The notes beneath the pieces are model-generated. The model was not told the origin of the DNA and made no database searches. It worked only from the letters and a program-made list of their open reading frames with translations. From contig CAYPPS010000001.1 of assembly GCA_964412685.1 (NCBI GenBank), forward strand, positions 11,835-65,649: a stretch of DNA of 53,815 nt. Direction: 5' to 3'. This stretch comes from an uncultured Gammaproteobacteria bacterium (GTDB lineage: Bacteria; Patescibacteriota; Microgenomatia; PFEM01; CAYPPS01). Every line of letters starts with the position of its first letter. Position 1 is the stretch's first letter. The position numbers were made by a program, and so were the translations under genes. Of the stretch, positions 1-53,815 are shown piece by piece.

Positions 1-30
1 TAAACTACTAGCTATTAACTAGGAGTTAAA

Positions 31-432
31 ATGTTAGACCTAAGTAAAAAAACTGATTATGGCATGGAATTAATGATTGCTTTGGCTCAAGCCTTTGGTA
101 AAGGGCCGGTGTCTTTGCGAGTAATTGCCAAAGAAAAAAAATTACCTTTAAGGTTTTTGGGACAAATTGCTGGTGAGCTGCGCCAATCAGGCCTGATTGA
201 ATCCAAAGAGGGCAAGGGCGGCGGCTACTTTTTAACTGACAAACCAAGAAACATTAGTCTCGACCAGGTCGTTGAAGTTTTGGATGGCCCTTTCGGTCTA
301 GGAGATTGCGCTAGTTGTTCTAAAGCAGCGGCTTGTGGTCAAAAGGATATTTGGCAGGATGTGGGAGAACAAGTTCGAGCGACCATTAAACAAAAAACCT
401 TAGCCGATTTAATCAAGAAAAAGAGAAAATGA
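31..432 (+). CDS. Rrf2-family transcriptional regulator (IscR-like)
   Basis: 133-aa ORF. It has an Rrf2-type wHTH (VSLRVIAKEKKLPLRFLGQIAGEL) and a Cys cluster, CASCSKAAAC (C-x2-C-x5-C). AGGAG sits 5 nt upstream of the ATG. The stop overlaps the next start (ATGA). Confidence 0.85.
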   Translation: MLDLSKKTDYGMELMIALAQAFGKGPVSLRVIAKEKKLPLRFLGQIAGELRQSGLIESKEGKGGGYFLTDKPRNISLDQVVEVLDGPFGLGDCASCSKAAACGQKDIWQDVGEQVRATIKQKTLADLIKKKRK

Positions 433-1613
433 TGAAACAGGTTTATCTGGACAATGCGGCCACGACACCGGTTTCCGTTTCGGTGTTAAAAGCAATGCTG
501 CCTTATTTTAAAGATTGTTTTGGCAATCCTTCTGAACTTCATCTTTGGGGAGTAACGGCAAGAAAAGCAGTTGAAGAATCAAGAAAAAAAGTTTTAAGCT
601 TTTTTAATTTGAAAAAAGGAGAAATAGTTTTTACTTCCGGAGCCACGGAAAGCATTAATTTGGCTCACAAAGGAGTGATCGAAGCTTATCGTCTCAAGTT
701 TCCAAAAATAAAACCCCACATTATTACTACTACCATTGAACACAAAGCGACTTTGGAAACAATTAGACATTTGGAAAAATTGGGCTTAGTTAAGGCGACT
801 TACTTATCGGTCGATCACCAAGGTTTAATTTCTCTCGATCAATTAAAGAAAGCGATTACCAAAGAAACCGCTTTGATTTCTTTAATCTATGTTAACAACG
901 AAGTGGGTACGGTTCAGCCGATTGGGGAAATAGGGGTGTGGTTAAAAAAAATAAACCGGAATAGAAAAACGTCGGTTTTGTTTCATCTTGATGCGACTCA
1001 AGCAGTGGCTTATCTTGAAGTGGACATGGAAAAATTAAACATTGACTTACTTTCTTTTTCGGCTCACAAGATAAACGGTCCCAAGGGAACCGGAGCCTTG
1101 GTTTTGAGGGAAGGAGTATCTTTGATCAGGCAAATGGATGGGGGAAACCAGGAAAACAGTCTTCGTTCGGGAACAGAGAATGTGCCTGGGATTGTTGGCT
1201 TAGGCCAAGCTCTAATTGATTTTGAAGATAAAACAAAAACAGCCAAGAAAGTAATTGGCTTAAGAGACAAATTAATAAAAGGAATTTTAAAAATTAAAGG
1301 AGCAAGCTTGACCGGAGCAGAAGAGGCAAGAGCTCCTCACATTACTTCTTTCGTTTTTGAAAGCTTGGAAGGAGAAGCCCTCTTGTTGATGCTTTCAGAC
1401 GAGGGGATTGCGGCCGCTTCTGGTTCAGCCTGTACCGCTGGCAACTTAAGCCCTTCCCATGTTTTAACGGCGATGGGAATTAAGAAGGAAGCCTGTCATG
1501 GTTCTCTGAGATTGTCTTTGAGTGGAGAAACCACCGAAGAGGAAATCGAAGTTGTTTTACAAGTTTTGCCGAAGTTGGTTAAAAAGTTGAGAAAAATGGC
1601 TCCCAGCCTTTAA
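429..1613 (+). CDS. iscS: cysteine desulfurase (NifS/IscS family, PLP-dependent)
   Basis: 394 aa. PLP-lysine motif SAHKINGPKG and active-site Cys loop SGSACTAG. It lies between an Rrf2 regulator and IscU. Confidence 0.9.
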   Translation: MMKQVYLDNAATTPVSVSVLKAMLPYFKDCFGNPSELHLWGVTARKAVEESRKKVLSFFNLKKGEIVFTSGATESINLAHKGVIEAYRLKFPKIKPHIITTTIEHKATLETIRHLEKLGLVKATYLSVDHQGLISLDQLKKAITKETALISLIYVNNEVGTVQPIGEIGVWLKKINRNRKTSVLFHLDATQAVAYLEVDMEKLNIDLLSFSAHKINGPKGTGALVLREGVSLIRQMDGGNQENSLRSGTENVPGIVGLGQALIDFEDKTKTAKKVIGLRDKLIKGILKIKGASLTGAEEARAPHITSFVFESLEGEALLLMLSDEGIAAASGSACTAGNLSPSHVLTAMGIKKEACHGSLRLSLSGETTEEEIEVVLQVLPKLVKKLRKMAPSL

Positions 1614-1623
1614 GGAAGAGAAG

Positions 1624-2067
1624 ATGAAACCAGGCCAAGTAAAAATTAGAGAGGCAACCAACCAAGATGCTGATTCGATTTGTCTTATCGCGAGTCAATC
1701 GAAGGAGTTAGAAGCCTATCAGGAAAGTGGTTGGTACAGTCCGGAACAAATCGAGAAATGGATCAACGGCCAGAAAGTAATTGCTTTGGTAGCAGAGAGT
1801 GAGGGAAAAGTGATTGGCTTTGCTTTGGCAACTTTTAATTCGGATAAAGAAACCGGTTACTTGGAAGAAATGGCCATTGATTCTCGCTCTCGAGGCAAGG
1901 GAATAGGCAAGTTGCTTTTTAATGAAGTTTTTAATCAACTAAAAGGAGAAGGAGCAAATTATTTTTATGCTCTAGTTCAGGAAAAAAACCAGGGAATGGT
2001 GAATTTTATGGAAAAGCATGGGTTTAAGAAAGGCTACAAATTTTACTGGATGGACAAAAGCTTATGA
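1624..2067 (+). CDS. GNAT-family N-acetyltransferase
   Basis: 147 aa. Acetyl-CoA binding motif RSRGKGIGKLL. Its stop overlaps the iscU start. Confidence 0.8.
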   Translation: MKPGQVKIREATNQDADSICLIASQSKELEAYQESGWYSPEQIEKWINGQKVIALVAESEGKVIGFALATFNSDKETGYLEEMAIDSRSRGKGIGKLLFNEVFNQLKGEGANYFYALVQEKNQGMVNFMEKHGFKKGYKFYWMDKSL

Positions 2068-2450
2068 ACGAATTTTACAATAAAAAAGTAATGGACCATT
2101 TCAGAAATCCCAAGAACATGGGAGTGATCAAAAAAGCTGACGCCGTCAGTACAGTTGGTAATCCGGTTTGCGGAGATGTAATGAGAATGTTTCTAAAGAT
2201 AGAGAAAAAGAAAGGCAAGGAAGTCATCAAGGATATTAAGTTTCAAATCTTGGGTTGTGGAGCGGCGCTGGCGACTTCCAGCGTGACCACTCAACTGGCC
2301 AAAGGGAAAACTTTAGAAGAAGCAGCCAAGATTGACGCCCCAGAGATAATCAAAGAATTAGGTGGTTTGCCCGCCGCCAAACGTCACTGTTCTTTACTTG
2401 CTCACGAGGCTCTAAAAAAAGCGATTGCTAATTATCGCAAAAAAGTTTAA
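2064..2450 (+). CDS. iscU: Fe-S cluster assembly scaffold IscU/NifU
   Basis: 128 aa with the three conserved Cys contexts GNPVCGD, LGCGAA and RHCSLLA. Confidence 0.9.
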   Translation: MNEFYNKKVMDHFRNPKNMGVIKKADAVSTVGNPVCGDVMRMFLKIEKKKGKEVIKDIKFQILGCGAALATSSVTTQLAKGKTLEEAAKIDAPEIIKELGGLPAAKRHCSLLAHEALKKAIANYRKKV

Positions 2451-2525
2451 CTTATTGTTTTCACCTCCTTCTTTTCTTCCTGTTTCAAACTTGCTAACAT
2501 TGTTTCTAGAGAAAGGAGGAGTTTA

Positions 2526-2705
2526 ATGTTTCACAAACAAAGCAAGATGATTTCCCAAGTCTTGAAAGCGGTTTCGGTTGTCTGTGTGCTTTTGGCGGCT
2601 TTGGGTTTTGCTTGGGGTGATGTCTGGCTGGCCTCGACTCAATGGCTGTTAATCGCCCTTGTTTTTGGCGTTTGGGCCATTTATTTAAAAATTGAAGGGA
2701 AATAA
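2526..2705 (+). CDS. small hydrophobic protein (59 aa, two predicted TM segments)
   Basis: This ORF is absent from the supplied track, being under 60 aa: MFHKQSKMISQVLKAVSVVCVLLAALGFAWGDVWLASTQWLLIALVFGVWAIYLKIEGK. A strong SD (GAAAGGAGGAG) ends about 5 nt before the ATG at 2526. It fills an otherwise empty 290-bp gap. Confidence 0.55.
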   Translation: MFHKQSKMISQVLKAVSVVCVLLAALGFAWGDVWLASTQWLLIALVFGVWAIYLKIEGK

Positions 2706-2739
2706 GACGTTGCTCTCAGAAGGGGCAAGATAAAGAAAA

Positions 2740-3396
2740 ATGATATTGGTTAATTTTAAAACCTATCAGTCGGGTTCTGGTGGAGAAGCGGTTGAGCTAG
2801 CTGAAATTTGTCAGGAAGTTCAAAAAGAAACTGGAGTGGAAATTATTCCGGTGGTTCAAGCATTGGACCTGAGTTCGGTCGTGGTCAAACACCAACTGGC
2901 TTGGTTGCAGCACTTAGACCCCTCTCTGCAAGGCGCTTTTACCGGATCGATTAATTTGGAAACGGCTCTGGAGCGTGGCGCCCAAGGGGTGATTCTCAAT
3001 CATTCGGAAAAAAAACTTCCTCCGGGAAAAATTCGCCAAATGATCAAGAGGTGTCGAGATCAAAAAGGTAACTTTCAGATTTTGGTTTGTTGCCGTTCCT
3101 TGACCCAAGCGCGAAAGTATTTAAAATTTAAACCCGATTTTTTGGCTTATGAACCGGTTGAGTTAATTGGAGGAGAGATTTCCGTCTCTCAAGCCAAGCC
3201 AGGGATGATTGAGAATTTCGTTGAACTGATTAACAAAAAGACTTTTCCGGTGATTGGAGCGGGTATAAAAACGGCCGAGGATATCAAAGTGGGATTAAAA
3301 TTAGGAGCAAAAGGATTTTTGGTTACCTCGGGAGTTGTGACCGTCAAAGATCCTAAAAAACGATTATTAGAACTCGCCAAAGCGTTTAAAAAATAA
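2740..3396 (+). CDS. tpiA: triosephosphate isomerase, short archaeal-type
   Basis: 218 aa. LVNFKTY (catalytic Lys), ILNHSE (His) and AYEPVELIGG (Glu). Length and motifs resemble archaeal TIM rather than the ~250-aa bacterial form. Confidence 0.8.
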   Translation: MILVNFKTYQSGSGGEAVELAEICQEVQKETGVEIIPVVQALDLSSVVVKHQLAWLQHLDPSLQGAFTGSINLETALERGAQGVILNHSEKKLPPGKIRQMIKRCRDQKGNFQILVCCRSLTQARKYLKFKPDFLAYEPVELIGGEISVSQAKPGMIENFVELINKKTFPVIGAGIKTAEDIKVGLKLGAKGFLVTSGVVTVKDPKKRLLELAKAFKK

Positions 3397-3404
3397 ATTT
3401 AAAG

Positions 3405-3959
3405 ATGGGTAAAAAATATACTATTTGTGTTAGCGGAGGGGCGGAAGGCGGAAACGCCAAGAAAGCTAAAGTCATGTCTTACAAAGTCGGCCAATTGATT
3501 GCCCAAAAAGGTTGTGTTCTGATTACCGGAGCAACGACTGGCGTTCCTTTTGAAGCGGCTAGGGGAGCTAAAGAAGCTGGCGGGTCAAACATTGGATTCT
3601 CCCCAGCGGGAAGCGAAGAAGAGCATGTCAGGAAATATCGCCTGCCGGCGGATAAAGATATTTTTGACCACATTATCTATGCCGAAGCGGGCTATACGGG
3701 CAGAAATTTATTAATGGTTCGTAGTTCGGATGCGACAATTGTGATTGATGGTCGGATTGGAACTTTAAATGAGTTCACCGTCGCTTTTGAAGAAAATGAA
3801 ATTATTGGTGTTCTGCAAGGTTCTGGAGGAATTGCCGATGAGATTGAGCGCTTGCTTTCCGTCGCTGGTAAAGGACTGAGGAAAACTATTTTTGACGACG
3901 ATCCGGAAAAACTGGTGAAGAAAGTAATTGCTCGGATTAAAAAAGAAAAGAAGAGGTAA
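3405..3959 (+). CDS. LOG/TIGR00725-like Rossmann-fold protein
   Basis: 184 aa. Motifs ICVSGGAEGG, LITGATTGVPFEAARGAKEAGG and DGRIGTLNEF; the last resembles the PGGxGTxxE motif of the LOG family. Confidence 0.65.
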   Translation: MGKKYTICVSGGAEGGNAKKAKVMSYKVGQLIAQKGCVLITGATTGVPFEAARGAKEAGGSNIGFSPAGSEEEHVRKYRLPADKDIFDHIIYAEAGYTGRNLLMVRSSDATIVIDGRIGTLNEFTVAFEENEIIGVLQGSGGIADEIERLLSVAGKGLRKTIFDDDPEKLVKKVIARIKKEKKR

Positions 3960-3963
3960 AATA

Positions 3964-4980
3964 ATGAAACTACCTGGCCTGGAAGACTACAACTTTAAGA
4001 ATAAGAAAGTCCTCCTTCGTCTCAGTTTGGACGTTCCTTTGGAAGTTGACCCTCACGGCCATCTAGAAATCAAAGATACTACCAGAATTGACGAATCGTT
4101 GGAGACGATTAATTTCTTGATTAAGCAAAAACCAAAACAAATTATTGTTTTGTCCCATCTCGGTCGGCCTAAAGGCAAAGTCGTGCCGGAATTAAGCCTG
4201 CAGCCCGTGGCTCAATATTTAGATGAAAAAATTGGTCGAAAAGTAAAAGCGGCGGGAATAGAATTCTATCTAAGAGAAAACTTACGTTTTGATAAAGGGG
4301 AAATAAAGAATTCTCTCGTTTTGGCAAAAAAAATGGCTCGAGGAATGGATGTTTTTGTCAACGAAGCCTTTGCAGTTGCTCATCGAAGGCATGCCTCAGT
4401 CGTTGGTTTGACTAAACTTTTGCCGACCTTTTTTGGTTTTGACTTTTTGAAAGAATGGCAAGTTTTAAGCGAGTTAAGACAAAATCCAGATCGACCGGTG
4501 GTTTTGCTTCTTGGGGGAGCCAAGCGAGACAAGATTGAATTGGCAAAGAAATTAATCTATTGGGCTGATTTTGTGTTGGTGGGGGGAAAGTTAGTCGAAT
4601 ATGATGGTTTGCCAGTTTTGGCCAAACATCCCAAAGTGATTGGCAGCCTGACTCACGATGGTAAGGATATCAACGAAAAAGCAGTTAAAGTTTTTATTCC
4701 CATTTTAAAGAAAGCGAAGACGATCATCTGGGCAGGACCAATGGGAGCGTTTGAAGAAAAGAAGTCGGCCAAGGGGACGGAAATGATCGGCAAATTAGTG
4801 GCCGGATCAAAAGCGTTTAAAGTGATCGGAGGAGGAGACACGAAGACAGCGCTGTCCTCACTTAACTTAATTGATAAAATGGATTACGTTTCCTCTGGTG
4901 GTGGAGCAATGCTTTACTTTTTGGCTCACGGTAATTTACCGGCTTTGGAAAGACTGAAAAATGACAAAGATAGCGATTAA
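3964..4980 (+). CDS. pgk: phosphoglycerate kinase (short form)
   Basis: Motifs SHLGRPKG, GGAKRDKI, GPMGAFE and GGGDT. I prefer the ATG at 3964 (MKLPG...) to the track start at 3928, which overlaps the upstream gene by 32 nt. Confidence 0.88.
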   Translation: MKLPGLEDYNFKNKKVLLRLSLDVPLEVDPHGHLEIKDTTRIDESLETINFLIKQKPKQIIVLSHLGRPKGKVVPELSLQPVAQYLDEKIGRKVKAAGIEFYLRENLRFDKGEIKNSLVLAKKMARGMDVFVNEAFAVAHRRHASVVGLTKLLPTFFGFDFLKEWQVLSELRQNPDRPVVLLLGGAKRDKIELAKKLIYWADFVLVGGKLVEYDGLPVLAKHPKVIGSLTHDGKDINEKAVKVFIPILKKAKTIIWAGPMGAFEEKKSAKGTEMIGKLVAGSKAFKVIGGGDTKTALSSLNLIDKMDYVSSGGGAMLYFLAHGNLPALERLKNDKDSD

Positions 4981-6010
4981 TGGTTTTGGCCGAATCGGCC
5001 GAATTGCTTTAAGACTGGCCTTGACGGACTATAGAGATCAGCTGGAAGTGGTGGCGATTAATACTTCCGGATCGATGCCGATTGAAGGTTGGGCTCATCT
5101 TTTAGAATATGATACTGTTCATGGTCGCTTCGACCTTGAGGTGAAAATAGAAAAAGGCCAAGAAGGAGAGATAGGCCGATTGAAAATAGACGAAAAGATT
5201 ATTCCCGTTTTAGTTCAACGGGATCCGAGTAAACTTCCCTGGAAGAAATATCAACCAGAAGTGGTGATTGAATCAACAGGGGTTTTTAATGATAAAAAGA
5301 GCGCCTCACTTCATCTGAAAGCGGGAACCAAAAAGGTAGTTGTTTCCGCCGCCACCGACGAAGTTCAGGACTATGTCATTGGCGTTAATGAAAAAAAATA
5401 TAAGGGAGCCTTGGTGGTTGGCAATGCTTCTTGTACCACTAATTGCGTTGCTCCAATTGTCAAAGTGATTAAAGAAAATTTTGGCTTGCAGAAAGCGATG
5501 ATGACAACCGTTCACGCTTATACTGCCTTGCAAAGCTTGACTGATGATTCCCACAAAGACTTGCGCCGGGCGAGGGCGGCGGCTCAAAATCTGATCCCCA
5601 CTTCCACCGGAGCGGCCAAAACTACCGTTGAAGTAATTCCTGAGATTAAAGGCCTTTTTGACGGCTTAGCCGTTAGAGCTCCCATTCTTTGCGGTTCGGT
5701 TTCTGACATTACCTTACTAACTCTAAAAAGAACCAGTGTCGAAGAAGTAAATCAGGCTTTTATTAAGGTGGCAAAAGGAGAACTGAAAGACATTCTGGAA
5801 ACGACAATTAAACCCTTAGTCTCCTCTGATATTTTGGGCTCAAGGGCTTCGGCAATCATTGATTTGAATCTGACTAAAGTGGTCGACGGTGACCTGGTTA
5901 AAGTGGTGGCTTGGTATGATAATGAATGGGGTTATTCTTGTCGATTGTTGGAACTGGCGCTTTTAGTGGCTGCTCCGTCTGCCGGCGGACAGGTTAAAAA
6001 GAAAAAATGA
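4961..6010 (+). CDS. gap: glyceraldehyde-3-phosphate dehydrogenase
   Basis: 349 aa. INGFGRIGR NAD-binding motif, catalytic ASCTTNC, and WYDNEWGYS. Confidence 0.95.
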   Translation: MTKIAINGFGRIGRIALRLALTDYRDQLEVVAINTSGSMPIEGWAHLLEYDTVHGRFDLEVKIEKGQEGEIGRLKIDEKIIPVLVQRDPSKLPWKKYQPEVVIESTGVFNDKKSASLHLKAGTKKVVVSAATDEVQDYVIGVNEKKYKGALVVGNASCTTNCVAPIVKVIKENFGLQKAMMTTVHAYTALQSLTDDSHKDLRRARAAAQNLIPTSTGAAKTTVEVIPEIKGLFDGLAVRAPILCGSVSDITLLTLKRTSVEEVNQAFIKVAKGELKDILETTIKPLVSSDILGSRASAIIDLNLTKVVDGDLVKVVAWYDNEWGYSCRLLELALLVAAPSAGGQVKKKK

Positions 6011-6678
6011 AGATAAAAAACTTGGCTTCTTATCTGGATTTAGCCAACCATCATCCTGATGCTCAACCGGAAGAAATCAAGAAGCTTTGTCGTCTGGTGG
6101 CCAAGTATCATTTTAATTCCGCCTTTGTTAATCCCTATTTTGTCACTTTGGCCAAGAGCCAATCTCAAGAGATTAAAGTGGGAACAGTGATCGCCTTTCC
6201 TTTGGGCCAGGAAAAGACGGACATTAAATTAATTAGCGCCCTGTCAGCCGTTAAAGACGGAGCTGATGAGCTGGACGTTTCTCTCAACATTGGCCTCTTT
6301 AAAGCCGGCGATTATCCTCATACTCTAGAAGAAATGAGGCGAATCGTTGAGGCGGTTAAATCAATCAAATCGCAAACAATAATTAAGTTTATTATTGAGA
6401 CTGGCCTTTTAACTGACGAAGAAATTAAAAGAGCCGCCAGCCTCGTTTTAAAAGCCAACGGTGATTTTGTCAAAACCTGTTCTGGCATGGGTCCAAGAGG
6501 AGCCAAGCTGAAAGATGTTCAATTAATCAGAGAAGCAATTGGGACATCAGTTCCCATCAAGGTCGCTGGCGGGATTCGCAACTTGAAAACCGCTAAGAGT
6601 TTTATTGAGGCTGGAGCGAGTCGAATTGGCACCTCTAAAGCAGTGGAAATCGTAGAAGAAGAAAAGAAAATTAAATGA
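6007..6678 (+). CDS. deoC: deoxyribose-phosphate aldolase
   Basis: 223 aa class I aldolase. Schiff-base Lys context DFVKTCSG and KVAGGIR. ATGA overlap with gap. Confidence 0.85.
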   Translation: MKIKNLASYLDLANHHPDAQPEEIKKLCRLVAKYHFNSAFVNPYFVTLAKSQSQEIKVGTVIAFPLGQEKTDIKLISALSAVKDGADELDVSLNIGLFKAGDYPHTLEEMRRIVEAVKSIKSQTIIKFIIETGLLTDEEIKRAASLVLKANGDFVKTCSGMGPRGAKLKDVQLIREAIGTSVPIKVAGGIRNLKTAKSFIEAGASRIGTSKAVEIVEEEKKIK

Positions 6679-6792
6679 AAAAAAGAATTGGAACCTATTT
6701 TATTTATTGTTTGATTTTCTCTTTTGGCTTTTAGTGATTTCAGTTATTAGGCTAGTTGTTGTAAAGTTGATTAAAGGAGCAGGAAAAGATAA

Positions 6793-7677
6793 ATGACCAA
6801 CAGTAAGGAAATATTGCTTCAGGCAAAAAAGCAGGGCATTGCGTTAGGGGCTTTTAATGCCGGTAATTTGGAGATTGTTAAAGCTGTCGTAGCCGCGGCT
6901 AAGGCAAAAAAAAGTCCTATTATCATCGAAGCTTCTCAGGGGGAAATTGACCATTTTGGAATGGAGAACTTCTTAAGTGTCGTCAAGAAGTTAAGTCAGG
7001 GATTGTCTTCTCCAATCCTAACCAATTTTGACCATGGGCCAGGATTGGAAGAATGCCAAGCAGCAATTGAGGCTGGTTTTGACTTGGTCCATTTTGACGG
7101 TTCCCAACTTCCTTTAGAAGAAAACTTGAAAATCACCAAAATTTTGCTTCAACAAGCAAAAGAAAAAGGAGTCTTGATTGAGGCGGAGATTAATCCAATA
7201 GCTAATCGTTCGCAAGTTTATTCTCAAGATCCAAAAACGGTTCAATCTCAACATGAATACACTGATCCTCAGATGGCCCACGACTTTGTCGCCGAAACCA
7301 AAGTTGATTTACTGGCCGTTTTTGTGGGCAATCTCCACGGTGTCTATCCTTCGCCGCCAAGATTGGATTTAGAAAGATTAAAGCTCATTTCTCAAGAAAC
7401 TGATTGTTTTTTGAGTCTTCATGGCGGCTCGGGTTTATCTCCTGATGACATTAAGATGGCCATTGCTGTTGGCAAAATTGTCAAGATCAACATCAACACC
7501 GAGTTAAGAGTTGCTTTCAAAGAAACTTTAAGCAACGTTCTTAAAGGTTCGGAAGAATTGGCGGTTTACAAGCTAATGCCCCCGGTTGAGGCGGCGATTC
7601 AGAATGCAGTTGAAGAAAAAATTGACCTTTTTAGACAGGGAGCTTTAAATCAAGAGGAAGCCAGCGATGAAATATGA
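6793..7677 (+). CDS. fba: class II fructose-bisphosphate aldolase family protein
   Basis: 294 aa with FDHG, HFDGS, LHGGSG and NINTELR motifs of the metal-dependent aldolases. Confidence 0.85.
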   Translation: MTNSKEILLQAKKQGIALGAFNAGNLEIVKAVVAAAKAKKSPIIIEASQGEIDHFGMENFLSVVKKLSQGLSSPILTNFDHGPGLEECQAAIEAGFDLVHFDGSQLPLEENLKITKILLQQAKEKGVLIEAEINPIANRSQVYSQDPKTVQSQHEYTDPQMAHDFVAETKVDLLAVFVGNLHGVYPSPPRLDLERLKLISQETDCFLSLHGGSGLSPDDIKMAIAVGKIVKININTELRVAFKETLSNVLKGSEELAVYKLMPPVEAAIQNAVEEKIDLFRQGALNQEEASDEI

Positions 7678-8632
7678 CGTTATCTCTTTCGGCTCGGCCA
7701 TTCTCGACGTCTTCGTTAACAGTTCCGAGCTAAAAGTTTTTACCGACAAAAATAATTCAACCGGAAAAAGTTTCTCTCTTCCAGTGGGAGCAAAGTTAAA
7801 AGCCGACGAGCTGGAGATTCATTCTGGCGGAGGAGGAACGAATGCCGCCGTTAGTTTTGCCCGAATGGGATTAAAAACAGGAGTGGTGGCTCGTTGTGGT
7901 TGGGATCTGGCCGGCAAATTAATTCGCCAGGAATTAAAAGAAGAAAAAGTCACCGACCAATTATTGGTTCAGTTCGAAGGGGAAAGAACCGATTGGTCAA
8001 TCATCTTGATTGACGGTCAAGGTAATTCAACTATTCTAGTCTGGCGAGGGGAAACCAGACTGGAAAAAAGCGTTATTAACTTGTCTTTACTAAATAGCTT
8101 TTGGTTTTACCTGGCTTCCTTGGAAGGCAATTTAGAGTTAGTTGAGTTTTTACTTGATCTGGCCAACAAGAATCACATCAAAGTGGCTTGGAATCCGGGT
8201 CGAAGAGAAATAGAACAAAAAGAGACTCTTTTGGCTCTAGCTCCCAAAGTTGAAACCTTGATTCTTAATCAGAAAGAATTATTGAGATTGACTAAACCTT
8301 CTTTGACTTCTGATCAAGCTTTTGAGAATCTAAGCAAAATTTTACCGAAAACTAATCTAATTATTACTAACGGAAAAGAGGGAGTAAAAGCCAAAGATGC
8401 TCAAGGAAAAATTTTTAATTTACCCGGTTTAACAGTTAATCAAAAAGACCAAACCGGAGCAGGGGATGGTTTTGCCAGTGGTTTTGTTGCCGGGTTAATT
8501 AAACAAGAATCATTTGAAAAAGCACTTCAAAGAGGGGCGGTTAATGGGGCTTCGGTGGTGACCAAAATTGGAGCCAAGTCCGGTCTAATTTTCGAAAAGG
8601 AACTGGATTATTGGCTTTCTAAATTAGACTGA
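7667..8632 (+). CDS. PfkB/ribokinase-family carbohydrate kinase
   Basis: 321 aa with GGGGTNAA and the C-terminal signature TGAGDGFASGF. It overlaps fba by 11 nt. Confidence 0.85.
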   Translation: MKYDVISFGSAILDVFVNSSELKVFTDKNNSTGKSFSLPVGAKLKADELEIHSGGGGTNAAVSFARMGLKTGVVARCGWDLAGKLIRQELKEEKVTDQLLVQFEGERTDWSIILIDGQGNSTILVWRGETRLEKSVINLSLLNSFWFYLASLEGNLELVEFLLDLANKNHIKVAWNPGRREIEQKETLLALAPKVETLILNQKELLRLTKPSLTSDQAFENLSKILPKTNLIITNGKEGVKAKDAQGKIFNLPGLTVNQKDQTGAGDGFASGFVAGLIKQESFEKALQRGAVNGASVVTKIGAKSGLIFEKELDYWLSKLD

Positions 8633-8668
8633 AGTAAGGAAAAATTATTCATATTTGAACAACTTTCT

Positions 8669-9640
8669 TTGAATCTTGAAACGCAAAATCACCAGCCGAA
8701 GAAAAGACGAAACAAAAAGCAGATCACCGGCAGTCGTTGGGCCATCTTTTTTGTTTTTCTGATTACCAGTCTTTTGTCGTTTGTTTTTTGGCTCTCACCT
8801 CAATTAACTAATTTTTGGCAAGGATTAAAAAGTCCACTGGTGATTGTCAGTAGTCAAAACCAAGTTGATGAGCATTTGGATTTGGGACCAATCAAAGACC
8901 CCCAAAAATTAATCGCTCAATTCAAAGAGATGTCTTCAAATTTAGCAGGTGATTATGGTTTTGTTGTTTGGGCTCTAAAAGATGATCGAGTTTATGGTTC
9001 TAAAGAAGAAAAGATTTTTCCGGCCGCTTCATTGATGAAATTACCGGTAATGATCACCTACTTTCGACAAGTTGAAGCGGGAGAACTCAAGTCTTGGGCC
9101 AGATATGTTCTCAAAGACGAGGACAAAATTGGCGGTGCGGGAATGTTAATTAACCAATCGGCGGGAGCCTTTTGGACCAATGATCAATTAGTTAGCTTCA
9201 TGGGTAAATATTCTGACAATACAGCCTTTGCGATTATCAGGGAAAAAGTTGGCGAAGAGAAAATAAACCAGACAATTGAAGATTTAAAAATGGAGAAAAC
9301 CAATCTGACTGAATTTGAAACCACTCCTCTAGATATTGCTCGGTTATTTAAAGCCGTTTTTGATGAAGGAGTAATCAATAAGCCTCACCGACAAGATTTT
9401 CTTGACAGTTTGACGGAAACCGTTTTCGAAAAAAGAATTCCCGAGGGGATATCAGAAAAAATAAAAGTGGCTCACAAAGTAGGAACCGATATGGGGACGT
9501 ATTCGGACGGAGGAATTATCTTTTCCGCCGACCCCTTCATTCTAGTCGTGATGAGCAAGAATGCCGCTCAGGGAAAAGCGGAAACTTTTATTGCCGATTT
9601 CACCAGCCTAGTTTACAAATTTGAAACAGAAGAAAATTAA
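8669..9640 (+). CDS. membrane-anchored serine hydrolase, class A beta-lactamase fold
   Basis: 323 aa with an N-terminal TM helix. S-x-x-K (ASLMK) and SDN (YSDNTA) motifs. TTG start as given in the track; the true start is uncertain. Confidence 0.7.
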   Translation: MNLETQNHQPKKRRNKKQITGSRWAIFFVFLITSLLSFVFWLSPQLTNFWQGLKSPLVIVSSQNQVDEHLDLGPIKDPQKLIAQFKEMSSNLAGDYGFVVWALKDDRVYGSKEEKIFPAASLMKLPVMITYFRQVEAGELKSWARYVLKDEDKIGGAGMLINQSAGAFWTNDQLVSFMGKYSDNTAFAIIREKVGEEKINQTIEDLKMEKTNLTEFETTPLDIARLFKAVFDEGVINKPHRQDFLDSLTETVFEKRIPEGISEKIKVAHKVGTDMGTYSDGGIIFSADPFILVVMSKNAAQGKAETFIADFTSLVYKFETEEN

Positions 9641-9657
9641 AAGGGTGGAGCGTAGGC

Positions 9658-11982
9658 TTATAGGTCTTTTTTGTCTTCTTGGGAAGACGGGATTTGGGCT
9701 TGGGCGCAAGGAGGAATCTGGGTTTCTTGGAAAAACCATTCTTCTTTGGTGAGACAATTGGAGCAAGGCAGAGTTCCATTTTGGGCACAGATGGCCACTT
9801 TTTTTATTCCTTCGGGAATAGGGAAAGGTTGGTCGGGAATTTTTTCCAAAGTAAGTCGGGTAATTTGATTCCAAATTGGTGAGGCTCCGGTGACTCCAGA
9901 TGCAACTCGGCTCATGGGAGCATTGTCGTTGTTGCCCACCCAAGCAGCAACCAGGAAGTCGGTAGTGTAACCAATTGTCCAGTTGTCCCTCAAGTTTTGA
10001 GTGGTGCCAGTCTTAACAGCCACGTTCGGATGACCATCTATGTTTAAAAGAGAATTGGGACCAAAGGCGGGTGTTCTTGCCCAGTTATCTTTGAGAATGT
10101 CAGTCAACATAAAAGCGATTTTTTCGTCGAGAACTTTTTCTTGTCTTTCTACGAGAGTTTTTTGAGTGTGATGTAGGATTTTACCGTTGGCATTTTTAAC
10201 CAACAGAAGCGGATCAAGCTCGGTTTTGACGCCCTGATTGGCCAAAGTGCCGTAAGCAACCGCCAGATCAACCATCTTGATTTCTCCGCCGCCCAAGGTT
10301 AAAGAAAGACCAAAACGGGAAGGATCATCCCAATTGCTGATGCCCATCTTTTGACCCATTTCCACCATTCGTTCGACTCCAAAAGCGGCCAGAACTTTAA
10401 CTGCGGGGACATTGTAGGAAGAAGCCAGGGCGACTCTTAAGGGAATCGAGCCATGAAAACGATCATCGTAATTTCTGGGCGAATAAGATTCAGAGTAGGG
10501 TAATTGGTAAGTGATCGGAGTGTCGGAAATAATGGTTGCAGGTGAAAAACCATTACTTAAGGCGACGGCGTAGTTAATAATCTTAATAGTTGAACCTGGT
10601 TGGCGTTCTCTTAAAGTGATGTTGACATTGCCATCGATGTTGGTGTCGAAATAATTCTTTGAACCGACCATGGCGAAAACTTCGCCGGTTTGGGGATTGG
10701 TAATTAAAGCACTCCCGTTGGAAACGTTCAAACGACCGATTTTTTCCACCTCTCTGCTAACTACCTCTTCCGCTTCTTCTTGAAGCGGCAGATCAAGTGA
10801 GGTAAGAACTTCGAGCCCGCCTTCTTCAACCATTCTTTGGCCAAATTCTTCTACCAAAAGTTCTTTAACCCACAAGACAAAATGAGGAGCTTTGATGATG
10901 TTTTTATTTGGAGCAAAGACCATTTCTTGGTTCAAAGCTTTTTCCTCCTCGCTTTTGCCGATGAAACTTTCTTGGTACATTCTCCTTAAGACCAAAGCTT
11001 GTCTTTCTTTGGCCAATTCGGGGTGAGCCCCGAAAGGAGAATAACGAGTCGGTGAGGCCGGTAAGCCAGCCAAAAGAGCACTCTGGGCGAGATCTAAATC
11101 TTGAACGCTTTTGCCAAAATATTTTTGAGCTGCTTCTTCCGCTCCATAAGCGGTTCCACCATAAGGAACCTCGTTAAAATACATTTGAAGAATCTCGTCT
11201 TTAGTAAAAAGTCTTTCCACTAGAACAGCAAGAATAATTTCTTTCACTTTTCGCCTCAAGGTCTTTTCGGGCGAGAGAAGAGTGTTTTTAACCAATTGCT
11301 GAGTGATAGTTGAACCACCTTCGCTTTTGCCCTCCTTGAGGTTGGCCAGGGCGGCTCGACTGATACCTTTAAGAGAGAAACCGTGATGTTGGTAGAACTC
11401 AGCATCTTCGATGGCGACGGTAGCTTGAATCAGACTGAGAGGGATTTCGTCCAGATCAACTAGAGTTCGGTTCTGTTGACGATAAATTTTATAAAGCAAT
11501 TGATTATTACGATCGTAAATTTTAGTCGACAAGATCTGCCTGCGTTCAATTAATTGAGAAGGGTCAGGCAAATCATAAACGATCCAGTAAGAGAAACCGC
11601 CCAGAGAGATAAGGCAGAAAAAAACTAACCAGAGATAAACAGGAACCTTTTTGAAAACACAAAAAGGCTTGAATAGAAAAGAGAATCTTAATCTTCTTTG
11701 AGGATAGACTAAAACAACTCTCTTTTTAGAGAAAATAAAACTTTTTCTGAAGAACAAAACAAGCAGGCTGATGATTTTGATTAGCAAACTCACCACTTTG
11801 ATTATTTGTTGCCCTAAAAATCTAAAAGGCAGCCAAAAAAAATCAAACGAGATCTTTTGAGCACCAAGATAGACGGGACCAGCCAGAGAAGAGACGGTTA
11901 ATAGTATGAGGAAAAAGGGTCTTCCGATAAGAAAAAGGAGGTAGGTAGGGGTTTTTGGGACGATTTGTTTACCCTTGACCAT
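9658..11982 (-). CDS. bifunctional penicillin-binding protein 1A (transglycosylase/transpeptidase)
   Basis: 774 aa. GT51 motifs EDAEFYQHHG, GGSTITQQL and RKVKE. Transpeptidase motifs PGSTIK (SxxK), SSYN and KTGTT. It carries an unusual ~120-aa hydrophobic N-terminal extension. Confidence 0.92.
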   Translation of the reverse strand: MVKGKQIVPKTPTYLLFLIGRPFFLILLTVSSLAGPVYLGAQKISFDFFWLPFRFLGQQIIKVVSLLIKIISLLVLFFRKSFIFSKKRVVLVYPQRRLRFSFLFKPFCVFKKVPVYLWLVFFCLISLGGFSYWIVYDLPDPSQLIERRQILSTKIYDRNNQLLYKIYRQQNRTLVDLDEIPLSLIQATVAIEDAEFYQHHGFSLKGISRAALANLKEGKSEGGSTITQQLVKNTLLSPEKTLRRKVKEIILAVLVERLFTKDEILQMYFNEVPYGGTAYGAEEAAQKYFGKSVQDLDLAQSALLAGLPASPTRYSPFGAHPELAKERQALVLRRMYQESFIGKSEEEKALNQEMVFAPNKNIIKAPHFVLWVKELLVEEFGQRMVEEGGLEVLTSLDLPLQEEAEEVVSREVEKIGRLNVSNGSALITNPQTGEVFAMVGSKNYFDTNIDGNVNITLRERQPGSTIKIINYAVALSNGFSPATIISDTPITYQLPYSESYSPRNYDDRFHGSIPLRVALASSYNVPAVKVLAAFGVERMVEMGQKMGISNWDDPSRFGLSLTLGGGEIKMVDLAVAYGTLANQGVKTELDPLLLVKNANGKILHHTQKTLVERQEKVLDEKIAFMLTDILKDNWARTPAFGPNSLLNIDGHPNVAVKTGTTQNLRDNWTIGYTTDFLVAAWVGNNDNAPMSRVASGVTGASPIWNQITRLTLEKIPDQPFPIPEGIKKVAICAQNGTLPCSNCLTKEEWFFQETQIPPCAQAQIPSSQEDKKDL

Positions 11983-11988
11983 AGTTTA

Positions 11989-11997
11989 ATTTTATCA
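11989..11997 (-). promoter_or_regulatory. extended -10 element (TGaTAAAAT) 6 nt upstream of the PBP1A ATG
   Basis: The minus strand reads cTGaTAAAATtaaactATG, with no SD between the -10 and the start codon. Confidence 0.45.
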
Positions 11998-12025
11998 GGT
12001 GCCTGGGTTTTTAGGAAGAGGATGT

Positions 12026-14263
12026 TTATTCTTCGCTTTCATCGAGTTGTTTTGTTTCTGAAGGGGGATTAATTTGACTGGGGTAAATGGTTTGGGCCTG
12101 AGTGGGGAAAGTGCAATCTAAACAAAAAGGGCTATTCAAAGGGTCGTAAATGACTTGCTTTTCTTGCAGTTCTTTGTTTTCCGGCAGAGTATCTTTCGTT
12201 ACCAGCTCATTGGTGGTTTTATCAATTTCCACTGAAGCTTTAAGATTTTCTAGGTTGGGCAAATTATCCTGATCGAAATATTCGAACCTGGTCGGGCAAG
12301 GATTGTCCGGGTTGGGTAAAAAGCCACTCAGGGCACAAACTTGTCGACCGACAACGTTTTCCGGTTTGGGCGGCCAGCTTTCTTTTTTATCCTTTAAAGC
12401 ATGAGAAATGATTTCATTCCAAATCGGTGAAGCCCCAGTGACCCCGGAGACAACATAGCTCATCGGTGAATTGTCATTGTTGCCAACCCAGGTAACAACC
12501 AAAACACTCGGTGTCCAACCAATCGTCCAATTGTCTCTTAAATCATTAGTGGTGCCGGTTTTGACTGAGACTTCAGGATGATTTTTGACTCTCAATGAAG
12601 AACTGGACCCAAAAGCGGCTGATCGAGCGTTGTTATCCAAGAGAACGTGATTGATCAGGTAAGCAGTTTCCATTTTTAAAACTCGAGGCGCTTCTTTGGT
12701 TTGATGCTTGAAGACCTCTTCGCCTTTTAAGTTAACGACTCGTTCAATCGCCCAAATTTCTTGTTTGATGCCCAAATTAGCGAAAGCAGAAAAAGCGGTT
12801 GCCATATCAACCATCTTGACTTCGCCACCCCCCAGGGTGAGAGAAAGACCATAATTATCTGGATTTTTAAAAGTAGTGATGCCCATTTCGGTTGCTTTGT
12901 CGACGAAATCGGTTAAGCCGTTTAAAACCAGAACTTTGACGGCGGGAATATTAAAAGAATTTCCCAAAGCAAAACGAGCTTGGACTGGGCCATGAAATTG
13001 ATTGTCATAATTAACCGGACAATAAGCTTTTTGACCTTCAACCAGAAAGCAACTGGAAACATCGTTTAAGACGGTCGAAAGAGTGATCACTCCTTTTTCC
13101 AAGCCTAAAGCGTAATTAAGAGGTTTGATTGAAGAACCCGGTTGTCGCTGTCGTAAAGTGACGTTGACCTTGCCATCGATATCGTCATCAAAATAATCTT
13201 CGGAACCAATCATGCTTAAGATTTCTCCGGTTCCCGGATTGGTTACCAGGGCAGCCCCGTTGGAAATTTTCTTACTCTTCAGTTGGGCCACTTCACTAGC
13301 AACGGTCGTTTGAGCGAAATTTTGCAGATCCAAATCCAAAGTGGTGTAAACTTTTAGACCTCCTTGTTCGACTAAATGCTCACCGAATTCTTCGACCAAT
13401 AGTTCTTTGACCCACAAGACGAAATGGGGAGCGTTAATGTTCGTCCCTGAATTAGCGTAATTAAGCTCTTCGTCGAATGCTTGATCGGCTTCTTCTTGAG
13501 AAAGATAGCCATCTTCAACCATTCGATCTAAAACTCTTTTTTGTCTTTCTTTGGCCAGTTCTGGATGGGCGCCAAAAGGAGAGTATCTGGTGGGAGAAAC
13601 TGGTAGTCCGGACAGCAAGGCGCCTTCAGCCAAGCTTAAATCCTGGGCGTTTTTGTCAAAGTAAGTTTGAGCGGCTGCTTCCACCCCCCAGGCAGTTCCG
13701 CCATAAGGAACTTGATTGAAATACATTTGCAAAATCTCATCTTTGGAATAAACGATTTCTGTTACCAAGGTCAAAACTGCTTCCCGGATTTTTCTTTTAA
13801 TCGTTCGGTCAGGGGAAAGAAGGGCATTCTTGACCAATTGTTGGGTAATAGTCGAACCACCTTGAAGAGTACCCTTGAAAGAAGTGTTGTAAATGGCTCT
13901 AAAAATGCCGCCAAAATCAAAACCGTGATGGGAATAAAAGTTTTTATCTTCGGAAGCAATGGTCGCTTTTTTTAAATAGTCAGGCAATTCTTCCAAAGTT
14001 ACCGGTACCCGATTTTTATCGGCGTAGATTTCATAGAGCAATTTGCCTTGACGGTCGTAAATAAGAGTTGAAGAAGGGAAGTTTCTCGCATCTTTCAATT
14101 GACTTGGCGAAGGCAAGTCTTGGAAGAGGTAAAAAGAAATGATGATTAAAATGACAAACGATAAGGATAAAGCCCAAAAAATCTTTCTCCGGAACAGTTT
14201 TTTAAAAAAGTTCTTGGTTCCAGCTATCCGGCTGATTGTTTGCTCGGTTTTCTTTTTGGTCAT
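12026..14263 (-). CDS. bifunctional penicillin-binding protein 1A, second paralog
   Basis: Motifs EDKNFYSHHG, GGSTITQQL, PGSSIK, NSFN and KTGTT. I prefer the ATG at 14263 (MTKKK...) to the TTG at 14284 used in the track. Confidence 0.9.
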   Translation of the reverse strand: MTKKKTEQTISRIAGTKNFFKKLFRRKIFWALSLSFVILIIISFYLFQDLPSPSQLKDARNFPSSTLIYDRQGKLLYEIYADKNRVPVTLEELPDYLKKATIASEDKNFYSHHGFDFGGIFRAIYNTSFKGTLQGGSTITQQLVKNALLSPDRTIKRKIREAVLTLVTEIVYSKDEILQMYFNQVPYGGTAWGVEAAAQTYFDKNAQDLSLAEGALLSGLPVSPTRYSPFGAHPELAKERQKRVLDRMVEDGYLSQEEADQAFDEELNYANSGTNINAPHFVLWVKELLVEEFGEHLVEQGGLKVYTTLDLDLQNFAQTTVASEVAQLKSKKISNGAALVTNPGTGEILSMIGSEDYFDDDIDGKVNVTLRQRQPGSSIKPLNYALGLEKGVITLSTVLNDVSSCFLVEGQKAYCPVNYDNQFHGPVQARFALGNSFNIPAVKVLVLNGLTDFVDKATEMGITTFKNPDNYGLSLTLGGGEVKMVDMATAFSAFANLGIKQEIWAIERVVNLKGEEVFKHQTKEAPRVLKMETAYLINHVLLDNNARSAAFGSSSSLRVKNHPEVSVKTGTTNDLRDNWTIGWTPSVLVVTWVGNNDNSPMSYVVSGVTGASPIWNEIISHALKDKKESWPPKPENVVGRQVCALSGFLPNPDNPCPTRFEYFDQDNLPNLENLKASVEIDKTTNELVTKDTLPENKELQEKQVIYDPLNSPFCLDCTFPTQAQTIYPSQINPPSETKQLDESEE

Positions 14264-14301
14264 AACGATTTGAAAACTTGTCAATCCATTTTACATCATT
14301 T

Positions 14302-14994
14302 ATGATGAAATTAAGTTTTATGATCTGGCAACGTCTTTTTCGTCGCAATCAGCTTTCAGCTCGACATGTTTTCTTTCTTTTTTCTTTCATTTTTATTCTT
14401 TGGGCCTTCTATCGTTACTTTCCCAATTTGCTTTCTGACTGGGCCGAAGAAGCGATTTTGAAACCTTTAATTTGGCTGTTGCCGACTTTTTGGATTGTTA
14501 GATTTGTGGAAAAAGAAAAACTTTCTTCGTTAGGGATTACCAGGAAAAATCTGAAACTGGCGATTACTTGGGGGTTAGGGCTAGGAATAGTTTTTGCTTT
14601 GGAAGGTTTTCTTATCAACGTGATCAAATATCGCCAGGTGGGGGAAAGCCAGCTTGCTTTGGATCCAGAAATCTTTTTGAGATTGTTTGTTCTTTCTTTC
14701 ATTATTGCTGTCTCTGAAGAAATCGTTTTTCGCGGCTACATCTTTAATCGTTTCTTGGCTCTCTGGAAGAACGAGTGGAAAGCGAATATTGTTTCTTCAC
14801 TTCTTTTTGTGATTGTCCATTTACCGGTGGGCATTTTCACTTTAGGATATAGTTCGTCAGTTATGTTGTTTTACCTTTTCTTGATTTTTGTTTATGGTTT
14901 TGGAGCGGCCTTTGTCTTTGCCCGTAGTCGAAATATCGTCGCTCCAATTTTACTTCATGTCCTTTGGGCTTGGCCGATTATCCTTTTCAATTAA
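14302..14994 (+). CDS. CPBP-family intramembrane glutamic endopeptidase (CAAX protease-like)
   Basis: Polytopic membrane protein with SEEIVFRGY (EExxxR), FVIVH and LLHVLWAW motifs. The ATG at 14302 is preferred to the TTG at 14278. Confidence 0.75.
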   Translation: MMKLSFMIWQRLFRRNQLSARHVFFLFSFIFILWAFYRYFPNLLSDWAEEAILKPLIWLLPTFWIVRFVEKEKLSSLGITRKNLKLAITWGLGLGIVFALEGFLINVIKYRQVGESQLALDPEIFLRLFVLSFIIAVSEEIVFRGYIFNRFLALWKNEWKANIVSSLLFVIVHLPVGIFTLGYSSSVMLFYLFLIFVYGFGAAFVFARSRNIVAPILLHVLWAWPIILFN

Positions 14995-15049
14995 GGGAAG
15001 GGTTGGATACGATGAAAGAATTGAGTTACAATAAAACCAATCTTACAAA

Positions 15050-15667
15050 ATGAAACAGAAGAAAAAGAAATTCAATTACCCAGGAATCTTGTTTGCTTTT
15101 TTGAGCCTCTTTTTCGCTACCAGTATTCTTTTTGCTTCTATCTGGAAAGCCTCGGCTCAAAATGTGATTCGGGGAGATCAATATCGAGTTGTGGTTGATC
15201 TTCAATCTTCTCTCGAAGGGGATAATCAACTGGACGGACAAGAAGAAACTGACTACTTTTTGGCCTATCCGGGAATTTTACCCGACCACCCTCTTTACCC
15301 AATCAAAGTTTTAAGAGATCAGATTTGGTTGTTTTTATCAAGCGGTTCTAAAGTTAAAGCCGAGAAGCAATTGCTTTTTGCCGACAAAAGAATTTCCGCA
15401 GCCTTGCAATTGATGGAAAAGGGAAAACCTCAATCGGCAACGGAAACTTCTCTTAAAGCGGAATATTATTTGCTTTCAGCGAGTGAGACTTTGTCTAGTT
15501 TGGAAAAAGAAGAATCTCAGGGCTTGAAGCTTAAATTTCTTCAAGCCGCAATGAAACACGAACAAGTCTTAATATCTTTGCAAACGGGGATAGAAGGCGA
15601 AGGAGGAGAAATTGACCAAGCTTTGGGAATAAATTCACAAGCAAAAGAAATCTTAAACCAAAATTGA
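15050..15667 (+). CDS. secreted or membrane-anchored DUF5667-like protein
   Basis: 205 aa with an N-terminal signal/anchor. The PGILPDHPLYPIKVLRD segment resembles the DUF5667 signature, followed by a helical C-terminal part. Confidence 0.5.
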   Translation: MKQKKKKFNYPGILFAFLSLFFATSILFASIWKASAQNVIRGDQYRVVVDLQSSLEGDNQLDGQEETDYFLAYPGILPDHPLYPIKVLRDQIWLFLSSGSKVKAEKQLLFADKRISAALQLMEKGKPQSATETSLKAEYYLLSASETLSSLEKEESQGLKLKFLQAAMKHEQVLISLQTGIEGEGGEIDQALGINSQAKEILNQN

Positions 15668-15692
15668 TCGGGTTTGTCTCTTTAATTGCTAG

Positions 15693-15723
15693 TTGACACC
15701 CCTCAAGGGGAAATTGATAAGAT
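15693..15723 (+). promoter_or_regulatory. candidate sigma70-type promoter for nrdJ
   Basis: TTGACA at 15693-15698. Then either 17 nt to GATAAG or 19 nt to TGaTAAGAT. This would leave a ~65-nt leader containing the palindrome CTGCCCGGGCAG. Confidence 0.4.
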
Positions 15724-15795
15724 AAAACTGTTTTTCTGCCCGGGCAGGTGGAATACCTTCCAAAAACAATTAGTTTTTAAGTTAACTCTTAGAAA

Positions 15796-18700
15796 ATGGC
15801 TAAAAGAAAAGCTCCTCGTGGCTTTGCCAGAGGAAAATGGACAGAATCATCGCTAAAATTTTTGCATGAACGTTATCTAGCCAAAGATGGTCTAGGTCGT
15901 GAAGTGGAAACTCCGGAAGGAATGGTTTGGCGAGTTGCTTCTCAAATCGCCGGAATAGAAACTAACTTTGGCAAGTCGAGTAAAGAGATCAAGCAATTGG
16001 CGAAAAACTATTATGATTTAATGGTTTCTCGTTTTTTTATGCCCAATTCACCCACCTTGATAAATGCCGGCAAAGATGACGGTTTACAATATTCAGCTTG
16101 TTTTGTTTTGCCCGTCGAAGATTCGATTGAAGCCATTTTTGAAGCGATTAAAAATGCGGCCTTGATCCACAAGAGCGGTGGGGGTACCGGCTTTTCCTTT
16201 TCTCGATTGAGACCTAAAGGGAGTATCGTTCGTTCCACTTCCGGGGTTGCTTCCGGTCCGGTTTCTTTTATGAGAGTCTTTGATTCGGCCACTAATGAGA
16301 TCAAACAAGGGGGAACTCGGCGAGGAGCCAACATGGGTGTCCTCCGAATCGACCACCCGGACATTTTAGGATTCATTGAATCCAAAGCCAAGGGAGGCAT
16401 TACCAATTTTAATATCTCGGTGGCGATGACCGACGAATTTATCAAGGCGGTCAAAAAAGACGGTAGTTACTGGCTAATCGAGCCACACGGAAAAAAGAAG
16501 ATTAAGAAATTAAAAGCGAAACAGGTTTTTAAAAAGATCGTTGAACAAGCTTGGAAAACTGGCGATCCGGGAGTTCTTTTTATTGATCGGGTTAACAAGA
16601 GCCGGGCCAATCCGGTTCCTTCTCAAGGTCCGATTGAAGCGACCAATCCCTGTGTTGTCGGTTCAACTTTAATTGCTACCGAAAAAGGGCTTATTAAGAT
16701 AAAAGATTTAGTTGTTGACAAAATGAAAGTGAAAGTTGTCACTGACGATCGAGTTGTGGGTGAGTCGGGCTTATCGACGAGGAGTTTAACAAGATACATT
16801 GACAATGGAGTAAAAGAGATATGGCGATTGCAGACAAAATCAGGCTATGGGCTCACCGCCACGGCTGATCATAAAATTATGACCACTCAAGGCTGGATTC
16901 CTTTGGGTCAGCTTAAAGTAAGGGAAAGTAAGGTTTTAATTCAAGCAGGTGAGGGCAACTTTAACCAGAGTTTTGCTCTGCCGTTTGTTCCTGTGAACGA
17001 AATCAAAGGTCAAAACGGTAAGATATCACGTTTTAATTTTCCGACCAAATGGTCTGAGCAGTTAGGGCAAGTTTTGGGTTGGTTGGTTGGCGACGGCTGG
17101 CTGCGCCAGGGGGACAAAAATTGCCGAGTTGGTTTCAGTTTTGGTAAAGATGACAAGCCTATACTAGATCACTTGAAACCCATTATTAATAACTGGCACG
17201 GTCGAGAAATCCAAGAAATTGAAAGAGAAAATGGAGTCTGGCATCTTTCCTATCATCGTCAGGGCTTCGTCGATTTTTTTACCAAATTAGGTGTGAAGCC
17301 GGTTAAAGCAGGGGAAAAAGAAGTCCCCGAGGCACTTTTTGCTGCTCCGCGTGAGGTAGTGATTGGATTTTTACAAGGACTTTTTAGTGCCGATGGGACA
17401 GTGAATTTTTTAGAAGGTCGAAACGCATATGTCCGCCTAACTTCGAAATCGAGTAAGTTACTTAAACAAGTCCAATTATTACTTTTGAATTTAGGCATAC
17501 CGACTCAAATTTATAATCGCTCACGACCTGTTAGGAAAAGCCTGTTTCAATATGAAACAAAAGATGGTACCCAAAAAAACTATCAATCAGACGGGGTCCT
17601 TTTTGAACTGGGAATTTCTCGCCAGCCGGTGGTCGCTTTTCTAAATGAAATTGGTTTTTTGGTTGGTAAGCATGAACATAAAGTAAAGAAGCTTTTGGAT
17701 AAGAGGTATTACCGTAAAGATTACAGCGATGAGGTTATTTCAATTGAATCGGCAGGGAAAGAAAAAGTTTTTGATTTGACTGAACCAGCAACCTCTTCCT
17801 ATATTGCCAATGGCCTGGTGATCTCAAATTGCGGTGAACAACCACTTTATTCCAATGAAGCCTGTAATTTGGGCAGTTTGAATTTAGCCCGCTTTCTTAA
17901 TAAAAAAAAGGACGACCTAGATTGGCACTTACTTAAAGAAAAGGTTCATTTATCGGTTCGTTTTCTTGACGATGTGATTGAGGCCAATCCTTTCCCCTTG
18001 AAACAGATTGATCGGATGGTGAGACTTAACCGGCGAATTGGTTTGGGAGTGATGGGTTGGGCGGATTTACTTTTCGAATTGGAAATCCCTTATGCTTCCC
18101 CCAAAGCTTTAAGATTGGCGGAGAAGACAATCAAGTTTATTCAAAAAGAGGCTCACTTAGCCAGTCAAAACCTAGCTCAAGAAAGAGGCGCCTTTCCTAA
18201 TTTTAAAAAGAGTATTTACAAAGACGGGAAACCGCTTCGAAACGCCACCCTAACGACAATCGCTCCTTCCGGTTCAATTTCCGTTATTACTGGTTGTTCT
18301 TCGGGGATAGAGCCTATCTTTGCTCTTTGTTTTAAACATCGAACTGAGGAACGCGAGCTTACTTTTATTAATCCTTACTTTAAAGGAATTGCCAAAAAGC
18401 TTGGTTTAAATTCCGATGTTTGGGAGAAGATTGAGGCTCAAGGTAATCTGGAAGGAATCGGAGAGGTTCCCAAGAAGATAAGGAAAATTTTTGTCACGGC
18501 TCATGAAGTGGCCTGGCAAGATCACATTGCCACGCAAGCCGTTTTCCAAAAAGGAACCGACAACGCCGTTTCCAAAACCATTAATCTTCCCCACCAGGCA
18601 ACTCAAAAAGACGTTCATCAATCTTACCTTAAAGCCCATGAAACCGGTTGTATGGGAGTGACTGTTTTTCGTGACGGTTGCAAACAAGAACAAGTGCTTT

Positions 18701-19284
18701 ATTCCGGCTTGAAAGAAAAGGAGAAACCAGTCGTTGAAATAGACAAAAGTGACACTGCTCGGCTTAAAGTTAAATCTCGACCAAAAGTGGTCAGCGGAAA
18801 AACTTATCGGATTGTTACCCCGGTGGGAACGGCGTTTGTGACGGTAAATACTAATGGCAACAATGAACCTTTAGAAGTTTTTGTCAATGTGGGTAAAGCC
18901 GGTTCGGCAATTATGGCCGACGCTGAGGCGATTGGTCGTTTAATCTCTTTGAGCTTGAAAGTGGCTTCGCCTTATCCGACGAAAGAGGTTTTGTGGCAGG
19001 TAATTGATCAGTTAAACGGAATTAGTGGCGGAGACAGCGTTGGTTTTGGCAAGGATCGGATTTTGTCTTTGGCCGATGGAGTTGCCCACGTTTTGAGCGA
19101 GTACTATCAGGAAGAGGCTCAAAAATTGTTAAACCCAAAGGGAGAAGTCTCGCCAGTAGTCCAACAACCCAGTTTGCTTTCTCAAAGTAAAAGAAGAGAT
19201 CTTTGTCCGGATTGCGGTCGAGCCTCTTTAATCTTTCAAGAAGGCTGTGCCAAATGCCTTTATTGCGGCTACAATAAGTGTTAA
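15796..19284 (+). CDS. nrdJ: adenosylcobalamin-dependent (class II) ribonucleotide reductase, intein-containing precursor
   Basis: 1162-aa ORF. The exteins carry class II RNR motifs: the ...ATNP|CGEQPL finger loop once the insert is removed, and a C-terminal Cys-rich tail, CPDCG...CAKCLYCG. The extein total of ~769 aa fits a monomeric NrdJ. Confidence 0.9.
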   Translation: MAKRKAPRGFARGKWTESSLKFLHERYLAKDGLGREVETPEGMVWRVASQIAGIETNFGKSSKEIKQLAKNYYDLMVSRFFMPNSPTLINAGKDDGLQYSACFVLPVEDSIEAIFEAIKNAALIHKSGGGTGFSFSRLRPKGSIVRSTSGVASGPVSFMRVFDSATNEIKQGGTRRGANMGVLRIDHPDILGFIESKAKGGITNFNISVAMTDEFIKAVKKDGSYWLIEPHGKKKIKKLKAKQVFKKIVEQAWKTGDPGVLFIDRVNKSRANPVPSQGPIEATNPCVVGSTLIATEKGLIKIKDLVVDKMKVKVVTDDRVVGESGLSTRSLTRYIDNGVKEIWRLQTKSGYGLTATADHKIMTTQGWIPLGQLKVRESKVLIQAGEGNFNQSFALPFVPVNEIKGQNGKISRFNFPTKWSEQLGQVLGWLVGDGWLRQGDKNCRVGFSFGKDDKPILDHLKPIINNWHGREIQEIERENGVWHLSYHRQGFVDFFTKLGVKPVKAGEKEVPEALFAAPREVVIGFLQGLFSADGTVNFLEGRNAYVRLTSKSSKLLKQVQLLLLNLGIPTQIYNRSRPVRKSLFQYETKDGTQKNYQSDGVLFELGISRQPVVAFLNEIGFLVGKHEHKVKKLLDKRYYRKDYSDEVISIESAGKEKVFDLTEPATSSYIANGLVISNCGEQPLYSNEACNLGSLNLARFLNKKKDDLDWHLLKEKVHLSVRFLDDVIEANPFPLKQIDRMVRLNRRIGLGVMGWADLLFELEIPYASPKALRLAEKTIKFIQKEAHLASQNLAQERGAFPNFKKSIYKDGKPLRNATLTTIAPSGSISVITGCSSGIEPIFALCFKHRTEERELTFINPYFKGIAKKLGLNSDVWEKIEAQGNLEGIGEVPKKIRKIFVTAHEVAWQDHIATQAVFQKGTDNAVSKTINLPHQATQKDVHQSYLKAHETGCMGVTVFRDGCKQEQVLYSGLKEKEKPVVEIDKSDTARLKVKSRPKVVSGKTYRIVTPVGTAFVTVNTNGNNEPLEVFVNVGKAGSAIMADAEAIGRLISLSLKVASPYPTKEVLWQVIDQLNGISGGDSVGFGKDRILSLADGVAHVLSEYYQEEAQKLLNPKGEVSPVVQQPSLLSQSKRRDLCPDCGRASLIFQEGCAKCLYCGYNKC
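16651..17829 (+). mobile_element. intein (393 aa) with a LAGLIDADG homing-endonuclease domain
   Basis: Starts with Cys (CVVGSTLIA, block A). Block B is TATADHKIMT. Two LAGLIDADG motifs are present (LGWLVGDGWL and IGFLQGLFSADGTV). It ends ...GLVISN, followed by the +1 Cys of CGEQ. Removing it restores NPCGEQ. Confidence 0.88.
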
Positions 19285-19295
19285 ACTGAATCATT

Positions 19296-19643
19296 GTGCT
19301 GCCAGAAAAAAAGGAAATTCTTCCTTCTCATCCCCAAGAAAAACCATTAGTTTCAGAACGGTTAGTAGTGCCGGAAGTTCCGAAACAGGTTGAAGCCGAA
19401 GAATCGGCCGGAGCGGATTTGCAGTTTAAAAAGCCAGTTCTGGATCCCGCTGGTCAGACTTTGCTTTCTTCGGCTCAACCTCAACAAGTGAAAATAACCT
19501 TACCATTGACTCACAAACAACTTCATCACGCTTTAAAGCAGCGAGTTGGTTTTGCTGCTCGTTGGCTGGGAGAACAAGTAATGCGCTTAGTTAAAATAAG
19601 ATCCCGGCAATTTATTTACCAAATGCCAAAATCTAAAGGTTAA
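19296..19643 (+). CDS. hypothetical protein (Pro/Gln-rich, GTG start)
   Basis: 115-aa ORF packed between nrdJ and the ATPase gene. No recognisable motif. Confidence 0.45.
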   Translation: MLPEKKEILPSHPQEKPLVSERLVVPEVPKQVEAEESAGADLQFKKPVLDPAGQTLLSSAQPQQVKITLPLTHKQLHHALKQRVGFAARWLGEQVMRLVKIRSRQFIYQMPKSKG

Positions 19644-19648
19644 TATAA

Positions 19649-21991
19649 ATGAATCAACTTTCTTTAACTAATGTTTTTTCCCAACTGGGCTATTGGCTTG
19701 TTCTGGGTTCACTTTTGTTGGTTTGCTTGGGCGGCTTAGCTGCTTTGGCTTACGGATTGGTAATTTGGTATCGCCATCGGAATCGGGAAAAACAATCATT
19801 AGAATACGTTTTGCTCCAAGTTTCTGTGCCTGCCAACAATGAAGTTAAAATTGATGCGGCGGAACAGATGTTTGCTTCTTTGAGTTCTCTAAAAAAAGGT
19901 GGCTTTTTAAAATTTTTGAACCTCCAACCTCATTTTACTTTGGAAATTGTTGCCAAGAATGAGGATATTCGTTTTTATGTTTCGGTTCACAAAAAGATCA
20001 GAGACATGATGGAAAAACAAATTAACGCCGCTTATCCCAGTGCCGAAGTGATTGAGGTGCCCGAATATAGTATTTTTAGCCCCAATGGTCGAGTTGCCTT
20101 CACGGAATTGGAGATGAAGGATTCAAGTTTCCGCCCCTTGAATAGTTATCGAGATTTACCAACTGACCCGCTTTCGGGGATAACCTCGGCGATGGCCAAA
20201 CTGGCTGAAGGCGAATCAGCCGTTGTTCAAATCGTTGTTTCGGCCGCGGACAGTAAATGGCGTTCATTGGGAAAAGGTTTTATTTCTAAAACCAAAAAGG
20301 ATGAATCCGATCCGGAAAAAGCCAGTTTTAAAGTAGACGCGAAAACCTTGGAAGCGATTGAAAATAAGACCGGCAAACCGGGTTTTGAAGTGGCGGTTCG
20401 TTTGGTTGTTTGTTCTGACTCGATTGAATCCGCGAAAGCTCAGTTGAGTAATTTGAAGAGTGCTTTTACTCAATTTAATTCTAGTTATAATCGTTTAGGG
20501 TCGAGAAAAATTTGGATAAAGAGTGCTTTTATGATTGATTTCATTTATCGTTATCAATCAATTGTTCGCTTGGGAACTAAAGAGACGGTTCTTAGTAGTG
20601 AGGAATTGGCAACGATTTTTCACTTTCCTAACAAGTTTGTGGAAACACCTCATATTCATTGGATTTATTCTCGACGAGCACCAGCGCCACCGGAAATACC
20701 CAAATCCGGTCTTCTTTTGGGCCGGAGTGTTTTTAGAGGGACTAGCCGACCAGTTTTTTTGAGTGAAAAAGACCGTCGTCGCCACTCTTATATCATTGGT
20801 CGAACCGGAACTGGCAAATCTGAGTTGATGCGAGAAATGATTCTCCAAGACATCAACGCCGGTCGGGGAGTTTGTTTGATCGACCCTCATGATTTGGCGG
20901 AAGATATTCTCCACTTTATTCCTCCGGAAAGGGCCAAAGATGTAATTTATTTTGATCCTTCCGATACCGAGAGGCCAATGGGACTTAACCTCTTGGAAGC
21001 GGAAACGGAAGACCAGAAACACTTTGTCGCCACATCAATCATTAACTTGATGTATAAACTTTTCGATCCTTATAAAACGGGAATTGTCGGGCCTCGATTT
21101 GAGCACGCGGTTAGAAACTCGATGTTGACGGTGATGGAACAAAAAGGAGCGACTTTTGTTGAGCTTTACCGAGCGCTCCAAGACCCAGCTTATGTTCAGG
21201 AATTGTTGCCGTTGGTAAAAGATCCGTTGGTGAAAAGATATTGGACGGATCAAATCGCCCGAACGAACGAATTCCATAAATCGGAAACTTTAGATTACAT
21301 TGTTTCCAAGTTCGGCCGATTTGTCGGCAACAAAATGATACGTAACATTATTGGCCAGTCAAAATCAGCCTTTGATTTTAGAGAAGTGATGGATGAAGGC
21401 AAGATTTTAATTATTAATTTAGCCAAAGGCAAGATTGGAGAGGAAAACTCTTCCTTTATAGGTTTAGTTTTGGTACCTAGAATTTTACTTGCCGCAATGA
21501 GTCGAACGGATATTCCCGAGGAACAACGGCGAGATTTTTATCTTTATGTTGATGAGTTCCAAAATTTTGCCACTCCCGATTTCGCTCAAATTCTCTCTGA
21601 GGCGAGAAAATATAAGCTTAATTTGACGGTTGCCAACCAATTTGTTGGTCAGATGGAAGAAGAAGTCAAAGATGCCATCTTTGGTAACGTGGGAACGAAA
21701 ATTTCTTTCCAAATTGGAGTCAATGACGCTAATTACCTACAACAAGAGTATCAACCCGCCTTCTCGGAGGAAGACTTAATTAATATCGAGCGCTTTCACG
21801 CTTACGTTAAGACCATTGTCAGGGGAGAGCCGGTGCCAGCGTTCAGTATTGACACCACCAAAGATATGAATGAGCTCGCAAAAATGAAGGATCCAAAAAT
21901 TGCCAAGATGATCAAAGATCTTTCTCGATTTAGGTACGGTCGTGATCGAGAAGTGGTTGAAGCGGAAATAACCGAACGAGCCAAGCTTTAA
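19649..21991 (+). CDS. membrane-anchored P-loop ATPase, VirD4/TraG/TraD-like (type IV coupling-protein-like)
   Basis: 780 aa. N-terminal TM helix, Walker A GRTGTGKS and Walker B-like FYLYVDEFQNF. Confidence 0.65.
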   Translation: MNQLSLTNVFSQLGYWLVLGSLLLVCLGGLAALAYGLVIWYRHRNREKQSLEYVLLQVSVPANNEVKIDAAEQMFASLSSLKKGGFLKFLNLQPHFTLEIVAKNEDIRFYVSVHKKIRDMMEKQINAAYPSAEVIEVPEYSIFSPNGRVAFTELEMKDSSFRPLNSYRDLPTDPLSGITSAMAKLAEGESAVVQIVVSAADSKWRSLGKGFISKTKKDESDPEKASFKVDAKTLEAIENKTGKPGFEVAVRLVVCSDSIESAKAQLSNLKSAFTQFNSSYNRLGSRKIWIKSAFMIDFIYRYQSIVRLGTKETVLSSEELATIFHFPNKFVETPHIHWIYSRRAPAPPEIPKSGLLLGRSVFRGTSRPVFLSEKDRRRHSYIIGRTGTGKSELMREMILQDINAGRGVCLIDPHDLAEDILHFIPPERAKDVIYFDPSDTERPMGLNLLEAETEDQKHFVATSIINLMYKLFDPYKTGIVGPRFEHAVRNSMLTVMEQKGATFVELYRALQDPAYVQELLPLVKDPLVKRYWTDQIARTNEFHKSETLDYIVSKFGRFVGNKMIRNIIGQSKSAFDFREVMDEGKILIINLAKGKIGEENSSFIGLVLVPRILLAAMSRTDIPEEQRRDFYLYVDEFQNFATPDFAQILSEARKYKLNLTVANQFVGQMEEEVKDAIFGNVGTKISFQIGVNDANYLQQEYQPAFSEEDLINIERFHAYVKTIVRGEPVPAFSIDTTKDMNELAKMKDPKIAKMIKDLSRFRYGRDREVVEAEITERAKL

Positions 21992-22021
21992 AAAAACCGC
22001 TTGTTTTAGTAGAATATGAGC

Positions 22022-22094
22022 GGGCCGGTAGCTCAGCGGTTAGAGCACTGCTCTTATAAGGCAGGGGTCGCTGGTTCAAATCCAGCCCGGCCTA
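22022..22094 (+). tRNA. tRNA-Ile, anticodon TAT (UAU)
   Basis: Hand-folded cloverleaf. Acceptor GGGCCGG/CCGGCCT, D arm GCTC-AGCGGTTA-GAGC, anticodon arm CTGCT-CTTATAA-GGCAG, T arm GCTGG-TTCAAAT-CCAGC. CCA is not encoded. Confidence 0.85.
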
Positions 22095-22144
22095 CAAACA
22101 GAACGAACGCTTCAATGTTTGTGGGATAAGTCCAAAAAAGCTTT

Positions 22145-23008
22145 TTAGAGTTCTTCTAATTTTTCGCTTGAGGAAACTTTGTCTTTAATAAATTCCAAAT
22201 ATTTTTCGGTGGTGGAGAGTCTTTTGTGGCCAACAACTTGTTGGAGTCGTACCGGGGAAGTCCCAGCCATTAGTTGATGAGCAATAAAAGTATGTCTTAG
22301 ATCGTTGACGGTCACGTTTTTGACTCCTGCTAGCCTAAAGTAACGATCAATGGCGGAACGAATGTTTCTGACATTCATGGCTCGGTGATTTTTAGTGACA
22401 AAAATAGTTTGTGCTTTTGATTTTGGCCGATGATCTAAATAGCGCTCCAGCGCCTTTTTGGCTGAAGAATTTAAGGGAACTTTTCTTAACGGTTGAGCCT
22501 CACAAGCTTGAATCGTGATATCTTTTTCGTCAATGTTTTCAAACTCTAATCTGGCCAATTCACCGATACGCATTCCGGTTTGAAGTAGAATTTCAATCAC
22601 GGCTGCCATTCGAGGATCATTCCTAACCGTGTCTCTCAAAGCGCGGTATTCCATCTTGGTTAGAATTCGAGGAGGATTGGTGGTAAATTTTGGATGGGCA
22701 ACGCTAATAGCAGGATCGTTCTCAATCGTCTTGATGCTGACTAAATAACGGAAGAAAGCTTTGATGGAATTAAGCTTTCTGGAAACTGACTTGGGAGTAT
22801 ATTTTTTTTCTTCCAACAAAAATTTTTTGAAATCATTGATTAAGTCCGAGGTAACCCGATCAACCAAATCGACATTTTTTTCCGCCAAAAAACTGGCAAA
22901 CTGAGAGAGATCGTTGCCATATGCTAGGATAGTGTAAGAAGAACGCTTATCTTTTTTTAAATTCTCGACAAACTTTTCTCGACCGGTGCTTAAATTTAAA
23001 GGTGACAT
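22145..23008 (-). CDS. tyrosine-type site-specific recombinase/integrase (XerC/D family)
   Basis: 287 aa with an N-terminal SAM-like domain. Catalytic contexts GMRIGELARL (Arg), LRHTFIAHQL (HxxR) and GHKRLSTTEKY (Tyr). Confidence 0.88.
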   Translation of the reverse strand: MSPLNLSTGREKFVENLKKDKRSSYTILAYGNDLSQFASFLAEKNVDLVDRVTSDLINDFKKFLLEEKKYTPKSVSRKLNSIKAFFRYLVSIKTIENDPAISVAHPKFTTNPPRILTKMEYRALRDTVRNDPRMAAVIEILLQTGMRIGELARLEFENIDEKDITIQACEAQPLRKVPLNSSAKKALERYLDHRPKSKAQTIFVTKNHRAMNVRNIRSAIDRYFRLAGVKNVTVNDLRHTFIAHQLMAGTSPVRLQQVVGHKRLSTTEKYLEFIKDKVSSSEKLEEL

Positions 23009-23016
23009 TCTAGCTT

Positions 23017-23025
23017 ATAATAACA
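23017..23025 (-). promoter_or_regulatory. extended -10 element (TGtTATTAT) 8 nt upstream of the recombinase ATG
   Basis: The minus strand reads agTGtTATTATaagctagaATG, with no SD. Confidence 0.4.
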
Positions 23026-23076
23026 CTATCCAGGATGAGAGTCAACCAATTTTCGTGCCTATTTTAGGCCTAAATT

Positions 23077-23421
23077 ATGAGGAAAAAATTTCTTAAAATT
23101 CTGGCTTTTTTTATCGGGGTATGTCTTATAATTAGCTTATCTCGGAGTATCTACCAGCTCCTTCAGGCAGGACAGCAATTAGGCCAAACTGAAGAAAAGC
23201 TGGCGAAACTGGAGAGAGACAGAGAAGAGCTTTTTGAGCAAAAAACTTATCAAGAAACTCGATTTTTCATCGAAAAAGAAGCGAGAGAAAAACTGAATTT
23301 AAGTTATCCCGGCGAAGCAGTTGTCATTCTTCCGGACGAAAAAGAATTGATTAAACAAGTTCAGGACTTTCAGGCCAAAACACTTCCCAATTACCAACGT
23401 TGGCTCAATCTTTTCATCTAA
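23077..23421 (+). CDS. septum formation initiator (FtsB/DivIC-like)
   Basis: 114 aa. N-terminal TM helix, coiled-coil, and the conserved tail EKEAREKLNLSYPGEAVVIL. Confidence 0.7.
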   Translation: MRKKFLKILAFFIGVCLIISLSRSIYQLLQAGQQLGQTEEKLAKLERDREELFEQKTYQETRFFIEKEAREKLNLSYPGEAVVILPDEKELIKQVQDFQAKTLPNYQRWLNLFI

Positions 23422-23427
23422 ATTTTC

Positions 23428-23456
23428 TTGTCATTTGAAGCTAGTTTTGCTAGAAT
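23428..23456 (+). promoter_or_regulatory. promoter of the tRNA cluster
   Basis: TTGTCA, 17 nt, then TAGAAT preceded by TGc (extended -10). It ends 16 nt before the first tRNA. Confidence 0.6.
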
Positions 23457-23472
23457 GATTCTTGGCTTGATA

Positions 23473-23542
23473 TGCGGGGTAGTGTACGGCTGCACGCGAG
23501 GCTCATAATCTTGCAGACTAGGTTCAACTCCTAGCCCCGCAA
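23473..23542 (+). tRNA. tRNA with CAT anticodon (elongator Met or Ile2-type), short D loop
   Basis: Acceptor TGCGGGG/CCCCGCA, U8, D arm GTGT-ACGGCT-GCAC, anticodon arm CGAGG-CTCATAA-TCTTG, T arm CTAGG-TTCAACT-CCTAG. The boundaries are less certain than for the other tRNAs. Confidence 0.6.
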
Positions 23543-23553
23543 CTAAATTTTAA

Positions 23554-23627
23554 GGCAGGGTAGCTCAGTCGGTTAGAGCGTTGGATTCATAAACCAAAGG
23601 TCGTGGGTTCAACTCCCACCCCTGCTA
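23554..23627 (+). tRNA. tRNA with CAT anticodon (Met or Ile2-type)
   Basis: Acceptor GGCAGGG/CCCTGCT, D arm GCTC-AGTCGGTTA-GAGC, anticodon loop TTCATAA, T arm GTGGG-TTCAACT-CCCAC. Confidence 0.8.
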
Positions 23628-23642
23628 CTTTTGTAAAGTTTT

Positions 23643-23713
23643 AGGGGCGTGGTTAAATGGTATAACAGCAGTCTCCAAAACTGCTATTGGGGGTTCGATT
23701 CCCTCCGCCCCTG
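23643..23713 (+). tRNA. tRNA-Trp, anticodon CCA
   Basis: Acceptor AGGGGCG/CGCCCCT, anticodon arm CAGCA-GTCTCCAAAAC-TGCTA with loop CTCCAAA, T loop GGTTCGATTCC. Confidence 0.85.
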
Positions 23714-23726
23714 CAAATTAGCCTCA
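23708..23726 (+). repeat. repeat copy R0: tRNA-Trp 3' end plus flank (CCCCTGCAAATTAGCCTCA)
   Basis: This is the reference copy of a motif that recurs in direct orientation at 24350, 24809 and 25687. Confidence 0.8.
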
Positions 23727-23751
23727 GATGATATACTTCTTTTATAGTTAG

Positions 23752-24318
23752 ATGGAAAATAGCGAATTTGAAATATCTGTTAACCTTAAGGGTTTTCCTT
23801 TAAGATTTAAAACAACTCATGACCTTTTCTCTTACGGGGAAATAGATGGGGGAACAAAACTTCTCATAGATAATTTAAAAATGTCTGATGGCTTTACTTG
23901 TCTTGATTTGGGTTGTGGGTATGGTGCTATTGGAATCACAATGGCTAAGCTGAATCCAAAAAGCACGGTCTATTTGGTAGACAAAGATTTGGTCGCAATT
24001 GAGTATGCAAGAAAAAACTGTGAACTAAACGGTCTCTCGAATTGCAGGGTTATTCTCAGTAATGGATTTAGCCATATTAAAGACGTTAAATTTGACGTTG
24101 TTGTTTCCAATTTGCCGACTCACGTTTCAAAAGAAACAAGAACACAGTTTTTCAGAGACGCTCAGAAACAACTCAATCAAGATGGAAAAATATATGTTGT
24201 TACCGTAAACAAAGTAAGACCATATATTCAGAAGGTTTTCCAAGAGGTTTTTGGCAACTACTCCAAGGTTGCGTACAGTAAAACCCACACTGTCTCTTCA
24301 ACACAAAAAAACGTCTAG
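23752..24318 (+). CDS. class I SAM-dependent methyltransferase (RsmC/MTS-domain-like)
   Basis: 188 aa with motif I LDLGCGYGAIG and motif IV-like VVSNLPTH. Confidence 0.75.
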   Translation: MENSEFEISVNLKGFPLRFKTTHDLFSYGEIDGGTKLLIDNLKMSDGFTCLDLGCGYGAIGITMAKLNPKSTVYLVDKDLVAIEYARKNCELNGLSNCRVILSNGFSHIKDVKFDVVVSNLPTHVSKETRTQFFRDAQKQLNQDGKIYVVTVNKVRPYIQKVFQEVFGNYSKVAYSKTHTVSSTQKNV

Positions 24319-24349
24319 TGAGCAAGGGCCTTAGGGCTTTTCCGGTAGA

Positions 24350-24390
24350 AAGTTCTGACATCTTTCACTAGTCCCTGCATTTTAGCCTCA
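24350..24390 (+). repeat. repeat copy R1 (AAGTTCTGACATCTTTCACTAGTCCCTGCATTTTAGCCTCA)
   Basis: Direct repeat. Its 3' half matches the tRNA-Trp end and flank, and the whole length matches R2. Confidence 0.8.
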
Positions 24391-24407
24391 AACAATTATA
24401 TCTGACT

Positions 24408-24452
24408 GTCAAAAACTGAAGAAAATAGCAATTTATACCAGTTACTATTTTC
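24408..24452 (-). terminator. candidate intrinsic terminator of the 98-aa ORF
   Basis: The minus strand reads GAAAATAG, a 16-nt loop, CTATTTTC, then TTCAGTTTTT. The stem is AU-rich. The 5' arm begins in the stop codon. Confidence 0.4.
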
Positions 24453-24747
24453 AGTCTCTACCTGATTTTTTATCCATTTCTGGCCCAATTATTTGATATG
24501 CACCACAAGAATCACCTTTGTAATACTGACAGCGGCGGCCTTTACTTTCATATATTATCCTCAACCCACATTTACTGTGGGGCATTCTTACTGGACATAT
24601 AATTGCCTTCTTGAATGTTGGCGTTAATTCTTCTTCAGAAGGAATTATTTGTGCCTCTATTATTGGTCCACCTTCAATTGGTCGGCAATGTAATAATTTA
24701 CCGTTTAATAATAAATCTGGTAATCTTTCCGTGTTCATGAAAAGCAT
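24451..24747 (-). CDS. hypothetical Cys-rich protein (98 aa)
   Basis: ORF with Cys pairs (CPVRMPHSKC ... CQYYKGDSC), suggesting a metal-binding knuckle. No family recognised. Confidence 0.5.
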   Translation of the reverse strand: MLFMNTERLPDLLLNGKLLHCRPIEGGPIIEAQIIPSEEELTPTFKKAIICPVRMPHSKCGLRIIYESKGRRCQYYKGDSCGAYQIIGPEMDKKSGRD

Positions 24748-24808
24748 TATATCTCTTGTGAAGTATTTACAAAAGCATGCTGGTAATCTCGGTAATGTTC
24801 CTGATAAT

Positions 24809-24849
24809 AAGTTCCAACAATGTTCACTAGTCCCTGCAATTTAGCTTTA
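24809..24849 (+). repeat. repeat copy R2 (AAGTTCCAACAATGTTCACTAGTCCCTGCAATTTAGCTTTA)
   Basis: Direct repeat, about 33/41 identical to R1 and about 27/30 identical to R3 over the core. Confidence 0.8.
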
Positions 24850-25027
24850 AAAATGAGTCAAAGCTGATTGATAGTTAAACAAGAAGGCTTGTCGTTTTTT
24901 GAAATTACGAATCTCGTATCTGTTTAAGAACCTTTTTCTTCTACGCAAATAATGAGGCTAAAAGAGAACTATCTCCTGTTCCGTTCAGAAATCCAGTTTC
25001 CCTGTCATGCGCAAAGTTCGAACTAGT

Positions 25028-25582
25028 TCAAGCTAGGGCAACTAGTATCTTCTTTTGCCAATCTCGGTAGGGGTACCTATCTTCACTATTTTTCTTTGCT
25101 AATTGGTCATTTATTTCTATCATTTTCTTAAATCCCTCCAGCGTCGGAGTCCAAATGGGCTGACCTCGCAAGTTACCTAATGGATTCTCTGGGGCAAGCG
25201 AGGAAATATTTTCAATTATATTTAGTTTCCGAAGCAGCTTCTCGGCTTGTTCTATAGTTCCCAACTCTAATCTAAAATCAGGCGAAAGAGACGGATTTTT
25301 AAAAACAACTTTGCCCACTGCGCCTACTTTCCGTGGCGTGTGTTGATACCCATGCTTTTTGATTATCCGAATAAACTTATCTTTTGACTCTTCTTTTATA
25401 AACAAATCAAAATCGCCATGGGCTCTGGTTAATGTTCCATAAAGAGCATCAAGTCCATAACCACCAGTAACCCAGGCTCTAATTCCAAGCCGATGACATT
25501 CTGCAAGAATCACCAATAAAGAATCTAGTTGCCTTAATTGTTCGTCAGAAGGAAGGTAGCTAAAGGCCTTAGATTTTCTCAT
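25028..25582 (-). CDS. nucleotidyltransferase-fold protein (ANT(2'')/Lnu-like)
   Basis: 184 aa. The pol-beta NTase signature is VTGGYGLDALYG...HGDFDLFI (GG...D-x-D). Confidence 0.6.
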   Translation of the reverse strand: MRKSKAFSYLPSDEQLRQLDSLLVILAECHRLGIRAWVTGGYGLDALYGTLTRAHGDFDLFIKEESKDKFIRIIKKHGYQHTPRKVGAVGKVVFKNPSLSPDFRLELGTIEQAEKLLRKLNIIENISSLAPENPLGNLRGQPIWTPTLEGFKKMIEINDQLAKKNSEDRYPYRDWQKKILVALA

Positions 25583-25589
25583 TAACCTA

Positions 25590-25598
25590 ATTCTACCA
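25590..25598 (-). promoter_or_regulatory. extended -10 element (TGgTAGAAT) 7 nt upstream of the NTase ATG
   Basis: The minus strand reads tTGgTAGAATtaggttaATG, with no SD. Confidence 0.45.
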
Positions 25599-25686
25599 AA
25601 GTACCTCTTTTAATAAAATTATCTGGAAAAAGCAGGCCGAAAAGAATAATTCAGAGTTACCAAACCGTCAGAGCTTTCCCGAAACC

Positions 25687-25720
25687 AGGTTCCAACAAAG
25701 TTTACTAGCCCCTGCAAAGA
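25687..25720 (+). repeat. repeat copy R3 (AGGTTCCAACAAAGTTTACTAGCCCCTGCAAAGA)
   Basis: The last direct copy. Similarity ends right after CCCCTGCAA. Confidence 0.75.
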
Positions 25721-25819
25721 CAAATAAAAAGAAGCTCTCAACAAAACTTACCAGCTCTCGCACATATACATATGTAGGAGTTTGGGTTTGCGAGGAAGGA
25801 AATATTAAGTGTGAAGGAG

Positions 25820-25856
25820 ATTGCACACCCGGTGTGCAATGTGTTTTTGCTATAAT
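25820..25856 (+). promoter_or_regulatory. trpS promoter region: 9-bp inverted repeat plus extended -10
   Basis: ATTGCACAC-CCG-GTGTGCAAT (25820-25840), followed by GTGTTTT and TGcTATAAT (25848-25856). The ATG is 11 nt downstream. Confidence 0.5.
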
Positions 25857-25867
25857 CTCAATTAAGG

Positions 25868-26854
25868 ATGGGTAACAAAAAAAGAGTTTTTTCTGGCAGT
25901 CGGCCCACCGGCAGACTTCACCTCGGTAATTACCTAGGTGGAATTAAAGGCTACATTGCTCTTCAGGAGAGAGGGGATTTGGATTGTATTTACGGAGTCG
26001 TGGATCTCCATGCGATTACCACTCCCTACAATCCCAAAGAATTGGCTAAAAATACTTATGAAGTGGTGTTAGATTATCTTGGTGCCGGTCTAGATCCCAA
26101 AAAATGTCACTTAATGATCCAATCTCAAATTCCCGAACACGTTGAACTGGCTTACTTGCTCGGGACGATTTATCCGGTTTCTCGAATTGAACAACTGCCG
26201 ACTTACAAAGATAAGAAAAAAGAGAATCCCAATTATATTAATGTTGGCCTTTTTTATTACCCGATTTTGATGGCGGCTGATATTTTGATTTATCAAGCTA
26301 ATTTGGTTCCGGTTGGTCGAGATCAATTGCCCCATATCGAACTGGCTCGAGAAGTAGCGCGTAAGTTTAACCTTACTTTTAAAAAGGTTTTTGTTGAACC
26401 CAAAGTTTTTCTTTCTGAAGGTGAGTCGGTTCCCAGTTTGACGGGAACAGGCAAAATGAGCAAGACAATCAAAGACAGTTTCATCGAATTAACCGATGAT
26501 TTGAAAACAATTGAAGCCAAGTTGGCCAAGGCACCGACTGATTCAGGAAAAGGAAGCCAGATTCCTTCTCGGAGTGGGGTGGCTAATTTACTTAAATTAG
26601 TGGCGCTTTTTGAGGGTGAATCAAAAAAGAAAGAATACGAAAAAGATTATTTATCTTCGGGAATTAAATATGCCCAATTGAAGAAAGATTTGGCCTTGAG
26701 TATTTTTGAGGAACTAAAACCAATCCAGAAAAGAAGAGCCGACTTTGAAAAACATCCTCAGCAGGTTGAGAAAATTTTGGAAGACGGGCGAAAATATTGC
26801 TCTGAAATTGCCCAAAAAACCTTGGCAGAAGCAAAACAAGCCATGGGTTTTTAG
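25868..26854 (+). CDS. trpS: tryptophan--tRNA ligase
   Basis: 328 aa. HIGH-type motif GRLHLGNYLG and KMSKS motif GKMSKT. Confidence 0.93.
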   Translation: MGNKKRVFSGSRPTGRLHLGNYLGGIKGYIALQERGDLDCIYGVVDLHAITTPYNPKELAKNTYEVVLDYLGAGLDPKKCHLMIQSQIPEHVELAYLLGTIYPVSRIEQLPTYKDKKKENPNYINVGLFYYPILMAADILIYQANLVPVGRDQLPHIELAREVARKFNLTFKKVFVEPKVFLSEGESVPSLTGTGKMSKTIKDSFIELTDDLKTIEAKLAKAPTDSGKGSQIPSRSGVANLLKLVALFEGESKKKEYEKDYLSSGIKYAQLKKDLALSIFEELKPIQKRRADFEKHPQQVEKILEDGRKYCSEIAQKTLAEAKQAMGF

Positions 26855-26895
26855 CTTCTTTTATGCCTCGCTTTGTGATAGAATAGCCCTTACTG

Positions 26896-27450
26896 ATGGC
26901 CAGATATAAAGTAGTTGATATTAACAAGGAAAATTTTGAATTGATCCCTCCGCCCGCTAGTCGGTATTTCAGTTGTCAAAAATGTTTTTATTGGATTGGC
27001 AAGAAGGACGGTCGTTTAGATCAAAAACAGCAAAAGAAAAAATGGTTTTTGAGAAGAGGAGCCGTCCACGGTAGTTTGGGCAAACTGCTTTATCCCAACG
27101 CCAAGGCTAAAGAACCGATTGCTTTTACCCAATTTGCCCCAATTCAAGAAATGAGTACAGTGGAATTAATTTATCTGCGTGAAAGAATAAAAACTCCCAA
27201 AAAAGGATGGTGCATTACTTGTTTAACTGTGAAGAAACCTTGGCGAGGCAAAGGAGTTGCGTCTAGCTTAGTTAAAACAGTTTTGAGAGATTTAAAAAAA
27301 CGAGGAGTTAAAACAGTTGACGCTTATCCAACCCTTAAGAAAACCAATCTAGGTGAGGCTCCGGTGGGACCGGTGGAAGTTTGGCTTTCTCTGGGATTCA
27401 AGGTTTTAAACGAAGGATCAGAGACTCCAATAGTCAGAAAGAAGCTCTAA
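26896..27450 (+). CDS. GNAT-family acetyltransferase-like protein
   Basis: 184 aa. CoA-binding-like WRGKGVASSLVKTVL. TGaTAGAAT lies 11 nt upstream. Confidence 0.6.
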   Translation: MARYKVVDINKENFELIPPPASRYFSCQKCFYWIGKKDGRLDQKQQKKKWFLRRGAVHGSLGKLLYPNAKAKEPIAFTQFAPIQEMSTVELIYLRERIKTPKKGWCITCLTVKKPWRGKGVASSLVKTVLRDLKKRGVKTVDAYPTLKKTNLGEAPVGPVEVWLSLGFKVLNEGSETPIVRKKL

Positions 27451-27459
27451 AATTTAACA

Positions 27460-29307
27460 ATGGCAAAAAAGAAAGCGGTCAAAAAAAGCAAGCTCCCTTT
27501 TAATTTAAAACTAAATCTTAAAAATGTTTTGATTTGGCTTTTGGTACTCTGGTTAGTGGTTTCACTTGGTTTTTCTTTTTTGAGCCAGAAAGGGACAAGA
27601 GAAGAAATTTCCCTCTCACAGGTTTTAAACGATATTAAACAGGACAAGATCAAGCAAATTGAGGTTGAGGATGATCGTTTGTATTTAGATTACGGCGATG
27701 GAGAAGTAGGAAAATTTGCCCGTAAAGAACAACAAGATACGTTTACTCAAATTTTGGGAGAGGCAGAAATCTTGCCGGAAAGTGTTAATTTCACCATTAA
27801 AGACACTTCTCTCACTCGGGTTTTGGTTGAACTTTTGGCGACGACAATCTTACCTCTAGGATTGATGGTCGCTTTTTTCTTTTTCATTTTTCGTCAAGCC
27901 AGAGGAGCCCAAGATAGCATTTTTTCTTTCGGTAAATCGAAAGCAAAATTGTTTGCCAAAGGTAAACAAACGATTGCTTTTAAAGATGTCGCTGGAGTTG
28001 ATGAGGCGAAAAAAGAATTAGAGGAAGTAGTTGATTTTTTGAAGCATCCACAAAAATATCGTCGTTTGGGAGCTCGAATTCCCAAAGGAGTTCTTTTGAT
28101 TGGTCCGGCCGGAGTGGGAAAAACATTGATGGCCAAAGCGGTGGCAGGAGAAGCGGGGGTTTCTTTCTTTTCTATGGCCGGTTCGGAGTTCATTGAAATG
28201 TTAGTTGGCGTCGGTGCAAGTAGAGTTCGGGATCTCTTTTCTACAGCAAAAAAGACCGCCCCGTCAATTATTTTTATCGACGAAATAGACGCGATTGGCA
28301 GACAACGAGGCAGTGGACTTGCTGGTGGCCATGACGAGCGAGAACAGACTTTAAATCAAATTTTAGTAGAGATGGATGGTTTTACTCCCAATGACAACAC
28401 GATCGTTCTGGCGGCGACAAATAGGGGAGATTTGTTAGATCCAGCTTTACTTAGACCAGGCCGATTCGATCGACGAGTAACTTTGGATATGCCGGACATT
28501 GAAGATCGAAAGGCGATCTTGAAAATTCATGCTCAAGGCAAACCTTTTGCTAAAGATGTTGATTGGGAAAAAGTGGCTAGGGCAACCGTCTCTTTTTCTG
28601 GAGCAGATTTGGAAAACGTTCTTAATGAAGCGGCTATTTTCGCGGCTCGGCAAAACAAAAAAGAAATTGGCATGGCTGATATTAGTGAGGCGTCCTTGCG
28701 AGTGAAGATGGGGCCAGAGAAAAAACGATTGCAATCAAAACAAGAACGGAAAATGACCGCTTATCACGAAGCCGGTCACGCGGTGGTTAGTTTCTTGCTA
28801 CCCCACGTTGATCCGGTTCATCGGGTTTCAATTGTTTCCCGGGGAATGGCGATGGGTTTTACTCTAATTCCACCAAAAAGAGATCGCTATCAAGAAACGG
28901 AGTCACAACTACAAGAAATGATTACCACTCTTTTGGGTGGTCGAGCGGTGGAAGAGATGGTCTTCAAGGAGTTTACCGTTGGGTCGAGCAACGACATTGA
29001 AAAAGCGACCATGTTGGCGCGGCAAATGGTAGTTGATTTTGGAATGAGTAGTTTGGGTCCAATTAATTTCGGCCCTCAGATGGATCAAAATCGCTATTCG
29101 CGCGGATTGATGCCCGCTTCCGAGGTAAGTCCACAAACCAAAATGAAAATTGATCAGGAAGTAAAAAAGATAATTGATAAATCTTATCGCCAGGCGAAAG
29201 AATTATTAAAGGGGAATAAGCCCAAACTGGATTTGATTGCTGAGAAGTTATTGGAAAAAGAAACGATTGAAGAAGACGAATTTGAACGTTTAATGAAAAG
29301 AAAATGA
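27460..29307 (+). CDS. ftsH: ATP-dependent zinc metalloprotease FtsH
   Basis: 615 aa. N-terminal TM helices, Walker A GPAGVGKT, Walker [12 protein letters not shown] region and Zn motif HEAGHA. Confidence 0.95.
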
Positions 29308-30221
29308 CCAAAGAACGTTTAGTTCTTTTTGATGGAAACGCGATTATTCATCGGGCTTACTGGGCTTTTCCGCTTAGCTTAACGACCAAAAAAGGGGAAA
29401 TCGTCAACGCAGTTTATGGATTCTCTCGGATGTTGTTGAAAGCCTTAGAAGATTTAAAACCCAAGTTTGTTATTTGTGCTTTTGATTTGCCGGGACCGAA
29501 TTTTCGCCATCAGGCGTTTATCGGTTATCAAGCCCATCGACCGGAAATGGAAGCCGACCTTGCGTCTCAAATAGACAAGGTTCACCAAGTCGTCGAGGCG
29601 TTAGGAATTCCCATTTTTACTCAACCCGGTTTTGAAGCGGATGATGTTTTGGGAACTTTGAGCAAGTTGGCCAAGAGAAGGAGAAAAAATCTGGAAGTGA
29701 TCATTGTTACCGGGGACAAAGATATTCTCCAGTTGGTTGAGAAGAGAATTAAAGTTTTGATTCCCAATAAAGGGTTTGCCGCACCGACTCTCTTTGGGCC
29801 CAAAAAAGTCAAAGAAGCCTTAGGGGTAACCCCCGATCAAATAATTGACTATAAGGCCTTGATGGGAGATTCTTCGGACAATTATCCTGGTGTTTCTGGG
29901 ATTGGACCGAAAACTGCTTGTCAGCTCTTGGACCGGTTTTCTACTTTGGATCAGATTTACAAAAACCTGGATAAGATTGAAAGTGAATCGATCAGAAAGA
30001 AGTTAGAAGAAGGTAGAGAATCAGCTTTTCTATCGCAAAAGTTGGCCAAGATAGTAATTGATTTGAAATTGAAGCTTAAATTTAAACAAGCTCGTTTTAG
30101 CTATCAAAAAGCTACGGGAGCGGTTGAATTGTTTGAAGAATTGGGTTTTAAGAGTTTAATTAAGAGACTTCCGGGTTCTTCGGTTCGAGAGGAACGAGAG
30201 AAGCAAATGAGTTTGATTTAA
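29304..30221 (+). CDS. stand-alone 5'-3' exonuclease / flap endonuclease (Pol I N-terminal domain homolog)
   Basis: 305 aa. Motifs LFDGNAIIHRAY, TGDKDILQL, and the H3TH region LMGDSSDNYPGVSGIGPKTA. No polymerase domain follows. ATGA overlap with ftsH. Confidence 0.88.
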   Translation: MTKERLVLFDGNAIIHRAYWAFPLSLTTKKGEIVNAVYGFSRMLLKALEDLKPKFVICAFDLPGPNFRHQAFIGYQAHRPEMEADLASQIDKVHQVVEALGIPIFTQPGFEADDVLGTLSKLAKRRRKNLEVIIVTGDKDILQLVEKRIKVLIPNKGFAAPTLFGPKKVKEALGVTPDQIIDYKALMGDSSDNYPGVSGIGPKTACQLLDRFSTLDQIYKNLDKIESESIRKKLEEGRESAFLSQKLAKIVIDLKLKLKFKQARFSYQKATGAVELFEELGFKSLIKRLPGSSVREEREKQMSLI

Positions 30222-30235
30222 AACTTAACTAAAAA

Positions 30236-31342
30236 ATGAAGATTGCTTTAGTTCATGATTATTTAAGAGAATATGGCGGGGCGGAGAGGGTCTTGATGGC
30301 TCTTCACCAGCTTTGGCCGAAAAGTCCAATCTACACGGCTTTTAAGACTGGCGGTTCAACTGCTGCCAAAGAGTTTGCTAAAGCCGAAGTGAGGGAATCA
30401 TTTTTAGCCCCTTTAATTAAGCATAAAAATCTTTATAGTCCATTACGGTTTTTTGCTCCGTTGATCTGGCGTAGTTTTAACTTAGAAGATTTCGATCTCG
30501 TCATCACTTCCAGTTCTTGGTATATCACTCGAGGATTTCGAACCGGCAAAAAAACCAAAATAGTTTGTTATTGCCACACACCACCGCGCTATCTTTACGG
30601 TTATCCGACCTCGGTTGAATGGCAGCGTTATCTGCCGATCAAGATCTATGCCCTTGTTGTCAATCATTTTTTGCGACAGGTTGATTATCGAAGTGCTCAA
30701 CAAGTTGATCATTTCATCGTCAATTCTAAAAATGTTCAGAATAGGGTGAAGAAATTTTATCGTCGAGATTCGACTGTCATTTACCCGCCAGTTAAAGCAA
30801 AAGAAATTGCCCGAGCGACTAAGAACTTAAAGACGGAAGATTATTTTTTGATCGTTTCTCGATTAGTGGGGGCCAAGGGAATTGAATTGGCGGCTGAGGT
30901 TGCTAAAACAGCCAAAGTGAAAATTAAGATTGTGGGTGAACCAGCAGGGTTGCGCTGGTTGGGAGGGAAACTAGAACAGCTAAAAAATCCCTATCTAGAA
31001 TTTTTGGGACGGGTGTCCGATAAGCAGCTGTATCAATTATATGGCCGATGTCGAGCCTTTTTAGCCCTAGCAGAAGATGAAGACTTTGGGATTGCTCCGG
31101 TTGAAGCTCAAGCGGCGGGTCGGCCGGTGATTGCTTTTCGGGGTGGAGGTTTTCTGGAGTCGGTGGTTGAGGGCAAAACGGGTTGTTTTATTGATGACCT
31201 GAAACCAAAAACATTGGCTAAAACTCTAAAAGAATTTAAGACGGAGAACTATTCGTCTCAGAATTGTCGTCAGCAAGCGCTTAACTTTGACGAGAGCGTT
31301 TTTAAACAAAAGTTAAAAGAGTTTCTCAGAAAACATGCCTGA
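30236..31342 (+). CDS. glycosyltransferase family 4 protein
   Basis: 368 aa with the GT-B E-x7-E region EDEDFGIAPVEAQAAGRPVIA. Confidence 0.8.
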   Translation: MKIALVHDYLREYGGAERVLMALHQLWPKSPIYTAFKTGGSTAAKEFAKAEVRESFLAPLIKHKNLYSPLRFFAPLIWRSFNLEDFDLVITSSSWYITRGFRTGKKTKIVCYCHTPPRYLYGYPTSVEWQRYLPIKIYALVVNHFLRQVDYRSAQQVDHFIVNSKNVQNRVKKFYRRDSTVIYPPVKAKEIARATKNLKTEDYFLIVSRLVGAKGIELAAEVAKTAKVKIKIVGEPAGLRWLGGKLEQLKNPYLEFLGRVSDKQLYQLYGRCRAFLALAEDEDFGIAPVEAQAAGRPVIAFRGGGFLESVVEGKTGCFIDDLKPKTLAKTLKEFKTENYSSQNCRQQALNFDESVFKQKLKEFLRKHA

Positions 31343-32219
31343 ACTACCGGAAGTAGAAACCATTAAGAGACAGCTTGGTCAAGATTTGATTGGTCAGAAG
31401 ATAAAAATGATCAAAGTTTTGAGCCCCAAAAATTTCATCGGTGAAGTCGAAAAAGTGGTTGGTAAAAAGATAATTGGGGTTGAAAGGAGGGCCAAAGTAA
31501 TTATGGTCAAACTGGAGGGAGATTGTTGTCTTTTGATTCATCTCAAACTGACCGGTCAATTAATTTATCTACCTGTTCGGCAAACTCAAAGTTCGTCGGT
31601 CGATAAACGAATAAACTTAGATGGTAAACAGTCAGGGCCTTTTGTCGTCGGTCAATTACCGAATAATTTCACTCGGATAATTATTACTTTTGATTCCGGT
31701 CATCTTTTTTTCAATGATTTACGGAAATTTGGTTGGGTGAAAGTAGTGGAAAACTGCCAAGAAGAAAGCCAGAAGGAGTTTAAAAATTTTGGCCCAGAAG
31801 CTCTCGGCCAGGATTTTAGCTTGGCCTATTTCAAGCAAGTATTAAGTAAAAGCCGACGGGCAATCAAATTAGTTCTCCTCGACCAAAAGAAGCTGGCGGG
31901 AGTGGGCAACATTTATGCCAATGAAGCTTTGTTCATGGCCAAGATTGACCCTCGTCGTCCAGCCAACAGTTTGAGTGATTTGGAGATTAAAAAATTGCGC
32001 TTGGCTACAAGAGATGTCCTTGCTCAAGCGATTAAAAAAGGAGGAACAACTGCCAACGACGATGCTTATCGACAGGCGAACGGTAAAGTGGGTACTTTTC
32101 AAAAGTATTTGCAGGTTTATGGTCGAACGGGCCAGTCGTGTCCCAATTGTTCCGGTCAGATTGAAAGAATTAAATTAGGCGGGAGAGGGACGTTCTTCTG
32201 TTCCCAGTGTCAAAAATGA
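31335..32219 (+). CDS. mutM: formamidopyrimidine-DNA glycosylase
   Basis: N-terminal MPELPEVE and a C-terminal zinc finger, CPNCSGQIERIKLGGRGTFFCSQC. Confidence 0.92.
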   Translation: MPELPEVETIKRQLGQDLIGQKIKMIKVLSPKNFIGEVEKVVGKKIIGVERRAKVIMVKLEGDCCLLIHLKLTGQLIYLPVRQTQSSSVDKRINLDGKQSGPFVVGQLPNNFTRIIITFDSGHLFFNDLRKFGWVKVVENCQEESQKEFKNFGPEALGQDFSLAYFKQVLSKSRRAIKLVLLDQKKLAGVGNIYANEALFMAKIDPRRPANSLSDLEIKKLRLATRDVLAQAIKKGGTTANDDAYRQANGKVGTFQKYLQVYGRTGQSCPNCSGQIERIKLGGRGTFFCSQCQK

Positions 32220-33268
32220 TTATTAAAGAAATCAATCTGGAAAACTTTCGTAATCATAAACAGCGGGTGATTGAGTTTTTACCAGGAATTACCGCTATTG
32301 TTGGCCCCAATGCTTCCGGCAAGACAAATCTCCTGGAAAGCCTGTTTCTTTTGGCCTTAGGGACATCTTCGCGGACCCAAGTAGGCTCGGAAATGATTGC
32401 TCATGGCCAATCTTTAGCCCGGGTCAATTGTCAGGTTATTGATCAAGAAAAAATGACTTTAGAGGTAGTTTTAACTACCGGAGAAATCAATCAAGCCAGG
32501 GTGGCTAAAAAGAGATACCTGATTAACGGGATCGCTAAAAGAAAAATGGATTTTGTTGGTTGCTTAAAGGCGGTTTACTTTGGTCCTCAAGATTTAGAGC
32601 TAATTTTGGGCAGCCCTTCGATTAGGAGAAATTATCTTAATTCTATTCTCGAGCAAGTCGATCGCGATTATCGTCGAGCCAGTCTTTCTTATCAAAAAGG
32701 ATTAAGACAAAGAAACAAACTGTTGGAACAAATCAGAGAAGAGGGGAAACCTCGGTCAATGCTTTTTTTCTGGGATAAGCTTTTGATTGAAAACGGCCAA
32801 CTGATGACTCAAAAGAGAGAAGAATTAATCGAATCAATTAACCAATCGCCTTATTTCAAGCCAGTTGAAGTTTTCTATGACAAAAGTGTCATTTCCATTG
32901 ACAGATTAAAACAATATGAACGACAAGAAGTCGCGGCCGCGGCTACATTAGTTGGTCCTCACAGAGATGACTTTCAAATTTTTCTTAATGGTAAAAACCA
33001 AAAAAGAAGCTTACATTCTTACGGTTCAAGAGGAGAACAAAGATTGGCGGTTTTTGCGCTTAAATTGGCCGAACTTGATTTTATTACTACTCGGACAGAA
33101 ACCAAGCCGATCTTGCTTCTCGATGACATTTTTTCTGAGTTAGATCATCAGCACCGAAAACAGCTTTTTAAAATTATACCCAAACACCAAACAATTATCA
33201 CCACTAGCGATATTTACTTGATTGAACCGGAATTCAGAAAGAAGCTGACTTTAGTAAAATTCTTGTAA
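32216..33268 (+). CDS. recF: DNA replication/repair protein RecF
   Basis: The ATG at 32216 overlaps the mutM stop (ATGA). Walker A GPNASGKTN, signature YGSRGEQR and Walker B LLLDDIFSELD. Confidence 0.9.
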   Translation: MIIKEINLENFRNHKQRVIEFLPGITAIVGPNASGKTNLLESLFLLALGTSSRTQVGSEMIAHGQSLARVNCQVIDQEKMTLEVVLTTGEINQARVAKKRYLINGIAKRKMDFVGCLKAVYFGPQDLELILGSPSIRRNYLNSILEQVDRDYRRASLSYQKGLRQRNKLLEQIREEGKPRSMLFFWDKLLIENGQLMTQKREELIESINQSPYFKPVEVFYDKSVISIDRLKQYERQEVAAAATLVGPHRDDFQIFLNGKNQKRSLHSYGSRGEQRLAVFALKLAELDFITTRTETKPILLLDDIFSELDHQHRKQLFKIIPKHQTIITTSDIYLIEPEFRKKLTLVKFL

Positions 33269-33296
33269 TTCCGGCAGTTTTTTGCAAGAATAAGCT

Positions 33297-34364
33297 ATGT
33301 ACGCCCCTCGATTTTCTATTACCAACGAAACCCTTTCTAACATTGGCTTGATTGAAGCCGCTAAAGAAGTAATTGAAAACTCGCCCCTAATCCCAGTTTA
33401 TGAGGCTCGGTTTGTCAAAGAAGCGATTGTTCGTTCAGTTCATCACGGGACCCACATAGAAGGGAACGATTTGACCTTGGGTGAAGCCCGGAAAATAATC
33501 GAGGGAGAAACAGTTGTCGCCAGAGATAGAGATGTTCAAGAAGTGATTAATTATCGAAAAGTGCTTGATTATCTTGAAGGTTTGATTAGAAGCGAGAATG
33601 GCCGACCCAATTATAACCAATTAATGCTGAGGAAAATTAATGCCCTTGCTTGTGAAAGAGTGATCGAGGATGGTCGGGCGGGAGAGATCAGACAGACTCA
33701 GGTAGTTTTGAAAAAGAGCGGTACTGGTGAAGTAGTTTTTCGGCCTCCGGCGGCGGTGGAGGTGCCTTTTTTGCTGGAAGATTTTTTTGCCTGGCTGAAT
33801 TCTGCTGAAGGCAAAAAACTGCATCCGGTAATTAAAGCTGGAGTGGCTCACTACGTTTTAGTCGCCATTCATCCTTTCATTGAGGCCAATGGTCGAACGG
33901 TTCGTGCTTTTGCCACCTTGATCCTTTTTGCCGAAAATTATGACATTAAAAGGTTCTTTTCTTTAGAAGAATATTTCGATAAAGATGCCTATCATTATTA
34001 TCGGGCGATGATGGAAGTTGATCGGCAATCGGAAGACTTGTCTCAACGAGATTTGACTCCTTGGTTGGAATATTTCACTCAGGCGATGGCAGTGGAATTA
34101 ACTCGGGTTAAAGAAAAAGTCAAACAGCTTTCTTTTGACGTTAGGCGAAAAGCTAAAACTGGCGACCAAATCCGCCTCAATGAACGCCAAATGAAACTGA
34201 TGGAATACTTACAAGAAAAAGGCAACGTTTCTATGTCAGAAGCAAGAAAGATAGCGCCAAATTACTCTCCCGATACCTTGACTCGCGACTTTAATTTTTT
34301 TGTTAGCAAGGGTATAGTTAAAAAAGAAGGAAAAACCAAAGGAGCGAGATATCTTTTGAAATAA
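33297..34364 (+). CDS. Fic-family protein with C-terminal wHTH-like domain
   Basis: 355 aa. The Fic motif is HPFIEANGRTVR, a variant of HPFx[DE]GNGR with Ala replacing Gly. Confidence 0.85.
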   Translation: MYAPRFSITNETLSNIGLIEAAKEVIENSPLIPVYEARFVKEAIVRSVHHGTHIEGNDLTLGEARKIIEGETVVARDRDVQEVINYRKVLDYLEGLIRSENGRPNYNQLMLRKINALACERVIEDGRAGEIRQTQVVLKKSGTGEVVFRPPAAVEVPFLLEDFFAWLNSAEGKKLHPVIKAGVAHYVLVAIHPFIEANGRTVRAFATLILFAENYDIKRFFSLEEYFDKDAYHYYRAMMEVDRQSEDLSQRDLTPWLEYFTQAMAVELTRVKEKVKQLSFDVRRKAKTGDQIRLNERQMKLMEYLQEKGNVSMSEARKIAPNYSPDTLTRDFNFFVSKGIVKKEGKTKGARYLLK

Positions 34365-34380
34365 AGACCTAAGATTTTAA

Positions 34381-34575
34381 ATGGAAACAACTGATCCGCA
34401 ATTCCTTTATTTAGCTTTAGTTTTGCCTAGCCTGTTCGGTTTAACTTTGATTGGCGAAGGCTTGAATAAGGTTTTAAAAAATGAAAATCAAGGCCTCATC
34501 TCTTTAATAATCGGCCTTCTTTTTATTTGCTTAGTCGTCTTTATTTATTTTTTCCTGTCCACCAGTTTTAATTGA
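34381..34575 (+). CDS. small membrane protein (64 aa, two TM)
   Basis: Hydrophobic ORF. TAAGAT lies 5 nt upstream of the ATG. Confidence 0.45.
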   Translation: METTDPQFLYLALVLPSLFGLTLIGEGLNKVLKNENQGLISLIIGLLFICLVVFIYFFLSTSFN

Positions 34576-36323
34576 AAAAAAGAGAAATGACTTTTGAAAA
34601 ATTGGCTTTAGTCTGGCAACAACTAGAGCAAACTAACTCTCGTTTGGAGATCACTCAGATATTGGCTGATTTGTTAAAAAAAGCCTCTGAGGAAGATGTG
34701 GGCAATGTTTGCTATTTGAGTCTAGGCAATTTGGCTTCGGAATATCAGGAAATCGACTTTAATTTAGCTGAAAAAATGATGATGAAAGTAATCGCTCAAG
34801 CCAGTGGTCAACCGGTGGAAATAGTTAGAAAAAAGTTTAAGCAGGTCGGTGATTTGGGTGAGGTGGCCGAAAGTTTTGCCAAACAAACTAATCGTTTCGA
34901 TCTTTTTAAGAAGAGCGAGTTGACGGTTAATCAAGTCCATGATCGTTTATTAGACGTGGCGACCCAAGAAGGTGAGGGGTCGGTAGAAAGAAAAGTGGGG
35001 AAAATGGTGGCCTTGCTGGAAGATCTTTCTTCGCCTCAAGCAGTTCGTTACGCTGTGAGGATCCCGATTGGCAAATTAAGGCTGGGTTTTTCGAGCTTGA
35101 CGATCTTGGACGCTCTTTCTTGGATGCTTACGGGTGACAAGTCAAAACGAGAAGAGATTGAAGCGGCTTACAATGTCAAGGCGGACGTAGGAGAGATTGC
35201 TAAATTAGCCAAGCGAGGAGGCTTAAAAACAATTCAAAAAGCGAGAATGAGCTTGGGAGTGCCCATCAAACCGGCTCTTTGCCAACGAATTGACACCGCT
35301 AAAGAAATTGTCGAAAAAATGGGTCAAGTGGCGGTTGAACCGAAATATGACGGTCAGAGGCTGCAGATCCATTGGGGTTTAGAAGGAAAAGATAAAGTGA
35401 GAATCTTTACTCGTAATTTGGAAGGAGTGACTAGTATGTTTCCTGACTTGGTTCAAGCTCTAGGTAAAGAACTTAAGGCCAAAAAGGCTATTTTGGATGG
35501 TGAAGTAATCGGCTACGATCGCAAAAAAGGTAAATATTTACCTTTTCAGGAGACGATTAAAAGAAAAAGGAAATATGGCATCACTCAAGCGATTAAAGAT
35601 ATTCCTTTGCAATTAGTTTGTTTCGACTTGCTTTATCTAAATGGTAAGGATTTAATTCAAACCGACTTTGATAAGAGAAGAAAAGAACTAGAAAAAATCT
35701 TACCCAAAGAAAACAAAACGATTGTTGTCTCACCGCAAATCTTGACTGATGAGCCGGGAAAATTAATTTCTTATCATTATCAACAAATCAATCAGGGCTT
35801 GGAAGGAATCGTGGTTAAAAAATGGCGAGCGCCTTACGATCCAGGGAAAAGGAATTTTACTTGGGTGAAATTGAAACAGGAGAAAGGTAAAAAGGGCGGC
35901 GGTCTGGCGGACACTTTGGATTGTTTGATTATGGGCTATTATCGGGGTAAAGGAAGAAGAGCTGGTTTCGGTATTGGCGGTTTTCTGGCGGGGGTAAGAG
36001 TGAAAGATAAGTACCTCACTCTTTCCAAAATTGGTACAGGATTAACCGATAAACAATGGCGGGAACTTAAAAAGAGAGCTGATCAGCAGAAAACAACTAA
36101 AAAACCCAAGCAATATCAGGTTAGTAAAGATCTGGCTCCGGATGTTTGGTGTCAGCCGGCGATTATGGCGGAAATCGAAGCAGACAATATTACCAAATCA
36201 CCTCTTCACAGTGCCAAGCTGGCTTTAAGATTTCCCCGACTGAAGAGTTTTAGAGACGACAAAAACCCCAATCAAACGACAACAATTGAAGAAGTGAAGA
36301 AATTATACGAGTTGCAAAAATAA
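34572..36323 (+). CDS. ATP-dependent DNA ligase (archaeal/eukaryotic Lig1-like, with N-terminal DNA-binding domain)
   Basis: Motif I EPKYDGQR, motif III LDGEVIGY, motif IV CFDLLYLNG, motif V EGIVVKK, motif VI LRFPRLKSFRDDK. The start is either the TTG at 34572 or the ATG at 34587. Confidence 0.9.
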   Translation: MKKREMTFEKLALVWQQLEQTNSRLEITQILADLLKKASEEDVGNVCYLSLGNLASEYQEIDFNLAEKMMMKVIAQASGQPVEIVRKKFKQVGDLGEVAESFAKQTNRFDLFKKSELTVNQVHDRLLDVATQEGEGSVERKVGKMVALLEDLSSPQAVRYAVRIPIGKLRLGFSSLTILDALSWMLTGDKSKREEIEAAYNVKADVGEIAKLAKRGGLKTIQKARMSLGVPIKPALCQRIDTAKEIVEKMGQVAVEPKYDGQRLQIHWGLEGKDKVRIFTRNLEGVTSMFPDLVQALGKELKAKKAILDGEVIGYDRKKGKYLPFQETIKRKRKYGITQAIKDIPLQLVCFDLLYLNGKDLIQTDFDKRRKELEKILPKENKTIVVSPQILTDEPGKLISYHYQQINQGLEGIVVKKWRAPYDPGKRNFTWVKLKQEKGKKGGGLADTLDCLIMGYYRGKGRRAGFGIGGFLAGVRVKDKYLTLSKIGTGLTDKQWRELKKRADQQKTTKKPKQYQVSKDLAPDVWCQPAIMAEIEADNITKSPLHSAKLALRFPRLKSFRDDKNPNQTTTIEEVKKLYELQK

Positions 36324-36368
36324 AATGGCCATTTGGATTGAAGAGGAATGGTAAAATAATTGATATAA

Positions 36369-36794
36369 ATGCCTGTTTTTGCAATCGAGAAAAGAGTAAT
36401 AGTACCTTTCATGCGTGCTCTGGTGGAGCAGAGAGCTAGACGAGCTTTAGAAGAAACTCAAGTTCGGGAAGAAAAACAGGAATTTCCAAATTTGACTCCT
36501 TTTGCTCCTATGTTGTCTCAGTGCTTAGCGCGAGTATCCCGAGGGACAGGTGGCGACGAAGAAAGCTTTGAAGCCTCGACGGAATTAGGTGGCGACGAAG
36601 GCGAACTAGAGGAATCCATTGAGCATTGTCAAAAAGTGGGAATTGCTCCAAATCAGTTAGCTAAAGTTCTTGTTGAACCCGCGGTTTTAAGAGCGGTTGC
36701 TTTTGGAGATTTAAGCCTTGACACTGTTGCAGGAATTGAAGCCACTTTAACAGTAATGCTAAGTGGGGCTTTTGAAAAATTCAGCGAGATTTAA
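36369..36794 (+). CDS. hypothetical acidic protein (141 aa)
   Basis: ORF with TGgTAAAAT 11 nt upstream. No recognisable motif. Confidence 0.45.
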   Translation: MPVFAIEKRVIVPFMRALVEQRARRALEETQVREEKQEFPNLTPFAPMLSQCLARVSRGTGGDEESFEASTELGGDEGELEESIEHCQKVGIAPNQLAKVLVEPAVLRAVAFGDLSLDTVAGIEATLTVMLSGAFEKFSEI

Positions 36795-36796
36795 TC

Positions 36797-37084
36797 TTAG
36801 TAAGCAGATCTTTCCCGAGAAGACAATTCCCTGACTCCGGCTCTTGTTGTTTTTCCATCGGAAGCTCGGATTTTTCTGACCGTGAAGGTGTGACCTTGCT
36901 CATTTTCGTAAACCTGTCCGATTGGGATAAGCACGGGGGGGTGTAAATCAACGTCGTGTCCTTCTCCGGGAATAAAGGGTTGGTTAACATCTTCCAAAGA
37001 GCTTTCGGGTTCTCTGGGAAGACTAAACCCTTCCTGGCCAGGCCTAAGAAAGCTTTTTTGTTTCGCGATATTTCCTTCTGCCAT
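36797..37084 (-). CDS. hypothetical protein (95 aa)
   Basis: ORF convergent with the previous one. TAGAAT lies 7 nt upstream of its ATG on the minus strand. No motif recognised. Confidence 0.45.
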   Translation of the reverse strand: MAEGNIAKQKSFLRPGQEGFSLPREPESSLEDVNQPFIPGEGHDVDLHPPVLIPIGQVYENEQGHTFTVRKIRASDGKTTRAGVRELSSRERSAY

Positions 37085-37117
37085 TTACTCTATTCTACTA
37101 CACGACGGCTAGGTTTT

Positions 37118-37126
37118 TGCTACAAT
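37118..37126 (+). promoter_or_regulatory. extended -10 element (TGcTACAAT) 7 nt upstream of the ATG at 37134
   Basis: The sequence reads ttTGcTACAATtaatttcATG. A divergent TAGAAT (37092-37097, minus strand) serves the 95-aa ORF. Confidence 0.45.
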
Positions 37127-37133
37127 TAATTTC

Positions 37134-37526
37134 ATGGACCAAGTGACACCTGATTTAACTTACGGTTTTATTCATACCGTTTACGCCACTTTCATTCATA
37201 ATTACATTCTTTTTGCCTATCTACTTGGTCTTTCCATTGCCCTGATATTGGCCTTTAAAAAGCCAAGCCGTTACAGTTTTTTTCTTATCTTGGGTTTTGC
37301 CGTTTTAGCTTTCAGTTTTGAGTACGATAAACACATTATCGAAGGTTTAAGAGAACAAACCCTTCAGTCACTAATAATCGAGAAACCTCATTATACTGCC
37401 CAGAAATGGGTCAGCGTTTTTATTAGCGAAATTTTGCCGCTTTTCTTTTATGCTCTAGGCTGGCTGCTTATTTATATTGCCATTCTTATTGGTGGTTTAA
37501 AACATGGATCGACAGACGGAAAATAA
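37134..37526 (+). CDS. hypothetical membrane protein (130 aa, ~4 TM)
   Basis: Hydrophobic ORF and the first gene of a same-strand run that continues into the P-type ATPase. Confidence 0.55.
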   Translation: MDQVTPDLTYGFIHTVYATFIHNYILFAYLLGLSIALILAFKKPSRYSFFLILGFAVLAFSFEYDKHIIEGLREQTLQSLIIEKPHYTAQKWVSVFISEILPLFFYALGWLLIYIAILIGGLKHGSTDGK

Positions 37527-38490
37527 TCTATTGCCACCTAAGGCGCTGGAGTGCAAGTCGAGGATTTTGAAATCTCCAGAAGGTAAGTGTAATACAAAAA
37601 ACAATCCCGTTTTACTGCCCGAGATAAATGAGCCTTATAGAGGACAATTCTCGAGACTCTTTTTGGAGCCTTTGCCAGACCTAGAATTTGGGTTGGGGGC
37701 TAGTCTTATGAAAGAACGATTGGAAAAAGGGGCGAAAGAGAGAGAGGGTCAGGATTTGTACTTGCCTAAAAGTGTTGCTCGGCTTGTAGATTTGGCTCAC
37801 GAAGCCCTCGGGCCGCCGGATGGAGCTTTGGGAGTACTTAAGGCCTATCGGCCTAATGTTTTCATCTGGGGGTCTAGGGAGGCAGGTTTTCCTTCTGATT
37901 ATCCCGGAAGGGACGGCTCGGAAATAGGTTTAATTGGAGTGGACCTGGATTTTACTCCCGAGGGTACTAAAGAAAAGGATCGATACCGTTTAAGTTTTTT
38001 CCCCTATCGATTACGGGCTTATACCACCGCTCGAGGGAAGCTTTTTAGGTCGATCGAAGGGTGTGAGCCTGCTGTGGCAAGGCAAATATTGACCCAGCAG
38101 GGTAAATCTCCGGAGATAATTTCAGAAATTATTGCTAGTTTGGAGGAAGAGGATCCATACATATCTCTGCTTAATGATAAGTGTGGTTATCGCATCAGGT
38201 TAAGTAGTGATGGAAGTTTGTGGTTCGGTCTTTGGATTAACGACGTTCGCTTTCTTGTTTCTGATAACGACGATTCTGTTCCCTTGAAGGGAAAGACACA
38301 TCAAGTGGAGCTTTGGGAGTCAGGGGACAAATACGGATTGGATAAAAAAAGAGCTGCTTTAGAAAGAAAGTTTCGTCGTAGGGTTTCTTATGATGAAGCT
38401 TTTGCGAGTCTTTGCTTGGGGACGGCTCGCGGCCTTACCGGGTTTGAAGAAACCGCCGCTTCAATTTTAGAGAACTATGAAAAACGATAA
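37504..38490 (+). CDS. hypothetical protein (328 aa)
   Basis: Long ORF overlapping the upstream gene by 23 nt and the ATPase gene by 14 nt. No recognisable motif. Confidence 0.55.
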   Translation: MDRQTENNLLPPKALECKSRILKSPEGKCNTKNNPVLLPEINEPYRGQFSRLFLEPLPDLEFGLGASLMKERLEKGAKEREGQDLYLPKSVARLVDLAHEALGPPDGALGVLKAYRPNVFIWGSREAGFPSDYPGRDGSEIGLIGVDLDFTPEGTKEKDRYRLSFFPYRLRAYTTARGKLFRSIEGCEPAVARQILTQQGKSPEIISEIIASLEEEDPYISLLNDKCGYRIRLSSDGSLWFGLWINDVRFLVSDNDDSVPLKGKTHQVELWESGDKYGLDKKRAALERKFRRRVSYDEAFASLCLGTARGLTGFEETAASILENYEKR

Positions 38491-40906
38491 ATTGAATTTC
38501 GGTTTGACTATCAAAGAGGCGGAAGAGAAATTGGCCCAGCATGGGCCAAATGAATTGGAGAAAAAGAAAGATTTGGGAGCCTTAAAAGTTTTACTTTCTC
38601 AATTTACTTCACCCTTAGTTTATATCTTAGTTATTGCGGCGATAGTAACTTTTCTTTTGGGGGATACTTTAGACTCTACGGTTATCTTCCTGGCGGTTTT
38701 AATTAACACTGTCCTTGGTTTTTATCAGGAACATAAAGCCCAAAAGGCCTTGAGCGCCTTAAGTGATTTATTAGAACCGGAAGCAAAGGTAATCCGTGAT
38801 GGTCAGCAACAAGTCATTAAAGCCAGCTTGATTGTTCCTGGAGATGTTTGCATCTTGACTATTGGTGGTCGAATTCCGGCTGATGGAGTTTTACTTAAAA
38901 CTTCCGATCTTTCGATTAATGAAGCGATTTTAACCGGTGAAAGCGCGGCGGTGAAAAAGAAAATCAAAGCCTCAGTTTTTGCCGGCACTATGGTCACGAC
39001 CGGGATTGCTCGGATGCTGGTTTCAAAGACCGGAATGCAGACGGAGATTGGTCGAATTGGCAAAAACGTCTCTTCACTTGAAGATCAAAAAACGCCTCTG
39101 CAGATTCAATTGGCTAAATTGGCCAACACTTTGGCTATCTTGGTGGGGATTATTACTGTAGGCATTTTTGTTTTAGGTGAATTAACCGGCTATCCGCCGT
39201 TGGAAATGTTTACTGTCAGTGTGGCGATTGCGGTCGCGGCTATTCCTGAAGGATTAGTCGTGGCGGTAACGGTAATTTTGGCTTTGGGGATGCAACGGAT
39301 TTTAAAGCGGAAAGCAATTGTTAGAAAACTAGTTGCGGCGGAAACTCTAGGCTCGATTAACGTCATTGCTTCGGATAAAACCGGGACTTTGACCGAAGGC
39401 GAGATGCGAGTGGTGGATCATGATTTTATTGACCTTAAATTGGGTCAAAAGGTGGCTATTCTCTGCAATGATCTGCGTGATCCTTTGGAAATTTCAATGT
39501 GGGAGTGGGCAGTTGAAGCGGGTTTGGAGCCAAAATCTTTGCAAGCAGAAAATCCGCGTCTGGATGAAATTCCCTTTTCACCAGATTATAAAATGATTGC
39601 CACTTTGCATCCTGAATTGCTCTTGGTTTCCGGAGCCCCAGAGGTAATTTTGAATCGTTCTCAACTTAGCGGTAAAGAAAAAGATAAATGGCTGGAAAAA
39701 TTTTCTGAGTTCGGTAATCAAAGTTATCGTTTGGTTGGCTTTGCTTTTAAGAAAGTCTCTAAGACAAAAAAGAAGATGGTTTTAAGTGAATTAAAAGACC
39801 TCTCGTGGTTGGGAGTTTTAGTTTATGAGGATCCAATCCGTTCCGGAGTGAAAGAGGCTTTCCAGCAGGCGCGGAAAGCGGGTATAGAAATAAAAGTAAT
39901 CACCGGTGATTACTTGTCGACCGCTCAGGCTGTTTTGAGGAAATTAGGCTTAGAAACTAAAGGTAAATCAATTGAGGGAGAAGCTTTAAGCAAGTTGGGA
40001 GGAGAAGAATATCAAACTCAGGTTGGACGGACAATTCTTTTTGCCCGGACTTCTCCGGAAGAAAAATTGAACATCGTCCAGGCTTTGCAAAGTAAAGGCA
40101 AAGTGGTGGCGATGACTGGCGATGGGGTTAATGATGCTCCGGCGTTGAAAGCGGCGGACATTGGTATTGTCGTTAATGACGCCTCTGATGTCTCTAAACA
40201 AATAGCCGATATGGTTTTGCTTGATTCTAATTTTGCGACTGTTATCGCGGCGGTTCGTGAAGGCCGGGTGATTTTTGAAAACATCAAGAAGGTCGTCCTT
40301 TATCTGCTTTCTCATAGTTTTACCGAAGTGATTTTGATTGGTGGTTCAATCATTATCGGTTTGCCTTTACCGGTAACAGCGGTTCAGATCCTTTGGGTCA
40401 ATTTGGTTGAAGATAGTTTGCCGGGGATAGCTCTGGCTTACGAGCCGGAAGAAGGACAGGTGATGAGTCAGTCGCCAAGAAAGAAACGGGCTCCTATTCT
40501 GGATGGCGAATTGAAATTATTAATTTTCGTGATTGGAATTTTGACCGACGTTACTTTATTAGGACTTTTTTATTACTTAAGCCAAGGTGGTTTTCACTTG
40601 CACTACATTCAAACAGTCATGTTTGCTGCTTTAGCAATTGATTCTCCCTTCATTTGCTTGGCTTCACGTTCTTTAAAAAAGAGTGCTTTTAGAACCAATT
40701 TTTTTGCTAATCGATTCTTGATTTTCGCTCTAGGAGTTAGTTTTTTATTATTGTTGACGGCGATCTATTGGCCACCTCTACAGAGACTTTTGAATACCCA
40801 CCCCTTGGGCTTGAACGAGTGGCTTTTCTTGTTAGCCTTGGGATTGTTTAATTTCGCGGCCATTGAGGCGGCTAAGTGGGCTTTCCTTCATCGCCACCGC
40901 AATTAG
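38477..40906 (+). CDS. P-type cation-transporting ATPase (P2/Ca2+-type)
   Basis: 809 aa. Motifs TGES, AIPEGL, the phosphorylation site DKTGTLT and the hinge TGDGVNDAPALK. Confidence 0.92.
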   Translation: MKNDKLNFGLTIKEAEEKLAQHGPNELEKKKDLGALKVLLSQFTSPLVYILVIAAIVTFLLGDTLDSTVIFLAVLINTVLGFYQEHKAQKALSALSDLLEPEAKVIRDGQQQVIKASLIVPGDVCILTIGGRIPADGVLLKTSDLSINEAILTGESAAVKKKIKASVFAGTMVTTGIARMLVSKTGMQTEIGRIGKNVSSLEDQKTPLQIQLAKLANTLAILVGIITVGIFVLGELTGYPPLEMFTVSVAIAVAAIPEGLVVAVTVILALGMQRILKRKAIVRKLVAAETLGSINVIASDKTGTLTEGEMRVVDHDFIDLKLGQKVAILCNDLRDPLEISMWEWAVEAGLEPKSLQAENPRLDEIPFSPDYKMIATLHPELLLVSGAPEVILNRSQLSGKEKDKWLEKFSEFGNQSYRLVGFAFKKVSKTKKKMVLSELKDLSWLGVLVYEDPIRSGVKEAFQQARKAGIEIKVITGDYLSTAQAVLRKLGLETKGKSIEGEALSKLGGEEYQTQVGRTILFARTSPEEKLNIVQALQSKGKVVAMTGDGVNDAPALKAADIGIVVNDASDVSKQIADMVLLDSNFATVIAAVREGRVIFENIKKVVLYLLSHSFTEVILIGGSIIIGLPLPVTAVQILWVNLVEDSLPGIALAYEPEEGQVMSQSPRKKRAPILDGELKLLIFVIGILTDVTLLGLFYYLSQGGFHLHYIQTVMFAALAIDSPFICLASRSLKKSAFRTNFFANRFLIFALGVSFLLLLTAIYWPPLQRLLNTHPLGLNEWLFLLALGLFNFAAIEAAKWAFLHRHRN

Positions 40907-40933
40907 TCTTTTTGTGTTAAAATTTTTTTAACG

Positions 40934-41932
40934 ATGATTTTTTTCTACCTGGCTGTGATGGTCATCGCTTCTTTTCTTTTGATTAAAGCGACTGACTTGC
41001 TGGCCATCAATCTAAAGGCTCTCGCTAAAGACACCAAATTGGGTCAATTGGCTCTTTCTGGTTTTATCCTCGCTCTGGCGACTAGCTTGCCGGAATTGTC
41101 GGTTTCTATGGCGGCGGCTTTTTCCCACCAATCTAATTTGGCTTTGGGAGTCGTTTTGGGTTCTAATTTGATTAATCTTTCTTTGGTGATTGGCGGAGCT
41201 TCTCTCTTGGCCGGTCGAGTTATGGTCAAGGGTAAGTTTTTGCGCCAGGATATTTTTTATACCTTCTTGGCCGGAACAGCGCCGATGGTGCTTTTGTTTG
41301 ATCGAAAATTGGGACGGATTGACGGGATCATCTTGCTGGCAATCTATGGTTTTTACAATATCTGGGTTTTGAACGGCCATAAAAGACATCAGGAACTTTT
41401 AGACCAGCACGAAGAAACAATCAAAGATAAAATAAATCATTTTCTGGTTCGCCGTTTAAAAAGTCGTCGAACCAGGAGAGAATTGGCTTGGGTTTTTGTT
41501 GGCCTGGCTTTATTGCTTTTTTCGGCTGAGATTTTAGTTAAGTCGGCTAGCCAAATTGCTTTAGGTTTGAATCTGCCAATTTTGCTAATTGGTTTGTTTC
41601 TAGTCTCTATCGGGACTTCTTTGCCGGAACTGGCTCTTTCGATTCGAGCGATTCAAAAGAAGATGCCTCAAATGGTTTTTGGCAACATTTTAGGTTCAGT
41701 GGCGGCCAACGGAACTTTAATTATTGGTTTGACGGCTCTGGTTCATCCGATTCAAATCGTGGCTTTTAAAGAATATCTACTTGCCACTTTGGCTTTCATT
41801 ATCATCTTTGCTTTCTTTTATCTTTTTACTCTTACTAAGCATCGATTGGACCGATGGGAAGGCCTTTTTCTGCTTTTACTTTTCTTGGTTTTTGCTTTGC
41901 TCGAGCTTACTGGCTGGCTTAATTTTACTTGA
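40934..41932 (+). CDS. Ca2+/cation antiporter (CaCA family, YrbG-like)
   Basis: 332 aa polytopic protein with two alpha-repeats (ATSLPELSVS..GSNLINL and GTSLPELALS..GNILGS). Confidence 0.85.
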   Translation: MIFFYLAVMVIASFLLIKATDLLAINLKALAKDTKLGQLALSGFILALATSLPELSVSMAAAFSHQSNLALGVVLGSNLINLSLVIGGASLLAGRVMVKGKFLRQDIFYTFLAGTAPMVLLFDRKLGRIDGIILLAIYGFYNIWVLNGHKRHQELLDQHEETIKDKINHFLVRRLKSRRTRRELAWVFVGLALLLFSAEILVKSASQIALGLNLPILLIGLFLVSIGTSLPELALSIRAIQKKMPQMVFGNILGSVAANGTLIIGLTALVHPIQIVAFKEYLLATLAFIIIFAFFYLFTLTKHRLDRWEGLFLLLLFLVFALLELTGWLNFT

Positions 41933-41992
41933 CACCTCGGATCTATTTGTGCGACTCTTAGTTAGTGACTTATTGGAAAGGAGGTGAAGAAG

Positions 41993-42322
41993 ATGACTCA
42001 GACTCAAAAAACGACAACTAATTTACCACCTAACACGGCTGCGGCTCTGTCTTACTTGTTCGGTTGGATAACCGGTTTAATTTTCTTGTTGATAGAAAAA
42101 GATCCTTTTGTTCGTTTCCACGCGATGCAATCAGTGATTATTTTCGGCCTGTTGTTTATAATACCGTTCGTTCCTTTTGTTGGTTGGATTTTATCTCCAC
42201 TAGTAATGATTGTTGGCTTTGCTCTTTGGGTGATTCTGATCCTCAAGGCTTATCAAGGAGAGGAATTTGAACTTCCTGTAATCGGAGAGTTTGCCCGCAA
42301 GCAATTAGGCAAAGATAAATAG
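41993..42322 (+). CDS. DUF4870-like small membrane protein
   Basis: AALSYLFGWITGLIFLLIEKDPFVRFHAMQS. The ATG at 41993 is preferred: AAGGAGG ends 8 nt upstream of it. Confidence 0.65.
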   Translation: MTQTQKTTTNLPPNTAAALSYLFGWITGLIFLLIEKDPFVRFHAMQSVIIFGLLFIIPFVPFVGWILSPLVMIVGFALWVILILKAYQGEEFELPVIGEFARKQLGKDK

Positions 42323-42335
42323 TTCTTTTCTTAGA

Positions 42336-42866
42336 ATGAAACTATTAGTAGGCTTGGGTAATCCGGGCAAGCGGTATCGTCGTAACCGGCATAATTTTGG
42401 TTTTATGGTGCTCGATGCTTTGGCGGAGGATTTTGCCCTTGACTGGCGGCTTCATTCCAAATCTAACTCACTTTTAACCAAATTGAACTCGGATGTTTTA
42501 TTGGCCAAGCCGCAAGCACTCATGAATGCCAGTGGAATAGCTCTGGCTAAGTTAGCTGGCTATTATAAGATAAAACCGAAAGATATCTGGGTGATTCACG
42601 ATGAGTTAGATTTGCCTTTGGGACAAGTGAAAGTTAAAACCGGAGGTGGATCGGCGGGTCATCGAGGAGTGGAGTCAATTGTTGAACAACTGAGTGAGAA
42701 GGGTTTTGTTCGTTTTCGCCTTGGGATAGGGCATCCAAGACCAAATGGCCAGGAAGTGGAGGATTACGTCCTGAGCAACTTTGCCGTTGAGGAAAAACCG
42801 CTTGTTGAAGAAATGATAAAGACAACGATCGAATCGATCAAGGCCACTTTGTCAGAAGGCGATTAA
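42336..42866 (+). CDS. pth: peptidyl-tRNA hydrolase
   Basis: 176 aa with GLGNPG, NRHNFGF and VIHDELD motifs. Confidence 0.93.
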   Translation: MKLLVGLGNPGKRYRRNRHNFGFMVLDALAEDFALDWRLHSKSNSLLTKLNSDVLLAKPQALMNASGIALAKLAGYYKIKPKDIWVIHDELDLPLGQVKVKTGGGSAGHRGVESIVEQLSEKGFVRFRLGIGHPRPNGQEVEDYVLSNFAVEEKPLVEEMIKTTIESIKATLSEGD

Positions 42867-42868
42867 AA

Positions 42869-44077
42869 ATGTTCTTATTTAAAAAACCAGATAAACAAAA
42901 ACTACTTTTTCTTTATTTAACCCAATCTTTTCGAGCGGTGGCTGTTTCTTTTTTAGCTTTCTTTTCCTCAATCTTCATTTATAAACAATTTTTACAACAA
43001 ACGGAAAACCCTAAGCTTGCCTTGCTGGCGGTGATTGTTTTTAATTTAGTCCTTTATTTAAGTAAATTGGTTAGCGTTTGCTTGGCGGAAGAAACTGCTC
43101 TTAGGTATGGATTAAAAAAGGACATTATCTTCGGCAATATTTTTGTCGTTTTAGCTTTGTTGGCTTTTGCTTTTTCGGAGAAGCACCTAGGAATTCTTTG
43201 GCTGGGAGCAATTTTCTGGGGAGTTTCGATTGGTTATTTTTGGTTTGGTCGTCACGGTCTGCTGGCTAAAATAGGCAATCGGGAGCAGTATGGCCGTTGT
43301 AGTGGCGGAGCCAGCGCTCTAAGTATGATGATGTTAATCCTGGTTCCCTTTGTCTCTGGGTTCTTGATCGGAAAAGTTGGCTACACGGCGATTTTTCTGG
43401 CCTCACTGGTTTTTATTTTTTTGAGTATTATTTCGGCAGTCTTGCTCAAAGAGGAAAAAACCCATCGCGACACCGATATTAAAGAAGTTTGGAAATTGAT
43501 GAAAACTCACAAAAGAATGACTCTCACCTATTTTAGCGGCGGCGGGATTGGGGTTTTTTATTCGATTCCGTTAATTCTTTTTGTCTTTTTAAACTTGGAA
43601 ACAGAATCAGCTTTTGGTGGTTTTTACTCCTTGTCAATGTTTTTGGTTGCCCTGGCCAGTTTGGGGACCGGCAGATGGATTGACAAGAGGGGCAAAAAAG
43701 ACTTGATTGCTTACGGGGCGGTGATTGCGGCAATTGTTTGGCTGGGTCGTTTTGTGGTTGGAACGATGACCGCCTTTTTCTTTTTTGACGTCATTGATCG
43801 GATTGCCAAAGGAATGACGGGGCTGTCTTTGGACGTTCTTTCTTTTGAGAAAGCAATTGATGGTCACTCCACAGGTAGAGCAATTTTGTTTCGAGAATTG
43901 GGAATTACTGTCGGATCGATTTTTAGTTGTTTAGTTCTTTTTGTTCTGATTTGGCTAGAGGTTGAATTGAAAACGACCTTTCTATTGGGGAGTCTTTTCT
44001 CGCTCCTGCCGCTTTTGATTGTGCGCAAGAAAAAATTACTAGGAGAGTATTTCCATGGTGGTGACGAAGCAAAGTAA
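42869..44077 (+). CDS. MFS-type transporter
   Basis: 402 aa with roughly 12 hydrophobic segments. Confidence 0.65.
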   Translation: MFLFKKPDKQKLLFLYLTQSFRAVAVSFLAFFSSIFIYKQFLQQTENPKLALLAVIVFNLVLYLSKLVSVCLAEETALRYGLKKDIIFGNIFVVLALLAFAFSEKHLGILWLGAIFWGVSIGYFWFGRHGLLAKIGNREQYGRCSGGASALSMMMLILVPFVSGFLIGKVGYTAIFLASLVFIFLSIISAVLLKEEKTHRDTDIKEVWKLMKTHKRMTLTYFSGGGIGVFYSIPLILFVFLNLETESAFGGFYSLSMFLVALASLGTGRWIDKRGKKDLIAYGAVIAAIVWLGRFVVGTMTAFFFFDVIDRIAKGMTGLSLDVLSFEKAIDGHSTGRAILFRELGITVGSIFSCLVLFVLIWLEVELKTTFLLGSLFSLLPLLIVRKKKLLGEYFHGGDEAK

Positions 44078-44357
44078 AAAACCGGTAGGGATGCAATCTC
44101 TGGGCAATCTTTTAAAAGGGTTTGATTGGGATGAGAAAAAATATATTTCCCGAGAATTTCAAGATTACGGCTATCGTTTGGCGGGAGAATTGGGCGATCT
44201 TCAGCATAAATCTCTGTACATCAAGTTGGCCGGAGAAACACCTCGGCATTTGATGGAACAAGCCAGGGTTTTTGTCAAAGATGCGGCGCAAGTAAGGAGC
44301 AAGGGAAGGTTGTTTATGTGGAAATTGAAACAACTCAAAGACGAAAAGAAGAAATAA
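44055..44357 (+). CDS. hypothetical protein (100 aa)
   Basis: AGGAG lies 9 nt upstream of the ATG at 44055. Overlaps the MFS gene by 23 nt. No motif recognised. Confidence 0.5.
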   Translation: MVVTKQSKKPVGMQSLGNLLKGFDWDEKKYISREFQDYGYRLAGELGDLQHKSLYIKLAGETPRHLMEQARVFVKDAAQVRSKGRLFMWKLKQLKDEKKK

Positions 44358-44425
44358 GATTAGGAAGTGACATTTGACCAAAGGGGCAAAATTAGCTTAA
44401 AATTTTCTAAAGTCAATTTATCTTA

Positions 44426-44992
44426 ATGAATTACCTGTCTTTTTTACCTCGAAAGAAAATTGCGGCTCGCTTGGTGGCTCTTTTTTTCTGGCTTTTCTTG
44501 ATCTCCTTTTTTAATTTTCATCTCACTTTTAATTTAGTTTTTCTCTGGCTCGGTGGGTTACTTGGCCTGATCTTGATCGAATTAGACCAACTTTTGTACG
44601 TTTTTTATTTTCATCCACAGCAAGAAGCTAGTCAACAAGTCAAAGCGTTGGTGGCTCAAAAACGTTATCGTCGGGCTCTGAACTGGTTGTTTCAAACTGG
44701 TCCAGGGAGAAAGAAGCTCTCTTTTCACAATGTCTTGTTCCAAGCAATCTTTATCCCTTTTTCTTTTTTGGTCCTGACTTCTTCAGGAAGTTTACTGGGG
44801 GCGGGTATTGTGATGGCGATCCAATTAAGTCTGCTTTTGGATCAGATTAATTTAATTTTAAAGAATCAGGATCAGTTTTTTGGAGAGAAATACTTTTGGC
44901 CAGTTTCGTTTCCGGTTCCTCTGAGACTTAAAAAGGCCTGGGTTTTTTTAATGATAATTGCTTTTATTCTTCTTAATTTATTGATCATTTAA
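44426..44992 (+). CDS. hypothetical polytopic membrane protein
   Basis: 188 aa with 4-5 hydrophobic segments. Confidence 0.55.
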   Translation: MNYLSFLPRKKIAARLVALFFWLFLISFFNFHLTFNLVFLWLGGLLGLILIELDQLLYVFYFHPQQEASQQVKALVAQKRYRRALNWLFQTGPGRKKLSFHNVLFQAIFIPFSFLVLTSSGSLLGAGIVMAIQLSLLLDQINLILKNQDQFFGEKYFWPVSFPVPLRLKKAWVFLMIIAFILLNLLII

Positions 44993-45003
44993 TTTAATAA
45001 AGA

Positions 45004-45708
45004 ATGACGAAAAAGGTTTGGGTAAGAAAATTCGATGGTCAGAAAGAACCCTTCGATGAACAGAAAGCTTTGAATTCAATTTTACGGGCGGGAGTGAACA
45101 AGAAAAATGCCCCTTTAGTTTTAGCTAAAATTGAAAGTCGACTTTATCCGGGGATTTCCACCAAAGAGATTTATGGTTTTTTACACCAAGAATTGAAACA
45201 ATCAGGTTTAAAACCGGAATCAAAATTTTTTCGTTTAAGAGAAGCGTTGGGGAAAATGGGTCCGCTTGATTTTGAGAAATTGGTGGCTCAAATTCTGTCT
45301 TTGGAACGTTTTAATTCAGAATGGAATGTTTTCCTGCAAGGGCGTTGCACTGAGCATCAAATCGACGTGCTAGCCTCTAATAAAGGACAGTCTTACTTGG
45401 TGGAAGTTAAAAGAAGACGGAATCCTCATCGGGATACAGGTTTGGGAGAGATAATTGAGCTTTGGGGTCGGTTTAAAGATATTGGCGAGAGTAGTAAAAA
45501 CGAACGGGCGATTAAGGAAGCTTGGTTGGTTACCAACACCAAGTTCTCCTCGCATGCAAAGAAGTTTGCTCGCTGTCGAGGGATTAGACTTTTGGGTTGG
45601 CGCTACAATACCACCCGCCTCTCTGAAAGTAAAACTGAAGGCCTGGAAAAGATTTTGGAAAGAATCGGCAAGCAAAAAGTGTTAAACTTAATCAATAGTT
45701 TTATTTAG
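45004..45708 (+). CDS. ATP-cone domain fused to an Mrr-like (PD-(D/E)xK) restriction endonuclease domain
   Basis: Residues ~4-85 form an ATP-cone (VWVRKFDGQKEPFDEQKALNSILRAG...ISTKEIYGFL). Residues ~88-200 resemble Mrr_cat (FEKLVAQIL...QIDVLA...YLVEVKRR, i.e. D121/E134/K136). Confidence 0.75.
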   Translation: MTKKVWVRKFDGQKEPFDEQKALNSILRAGVNKKNAPLVLAKIESRLYPGISTKEIYGFLHQELKQSGLKPESKFFRLREALGKMGPLDFEKLVAQILSLERFNSEWNVFLQGRCTEHQIDVLASNKGQSYLVEVKRRRNPHRDTGLGEIIELWGRFKDIGESSKNERAIKEAWLVTNTKFSSHAKKFARCRGIRLLGWRYNTTRLSESKTEGLEKILERIGKQKVLNLINSFI

Positions 45709-45711
45709 AAA

Positions 45712-46467
45712 ATGTTTGACTTAAAAAATAAAAAAGCTTTAGTTACCGGCGGTTCTCGAGGGATTGGTCGGGGAATTGCTTTGGCTTTGGCAAAAGCCGG
45801 CGCAGACGTGGCCGTTAACTATCACTCTAATGAGGTTGAGGCCTTAAAAATAGTTGAAGAAATAAAGGCTTTAGGCCGAGAAAGTTTCGCGGTCCAAGGC
45901 GATGTTTCTAAGAAAGATCAAGTGGTGAACATGTTTACCCAGATTAAAGAAAAGTGGCAAAATCTCGACATTTTGGTTAATAATGCCGGTATCTTAAAGT
46001 ATGGTCAAGTCGAGACGATCAGCGAGGAAGACTGGGATGCAGTTTTAAATACCAATCTCAAAGGCCAATTTTTGTGTGTTCAGCAAGCGGTTGCCTTAAT
46101 GCCGCAAGCGGGCCGGATTATTAACATTGCTTCGATCGCTTCCGGCGGTGTTGGCGTCGGCTATCTTAATATCCCGCACTACGTTGCCTCCAAGGGTGGA
46201 GTAGTGGGAATGACCGAAGCTTTGGCCAACGAATTGGGACCGAAGATTAACGTTAATGCCATTGCTCCCGGTTGGATTGAGACTGATATGACCAAAGAGG
46301 CGATGAATGATCTGAAAGCACAGGAAGCGACCTTGGCGAGAATCGCTAAAAAAAGAGTCGGCCAGCCGGCAGACATAGGCGCGGCGGCGGTTTATCTTGC
46401 TTCCGATGAGGCCGATTATGTTACCGGAACGGTTCTCTATGTTGACGGCGGCTGGTTGGCCAGTTAA
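45712..46467 (+). CDS. fabG: short-chain dehydrogenase/reductase, 3-oxoacyl-ACP reductase-like
   Basis: 251 aa with TGGSRGIGRGIA, NNAG and catalytic YVASKGG. Confidence 0.85.
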   Translation: MFDLKNKKALVTGGSRGIGRGIALALAKAGADVAVNYHSNEVEALKIVEEIKALGRESFAVQGDVSKKDQVVNMFTQIKEKWQNLDILVNNAGILKYGQVETISEEDWDAVLNTNLKGQFLCVQQAVALMPQAGRIINIASIASGGVGVGYLNIPHYVASKGGVVGMTEALANELGPKINVNAIAPGWIETDMTKEAMNDLKAQEATLARIAKKRVGQPADIGAAAVYLASDEADYVTGTVLYVDGGWLAS

Positions 46468-46472
46468 CCAAG

Positions 46473-47030
46473 ATGACTGATTACTACAGATTAGAAATCT
46501 GTGGTCTCAAAAGAAAATTACCCATAAAACCGATTGGTCGAAAAACAAAGTTGGCCAGTTTTAGCCTCTTGGGTGATGTTGAGTTGGTGGAGAAAATCGC
46601 CAAAGAACTAACTAAAAGGATAAAAGATTGGCAGTTTGATTATTTAGTGGGGCCGGAAGTGAAAGTGGTTCCTCTCATTCATGAGTTAGCGGCTAATTTA
46701 AAACAGCCTACTTACGTAATTTGTCGTAAGAGTATAAAACCGCACATGGTAAGACCGATTACCCTCAGGCCGTTACCTCATTTCCCTAAACACATTCAAC
46801 CCTTAGTGATTGATGGCAAAGATAGCCAGTTGATTAGAGGGAAAAAGGTGGTTATTGTCGATGATGTGGTTTCGACGGGGGTAACGATGCGAATGATGAA
46901 AAAAATGATGGATAAAGTTGGGGCGAAAGTCGTCGGTTTGGTAGCGGCAATTCGACAAGGAGAGAGACAGTTCGATGAATTAGAAGATCTTGTTTACCTG
47001 GTGCCCCTGCCGATTATTAAAGATAATTAA
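46473..47030 (+). CDS. phosphoribosyltransferase (type I PRTase)
   Basis: 185 aa with the PRPP-binding loop KVVIVDDVVSTGVTM. The substrate cannot be assigned from the sequence. Confidence 0.7.
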   Translation: MTDYYRLEICGLKRKLPIKPIGRKTKLASFSLLGDVELVEKIAKELTKRIKDWQFDYLVGPEVKVVPLIHELAANLKQPTYVICRKSIKPHMVRPITLRPLPHFPKHIQPLVIDGKDSQLIRGKKVVIVDDVVSTGVTMRMMKKMMDKVGAKVVGLVAAIRQGERQFDELEDLVYLVPLPIIKDN

Positions 47031-47046
47031 AGGGTAAAACTACTTC

Positions 47047-47074
47047 TTGACAACGGGTTTTTATCTCCTATAGT
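47047..47074 (+). promoter_or_regulatory. near-consensus sigma70 promoter in the long intergenic region
   Basis: TTGACA (47047-47052), a 16-nt spacer, then TATAGT (47069-47074). Confidence 0.55.
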
Positions 47075-47080
47075 GAAAGT

Positions 47081-47198
47081 AACAGTGTAGTGTCTCAATA
47101 AAGCCGGAGGCAAAATAAGAAGAATCAAGGCTTAGAAATAATGCTTAATTTGAATTTGTCATTATTAGTTGAACCCGAAGAGAAACCCGGGTTTTTTT
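47081..47198 (+). ncRNA. candidate ~118-nt small RNA or 5' leader (promoter to terminator-like hairpin)
   Basis: Bounded by the promoter above and the hairpin AACCCG-aagagaaac-CGGGTT followed by a T run. No family recognised and no convincing ORF. Confidence 0.3.
47172..47198 (+). terminator. terminator-like hairpin with T tract
   Basis: AACCCG, a 10-nt loop, CGGGTT, then TTTTT. A second AU-rich hairpin, GGCTTTT..AAAAGC+GTTTTT, follows at 47201-47226. Confidence 0.4.
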
Positions 47199-47270
47199 GT
47201 GGCTTTTGAAAACTAAAAGCGTTTTTAAAAAGCCTGTTCTTTAACAACTGAAGACTATTAAACAAGAAGG

Positions 47271-47327
47271 AACAGCAGGCAAAAAAAGGCATGAACTTGG
47301 GATTTGTGCCCTTCTCTGCCTGCTGTT
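47271..47327. repeat. perfect 11-bp inverted repeat (AACAGCAGGCA ... TGCCTGCTGTT) with 35-nt spacer
   Basis: Read directly from the sequence, about 107 nt upstream of the BMP gene start. Confidence 0.7.
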
Positions 47328-47433
47328 TAAGGCAAAAAAATTACAAGAAGGGAGTCTATGGATTTTTGCTGGGTGTTGTCGAATGGGTATTTTTTGGCTT
47401 GTGTAATCTGAGATATTGAAAGGAGAAAGTGAA

Positions 47434-48636
47434 ATGTCTTGGCGAAAGTTATGGTTGTTGCTGGTTGTGTTGGTGTTGGTGATTGTGGCTGGTGTTGGTG
47501 AGCCTGCAATCGTACAAGCGGACAGAACGTATGTGGTTACGTTTTTCATGGCGGATGATAAGTATGACGAGGGATGGAACGCGGCTCATGACGATGGTGT
47601 TCGCAAACTGATGGAGCTAGGTGATGTTATCAAGGAATGGGACATGGGGTTTGTCGTTGATCTGGCAGATAAGCGTTTCTACGACAAATTGGAGGTAAAT
47701 CTGGTCACCAACGTTGGTCAAGGAAGCGGCATTGAGGGTAAAATTCGATCTGCAATTGAGGTCCAGTCTCCCGATATGACTTTCGAGACTTGGTGGACGA
47801 GCAAAGATGCTGTCTCGGCGTTGGCACCGGAGTTTCCGGAAGTGATTTTCAATCACTGTTCGGGTTACCCAGTTATTACGAGTGAGCAGTTTTCAACTCG
47901 CAATGTGGCAACCTACTTCGTCCGTATGTACTATGCGGACTTTGTGGTTGGTAAAGTTGCAGGACGTAACGGTCACAATAAAGTGGGTGTTGTCGCCACG
48001 TTTCCAATTCCTGAACCAGTGAGAGGCTTCAACGCCTTTGCTCAAGGTCTCCAAGCCGGTCTCCGTGAGGCAGGAATGAACGACGATGTCGAGATCAATA
48101 TTATCTGGATTGAGGAGTGGCTACATAGAGAAAAGGAGCTTTTGGCCACACGAGCCCTGATTGATGCGGGTTACGAAATGATCAAACAGGGGGCCGATAC
48201 TCCAACAACTGCCCAGACGGCCTGCGAGGAGGGAGTTGATGTGCTTGGTTATGGTCGTGACACACTGCCCACTGCTTCGTGTACGATGGTGACCAATGAA
48301 TGGGATTGGGGCGACTATTATGTAAAGAGTGTTCTGGCTGGCATAAAAGGTAGGTGGCAACCGCATGATTATTACGAAGAAGGGACGAACATTGTGTTTC
48401 ATCCCGATACACCACAAGATGTTCTCGATATGGTAGCAGAAACTACTCTTGAAGAAGTTTGGGCCGGGCCCATCAATGGCTATGGGTACGATGAGAACGG
48501 AGAAAGGTACGAGATCTTTATTCCCGACGGCTCTGTGCTCACAGATGAAGACCTACTGAGTATGCAGTGGCTCCATTCTGGTATTCAAACAGGACAACAG
48601 CCAAGCGCCCCTAAGTTTAGGTTCGCAGTAGAATAG
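47434..48636 (+). CDS. BMP-family (PnrA-like) substrate-binding lipoprotein or anchored protein, orphan
   Basis: The ATG at 47434 has AGGAG 8 nt upstream. Signal/anchor WRKLWLLLVVLVLVIVAG. BMP-like core GVVATFPIPEPVRGFNAFAQG. No ABC permease or ATPase gene is adjacent. Confidence 0.75.
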   Translation: MSWRKLWLLLVVLVLVIVAGVGEPAIVQADRTYVVTFFMADDKYDEGWNAAHDDGVRKLMELGDVIKEWDMGFVVDLADKRFYDKLEVNLVTNVGQGSGIEGKIRSAIEVQSPDMTFETWWTSKDAVSALAPEFPEVIFNHCSGYPVITSEQFSTRNVATYFVRMYYADFVVGKVAGRNGHNKVGVVATFPIPEPVRGFNAFAQGLQAGLREAGMNDDVEINIIWIEEWLHREKELLATRALIDAGYEMIKQGADTPTTAQTACEEGVDVLGYGRDTLPTASCTMVTNEWDWGDYYVKSVLAGIKGRWQPHDYYEEGTNIVFHPDTPQDVLDMVAETTLEEVWAGPINGYGYDENGERYEIFIPDGSVLTDEDLLSMQWLHSGIQTGQQPSAPKFRFAVE

Positions 48637-48668
48637 CCATTTTCGACGAGTGAGTTTTCAGTTTACAA

Positions 48669-48716
48669 AGGGTGTGGCCACGAGCTACAAATGTGACCAC
48701 ACCCTGTTTCAATTTT
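48669..48716 (+). terminator. intrinsic terminator downstream of the BMP gene
   Basis: AGGGTGTGGcCAC, an 11-nt loop, GTGaCCACACCCT, then GTTTCAATTTT. Confidence 0.55.
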
Positions 48717-48755
48717 CCCCTTGTTTCGTTTTCACAAATCCTTTATGGTAATGTC

Positions 48756-49070
48756 ATGGTTGATTTGAGTAAAGACGATTTCCAGTTGGAAGTTTTGGAT
48801 GAAACAACACCGGTTTTGGTTGATTTTTGGGCGCCTTGGTGTGGGCCTTGCCAGGCAGTGACGCCCGTTTTAAACGAATTGACGAAGGAGTATGGCAATA
48901 AGGTAAAAATTGTCAAAGTTAATGTTGATGAAGGAGCCACTTTGGCCCAGAAATATAATGTTGTCAGTATTCCCACCTTAGTAGTTTTTAAAGACGGTAA
49001 AGAAATCGAACGCCAGATCGGCTTTAACGGCAAAGAGGCTTTGGTGAAAATAATTGACAAAGCGCTCTAG
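48756..49070 (+). CDS. trxA: thioredoxin
   Basis: 104 aa from the ATG at 48756, with the WCGPC active site. The track's GTG start at 48672 lies inside the terminator hairpin. Confidence 0.92.
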   Translation: MVDLSKDDFQLEVLDETTPVLVDFWAPWCGPCQAVTPVLNELTKEYGNKVKIVKVNVDEGATLAQKYNVVSIPTLVVFKDGKEIERQIGFNGKEALVKIIDKAL

Positions 49071-49076
49071 TTTTAC

Positions 49077-49997
49077 ATGTTGGATTTAATTATTATTGGC
49101 GCTGGCCCGGCGGGGTTGGCGGCCTCAATTTACGCTTCTCGGTTCAATTTAAATCATCTTGTTATTGGTCTTCAGTTTGGAGGAACGATTGTTCTGGCCC
49201 ATAAAGTGGACAATTATCCTGGTTTACCCGGTTTGACGGGTCAACAACTGGCAAAAAAGTTTCTTGATCATGCCGAAAAATTGGGAGGAAAAATTATTGC
49301 TCAGGAGGTGATGGAAATTGCGAAGCAGAACCACACTTTTTCAGTCATCACCACTAAGGGAGAGAAGTACGAAAGCAAAGCTTTGATTGTTGCCACGGGG
49401 ACGGAGCGGAAAAAACTGGATATTCCCGGTGAAAAGGAATTGATCGGCAAAGGGGTTTCTTATTGCTCGACTTGTGACGCTCCTTTTTATAAAGATAAAA
49501 CCGTGGTTGTCGTTGGTGGGGCAAATGCGGCCTGTTCCGGGGCGATTCATCTAGCCGAATTTGCCAGTAAAATTTATTTAGTTTATCGAAAAAGTGATTT
49601 GAGAGCGGAACCTTTTTGGGTTAAAGAGGTTAAGAAAAATCCCAGGATTGAAGTAATTTATAAACAAAACTTAACTAAGATTTTAGATGTAGACCAAGGA
49701 AAAGTAACTGCGGTTGAACTGGATCAGAAATATGAAGGAAAAAAATCCTTGGAATGTCAGGGAGTTTTTATCGAAATTGGTGGCGTTCCCCTGACTGGAT
49801 TGGTTCGGGAAATCGGGGTTGAGATAGAATCAGATGGCCACATTAAAACAAACCGGGAAATGGAAACTAATATTAAAGGGGTTTATTGTGTCGGAGACAT
49901 CAATTCGACCTTTAGGGAATTTAAACAAGTAGTCAGCGCCGTCGCTGAAGGTGCCATCGCCGCTCAAGGAGTTTACCAGAGCTTAAATAAGAAATAG
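49077..49997 (+). CDS. trxB: thioredoxin-disulfide reductase
   Basis: 306 aa. FAD motif GAGPAGLAASIY, redox CSTC, and a second dinucleotide fold VVVVGGANAA. Confidence 0.9.
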   Translation: MLDLIIIGAGPAGLAASIYASRFNLNHLVIGLQFGGTIVLAHKVDNYPGLPGLTGQQLAKKFLDHAEKLGGKIIAQEVMEIAKQNHTFSVITTKGEKYESKALIVATGTERKKLDIPGEKELIGKGVSYCSTCDAPFYKDKTVVVVGGANAACSGAIHLAEFASKIYLVYRKSDLRAEPFWVKEVKKNPRIEVIYKQNLTKILDVDQGKVTAVELDQKYEGKKSLECQGVFIEIGGVPLTGLVREIGVEIESDGHIKTNREMETNIKGVYCVGDINSTFREFKQVVSAVAEGAIAAQGVYQSLNKK

Positions 49998-50003
49998 TTT
50001 GGA

Positions 50004-50032
50004 TTGACGGAAATTGATATAAATGCTATCTT
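50004..50032 (+). promoter_or_regulatory. promoter placed 7 nt upstream of the ferredoxin ATG
   Basis: TTGACG, 17 nt, then TATCTT preceded by TGc. Then ttaaatc and the ATG at 50040, with no SD. Confidence 0.55.
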
Positions 50033-50039
50033 TTAAATC

Positions 50040-50222
50040 ATGAAAGTTGTTGTAGATAAAACTAAGTGTATCGGTTGTGGAACTTGTGTGGCGATTGCTC
50101 CACAAAGTTTTAAACTTGAGGGTGCAACAGTAGTTGCCCTTGAGCCTTTAGGAGACTCGGAAGAGCAGGTTAAAGAGGCAGTTGATAGTTGTCCAGTTGA
50201 TGCTTTAACGGTTGAAGAATAA
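50040..50222 (+). CDS. small single-cluster 4Fe-4S ferredoxin
   Basis: 60 aa with CIGCGTC ... CP cluster ligands. Confidence 0.8.
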   Translation: MKVVVDKTKCIGCGTCVAIAPQSFKLEGATVVALEPLGDSEEQVKEAVDSCPVDALTVEE

Positions 50223-50813
50223 ATGAATAAAGAAAAAACCAATGGTTTCGCTTCACCCATTTTAATCCTTCTTTTGGTAGTGGCTTCCTTTTTGATGGGA
50301 ATGATTTGGACCCAATCTCGCCAAAACGGAAACGACGACAATCAGCCAATCGGCCAGCAAGAAGAAGCGGTTCTTGAACAGGAGCAAGAAGAACAAGTTT
50401 TAGGGGAAAGCGTGGCCGTTCTTGGTAATTTCAAAGCTTTAGAAGAGACAGAGGTTTGCCTAGAAGACGACAAGCCACTTGTTTATTATTTTGGCCGTTC
50501 TTCTTGTCCACATTGTGCTTGGCAACATCCAGTTATCTCTTCGGCAGCAGAAAAATTTGAGGACTTGATTGTTTTCCATGACAACATGGATAAAGCTGGG
50601 GTGGATCAAGAAATTTACGAGAAATATAGTTTACTGAATCAAGGAGCGATTCCTTTTATTGTCATTGGTTGTCAGTATTGGCAATTGGGGAGCGGAGAGG
50701 CCTTTGGTGAGGAACAGGAAATCGAACATATTACTGCCTTGATTTGCAAAGTGACTAACAATGAACCGGAAGAAGTTTGTGCCCCCTTACAAGAAACCAT
50801 CGACTCTATTTAA
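50223..50813 (+). CDS. membrane-anchored thioredoxin-fold thiol-disulfide oxidoreductase
   Basis: 196 aa with an N-terminal TM helix and the redox motif SCPHC. Starts 1 nt after the ferredoxin stop. Confidence 0.65.
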   Translation: MNKEKTNGFASPILILLLVVASFLMGMIWTQSRQNGNDDNQPIGQQEEAVLEQEQEEQVLGESVAVLGNFKALEETEVCLEDDKPLVYYFGRSSCPHCAWQHPVISSAAEKFEDLIVFHDNMDKAGVDQEIYEKYSLLNQGAIPFIVIGCQYWQLGSGEAFGEEQEIEHITALICKVTNNEPEEVCAPLQETIDSI

Positions 50814-50844
50814 AACTACTTGTTTGCCGATTTGCCGTTCCTGA

Positions 50845-50853
50845 TGCTATAAT
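50845..50853 (+). promoter_or_regulatory. extended -10 element (TGcTATAAT) 6 nt upstream of the ATG at 50860
   Basis: The sequence reads gaTGcTATAATctcctcATG. A possible -35 TTGCCG lies 18 nt upstream. Confidence 0.5.
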
Positions 50854-50859
50854 CTCCTC

Positions 50860-51513
50860 ATGAACATTTTCCAACAAGTGATTGCTCAGGCGATTGAAAA
50901 TGGAGTTTCTGAGCAAACAGTCATTTTACTTTTGCTTTTACCTCTAGTTACTAGCTTGGTGGCAGCTGCCAGATATATTATCGGTTTCCGTGGTTTCGGT
51001 ATTTTCATTCCTTCGGCTCTTGCGGCGGCTCTTTATGTGGCCGGTGCTCAGGCAGGAGTAATTGTTTTTTTGGTGGTTTTGTTTTCGGCTACTTTTGCTC
51101 GTTGGTTGCTGAGAAAATTCAAACTAAACATTCATTATTTGGCCAGAATGGCCATTTTGCTTTGGCTTGTTTCTTCGGTAACTTTGGTTTTGATTCTTGC
51201 TTCTCCTTGGTTGGGGATTGGTCAATTAGTAGTTATCTCTATTTTCCCGATTTTAATTTTGGTTCTTTTGGCAGAAGAGTTTATTGGAGTTCAAACCGGC
51301 AAATCTTGGCGAGAAGCGGCCAGGTTGATGATGGAGACAATCATTATTGCTTTCTTGGGTTATTTAGTTTTTCAAAGTAGTTTTTTACAGTTTGCCGCTT
51401 TAAAATACCCTCATTGGTTTATTGTTGCCCCGGTGATTTTGAATTTGATTGTTGGTCGGTTCACCGGACTAAGAATTTTTGAATACTACCGATTTCGTAA
51501 AATATTAAAGTAA
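50860..51513 (+). CDS. 7-TM membrane protein (7TM_transglut-like module)
   Basis: 217 aa with ~7 hydrophobic segments. IGFRGFGIFIPSALAAAL resembles the 7TM domain usually fused to an inactive transglutaminase. Confidence 0.6.
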   Translation: MNIFQQVIAQAIENGVSEQTVILLLLLPLVTSLVAAARYIIGFRGFGIFIPSALAAALYVAGAQAGVIVFLVVLFSATFARWLLRKFKLNIHYLARMAILLWLVSSVTLVLILASPWLGIGQLVVISIFPILILVLLAEEFIGVQTGKSWREAARLMMETIIIAFLGYLVFQSSFLQFAALKYPHWFIVAPVILNLIVGRFTGLRIFEYYRFRKILK

Positions 51514-51528
51514 CTTTCCTTTGAGAAA

Positions 51529-52839
51529 ATGTTTCCTAAATCTAAACAGGTATTGGGGGTTAATGCCAGAAACCGAGTTTTCTTACGTTTCAACACCAAA
51601 AAAGGGAGGAAAGTAGCCGATTCTAAATTGCTAACTAAAAGAAAGTTAGCCAAGGTTAATTTACCCACGCCAAAACTAATTAAGGTTTTTAAAAATTCTC
51701 AGGAAGTTCAGAATTTCGATTGGCTGTCTCTTCCTGAGAATTTTGTCTTGAAACCAGTTTCCGGCTTTGGTGGTGAGGGAATTGTTGTTGTCAGAAAAAA
51801 AGCTAAATTTGCCGGTGAATGGCGATTGATGGACAATTCTATCATCACTTTGAGTGAATTAAGACAACAATCTTTGGATATCCTTGCTGGTCGTTATAGT
51901 CTCCACAATCTTCCGGATAAAGCAATGATTGAAGAGCGAATCAAAATTTCCAAAACCTTTCGTCATTATGCTCATCAGGGAACCCCAGACATAAGAATCA
52001 TAGTCTTTAATCGAGTTCCAGTTATGGCTATGTTGCGTTTGCCGACGATTGTTTCCAAAGGTAAGGCCAACTTACATCAAGGAGCTTTGGGTTTAGGCAT
52101 AGATTTAGCAACCGGGATTACAACTCACGCGATTACTACTTTTGGAGTTTTGGATGCTCGAAACTTAAGATATATTCCGGGGACAAAAAGAAAAGTTAAT
52201 GGGCTTAAGATTCCTTATTGGAATTCTTTTTTGACTTTGGCGGTTAAAGCTCAGGAAGCGGTTCCGGAGTTAGGTTTTTTGGGAGTCGATTTATTTTTAG
52301 ATAAAGAAAGAGGACCAATAATCGTGGAACTTAATGCTCGACCTGGTCTCTGGGCACAACAGGCAAACATGGTGCCCTTGAAGAAACGACTAGAAAGAGT
52401 TGAAGGTTTGGATGTTCGAGATGCTGATCATGGAGTGAGAATTGCTCGGGCTCTTTTTGCCGCTCGTTTTGCCGATCGAATAATGATTAAAGAAGGCCTT
52501 CAGATTCTTAGAGTTTGGGAAAAGATAAGAGTTCTTTCTTTTGACAGAAAGCAAAAGCAAGAAATAAAAGCGAAAATAGATACTGGCGCTTGGCGAACCT
52601 CGATTGATAAAGATTTTGCCGATCAAATGGGATTGTTGACGCCGGAAAATATTCTTTGGAAAAAAGTTTATCGAAGTGGTTTCGGAAAAGACGAAAGAGA
52701 AGCCATTGGGCTTACTTTTTATTTAGGGGGGAGAAAAATAAAAACGGTTGCCAATGTGGCGGAGAGAAGCGAACTAAGGGCGTCGATGATCATTGGTAGA
52801 AGAGATTTGGTTGGTTTTTTGATAAGACCGAGAGGTTGA
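51529..52839 (+). CDS. ATP-grasp amidoligase (alpha-L-glutamate ligase-related clade) fused to a C-terminal retropepsin-like peptidase domain
   Basis: 436 aa. ATP-grasp features: VLGVNARNRVFL, KPVSGFGGEGIVV and IVELNARPGL. The C-terminal ~115 aa carry AKIDTGAWRTS and IIGRRDLVGFLIRP. Confidence 0.75.
   Translation: MFPKSKQVLGVNARNRVFLRFNTKKGRKVADSKLLTKRKLAKVNLPTPKLIKVFKNSQEVQNFDWLSLPENFVLKPVSGFGGEGIVVVRKKAKFAGEWRLMDNSIITLSELRQQSLDILAGRYSLHNLPDKAMIEERIKISKTFRHYAHQGTPDIRIIVFNRVPVMAMLRLPTIVSKGKANLHQGALGLGIDLATGITTHAITTFGVLDARNLRYIPGTKRKVNGLKIPYWNSFLTLAVKAQEAVPELGFLGVDLFLDKERGPIIVELNARPGLWAQQANMVPLKKRLERVEGLDVRDADHGVRIARALFAARFADRIMIKEGLQILRVWEKIRVLSFDRKQKQEIKAKIDTGAWRTSIDKDFADQMGLLTPENILWKKVYRSGFGKDEREAIGLTFYLGGRKIKTVANVAERSELRASMIIGRRDLVGFLIRPRG
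52492..52839 (+). other. retropepsin-like (RimB/PF05618-type) aspartic peptidase domain
   Basis: D-T-G-A catalytic signature with D351 at 52579-52581, plus the C-terminal GRRDL motif typical of this family. Confidence 0.65.
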
Positions 52840-52840
52840 G

Positions 52841-53737
52841 ATGAAAAAAGTTTTATTAGTAGTCACCAAAAAAGGCCAAAAGAAGAAGCATTTAACTCGA
52901 CGGCTCAACGTCTTGTCGGCTGGCAAGATCGAGTTTAAATTAGTGAGACTTTCTGATTTTACGATTGAATTTAACGGTAAAAAAGTTGAGGTAAGGGTCG
53001 AAGGCGAATCCGTTTCTAATTTTGACTTGGTTTATTTTCGCCGAGTTGGAGATATGATGTCTATTGCTGGCTCTTTGGCAATTTGTTTTGACGCCTTAGG
53101 GTTGGAATATCTCGATGCATTTTTCAGCCACATGGGTCCAGCTCGGAACAAGCTTTCTGCTTTGCTCAAACTTTCTTTGTCTGGGCTACCAGTGCCGCCA
53201 ACCTTTTTTTGTTTTAAAGAGCACGTTTTGGAAAATGTTGATTACTTATCGACTCGGTTTGGTTTTCCCCTGATTGCCAAAGAGTTAGCTTCTCAAAGAG
53301 GTCGGGGAGTTTTTTTAGTTAAGAATAAAAGTGATTTTGATTTTTTGAACGAAGCGACGGAGGACGATCAGTTTCTTTTTCAAAAGTTCTATCCCAATGA
53401 TGAAGAGTTTCGGCTGTTGGTTTTAGGGGATAAAGTGGGAGTTTATGAGAGAAAAGTGCGAACGGATGAAAATGAATTTCGTAACAATGTTGCCCTGGGG
53501 GCGAAAGAGGAGTTTTTAGATTTGAACCAGATACCAGGGGCGTTAAAGCAAATTGCAGTCAAGGCGGCTGATGTTTTAGGTTATCAAATTTCCGGCGTGG
53601 ATGTGTTGGTTGACAAAACCACTGGAAAATATTGGTTATTGGAAGCCAATCGGGGTCCGGGACTAACTTACGATGAAAAGGTTTCTCCGGAGATGGTCAA
53701 ATTGGCTGAATATTTTGCCAAGAAGCTAGGAGAATGA
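52841..53737 (+). CDS. RimK-family ATP-grasp ligase
   Basis: 298 aa. FPLIAKELASQRGRGVFLV, EEFRLLVLGDKV, EFRNNVALGA and GVDVLVDKTTGKYWLLEANRGPG. Starts 2 nt after the previous stop. Confidence 0.8.
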   Translation: MKKVLLVVTKKGQKKKHLTRRLNVLSAGKIEFKLVRLSDFTIEFNGKKVEVRVEGESVSNFDLVYFRRVGDMMSIAGSLAICFDALGLEYLDAFFSHMGPARNKLSALLKLSLSGLPVPPTFFCFKEHVLENVDYLSTRFGFPLIAKELASQRGRGVFLVKNKSDFDFLNEATEDDQFLFQKFYPNDEEFRLLVLGDKVGVYERKVRTDENEFRNNVALGAKEEFLDLNQIPGALKQIAVKAADVLGYQISGVDVLVDKTTGKYWLLEANRGPGLTYDEKVSPEMVKLAEYFAKKLGE

Positions 53738-53740
53738 AAA

Positions 53741-53815
53741 ATGCGTAAAGTGGCCATGAGTTTTTCTCGGCCTTTTGAGGGAGACGAACCCCTAGCTCAC
53801 ATTGGGTTTAAACTG
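53741..53815 (+). CDS. 5' end of an ORF running off the window (MRKVAMSFSRPFEGDEPLAHIGFKL...)
   Basis: The ATG has AGGAGA 8 nt upstream and the frame stays open to the window edge. Function unknown. Confidence 0.4.
   Translation, partial: MRKVAMSFSRPFEGDEPLAHIGFKL

Follow-up and report, generated by a model that had tools for sequence, protein, structure and literature searches.

A tRNA-Trp-anchored array of single-gene cassettes in Patescibacteria, probably built by site-specific recombination

Results

Organization of the tRNA-Trp/trpS locus

In the window, by which we mean the whole 53.8-kb stretch of DNA that was analyzed, three one-gene modules fill the 2 kb separating tRNA-Trp from trpS. 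As the original prediction had it, they are delimited by three direct repeats (R1 to R3), with one gene in each interval. The features of the locus are as follows.

22145-23008, minus strand: Xer-like tyrosine recombinase, 287 aa (Pfam Phage_integrase + SAM_1)
23643-23714 (ARAGORN) or 23643-23713 (Rfam tRNA, 66.8 bits), plus strand: tRNA-Trp(CCA), whose 3' end is the anchor of the array
23709-23715, plus strand: R0 core CCCTGCA, made up of the acceptor-stem CCCT (last 4 nt), the discriminator G and CA
23716-24372, plus strand: cassette A, 657 bp, with right arm AATTAGCCTCA, extended -10 TGATATACT, one gene and, at the 3' end, the R1 left arm
23752-24318, plus strand: MTS-family (RsmC-like) methyltransferase gene of cassette A, with the extended -10 TGATATACT at 23729-23737
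24339-24392, plus strand: repeat R1, with left arm, core at 24373-24379 and right arm TTTTAGCCTCA (nhmmer E = 3e-10)
24380-24831, plus strand: cassette B, 452 bp, with one antisense ORF
24451-24747, minus strand: 98-aa Cys-rich ORF of cassette B, with its own TATAAT on the minus strand at ~24754-24759
24798-24851, plus strand: repeat R2, with left arm, core at 24832-24838 and right arm ATTTAGCTTTA (nhmmer E = 4e-12)
24839-25709, plus strand: cassette C, 871 bp, with one antisense gene; present in both haplotypes
25028-25582, minus strand: Lnu/ANT(2'')-like nucleotidyltransferase gene of cassette C, with its own -10 TGGTAGAAT on the minus strand at ~25592-25600
25676-25717, plus strand: repeat R3, with cassette left arm, core at 25710-25716 and then the ancestral flank AAGACAAATAAAA (nhmmer E = 7e-11)
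25717-25867, plus strand: ancestral tRNA-Trp/trpS spacer, containing the trpS promoter TTTTTGCTATAAT and, at 25820-25840, a terminator-like hairpin
25868-26854, plus strand: trpS, tryptophanyl-tRNA synthetase (Pfam tRNA-synt_1b), the conserved chromosomal neighbour and distal boundary

An identical TrpS protein was found on 11 contigs, and a TraG/VirD4-like ATPase adjoins the locus. The -10 elements of all three cassette genes can be read directly from the sequence, including those that had been proposed for the two minus-strand genes. The 98-aa Cys-rich ORF of cassette B has no match in Pfam or NCBIfam. The suspected AT-richness of the region was borne out by its GC content of 37.3%, the lowest of any 2-kb stretch of the window (mean 41.5%), a deviant composition that counts as foreign.

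A repeat search of the window returned a 42-nt direct-repeat family with three copies that are 74-81% identical (24339-24380, 24798-24839 and 25676-25717), and an 18-nt family joining the tRNA-Trp 3' end with R1 and R2 (23709-23726, 24373-24390 and 24832-24849). With up to 3 mismatches, the 17-mer GTTCACTAGTCCCTGCA occurs three times in 53.8 kb, all at R1-R3, with an expectation of 0.09 and with none of 100 shuffles reaching three. The repeats had been described as the tRNA-Trp 3' end plus its flank. This holds for the 7-nt core CCCTGCA (23709-23715), to which identity with the tRNA-Trp itself is limited, but the flank TTAGCCTCA common to R0, R1 and R2 is cassette sequence and not tRNA. Likewise, R1-R3 do share sequence 5' of the core, but over about 35 nt rather than the ~20 nt first estimated.

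The core is the crossover region common to R0-R3, and the arms on its two sides follow a simple order. R0 combines a tRNA left arm with a cassette right arm, R1 and R2 have cassette arms on both sides, and R3, which is the attR-type end of the array, has a cassette left arm followed by the ancestral chromosomal flank. A single att site that received integrations in tandem would show this pattern. From R3 to the start of trpS the distance is 151 bp, in agreement with the expectation that tRNA-Trp would be found about 150 bp from trpS without the array.

Structure of the repeat unit

Across the units, the left arm and core are highly conserved and conservation drops abruptly past the core, which fits a crossover at the core. 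The left arm holds two AGTTnnCT sub-repeats, which are direct and not inverted. The idea that the repeat contains a degenerate T-arm/acceptor is not supported, since neither a tRNA-like nor any other fold was found: single-stranded DNA folding of six units on both strands gave z-scores of 0.04 to 2.0, none more stable than shuffles, and the unit matches no Rfam family. Perfect inverted repeats in the reconstructed sites do not exceed 5 nt, and the sites show neither dyad symmetry around the core nor a hairpin. Classical tyrosine-recombinase core sites look unlike these symmetry-free sites.

Cassette presence and absence in the population and in relatives

Contigs from three different samples (L004, L008 and L012), which belong to the same population (99.7-100% identity) and are 99.8-99.9% identical to the window, carry a short haplotype without exactly 1123 bp, that is, cassettes A and B. 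Its junction reads ...CTCCGC-CCCTGCA-ATTTAGCTTTAAAAATGAG, with the left side of R0 and the right side of R2 joined within the core. Module number thus varies exactly at the repeats in three independent assemblies, as had been anticipated. Several assemblies break at R0 or R2, and a Logan unitig (L027) extends exactly from R0 to R2, as expected of an assembly bubble. Combined with SNPs at distances of 209 bp and 453 bp, the A+B indel occurs in all four gametes; as metagenome contigs are consensus sequences, this result could in part come from chimeric assembly. Neither a circular cassette junction nor the empty-site junction R0xR3 was seen. The loss of A and B is the only polymorphic event seen in this population, and an 8-bp microhomology deletion could in principle give the same result.

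Such a deletion is part of an explanation that needs no dedicated recombinase, in which the ~34-nt repeats and the tRNA serve as portable homology for RecA-dependent or microhomology-mediated swaps after DNA uptake, like the 'minimal mobile elements' of Neisseria. The four-gamete pattern, which shows recombination in the population, agrees with this explanation, as do the absence of any recombinase linked to the arrays, the lack in the repeats of the symmetry of classical recombinase sites, and the DNA-uptake-type genes carried by CPR, with DprA (DNA_processg_A) in L224 and the TraG/VirD4-like ATPase adjoining the locus. However, the event observed joins R0 and R2, which share only 8 identical bases, although the much longer identity among R1, R2 and R3 would make these the preferred substrates. 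In addition, conservation stops sharply at the 3' edge of the core, and the same 7 nt of tRNA-Trp anchors at least 10 loci of different lineages, which is hard to obtain without site-specific chemistry. We consider homology-driven exchange unlikely on these grounds.

In seven relatives (L029, L030, L031, L032, L033, L039 and L040) tRNA-Trp lies 5-100 bp from trpS and is not followed by the TTAGCCTCA flank. This arrangement, with tRNA-Trp abutting trpS, is the empty ancestral site. Larger inserts occupy the same hotspot in L028 (3.7 kb, with HTH_36/DUF5659 genes) and in L143 (an OLD-family nuclease module).

A family of arrays in other Patescibacteria

The repeat occurs beyond this genome, in a widespread family of cassette arrays that the original prediction could not foresee: a profile of it picked up same-strand clusters in ~20 unrelated metagenome contigs. 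The left arm and core, ~34 nt in length (AGTTCCTGACAAAGTTYACTAGCCCCTGCA), separate 41 cassettes in ~20 unrelated Patescibacteria contigs. At least two repeat units are carried by 17 loci, up to a maximum of 9 cassettes (L153), and in 10 distinct loci of different lineages a co-oriented tRNA-Trp is found upstream of the array, tRNA-Trp being the usual anchor. Two further arrays open with an orphan 3' fragment of tRNA-Trp. The 41 cassettes have a median length of 592 bp, units spanning 0.15-1.3 kb, and contain one ORF (at least 50 aa) in 33 cases and two in 7, including a Phd/PIN pair; 26 ORFs are in sense and 21 in antisense orientation. ORFs fill the space between sites, with some stop codons inside the repeat. 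Extended -10 boxes are found at cassette 5' ends, usually following the right arm, and the 5' end of cassette A (TTAGCCTCAGATGATATACTTC) recurs opening unrelated cassettes in L153, L049, L146, L125 and L053. Cassette cargo is accessory (NUDIX in five cases, HD, glyoxalase, MazG, GNAT, PIN, nucleotidyltransferase and methyltransferase), and domains of integrases, resolvases or replication proteins were missing from a Pfam scan of 46 cassette proteins.

Homologues of the same cassette turn up in more than one array, and their homology stops at the repeats. Between L056 and L049, homology (77% over 676 nt) starts at one repeat and stops at the next, with different neighbours on both sides, and a homologue of cassette B, 61% identical, is the second, antisense cassette of the tRNA-Trp-anchored array of L220, where the flanks differ. 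Several homologues of the cassette genes of the window were found outside any recognisable repeat. Repeat copies are confined to arrays and lie on the same strand (3/3 in the window and all 8-10 in L153), with none in the other 51 kb of the window or in the non-array parts of every locus. This clustering rules out a common genome-wide motif, which would have spoken against the original prediction. Dispersed intergenic repeats (REP, MITE or uptake sequences) were rejected because all copies are in the array, on the same strand and non-palindromic.

A role of the repeat as a cis-regulatory or structural motif with no part in mobility (terminator, RNA-processing signal, protein-binding site or uptake sequence) deserves mention, since the extended -10 box that usually follows the right arm means that part of the unit acts in expression, and since one array, that of L153, is identical in five assemblies. 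That role is largely refuted, and we regard it as highly improbable, by the occurrence of the unit in arrays only, by its failure to fold (z-scores of at least 0) or to match an Rfam family, by its position beside genes of both orientations, and by the fact that it marks the exact ends of the presence/absence polymorphism, at the R0xR2 junction, and of homology blocks between arrays, such as that of L056 and L049.

Another explanation is that the arrays are stacks of decayed tRNA-integrating elements (prophages, IMEs or tycheposon-like islands) that would once have had their own integrase, each cut to one cargo gene flanked by leftover att sites, that is, CIMEs formed by accretion. Integration at tRNA 3' ends is classical, and each new integration displaces the earlier ones outward (tycheposon preprint). 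The arrays of L153 and L143 open with orphan 24-26-nt tRNA-Trp 3' fragments, the inserts of L028 and L143 are bigger, and the island downstream of tRNA-Trp in L222 exceeds 7 kb with only some of its boundaries recognisable, all of which would suit decay. None of the 41 cassettes, however, contains an integrase gene or a fragment of one. Cassettes are also uniformly small and filled by their ORFs, and the left arm is conserved across lineages, whereas random decay would not keep every boundary. Nor did we find an autonomous element with the site in IMG/VR, GenBank phages or PLSDB plasmids, collections in which CPR episomes are scarce: the specific left-arm pattern had 0 matches in IMG/VR, none of 49 matches to the short repeat pattern carried the extended unit, and blastn of the unit had no match among 50,697 phage records and no meaningful one among 72,556 plasmids. 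Decay seems quite unlikely to be the origin of these arrays.

Search for a recombinase

The tyrosine recombinase 0.7 kb upstream of the tRNA cluster had been taken as a hint of how the insertions arose. The best NCBIfam matches of this Xer-like protein are XerD, XerC and XerA, all below cutoff, and integron-integrase models gave 68 bits (cutoff 265) and 28 bits (cutoff 435). Relatives L028-L038, ones without an insert among them, keep its gene in synteny at 54-83% identity. Because it is kept in relatives that have no array, its nearness to the array is no evidence of a link, and the hint is not supported. With phmmer, no further recombinase was found in the window. The +/-10 kb around the arrays of L215-L219, L222-L225, L066 and L068 contain no recombinase, and phmmer with Xer and serine-recombinase queries found none in array loci except for L159 genes upstream of tRNA-Trp. 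The Xer-like enzyme of the window is the obvious candidate for a recombinase acting in trans, and the involvement of Xer would be a guess.

Discussion

We think it likely that conservative site-specific recombination at the 3' end of tRNA-Trp has made the locus into an array of three cassettes. The original prediction proposed just such serial insertions at an att site in tRNA-Trp, in a cassette-like array, and every proposed test that could be run gave it support. Points that weigh against this reading are the failure to find a recombinase beside the arrays, the unusual structure of the sites, the absence of circular and empty-site junctions, the single polymorphic event, the static array of L153 and the homologues of cassette genes that lie outside arrays. 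The best reading is an integron-analogous cassette platform with a recombinase acting in trans, and we found no published description of this cassette system.

Each cassette would be a self-contained expression unit that pairs a single gene, of either orientation, with an extended -10 promoter of its own. At the 3' end it would carry the conserved left arm of ~27 nt and then the 7-nt core, and at the 5' end a short, weaker right arm, A(A/T)TTAGCCTCA. In a free, circular cassette, left arm, core and right arm would come together as an attC-like site. Its partner in recombination would be the identical core that closes tRNA-Trp, by analogy the equivalent of an attB or attI site, so that the tRNA 3' end would be regenerated and the newest cassette would end up beside tRNA-Trp. 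Recognition would act mainly through the left half-site and core, with the anchor read by its tRNA T-arm/acceptor and the cassettes by their 27-nt arm; for this reason no insertion would cost the anchor its competence, and in this it would resemble the attI of an integron. Action in trans is suggested by the fact that no recombinase is encoded in the cassettes or beside most arrays, and the 7-bp identical core would point to a tyrosine recombinase.

Integrons share with these loci arrays of mostly single-ORF cassettes, each ending in a conserved site with crossover at the 3' edge of the site, as well as cassette presence that varies in the population and, on our reading, a single fixed insertion anchor with the newest cassette proximal. 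Cargo is also alike, with NUDIX, GNAT, glyoxalase/bleomycin-resistance, MazG, toxin-antitoxin pairs, nucleotidyltransferases and methyltransferases. However, attC sites are imperfect inverted repeats with GTTRRRY that act as hairpins of single-stranded DNA, while the site described here is linear, non-palindromic and ~45 nt long and lacks both a hairpin and R''/L''/L'/R' boxes. The tRNA-Trp 3' end serves as anchor in place of an attI beside intI, no IntI-type integrase is adjacent (the neighbouring recombinase is of Xer type, without the IntI insertion, and is not specific to arrays), and Patescibacteria (CPR) are the hosts. In integrons most cassettes have no promoter, share one orientation and depend on Pc for expression, unlike the promoter-bearing cassettes found here in both orientations.

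The dif modules of Acinetobacter (pdif/Xer) and IMEX resemble the cassettes in being small modules of one or a few genes without a recombinase of their own, bounded by short sites and shuffled between replicons, with a housekeeping tyrosine recombinase thought to act in trans; for our arrays Xer would be a guess. In contrast to these plasmid-borne modules, the cassettes are chromosomal, at a tRNA gene. A pdif site is a 28-bp XerC-spacer-XerD sequence with dyad symmetry, and successive sites alternate in orientation, whereas here the repeats are direct, without dyad or dif-like arms, and a search for a dif-like site (28-31 bp, two ~11-bp inverted arms and a 6-8-bp spacer) found no dyad around the core.

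CIMEs formed by ICE/IME accretion in the Streptococcus ICESt1/3 family are also att-flanked, devoid of integration genes, in tandem at a conserved site and dependent on a recombinase from elsewhere. They are, however, kilobase-scale decay products of recognisable ICEs with shared att and integrase, while here no parent element was found and units of 0.15-1.3 kb have a uniform architecture over ~20 contigs and several lineages. Tycheposons and other tRNA-targeting islands likewise integrate at tRNA 3' ends, leave direct repeats and push older inserts outward, in streamlined hosts with few other mobile elements. Tycheposons carry their own tyrosine or serine recombinase, replication modules and cargo of up to 10 kb or more, with repeats that are ~40-nt partial tRNAs (tycheposon preprint). 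The arrays differ in having one gene per unit, no integrase or replication gene and only 7 nt shared with the tRNA; as to partial-tRNA direct repeats, the window shares a 7-8-nt core with tRNA-Trp, and L153 and L143 have the 24-26-nt 3' fragments.

On a wider scale, Microgenomates-group Patescibacteria (CPR) may own a gene-capture platform, a suggestion that we make tentatively and rate at somewhat below an even chance. It would have an integron-like function with different parts: tRNA-Trp as attI, a linear, hairpin-free site of ~45 nt, promoter-bearing cassettes in either orientation, and a dedicated or co-opted recombinase, encoded elsewhere, that reads mainly one half-site and the 7-bp core. 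Such a platform would be independent of the folded, single-stranded attC and would widen the known solutions to gene capture. If its recombinase is found, this enzyme could be turned into a compact tool for site-specific integration with a defined site of ~45 bp, and with the unit profile metagenomes can easily be mined for further arrays of this kind.

Few mobile elements have been recognised in the tiny genomes of CPR/Patescibacteria, and their acquisition and exchange of accessory genes are poorly understood. If our reading is true, it would represent a second, independently evolved form of cassette-based genome plasticity and a main route by which genes move in and out of such small genomes, and a dedicated tRNA-Trp cassette system would explain strain-level variation of gene content in CPR. 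Many cassettes encode enzymes of nucleotide house-cleaning or salvage (NUDIX, MazG, HD, NTPase, NDK and kinases), and others look drug-modifying, such as the Lnu/ANT-type nucleotidyltransferase, the rRNA-type methyltransferase, a protein with the glyoxalase/bleomycin-resistance fold and GNAT. With toxin-antitoxin pairs also among the cassettes, this cargo points to the selective pressures acting on these epibionts.

Organization of the array

The array occupies the interval between the tRNA-Trp gene and trpS, and the features that define it in the window are the following.

22022-22095: tRNA-Ile(TAT)
23473-23543 and 23554-23628: two tRNA-Met(CAT) genes
23643-23714, plus strand: tRNA-Trp(CCA), also found by Rfam
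23709-23726, together with R1 and R2: 18-nt repeat family that includes the tRNA 3' end (repeat search)
24339-24380, 24798-24839 and 25676-25717: three copies of a 42-nt direct-repeat family, 74-81% identity (repeat search)
25868: start of trpS

The central 17-mer of the repeat has three matches against 0.09 expected in 53.8 kb (three or more in 0/100 shuffles) and is found nowhere in the 53.8-kb window besides the three repeats; within the window, the repeat is restricted to the array and is not the genome-wide motif that would have spoken against the original prediction. Each interval holds one gene, coding for an MTS/RsmC-like methyltransferase (cassette A, plus strand), a 98-aa Cys-rich ORF (cassette B, minus strand) and a Lnu/ANT(2'')-like nucleotidyltransferase (cassette C, minus strand). 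The Cys-rich ORF matched no family, and structure prediction with 6 homologues was unusable (pLDDT 37). The array, at 37.3% GC, is the lowest 2-kb stretch of the window (mean 41.5%). The repeats, the single gene per interval and the low GC had therefore been described correctly, but three details are refined here: only the 7-nt core CCCTGCA of the repeat matches the tRNA proper, rather than the tRNA 3' end plus flank; TTAGCCTCA, taken for tRNA flank, belongs to the cassette sequence; and alignment extends the shared left arm from ~20 nt to about 35 nt.

In the four-site alignment, R0 consists of the tRNA left side, the core and AATTAGCCTCA, R1 and R2 of the conserved left arm, the core and (T/A)TTTAGC(C/T)T(C/T)A, and R3 of the conserved left arm, the core and AAGACAAATAAAA, running into the trpS promoter region. 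The core itself corresponds to acceptor-stem CCCT, discriminator G and CA. Judged from the alignment, these arms follow the attL/hybrid/hybrid/attR pattern that would be expected if same-site elements had inserted serially at one chromosomal position, strand exchange presumably taking place within the 7-8 identical bases.

Other features of the region were recorded as well. A terminator-like hairpin with a 9-bp stem (ATTGCACACCCGGTGTGCAAT, then a T-run) lies at 25820-25840 in the ancestral tRNA-Trp/trpS spacer, directly 5' of the trpS -10 box, and Rfam found no T-box. The tRNA-Ile(TAT) gene, which adjoins the two tRNA-Met(CAT) genes, is syntenic in relatives; a tRNA-Ile with a TAT anticodon reads AUA without lysidine. 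The ribonucleotide reductase large subunit (window ~15868-19284; 1-3417 of the same-population contig L001) is interrupted by an intein bearing a LAGLIDADG endonuclease domain (Pfam Intein_splicing, LAGLIDADG_3).

Variation in the population and in relatives

Contigs of the same population, 99.7-100% identical to the window, were retrieved from ENA, JGI, NCBI and Logan assemblies by exact TrpS (11 contigs) and DivIC (22 contigs) protein look-ups. Samples containing the population include SRR5581654, SRR7528472, SRR5458848, ERZ27315452-ERZ27316110 and JGI 3300005916/5919/25649/25669. Two haplotypes are present, a long form (the window, L001, L003, L006 and L011) and a short form, found in contigs from three different samples (L004, L008 and L012), which lacks exactly 1123 bp corresponding to cassettes A and B. 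The junction of the short form, ...TTCCCTCCGC-CCCTGCA-ATTTAGCTTTAAAAATGAG, joins R0-left to R2-right inside the core, and the occurrence of this R0xR2 junction in three assemblies bears out the expectation that module number varies exactly at the repeats. Several assemblies break at R0 or R2, and the Logan unitig L027 covers R0 to R2 and reaches 22 nt beyond the core at either end, as an assembly bubble would if one sample contained both forms. All four gametes were observed for the indel and the SNPs at 25041 and 25285, which points to recurrent gain/loss or to recombination, although chimeric assembly could account for part of the pattern, the contigs being consensus sequences. L002 and L010, assembled independently (megahit k141 and Logan), share their first base, window 24907, which directly follows a T6 run and lies 69 nt beyond the R2 core; the coincidence could stem from another variant junction or from the homopolymer.

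TrpS relatives at 58-80% identity were Shapirobacteria/Patescibacteria MAGs, and in 7 of 13 the tRNA-Trp gene lies 5-100 bp upstream of trpS; the TTAGCCTCA flank is absent in all three relatives whose 3' flank was read (L029, L032 and L039/L040). In L028, the closest relative, this junction contains another insert, of 3.7 kb (L028 4273-7988), whose six ORFs include HTH_36 and DUF5659 genes besides four unknown ones and which has no clear repeat units except possibly a degenerate one ~100 bp before trpS. L036 has a 0.44-kb one-gene insert; neither insert shows convincing direct repeats. Since relatives carry inserts of differing kind at the tRNA-Trp/trpS junction, this junction is an insertion hotspot in the lineage. 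Free-standing LAGLIDADG/HTH-type ORFs, similar as judged by eye, lie directly upstream of the tRNA-Trp region in three lineages (L056 9-383, L054 6773-7384 and L028 3133-3807).

Related arrays and anatomy of the unit

Scanning of metagenome contigs with TTYACTAGYCCCTGCA gave at least 120 loci, most of them chance matches, and 13 of the first 80 had the extended left arm. These 13 loci were used to build an nhmmer profile, which revealed same-strand clusters of units in many loci: among the matches listed, at least 23 loci had a unit at E < 1e-6, and at least 17 had two or more units. The locus L153 reaches ten boundaries and nine cassettes in 5 kb. Exact-protein look-ups placed array contigs in 'Patescibacteria group', Microgenomates/Woesebacteria and Pacebacteria, and arrays are present in the published MAGs GCA_000992125.1, GCA_018823885.1 and GCA_018817485.1.

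In at least 10 distinct loci (the window, L054/L224, L056, L066, L068, L105, L146, L159, L220 and L126/L222), the units follow a tRNA-Trp gene of the same orientation. The arrays of L153 and L143 open with an orphan tRNA-Trp 3' fragment of 24-26 nt (GTTCGATTCCNTCCGCCCCTGCA) lacking a 5' half (L153 7895-7869 and L143 reverse-complement position 230, minus strand in both), located in L153 40 nt after tRNA-Leu(TAG), and the array of L049 follows tRNA-His. Between the orphan fragment and the first repeat unit, L143 holds a larger module of two genes, which looks like a defence-type module in cassette position:

L143 2403-4361, minus strand: OLD-family ATPase/TOPRIM nuclease (AAA_15, AAA_21, OLD-like_TOPRIM)
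L143 1506-2285, minus strand: 259-aa unknown protein

The consensus of the in-register units (n=55) is aaA..AGTTCCTGACAAAGTTYACTAGCCCCTGCAa, with subtypes GTTCCTGACA...ACTAGC and GTTCCAACA...ACTAGT; information content is high over the ~27-nt left arm plus core and collapses right after the core. In about half of the units the core is followed by A(A/T)TTAGCCTCA, after which sense-oriented cassettes have TGnTATAAT or TATACT and then an ATG. A purely regulatory motif could be read into this placement, but set beside the presence or absence of whole cassettes at the repeats such a reading is highly improbable.

As single-stranded DNA the units have no fold (z-scores of 0.04 to 2.0, neither strand better than shuffles), they contain no inverted repeat longer than 5 nt and they match no Rfam family; therefore, they are neither attC-like hairpins nor dif/lox-type symmetric core sites. 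ARAGORN also finds nothing in the units, and a tRNA-like or structured-RNA repeat was rejected on these results, including the degenerate T-arm/acceptor first proposed. A dif-like site was rejected as well: two sub-repeats of the left arm loosely resemble Xer arms, but their orientation is direct and the inner CATAA/TTATG motif is missing.

Two irregularities accompany the units. A second recurrent motif, AAATGCCGAAGATTGGGATAT, lies 3' of the core in several antisense cassettes (L153 6433-6410 and 5185-5165; also in L143, L125, L049 and L130), and in L049 and L130 it is also found just 5' of a left arm or immediately behind tRNA-His; it may serve as a terminator or an alternative right arm, or represent an empty cassette. 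Split units (L222 12719-12792; L099 ~1678, minus strand), in which 25-27 nt are inserted between the left arm (...AAAGTTCA / ...TTTACTAGC) and ACTAGCCCCTGCA, could represent nested sites or traces left by imprecise events.

Cassette content and mobility

The 41 cassettes measure 146-1281 bp (median 592 bp) and are filled by their ORFs, with several stop codons inside the repeat. Counting ORFs of at least 50 aa, 33 have one, seven have two, as in a Phd/PIN pair, and one has none; orientation is mixed (26 sense, 21 antisense). Pfam annotation of 46 cassette proteins identified NUDIX (five), HD (two) and glyoxalase (two) proteins, and single cases of MazG, NTPase_I-T, NDK, GNAT, PIN, GIY-YIG, AAA_18 kinase and alginate lyase, besides the methyltransferase and the nucleotidyltransferase of the window, and no recombinase.

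Cassettes recur in different surroundings. A kinase cassette is common to L056, where it is the fourth after tRNA-Trp, and L049, where it is the first after tRNA-His, with nucleotide homology (77% over 676 nt) running from the upstream unit to the degenerate left arm of the next and different sequence outside it on both sides. L153 and L156 have a DUF5680 cassette in common, and a 61%-identical homologue of the window's Cys-rich protein forms the second, antisense cassette of the tRNA-Trp-anchored array of L220, between flanking genes that differ from those of the window. Further homologues of cassette genes from the window (L211, L213, L214 and L221) are not accompanied by repeat units, and some of them adjoin other tRNAs. 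The homologues outside any recognisable unit mean that these genes are not confined to arrays.

Search for the recombinase

The 287-aa tyrosine recombinase encoded 0.7 kb upstream of the tRNA cluster, originally put forward as the linked enzyme, is Xer-like (XerD/XerC/XerA matches below cutoffs) and fails the IntI models. A Xer-like gene is found at the same position, with 54-83% identity, in relatives with and without inserts, and none lies near other arrays; this gene was therefore rejected as evidence for an intI equivalent. No other recombinase was detected by phmmer in the window or the array loci, apart from a resolvase and a large serine recombinase encoded 5' of tRNA-Trp in L159. The Pfam-annotated 15-21-kb contexts of three arrays show none either, with one exception: a TraG/Replic_Relax element located at tRNA-His, 7.8 kb away from the array of L153, includes a large serine recombinase. 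The association of these large serine recombinases is inconsistent and no att relationship was found, leaving them as a weak lead only.

Since the cassettes encode no recombinase and none adjoins most arrays, the putative enzyme would have to act in trans. The strictly conserved 7-bp core would fit the overlap region of a tyrosine recombinase, although its conservation would also be expected if the tRNA end has to be restored. Homology-driven exchange, which would call for no dedicated enzyme, is unlikely in our estimation.

A 780-aa TraG/VirD4-like ATPase (DUF8128, DUF87, TrwB_AAD_bind) is encoded at window 19649-21991, plus strand, just 5' of the tRNA-Ile/Xer block, with conserved synteny in L028. 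A homologous 871-aa gene (L216 3478-6093), from an unrelated Patescibacteria genome, is accompanied by genes for a Replic_Relax protein and for a large serine recombinase next to tRNA-His, a group that looks like an integrated mobilizable element.

Discussion

Our results are best explained by a platform analogous to integrons, in which the tRNA-Trp 3' end would play the role of attI and the left arm plus core at the cassette 3' end that of attC. Crossover would occur at the 3' edge of the site, so that the anchor would be regenerated after every insertion.

Unlike integrons, the array has no IntI, no hairpin attC sites and no promoterless co-oriented cassettes, all of which define integrons. 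In Xer dif modules the 28-bp sites are symmetric and alternate in orientation, unlike the sites described here, and the array differs from CIMEs in that no parent element was found in IMG/VR, GenBank phages or PLSDB plasmids. Tycheposon-type islands are distinguished by an integrase of their own, kilobase cargo and partial-tRNA repeats of ~40 nt (tycheposon preprint). The array has neither such an integrase nor such cargo, and in the window its repeats share only the 7-nt core with the tRNA, although the L153 and L143 arrays open with tRNA-Trp 3' fragments of 24-26 nt. Decayed conventional tRNA-integrating islands would account for the position at tRNA-Trp, but considering the lack of an integrase in the cassettes and their small size we judge this origin to be improbable, slightly more so than exchange by homology.

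A phage or plasmid source of the site was also rejected, as the specific left-arm pattern had 0 matches in IMG/VR; among the IMG/VR matches to the short pattern none carries the extended unit, and GenBank phages and PLSDB plasmids, collections with few CPR episomes, gave nothing meaningful for it. Full-text searches covering part of the journals, with the repeat sequence among the queries, found no published description of such arrays. The array would belong with site-specific gene-cassette arrays as an apparently undescribed variant, and it might count as a distinct system should a dedicated recombinase be identified.

Follow-up and report, generated by a model that had tools for sequence, protein, structure and literature searches.

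A predicted Patescibacteria form of the rloABC system in which an ATP-grasp ligase is joined to a retropepsin

What could a seven-transmembrane (7TM) protein, an ATP-grasp ligase joined to a retropepsin, and two further ligases make together in a Patescibacterium? This question is raised by the last genes of a 53,815-nucleotide stretch of DNA (the window), for which a preliminary description had proposed a membrane-associated system for building and trimming a poly-Glu-like tail or peptide. That core inference was strengthened here, and every domain assignment in the description proved right; proteases of this family have been shown experimentally to cleave polyglutamate. The reduced genome assumed for the host also fits: the relatives, which are Patescibacteria, have chromosomes of 0.8 to 1.08 Mb.

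Operon layout and its three ATP-grasp ligases

Reading of the ORFs revealed four tightly packed genes on the forward strand, the strand of all features given below, spanning positions 50860 to 53815 and separated, in gene order, by gaps of 15, 1, and 3 nt. They are preceded by a strong promoter-like site (50824 to 50853) composed of the -35 element TTGCCG (50824 to 50829), an 18-nt spacer, and the extended -10 element TGcTATAAT (50845 to 50853). Judged by consensus match only, this is the best sigma-70-like site between 50000 and 53815, with 10 of 12 consensus positions plus the TG. The site ends 6 nt 5' of the ATG, which would leave the predicted mRNA little or no leader. The -10 element, the ORF positions, and a fourth ORF from 53741 onward were all found where the preliminary description had placed them. 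Its statement that the second ligase starts 2 nt after the preceding gene was right about the adjacency but not about the spacing, which is 1 nt.

The second gene of the operon (51529 to 52839) encodes a 436-aa fusion of a PF14397/TIGR02291 ligase domain and a PF05618-type domain, and the motifs previously quoted (VLGVNARN, IVELNARPGL, AKIDTGAWRTS, and IIGRRDL) are all in the sequence. Its ligase domain (aa 1 to 312; 51529 to 52464) is best described as an RloC/TIGR02291-type ATP-grasp amino-acid ligase. As expected from the preliminary description, HMM searches of this part matched PF14397 (E 2.3e-60) and TIGR02291 (E 3.3e-76, positions 9 to 307 of 317); TIGR02291 was by far the best-scoring model, with 256 bits, below its curated cutoff of 314. 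The domain is 40% identical over 275 aa (E 1e-65) to a Legionella RloC-type protein that passes the same cutoff at 436 bits. By these alignments, the fusion ligase would clearly belong to the RloC/TIGR02291 clade, as a divergent member. The best fold match was RimK (5zct), a poly-alpha-L-glutamate synthetase, and further matches were to ArgX/LysX and cyanophycin synthetase. The catalytic motifs are intact (K75, D254, and E267-x-N269), these four residues are invariant across the fusion family, and the ATP-binding Lys and the Mg-binding Asp...Glu-x-Asn motifs are retained in all three ligases of the operon.

The second ligase (52841 to 53737; 298 aa) is a RimK-family ATP-grasp protein in which a pre-ATP-grasp domain forms the N-terminal part and the K and D...E-x-N motifs are intact. 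The earlier RimK-type call was borne out by a PF08443 match (E 2.1e-20); TIGR00768 matched as well (E 5.7e-31), with 108 bits against a cutoff of 143. The fourth gene, which the preliminary description had left to be identified, encodes a third ATP-grasp ligase. Its ATG lies at 53741, and the first 25 of its 319 codons (53741 to 53815) precede the window end; these codons exactly match the opening of a 319-aa ORF on identical metagenome contigs (L002:10936-11895). This divergent RimK/GshB-like protein matched TIGR00768 (E 5.8e-18, below the same cutoff) and PF08443 (E 4.3e-11), and on the identical contigs L001 to L006 mnmA lies directly 3' of it with a 19-nt overlap. All three ligases of the operon missed the TIGR00768 subfamily cutoff, and all three failed the RimK equivalog test (PRK10446, cutoff 331), with 12.9 bits for the fusion, 49.9 for the second ligase, and 17.3 for the third. 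A homologue of the second ligase was present in 43 of 81 loci, and the number of RimK-like ligases ranged from 0 to 3 per locus, about half of the loci having none. The two RimK-like ligases are variable accessories, not core components. The "paired" ATP-grasp enzymes noted earlier were several ligases indeed, but three of them rather than a pair.

Membrane module, retropepsin domain, and comparison with Rlo

The first gene (50860 to 51513) encodes the 217-aa 7TM protein, an RloB-type protein in minimal form. The PF14402 match foreseen for it was found by HMM search (E 2.8e-20). The RloB model NF052267 matched at positions 311 to 507 only (E 8.2e-12), and the protein aligned with residues 309 to 505 of a Legionella RloB-type protein (E 8e-10) that carries both PF14400 and PF14402 and belongs to an operon of canonical rloA-rloB-rloC order. 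In our HMM search of the 217-aa protein, PF14400, the inactive transglutaminase domain, gave no match and the PF14402 half alone was recovered; the protein has no transglutaminase, PKD, or signal segment. We take PF14397, PF14400, and PF14402 to derive from the amidoligase survey of Iyer, Abhiman, Burroughs, and Aravind (Mol Biosyst 2009), which reportedly was the first to connect these ATP-grasp ligases with 7TM-transglutaminase proteins and peptidases by computation. By alignment, the 7TM protein is predicted to be the RloB membrane module minus its outer transglutaminase domain. Its predicted topology, with the N-terminus outside and a basic C-terminal tail inside, agrees with natural fusions in which the ligase is joined at the 7TM C-terminus. 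The basic cytoplasmic tail is conserved, and one intramembrane Glu is invariant. Our search for relatives of known structure detected none for this module, and a transport role is for that reason speculation.

Is the C-terminal part of the fusion a retropepsin? The AlphaFold (AF2) model of this domain (aa 327 to 436 plus stop; 52507 to 52839) reached a pLDDT of 89. Its top Foldseek matches were the crystal structures of RloA2 (9g59), RloA (9g58), and Lpg0085 (2pma), with ApRick, the HIV and foamy-virus proteases, and Ddi1 ranked lower; all 48 of the matches with E <= 1e-3 were retropepsins. The domain profile retrieved 9g59 from the PDB (E 1.2e-5), and hhalign aligned the domain with the Legionella RloA-type protein (E 3.2e-6). 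The active-site DTG (D351) is at 52579 to 52587, coordinates checked on the sequence, and a D[TS]G motif was present in 120 of 120 homologues. As a single sequence, the fusion protein matched PF05618 with E 1.8e-4 and 21.8 bits, below the cutoff of 27, a cutoff that relatives do pass (e.g., L060 at 37 bits). The earlier PF05618 call nevertheless holds, since profile, structure, and homologue conservation agree, and the retropepsin fold with a DTG site that had been proposed was recovered. The model confirmed the predicted fold of the C-terminal domain as RloA/RimB type.

Aligned via RloA2, K349, D351, R390, and R413 of the fusion fall on K46, D48, R114, and R137 of RloA, and the spacing of 23 residues between the two arginines is common to both proteins. 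These residues also align with the Legionella RloA-type protein. Within the fusion family, D351, R390, and R413 do not vary, whereas K349 is conserved at 80 to 95%. Mutations of R114 and R137 in RloA impair polyE cleavage and abolish complementation (PMC12239564). By alignment, K349, R390, and R413 would thus correspond to the polyglutamate-binding residues of RloA, and the fusion retropepsin appears to have kept the polyglutamate-binding arginines alongside the catalytic Asp.

Could the retropepsin instead be regulatory, with the ligase or the 7TM protein as the thing that it processes or controls (autoprocessing of the retroviral polyprotein kind is one example), or do no more than bind the acidic chain? 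Classical retropepsins autoprocess polyproteins, RimB stimulates polyglutamate synthesis by RimK through a non-proteolytic effect, and the membrane side of the protease varies by lineage. However, the interdomain linker (aa 313 to 326; 52465 to 52506), which has a pLDDT below 50 and is amphipathic rather than a transmembrane segment, reads as devoid of an acidic run that could serve as a cleavage site. The strict conservation of the DTG and of the substrate-binding arginines favors catalysis on an acidic substrate. In addition, tandem-duplicated, pseudo-dimeric protease relatives exist (P0153 and P0138), and these forms suggest that a paired (dimeric) active site may be required and under selection. 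We consider a regulatory role quite improbable.

The rloABC genes of Pseudomonas aeruginosa and other Gammaproteobacteria have been characterized by genetics and structures (Lormand et al., mBio 2025; PMC12239564). For the linkage of these families, the preliminary description had cited computational surveys alone; its statement that no product or substrate had been established still stands. In that 2025 work, 96% of RloB matches were in Proteobacteria (PMC12239564). The system has a role in hypo-osmotic stress tolerance, and in Pseudomonas it affects biofilm formation, cell shape, and sensitivity to beta-lactams as well as osmotic tolerance. A protease-null mutant was rescued by loss of rloB or rloC (PMC12239564), which argues that RloB and RloC make something that needs cleavage.

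Like Rlo, the locus combines an RloA-type retropepsin with the DTG and polyE-binding Arg, an RloB 7TM module, and a divergent, predicted RloC/TIGR02291-type ligase, and it encodes them together, the 7TM gene lying directly upstream of the ligase::protease gene. Several things set it apart from Rlo. The protease is joined here to the ligase C-terminus, whereas RloA is secreted; PF14400 is missing from the 7TM protein; the genes run B then C::A rather than A-B-C; two extra RimK-family ligases are attached; and the host is a Patescibacterium. The features that make the Rlo protease extracytoplasmic are absent, with no signal peptide in the fusion and no transmembrane segment in the linker. Because it is fused C-terminally to a cytoplasmic, ATP-dependent ligase, the protease of the window type is predicted to be cytoplasmic, on the opposite side of the membrane from RloA. 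RloA is periplasmic in Pseudomonas, as is the protease in retropepsin::7TM relatives, and the Pseudomonas model is thus not transferable unchanged. From its gene content, we read the locus as the Patescibacteria form of the rloABC system, not an orphan oddity. The new point, in our view the most informative one and absent from the preliminary description, is one of topology: a cytoplasmic protease here versus an exported retropepsin at the outer 7TM end in relatives.

Distribution, natural fusions, and gene neighborhoods

The ligase::retropepsin fusion was found in at least 591 species-level genomes, a count that is a lower bound, and transglutaminase-free 7TM partners are the rule in Patescibacteria. 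The fusion and the minimal 7TM protein, previously described as unusual, are therefore the standard form in this group. In 77 of 77 testable genome loci, the 7TM gene was directly upstream of the fusion gene (median gap, ~10 nt), so the gene order is conserved among relatives. Retention of the fusion by so many organisms whose gene sets are minimal suggests a function of importance for the envelope or for stress in the superphylum, most of whose members are uncultured. Other lineages have fused the modules differently: a 7TM::ligase fusion occurs in Halobacterium, and close relatives have retropepsin::7TM and also retropepsin::7TM::ligase as one chain. Where the retropepsin is at the outer (N-terminal) end of the 7TM module, signal or anchor sequences are present and it is exported. 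These Rosetta-stone fusions physically tie the retropepsin, 7TM, and ligase modules together.

Is the locus a Rim-type system, in which ribosomal protein S6 (RpsF) receives a polyglutamate tail from the ligases and loses it to the fused retropepsin, the 7TM protein being a mere neighbor? The genes for ribosomal proteins L7/L12, L10, and L1 and mnmA are frequent neighbors of the module, the second ligase is of the RimK family, and the protease is cytoplasmic as in RimB. A ligase-protease hybrid, RimBK of Desulfotalea psychrophila, is proteolytically active (Little et al., JBC 2025; PMC11957791). RimK/RimB and RimBK resemble the locus in that a retropepsin inside the cell acts beside, or is covalently linked to, an ATP-grasp ligase (an alpha-L-glutamate ligase in Rim systems); the Rim protease cuts polyglutamate, and in both cases ligase and protease would form a build-and-trim system. 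However, RimBK has an N-terminal protease and a RimK-type ligase, an order opposite to that of the C-terminal protease and RloC-clade ligase here, and the PRK10446 scores fall below the cutoff. Rim systems have no 7TM partner and target S6, whereas the 7TM gene adjoins the fusion gene at every testable locus and is fused to ligase or protease elsewhere; moreover, RimK-like genes are missing from about half of the loci. A Rim-type function is very unlikely.

In the tubulin tyrosination cycle, the ATP-grasp ligase TTL acts together with the carboxypeptidase MATCAP (PF08014). Some Patescibacteria likewise join or follow the ligase::retropepsin with a MATCAP-family peptidase: a ligase::retropepsin::MATCAP single-chain fusion occurs in some lineages, and MATCAP-like genes are immediately 3' of the module in ~12 loci, whereas no MATCAP gene lies in the window. 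The MATCAP-type proteins of bacteria matched TIGR02421 ("QEGLA") below its cutoff only. By analogy, this pairing suggests that residues are added to and removed from an acidic C-terminal tail, and the linkage would point to editing of such tails.

An alternative is that the ATP-grasp enzymes add non-glutamate residues to a surface polymer or peptidoglycan-related precursor and that the protease matures a protein component. The Pfam name of PF14397 ("sugar-transfer associated ATP-grasp"), weak matches to Ddl and pseudomurein ligases, the cell-shape and beta-lactam phenotypes of Pseudomonas rlo mutants, and the outer PKD domains that the 7TM partner carries in Parcubacteria and Saccharibacteria would all fit. 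Against this, our neighborhood survey found no conserved glycosyltransferase or Mur genes beside the module, the Ddl scores are 21 to 31 bits versus a cutoff of 243, the polyE-binding arginines are invariant, and the MATCAP linkage favors acidic-tail editing. We regard this envelope chemistry as unlikely.

An operon with several ligases, a protease, and a membrane protein also resembles peptide natural-product clusters, and there are weak matches to graspetide maturase and NAGGN synthetase models; the product might be a short peptide or an osmolyte, such as a di- or tripeptide or a graspetide, matured by the ligases and the protease and exported by the 7TM protein. Those matches are far below cutoffs, however, and no conserved small ORF was found near the module in 81 loci, nor a conserved acceptor, carrier, or precursor ORF in the neighborhoods of the loci. 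The two-gene core is kept superphylum-wide beside housekeeping genes, unlike accessory natural-product clusters. Such a RiPP-like role is highly improbable.

Putative synthesis and trimming of an acidic chain

Taken as a whole, the locus is probably best explained as a Patescibacteria Rlo form carrying out membrane-docked build-and-trim of an acidic chain. By analogy with the known systems, its function is most likely the membrane-docked synthesis and trimming of a poly-alpha-glutamate-like chain; we infer glutamate as the building block from protease specificity and RimK similarity. In keeping with this explanation, the gene immediately 3' of the module belongs, in one lineage, to the Glu/Leu/Phe/Val dehydrogenase family. 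The below-cutoff scores of the fusion ligase and of PF05618 count against this explanation, as does the hint of surface polysaccharide chemistry in the name of PF14397.

How might the build-and-trim system work? The 7TM protein would offer its conserved basic tail, on the cytoplasmic side, as a docking site for the ligase. At the expense of ATP, the docked ligase would lengthen a chain of alpha-linked acidic residues, most likely poly-alpha-L-glutamate, which may be free or attached to the C-terminus of some acceptor. The retropepsin domains of two fusion chains would then pair to form an active site and cut the chain on the cytoplasmic side, limiting its length or releasing oligomers and regenerating the primer; this trimming is modeled on RimB acting for RimK. 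The 7TM protein may pass the product across the membrane or couple synthesis to outside conditions. The two RimK-family ligases, as co-transcribed accessories, could prime or diversify the chain.

A bolder proposal, which we consider possible but doubtful, is that retropepsin, 7TM module, and RloC-type ligase form one membrane-coupled machine, in which an acidic poly-amino-acid chain is made in the cytoplasm, threaded through the 7TM module, and releasable by the protease at either face. Release at either face would account for a protease fused, by lineage, to the outer 7TM end or to the cytoplasmic ligase. If true, this would identify the product of the Rlo system and reveal that ultra-small bacteria, across a whole superphylum, make a surface or osmoprotective polymer by a route not recognized before. 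The natural fusions constrain the Rlo product: the ligase sits at the cytoplasmic 7TM end, ligase and protease have a common substrate molecule, and this molecule must be reachable from both membrane faces unless cutting is possible before or after export. A further constraint is that some lineages have added a C-terminal carboxypeptidase to that polypeptide. The single-chain ligase::protease makes a compact two-gene system whose expression in E. coli could reveal the product.

Gene order of the module and its accessory ligases

The four module ORFs were called on the same strand: the gene for the 217-aa 7TM protein (50860-51513), the gene for the 436-aa fusion of a ligase to a retropepsin (51529-52839), a second ligase gene (298 aa; 52841-53737), and a third ligase gene whose ATG lies at 53741 and which extends past the window end. 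Consecutive genes are separated by 15, 1, and 3 nt, and the start codons of the second and third are each preceded by a purine-rich stretch that resembles a Shine-Dalgarno sequence; these features fit translational coupling of the module genes. The ORF that the preliminary description saw running off the window is an ATP-grasp ligase with a full length of 319 aa, as metagenome contigs with identical genes revealed. On one fetched contig (L002), mnmA, encoding the tRNA 2-thiouridine synthase (11877-13016), overlaps the 3' end of this gene by 19 nt. The RimK-type ligase described after the fusion is present and tightly packed, although the gap is 1 nt instead of 2 and the supposed pair of ATP-grasp ligases proved to be three. 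The top-scoring sigma-70-like site of the region (TTGCCG, 18-nt spacer, TGcTATAAT; 50824-50853), a promoter predicted by consensus match only, lies upstream of the 7TM gene. Because its -10 element ends just 6 nt from the first ATG, the module transcript would be leaderless or nearly so.

Both the second and third ligases belong to the RimK family and retain the catalytic motifs, with scores under the family cutoffs and far under the RimK equivalog cutoff. Thus, the second ligase is RimK-like by family but not a RimK equivalog. Such ligases occur in 43 of 81 loci, in 0 to 3 copies per locus. Could the system be a true modifier of ribosomal protein S6? Ribosomal protein genes are common near the fusion, probably due to synteny, and a query with the E. 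coli S6 sequence gave no rpsF match in the window.

The ligase::retropepsin fusion and the Rlo and Rim systems

In the 436-aa protein, PF14397 (E 2.3e-60) and TIGR02291 (E 3.3e-76; 256 bits, under the curated cutoff of 314) both match the initial ∼312 residues. Across the fusion family, the Lys that binds ATP and the Asp...Glu-x-Asn residues that bind Mg are invariant. An AlphaFold model built with 46 homologues (pLDDT 82) contains two domains separated by a low-confidence linker at residues 313-326, as the two-domain proposal had anticipated. Fold matches of the whole chain included RimK poly-alpha-L-glutamate synthetase, ArgX/LysX, and cyanophycin synthetase. Since only ATP-grasp enzymes appeared among the 50 matches listed, and since the 436-aa single sequence matched no PDB sequence, the C-terminal domain needed a profile and a model of its own.

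Modelled alone (pLDDT 89), the C-terminal domain matched retropepsins in all 48 fold matches at E up to 1e-3. The first six were to RloA2 (9g59), RloA (9g58), and Legionella Lpg0085 (2pma), followed by ApRick, foamy-virus and HIV proteases, and Ddi1; the sequence profile of the domain recovered the same PDB entries. With D[TS]G in 120 of 120 close homologues, these data bear out the retropepsin fold and DTG active site first read from the sequence. Entries 9G58 and 9G59 come from Lormand et al. (PMC12239564) and show RloA-family proteins. D351, R390, and R413 are invariant in the fusion family, and K349 is conserved at 80-95%. On the basis of an alignment with RloA2 and the identical 23-residue spacing between the two arginines, K349, D351, R390, and R413 correspond to K46, D48, R114, and R137 of RloA. 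Among the RloA mutations, those of R114 and R137 affected polyglutamate cleavage most strongly, and complementation was lost with them (PMC12239564).

The NCBIfam RloA and RloB models led us to the Rlo system of Pseudomonas aeruginosa, in which one operon encodes a secreted, polyglutamate-cleaving retropepsin (rloA), an inactive transglutaminase fused to a 7TM module (rloB), and an ATP-grasp protein (rloC) (Lormand et al. 2025, PMC12239564). Cells that lack all three RloA paralogues show hypo-osmotic lethality and defects in biofilm, antibiotic sensitivity, and cell shape, which are suppressed by loss of rloB or rloC (PMC12239564). These phenotypes would also fit ligation of envelope peptides, a less likely rival to polyglutamate synthesis. 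Polyglutamate tails are trimmed by RimB, the cytoplasmic paralogue, which also stimulates RimK to synthesize polyglutamate, and a RimB::RimK hybrid has been described (Little et al. 2025, PMC11957791). In another less likely reading, the retropepsin of the fusion would be regulatory, not trimming.

For direct comparison, we used a canonical rloA-rloB-rloC operon on a Legionella plasmid. Its RloC-type protein is 40% identical to the window ligase domain over 275 aa (E 1e-65), residues 309-505 of its RloB-type protein align with the window 7TM protein (E 8e-10), and its RloA-type protein aligns with the window protease profile at the DTGA, R-P-V, and GR motifs (hhalign E 3.2e-6). Systems of this kind are already known, from Rlo and Rim in 2025 and from earlier computational linkage; Iyer et al. 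reportedly linked these families in 2009. In the searchable literature, which did not cover Iyer et al. 2009 (where some of the architectures may be mentioned), we found no description of the ligase::retropepsin architecture, of its near-universal association, across Patescibacteria, with a 7TM protein that lacks the transglutaminase, of a link between MATCAP/DUF1704/QEGLA and ATP-grasp enzymes, or of a protease switch between membrane sides, and no public source naming these exact module proteins. Our finding overturns nothing; it sets concrete limits on what the Rlo system could produce and provides a compact handle for experiments on that question.

Membrane arrangement and a candidate mechanism

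The 217-aa protein matches PF14402 (E 2.8e-20) and covers only positions 311-507 of the NCBI RloB model, its C-terminal 7TM half; a domain-model search found no transglutaminase domain PF14400. It is thus a 7TM module without the transglutaminase, as previously proposed, whereas Pseudomonas RloB carries an inactive one. A profile of the module had no PDB relatives at E up to 5. Seven helices, with the N-terminus out and a basic tail in, are predicted from hydropathy and the positive-inside rule. Longer homologues, in which a signal peptide and a PKD domain precede the first helix, are consistent with this orientation. The tail carries an invariant G-x-R-x-x-E motif, and the module also has an invariant intramembrane Glu.

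An exhaustive search of 1.84 billion representatives with the retropepsin domain alone returned 315 relatives, of which 95 had E values up to 1e-10. Among the architectures were a signal or anchor with retropepsin::7TM (P0192, P0203, P0248), a signal with two tandem retropepsins::7TM (P0153), an anchor with retropepsin::7TM::ligase in one 657-aa chain (P0260), and ligase::retropepsin::MATCAP proteins of ∼800 aa. A 7TM::RloC-type ligase forms an intact 584-aa ORF on Halobacterium sp. DL1 plasmid CP007061 (L089:5167-6921), with no retropepsin nearby; this archaeal copy occupies a stretch without an annotated gene in the plasmid record, beside transposase genes. A stand-alone PF14397 ligase gene directly follows retropepsin::7TM genes, and in one lineage a Glu/Leu/Phe/Val dehydrogenase-family gene comes next. 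Judged from sequence, these combined architectures show that retropepsin, 7TM protein, and ligase are one working physical unit, in which the ligase sits where the C-terminus of the 7TM protein faces the cytoplasm. From these architectures, the protease of some lineages is predicted outside the membrane, like its Pseudomonas counterpart. In contrast, the window-type protease is predicted inside the cell, since it is fused to the ATP-dependent ligase with no TM segment in between. In the same retropepsin clade, P0207 (539 aa) has an unexpected architecture, a class-I lysyl-tRNA synthetase (PF01921, E 2.3e-84) with a C-terminal retropepsin (residues ∼398-505, AKIDTGAF...IIGRRDL), which could be a true fusion or a gene-calling chimera.

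The analysis shows homology, folds, operon structure, domain fusions, and the conservation of catalytic and substrate-binding residues; beyond these, we infer the following steps. The ligase would dock on the conserved tail of the 7TM protein, with its invariant motif, and build an alpha-linked acidic chain. This chain is most likely polyglutamate, given the RimK-like fold, the residues of the protease, and the specificity published for RloA and RimB. Paired retropepsin domains would cut it on the cytoplasmic side, either limiting its length or releasing oligomers and regenerating a primer. The 7TM protein may export the product or couple its synthesis to outside conditions, and the accessory ligases may prime or diversify the chain.

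Distribution and neighborhood of the fusion

The fusion family comprises 120 clusters (61-91% identity, same length of ∼430 aa) and at least 591 loci among species-representative genomes, in Woesebacteria, Shapirobacteria, Beckwithbacteria, Dojkabacteria (WS6), Moranbacteria, Falkowbacteria, Parcubacteria, and Saccharibacteria; complete chromosomes among these genomes measure 0.8-1.08 Mb. Of 80 fetched loci, 77 have upstream sequence, and in every one of these the 7TM gene is the immediate upstream neighbor (median gap, ∼10 nt), so that the expected co-conservation of gene order extends to relatives. Many MAGs titled "uncultured Gammaproteobacteria" or "uncultured Pseudomonadales" (L007, L009, and L011 among them) carry Patescibacteria-type loci, one being the complete 0.81-Mb chromosome OZ246419.1, and a few contigs with the module are labelled Bathyarchaeia, Woesearchaeota, or Marinimicrobia. 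We did not accept the Gammaproteobacteria and Pseudomonadales titles as taxonomy, since the loci match named Patescibacteria and one chromosome is complete at this size; all five labels look like mislabels or misbinning.

Across 81 loci, the fusion has no universal neighbor besides the 7TM gene. Could the module instead make a small peptide? Clustering of ORFs of ≥70 aa and of 20-69 aa around these loci revealed no conserved acceptor, carrier, or precursor, and no small ORF (20-69 aa) conserved alongside the module; the clustering yielded nothing beyond shadows of conserved genes, antisense or out of frame. Directly upstream of the module, a 60-aa ferredoxin-like ORF (50040-50222) ends in ...DALTVEE, a Glu-Glu C-terminus reminiscent of RimK and LysX acceptors. 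The next gene, whose start overlaps the stop of this ORF, encodes a membrane-anchored, thioredoxin-like protein of 196 aa with a CPHC motif (pair, 50040-50813), and thioredoxin (48672-49070) and thioredoxin reductase (49077-49997) genes precede both. We rejected this ferredoxin as a Glu-tail acceptor, because it and its thioredoxin-like neighbor are kept on near-identical contigs only.

Downstream, mnmA recurs in at least 18 fetched loci, including loci without accessory ligases, which could reflect functional linkage or merely conserved Patescibacteria synteny. In ∼12 loci, a MATCAP carboxypeptidase gene (PF08014; related to TIGR02421 "QEGLA") directly follows the fusion. In Photobacterium damselae at low salinity, the QEGLA/MATCAP-family gene RS17025 rises 27.5-fold, the adjoining ATP-grasp gene RS17020 (annotated GshB) 38-fold, and rimK 52-fold (PMC10308900), an independent hint that pairs of a ligase and a MATCAP-type peptidase respond to hypo-osmotic conditions. 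The MATCAP-bearing group (L057, L059, L064, L068, L073, L080, and L083) also has a transglutaminase-core protein of 616-673 aa, encoded ∼4.5 kb 5' of the fusion gene and joined to UvrC in the L073 ORF call. Because it sits between uvrA-like and uvrC genes, we rejected it as a module part and treated it as housekeeping synteny. In 10 loci, a 118-aa PF04020 four-TM "holin-like" protein is encoded immediately 5' of the 7TM gene.

Elsewhere in the window, Rfam identified four tRNA genes (22022-23713), including a cluster of three at 23473-23713. GC skew is positive in every 2-kb window except 24001-26000, and the + strand carries nearly all long ORFs of the inspected part. A drop in AT skew at 40-44 kb falls on genes for membrane transporters (Na/Ca exchanger, MFS) and is unremarkable.
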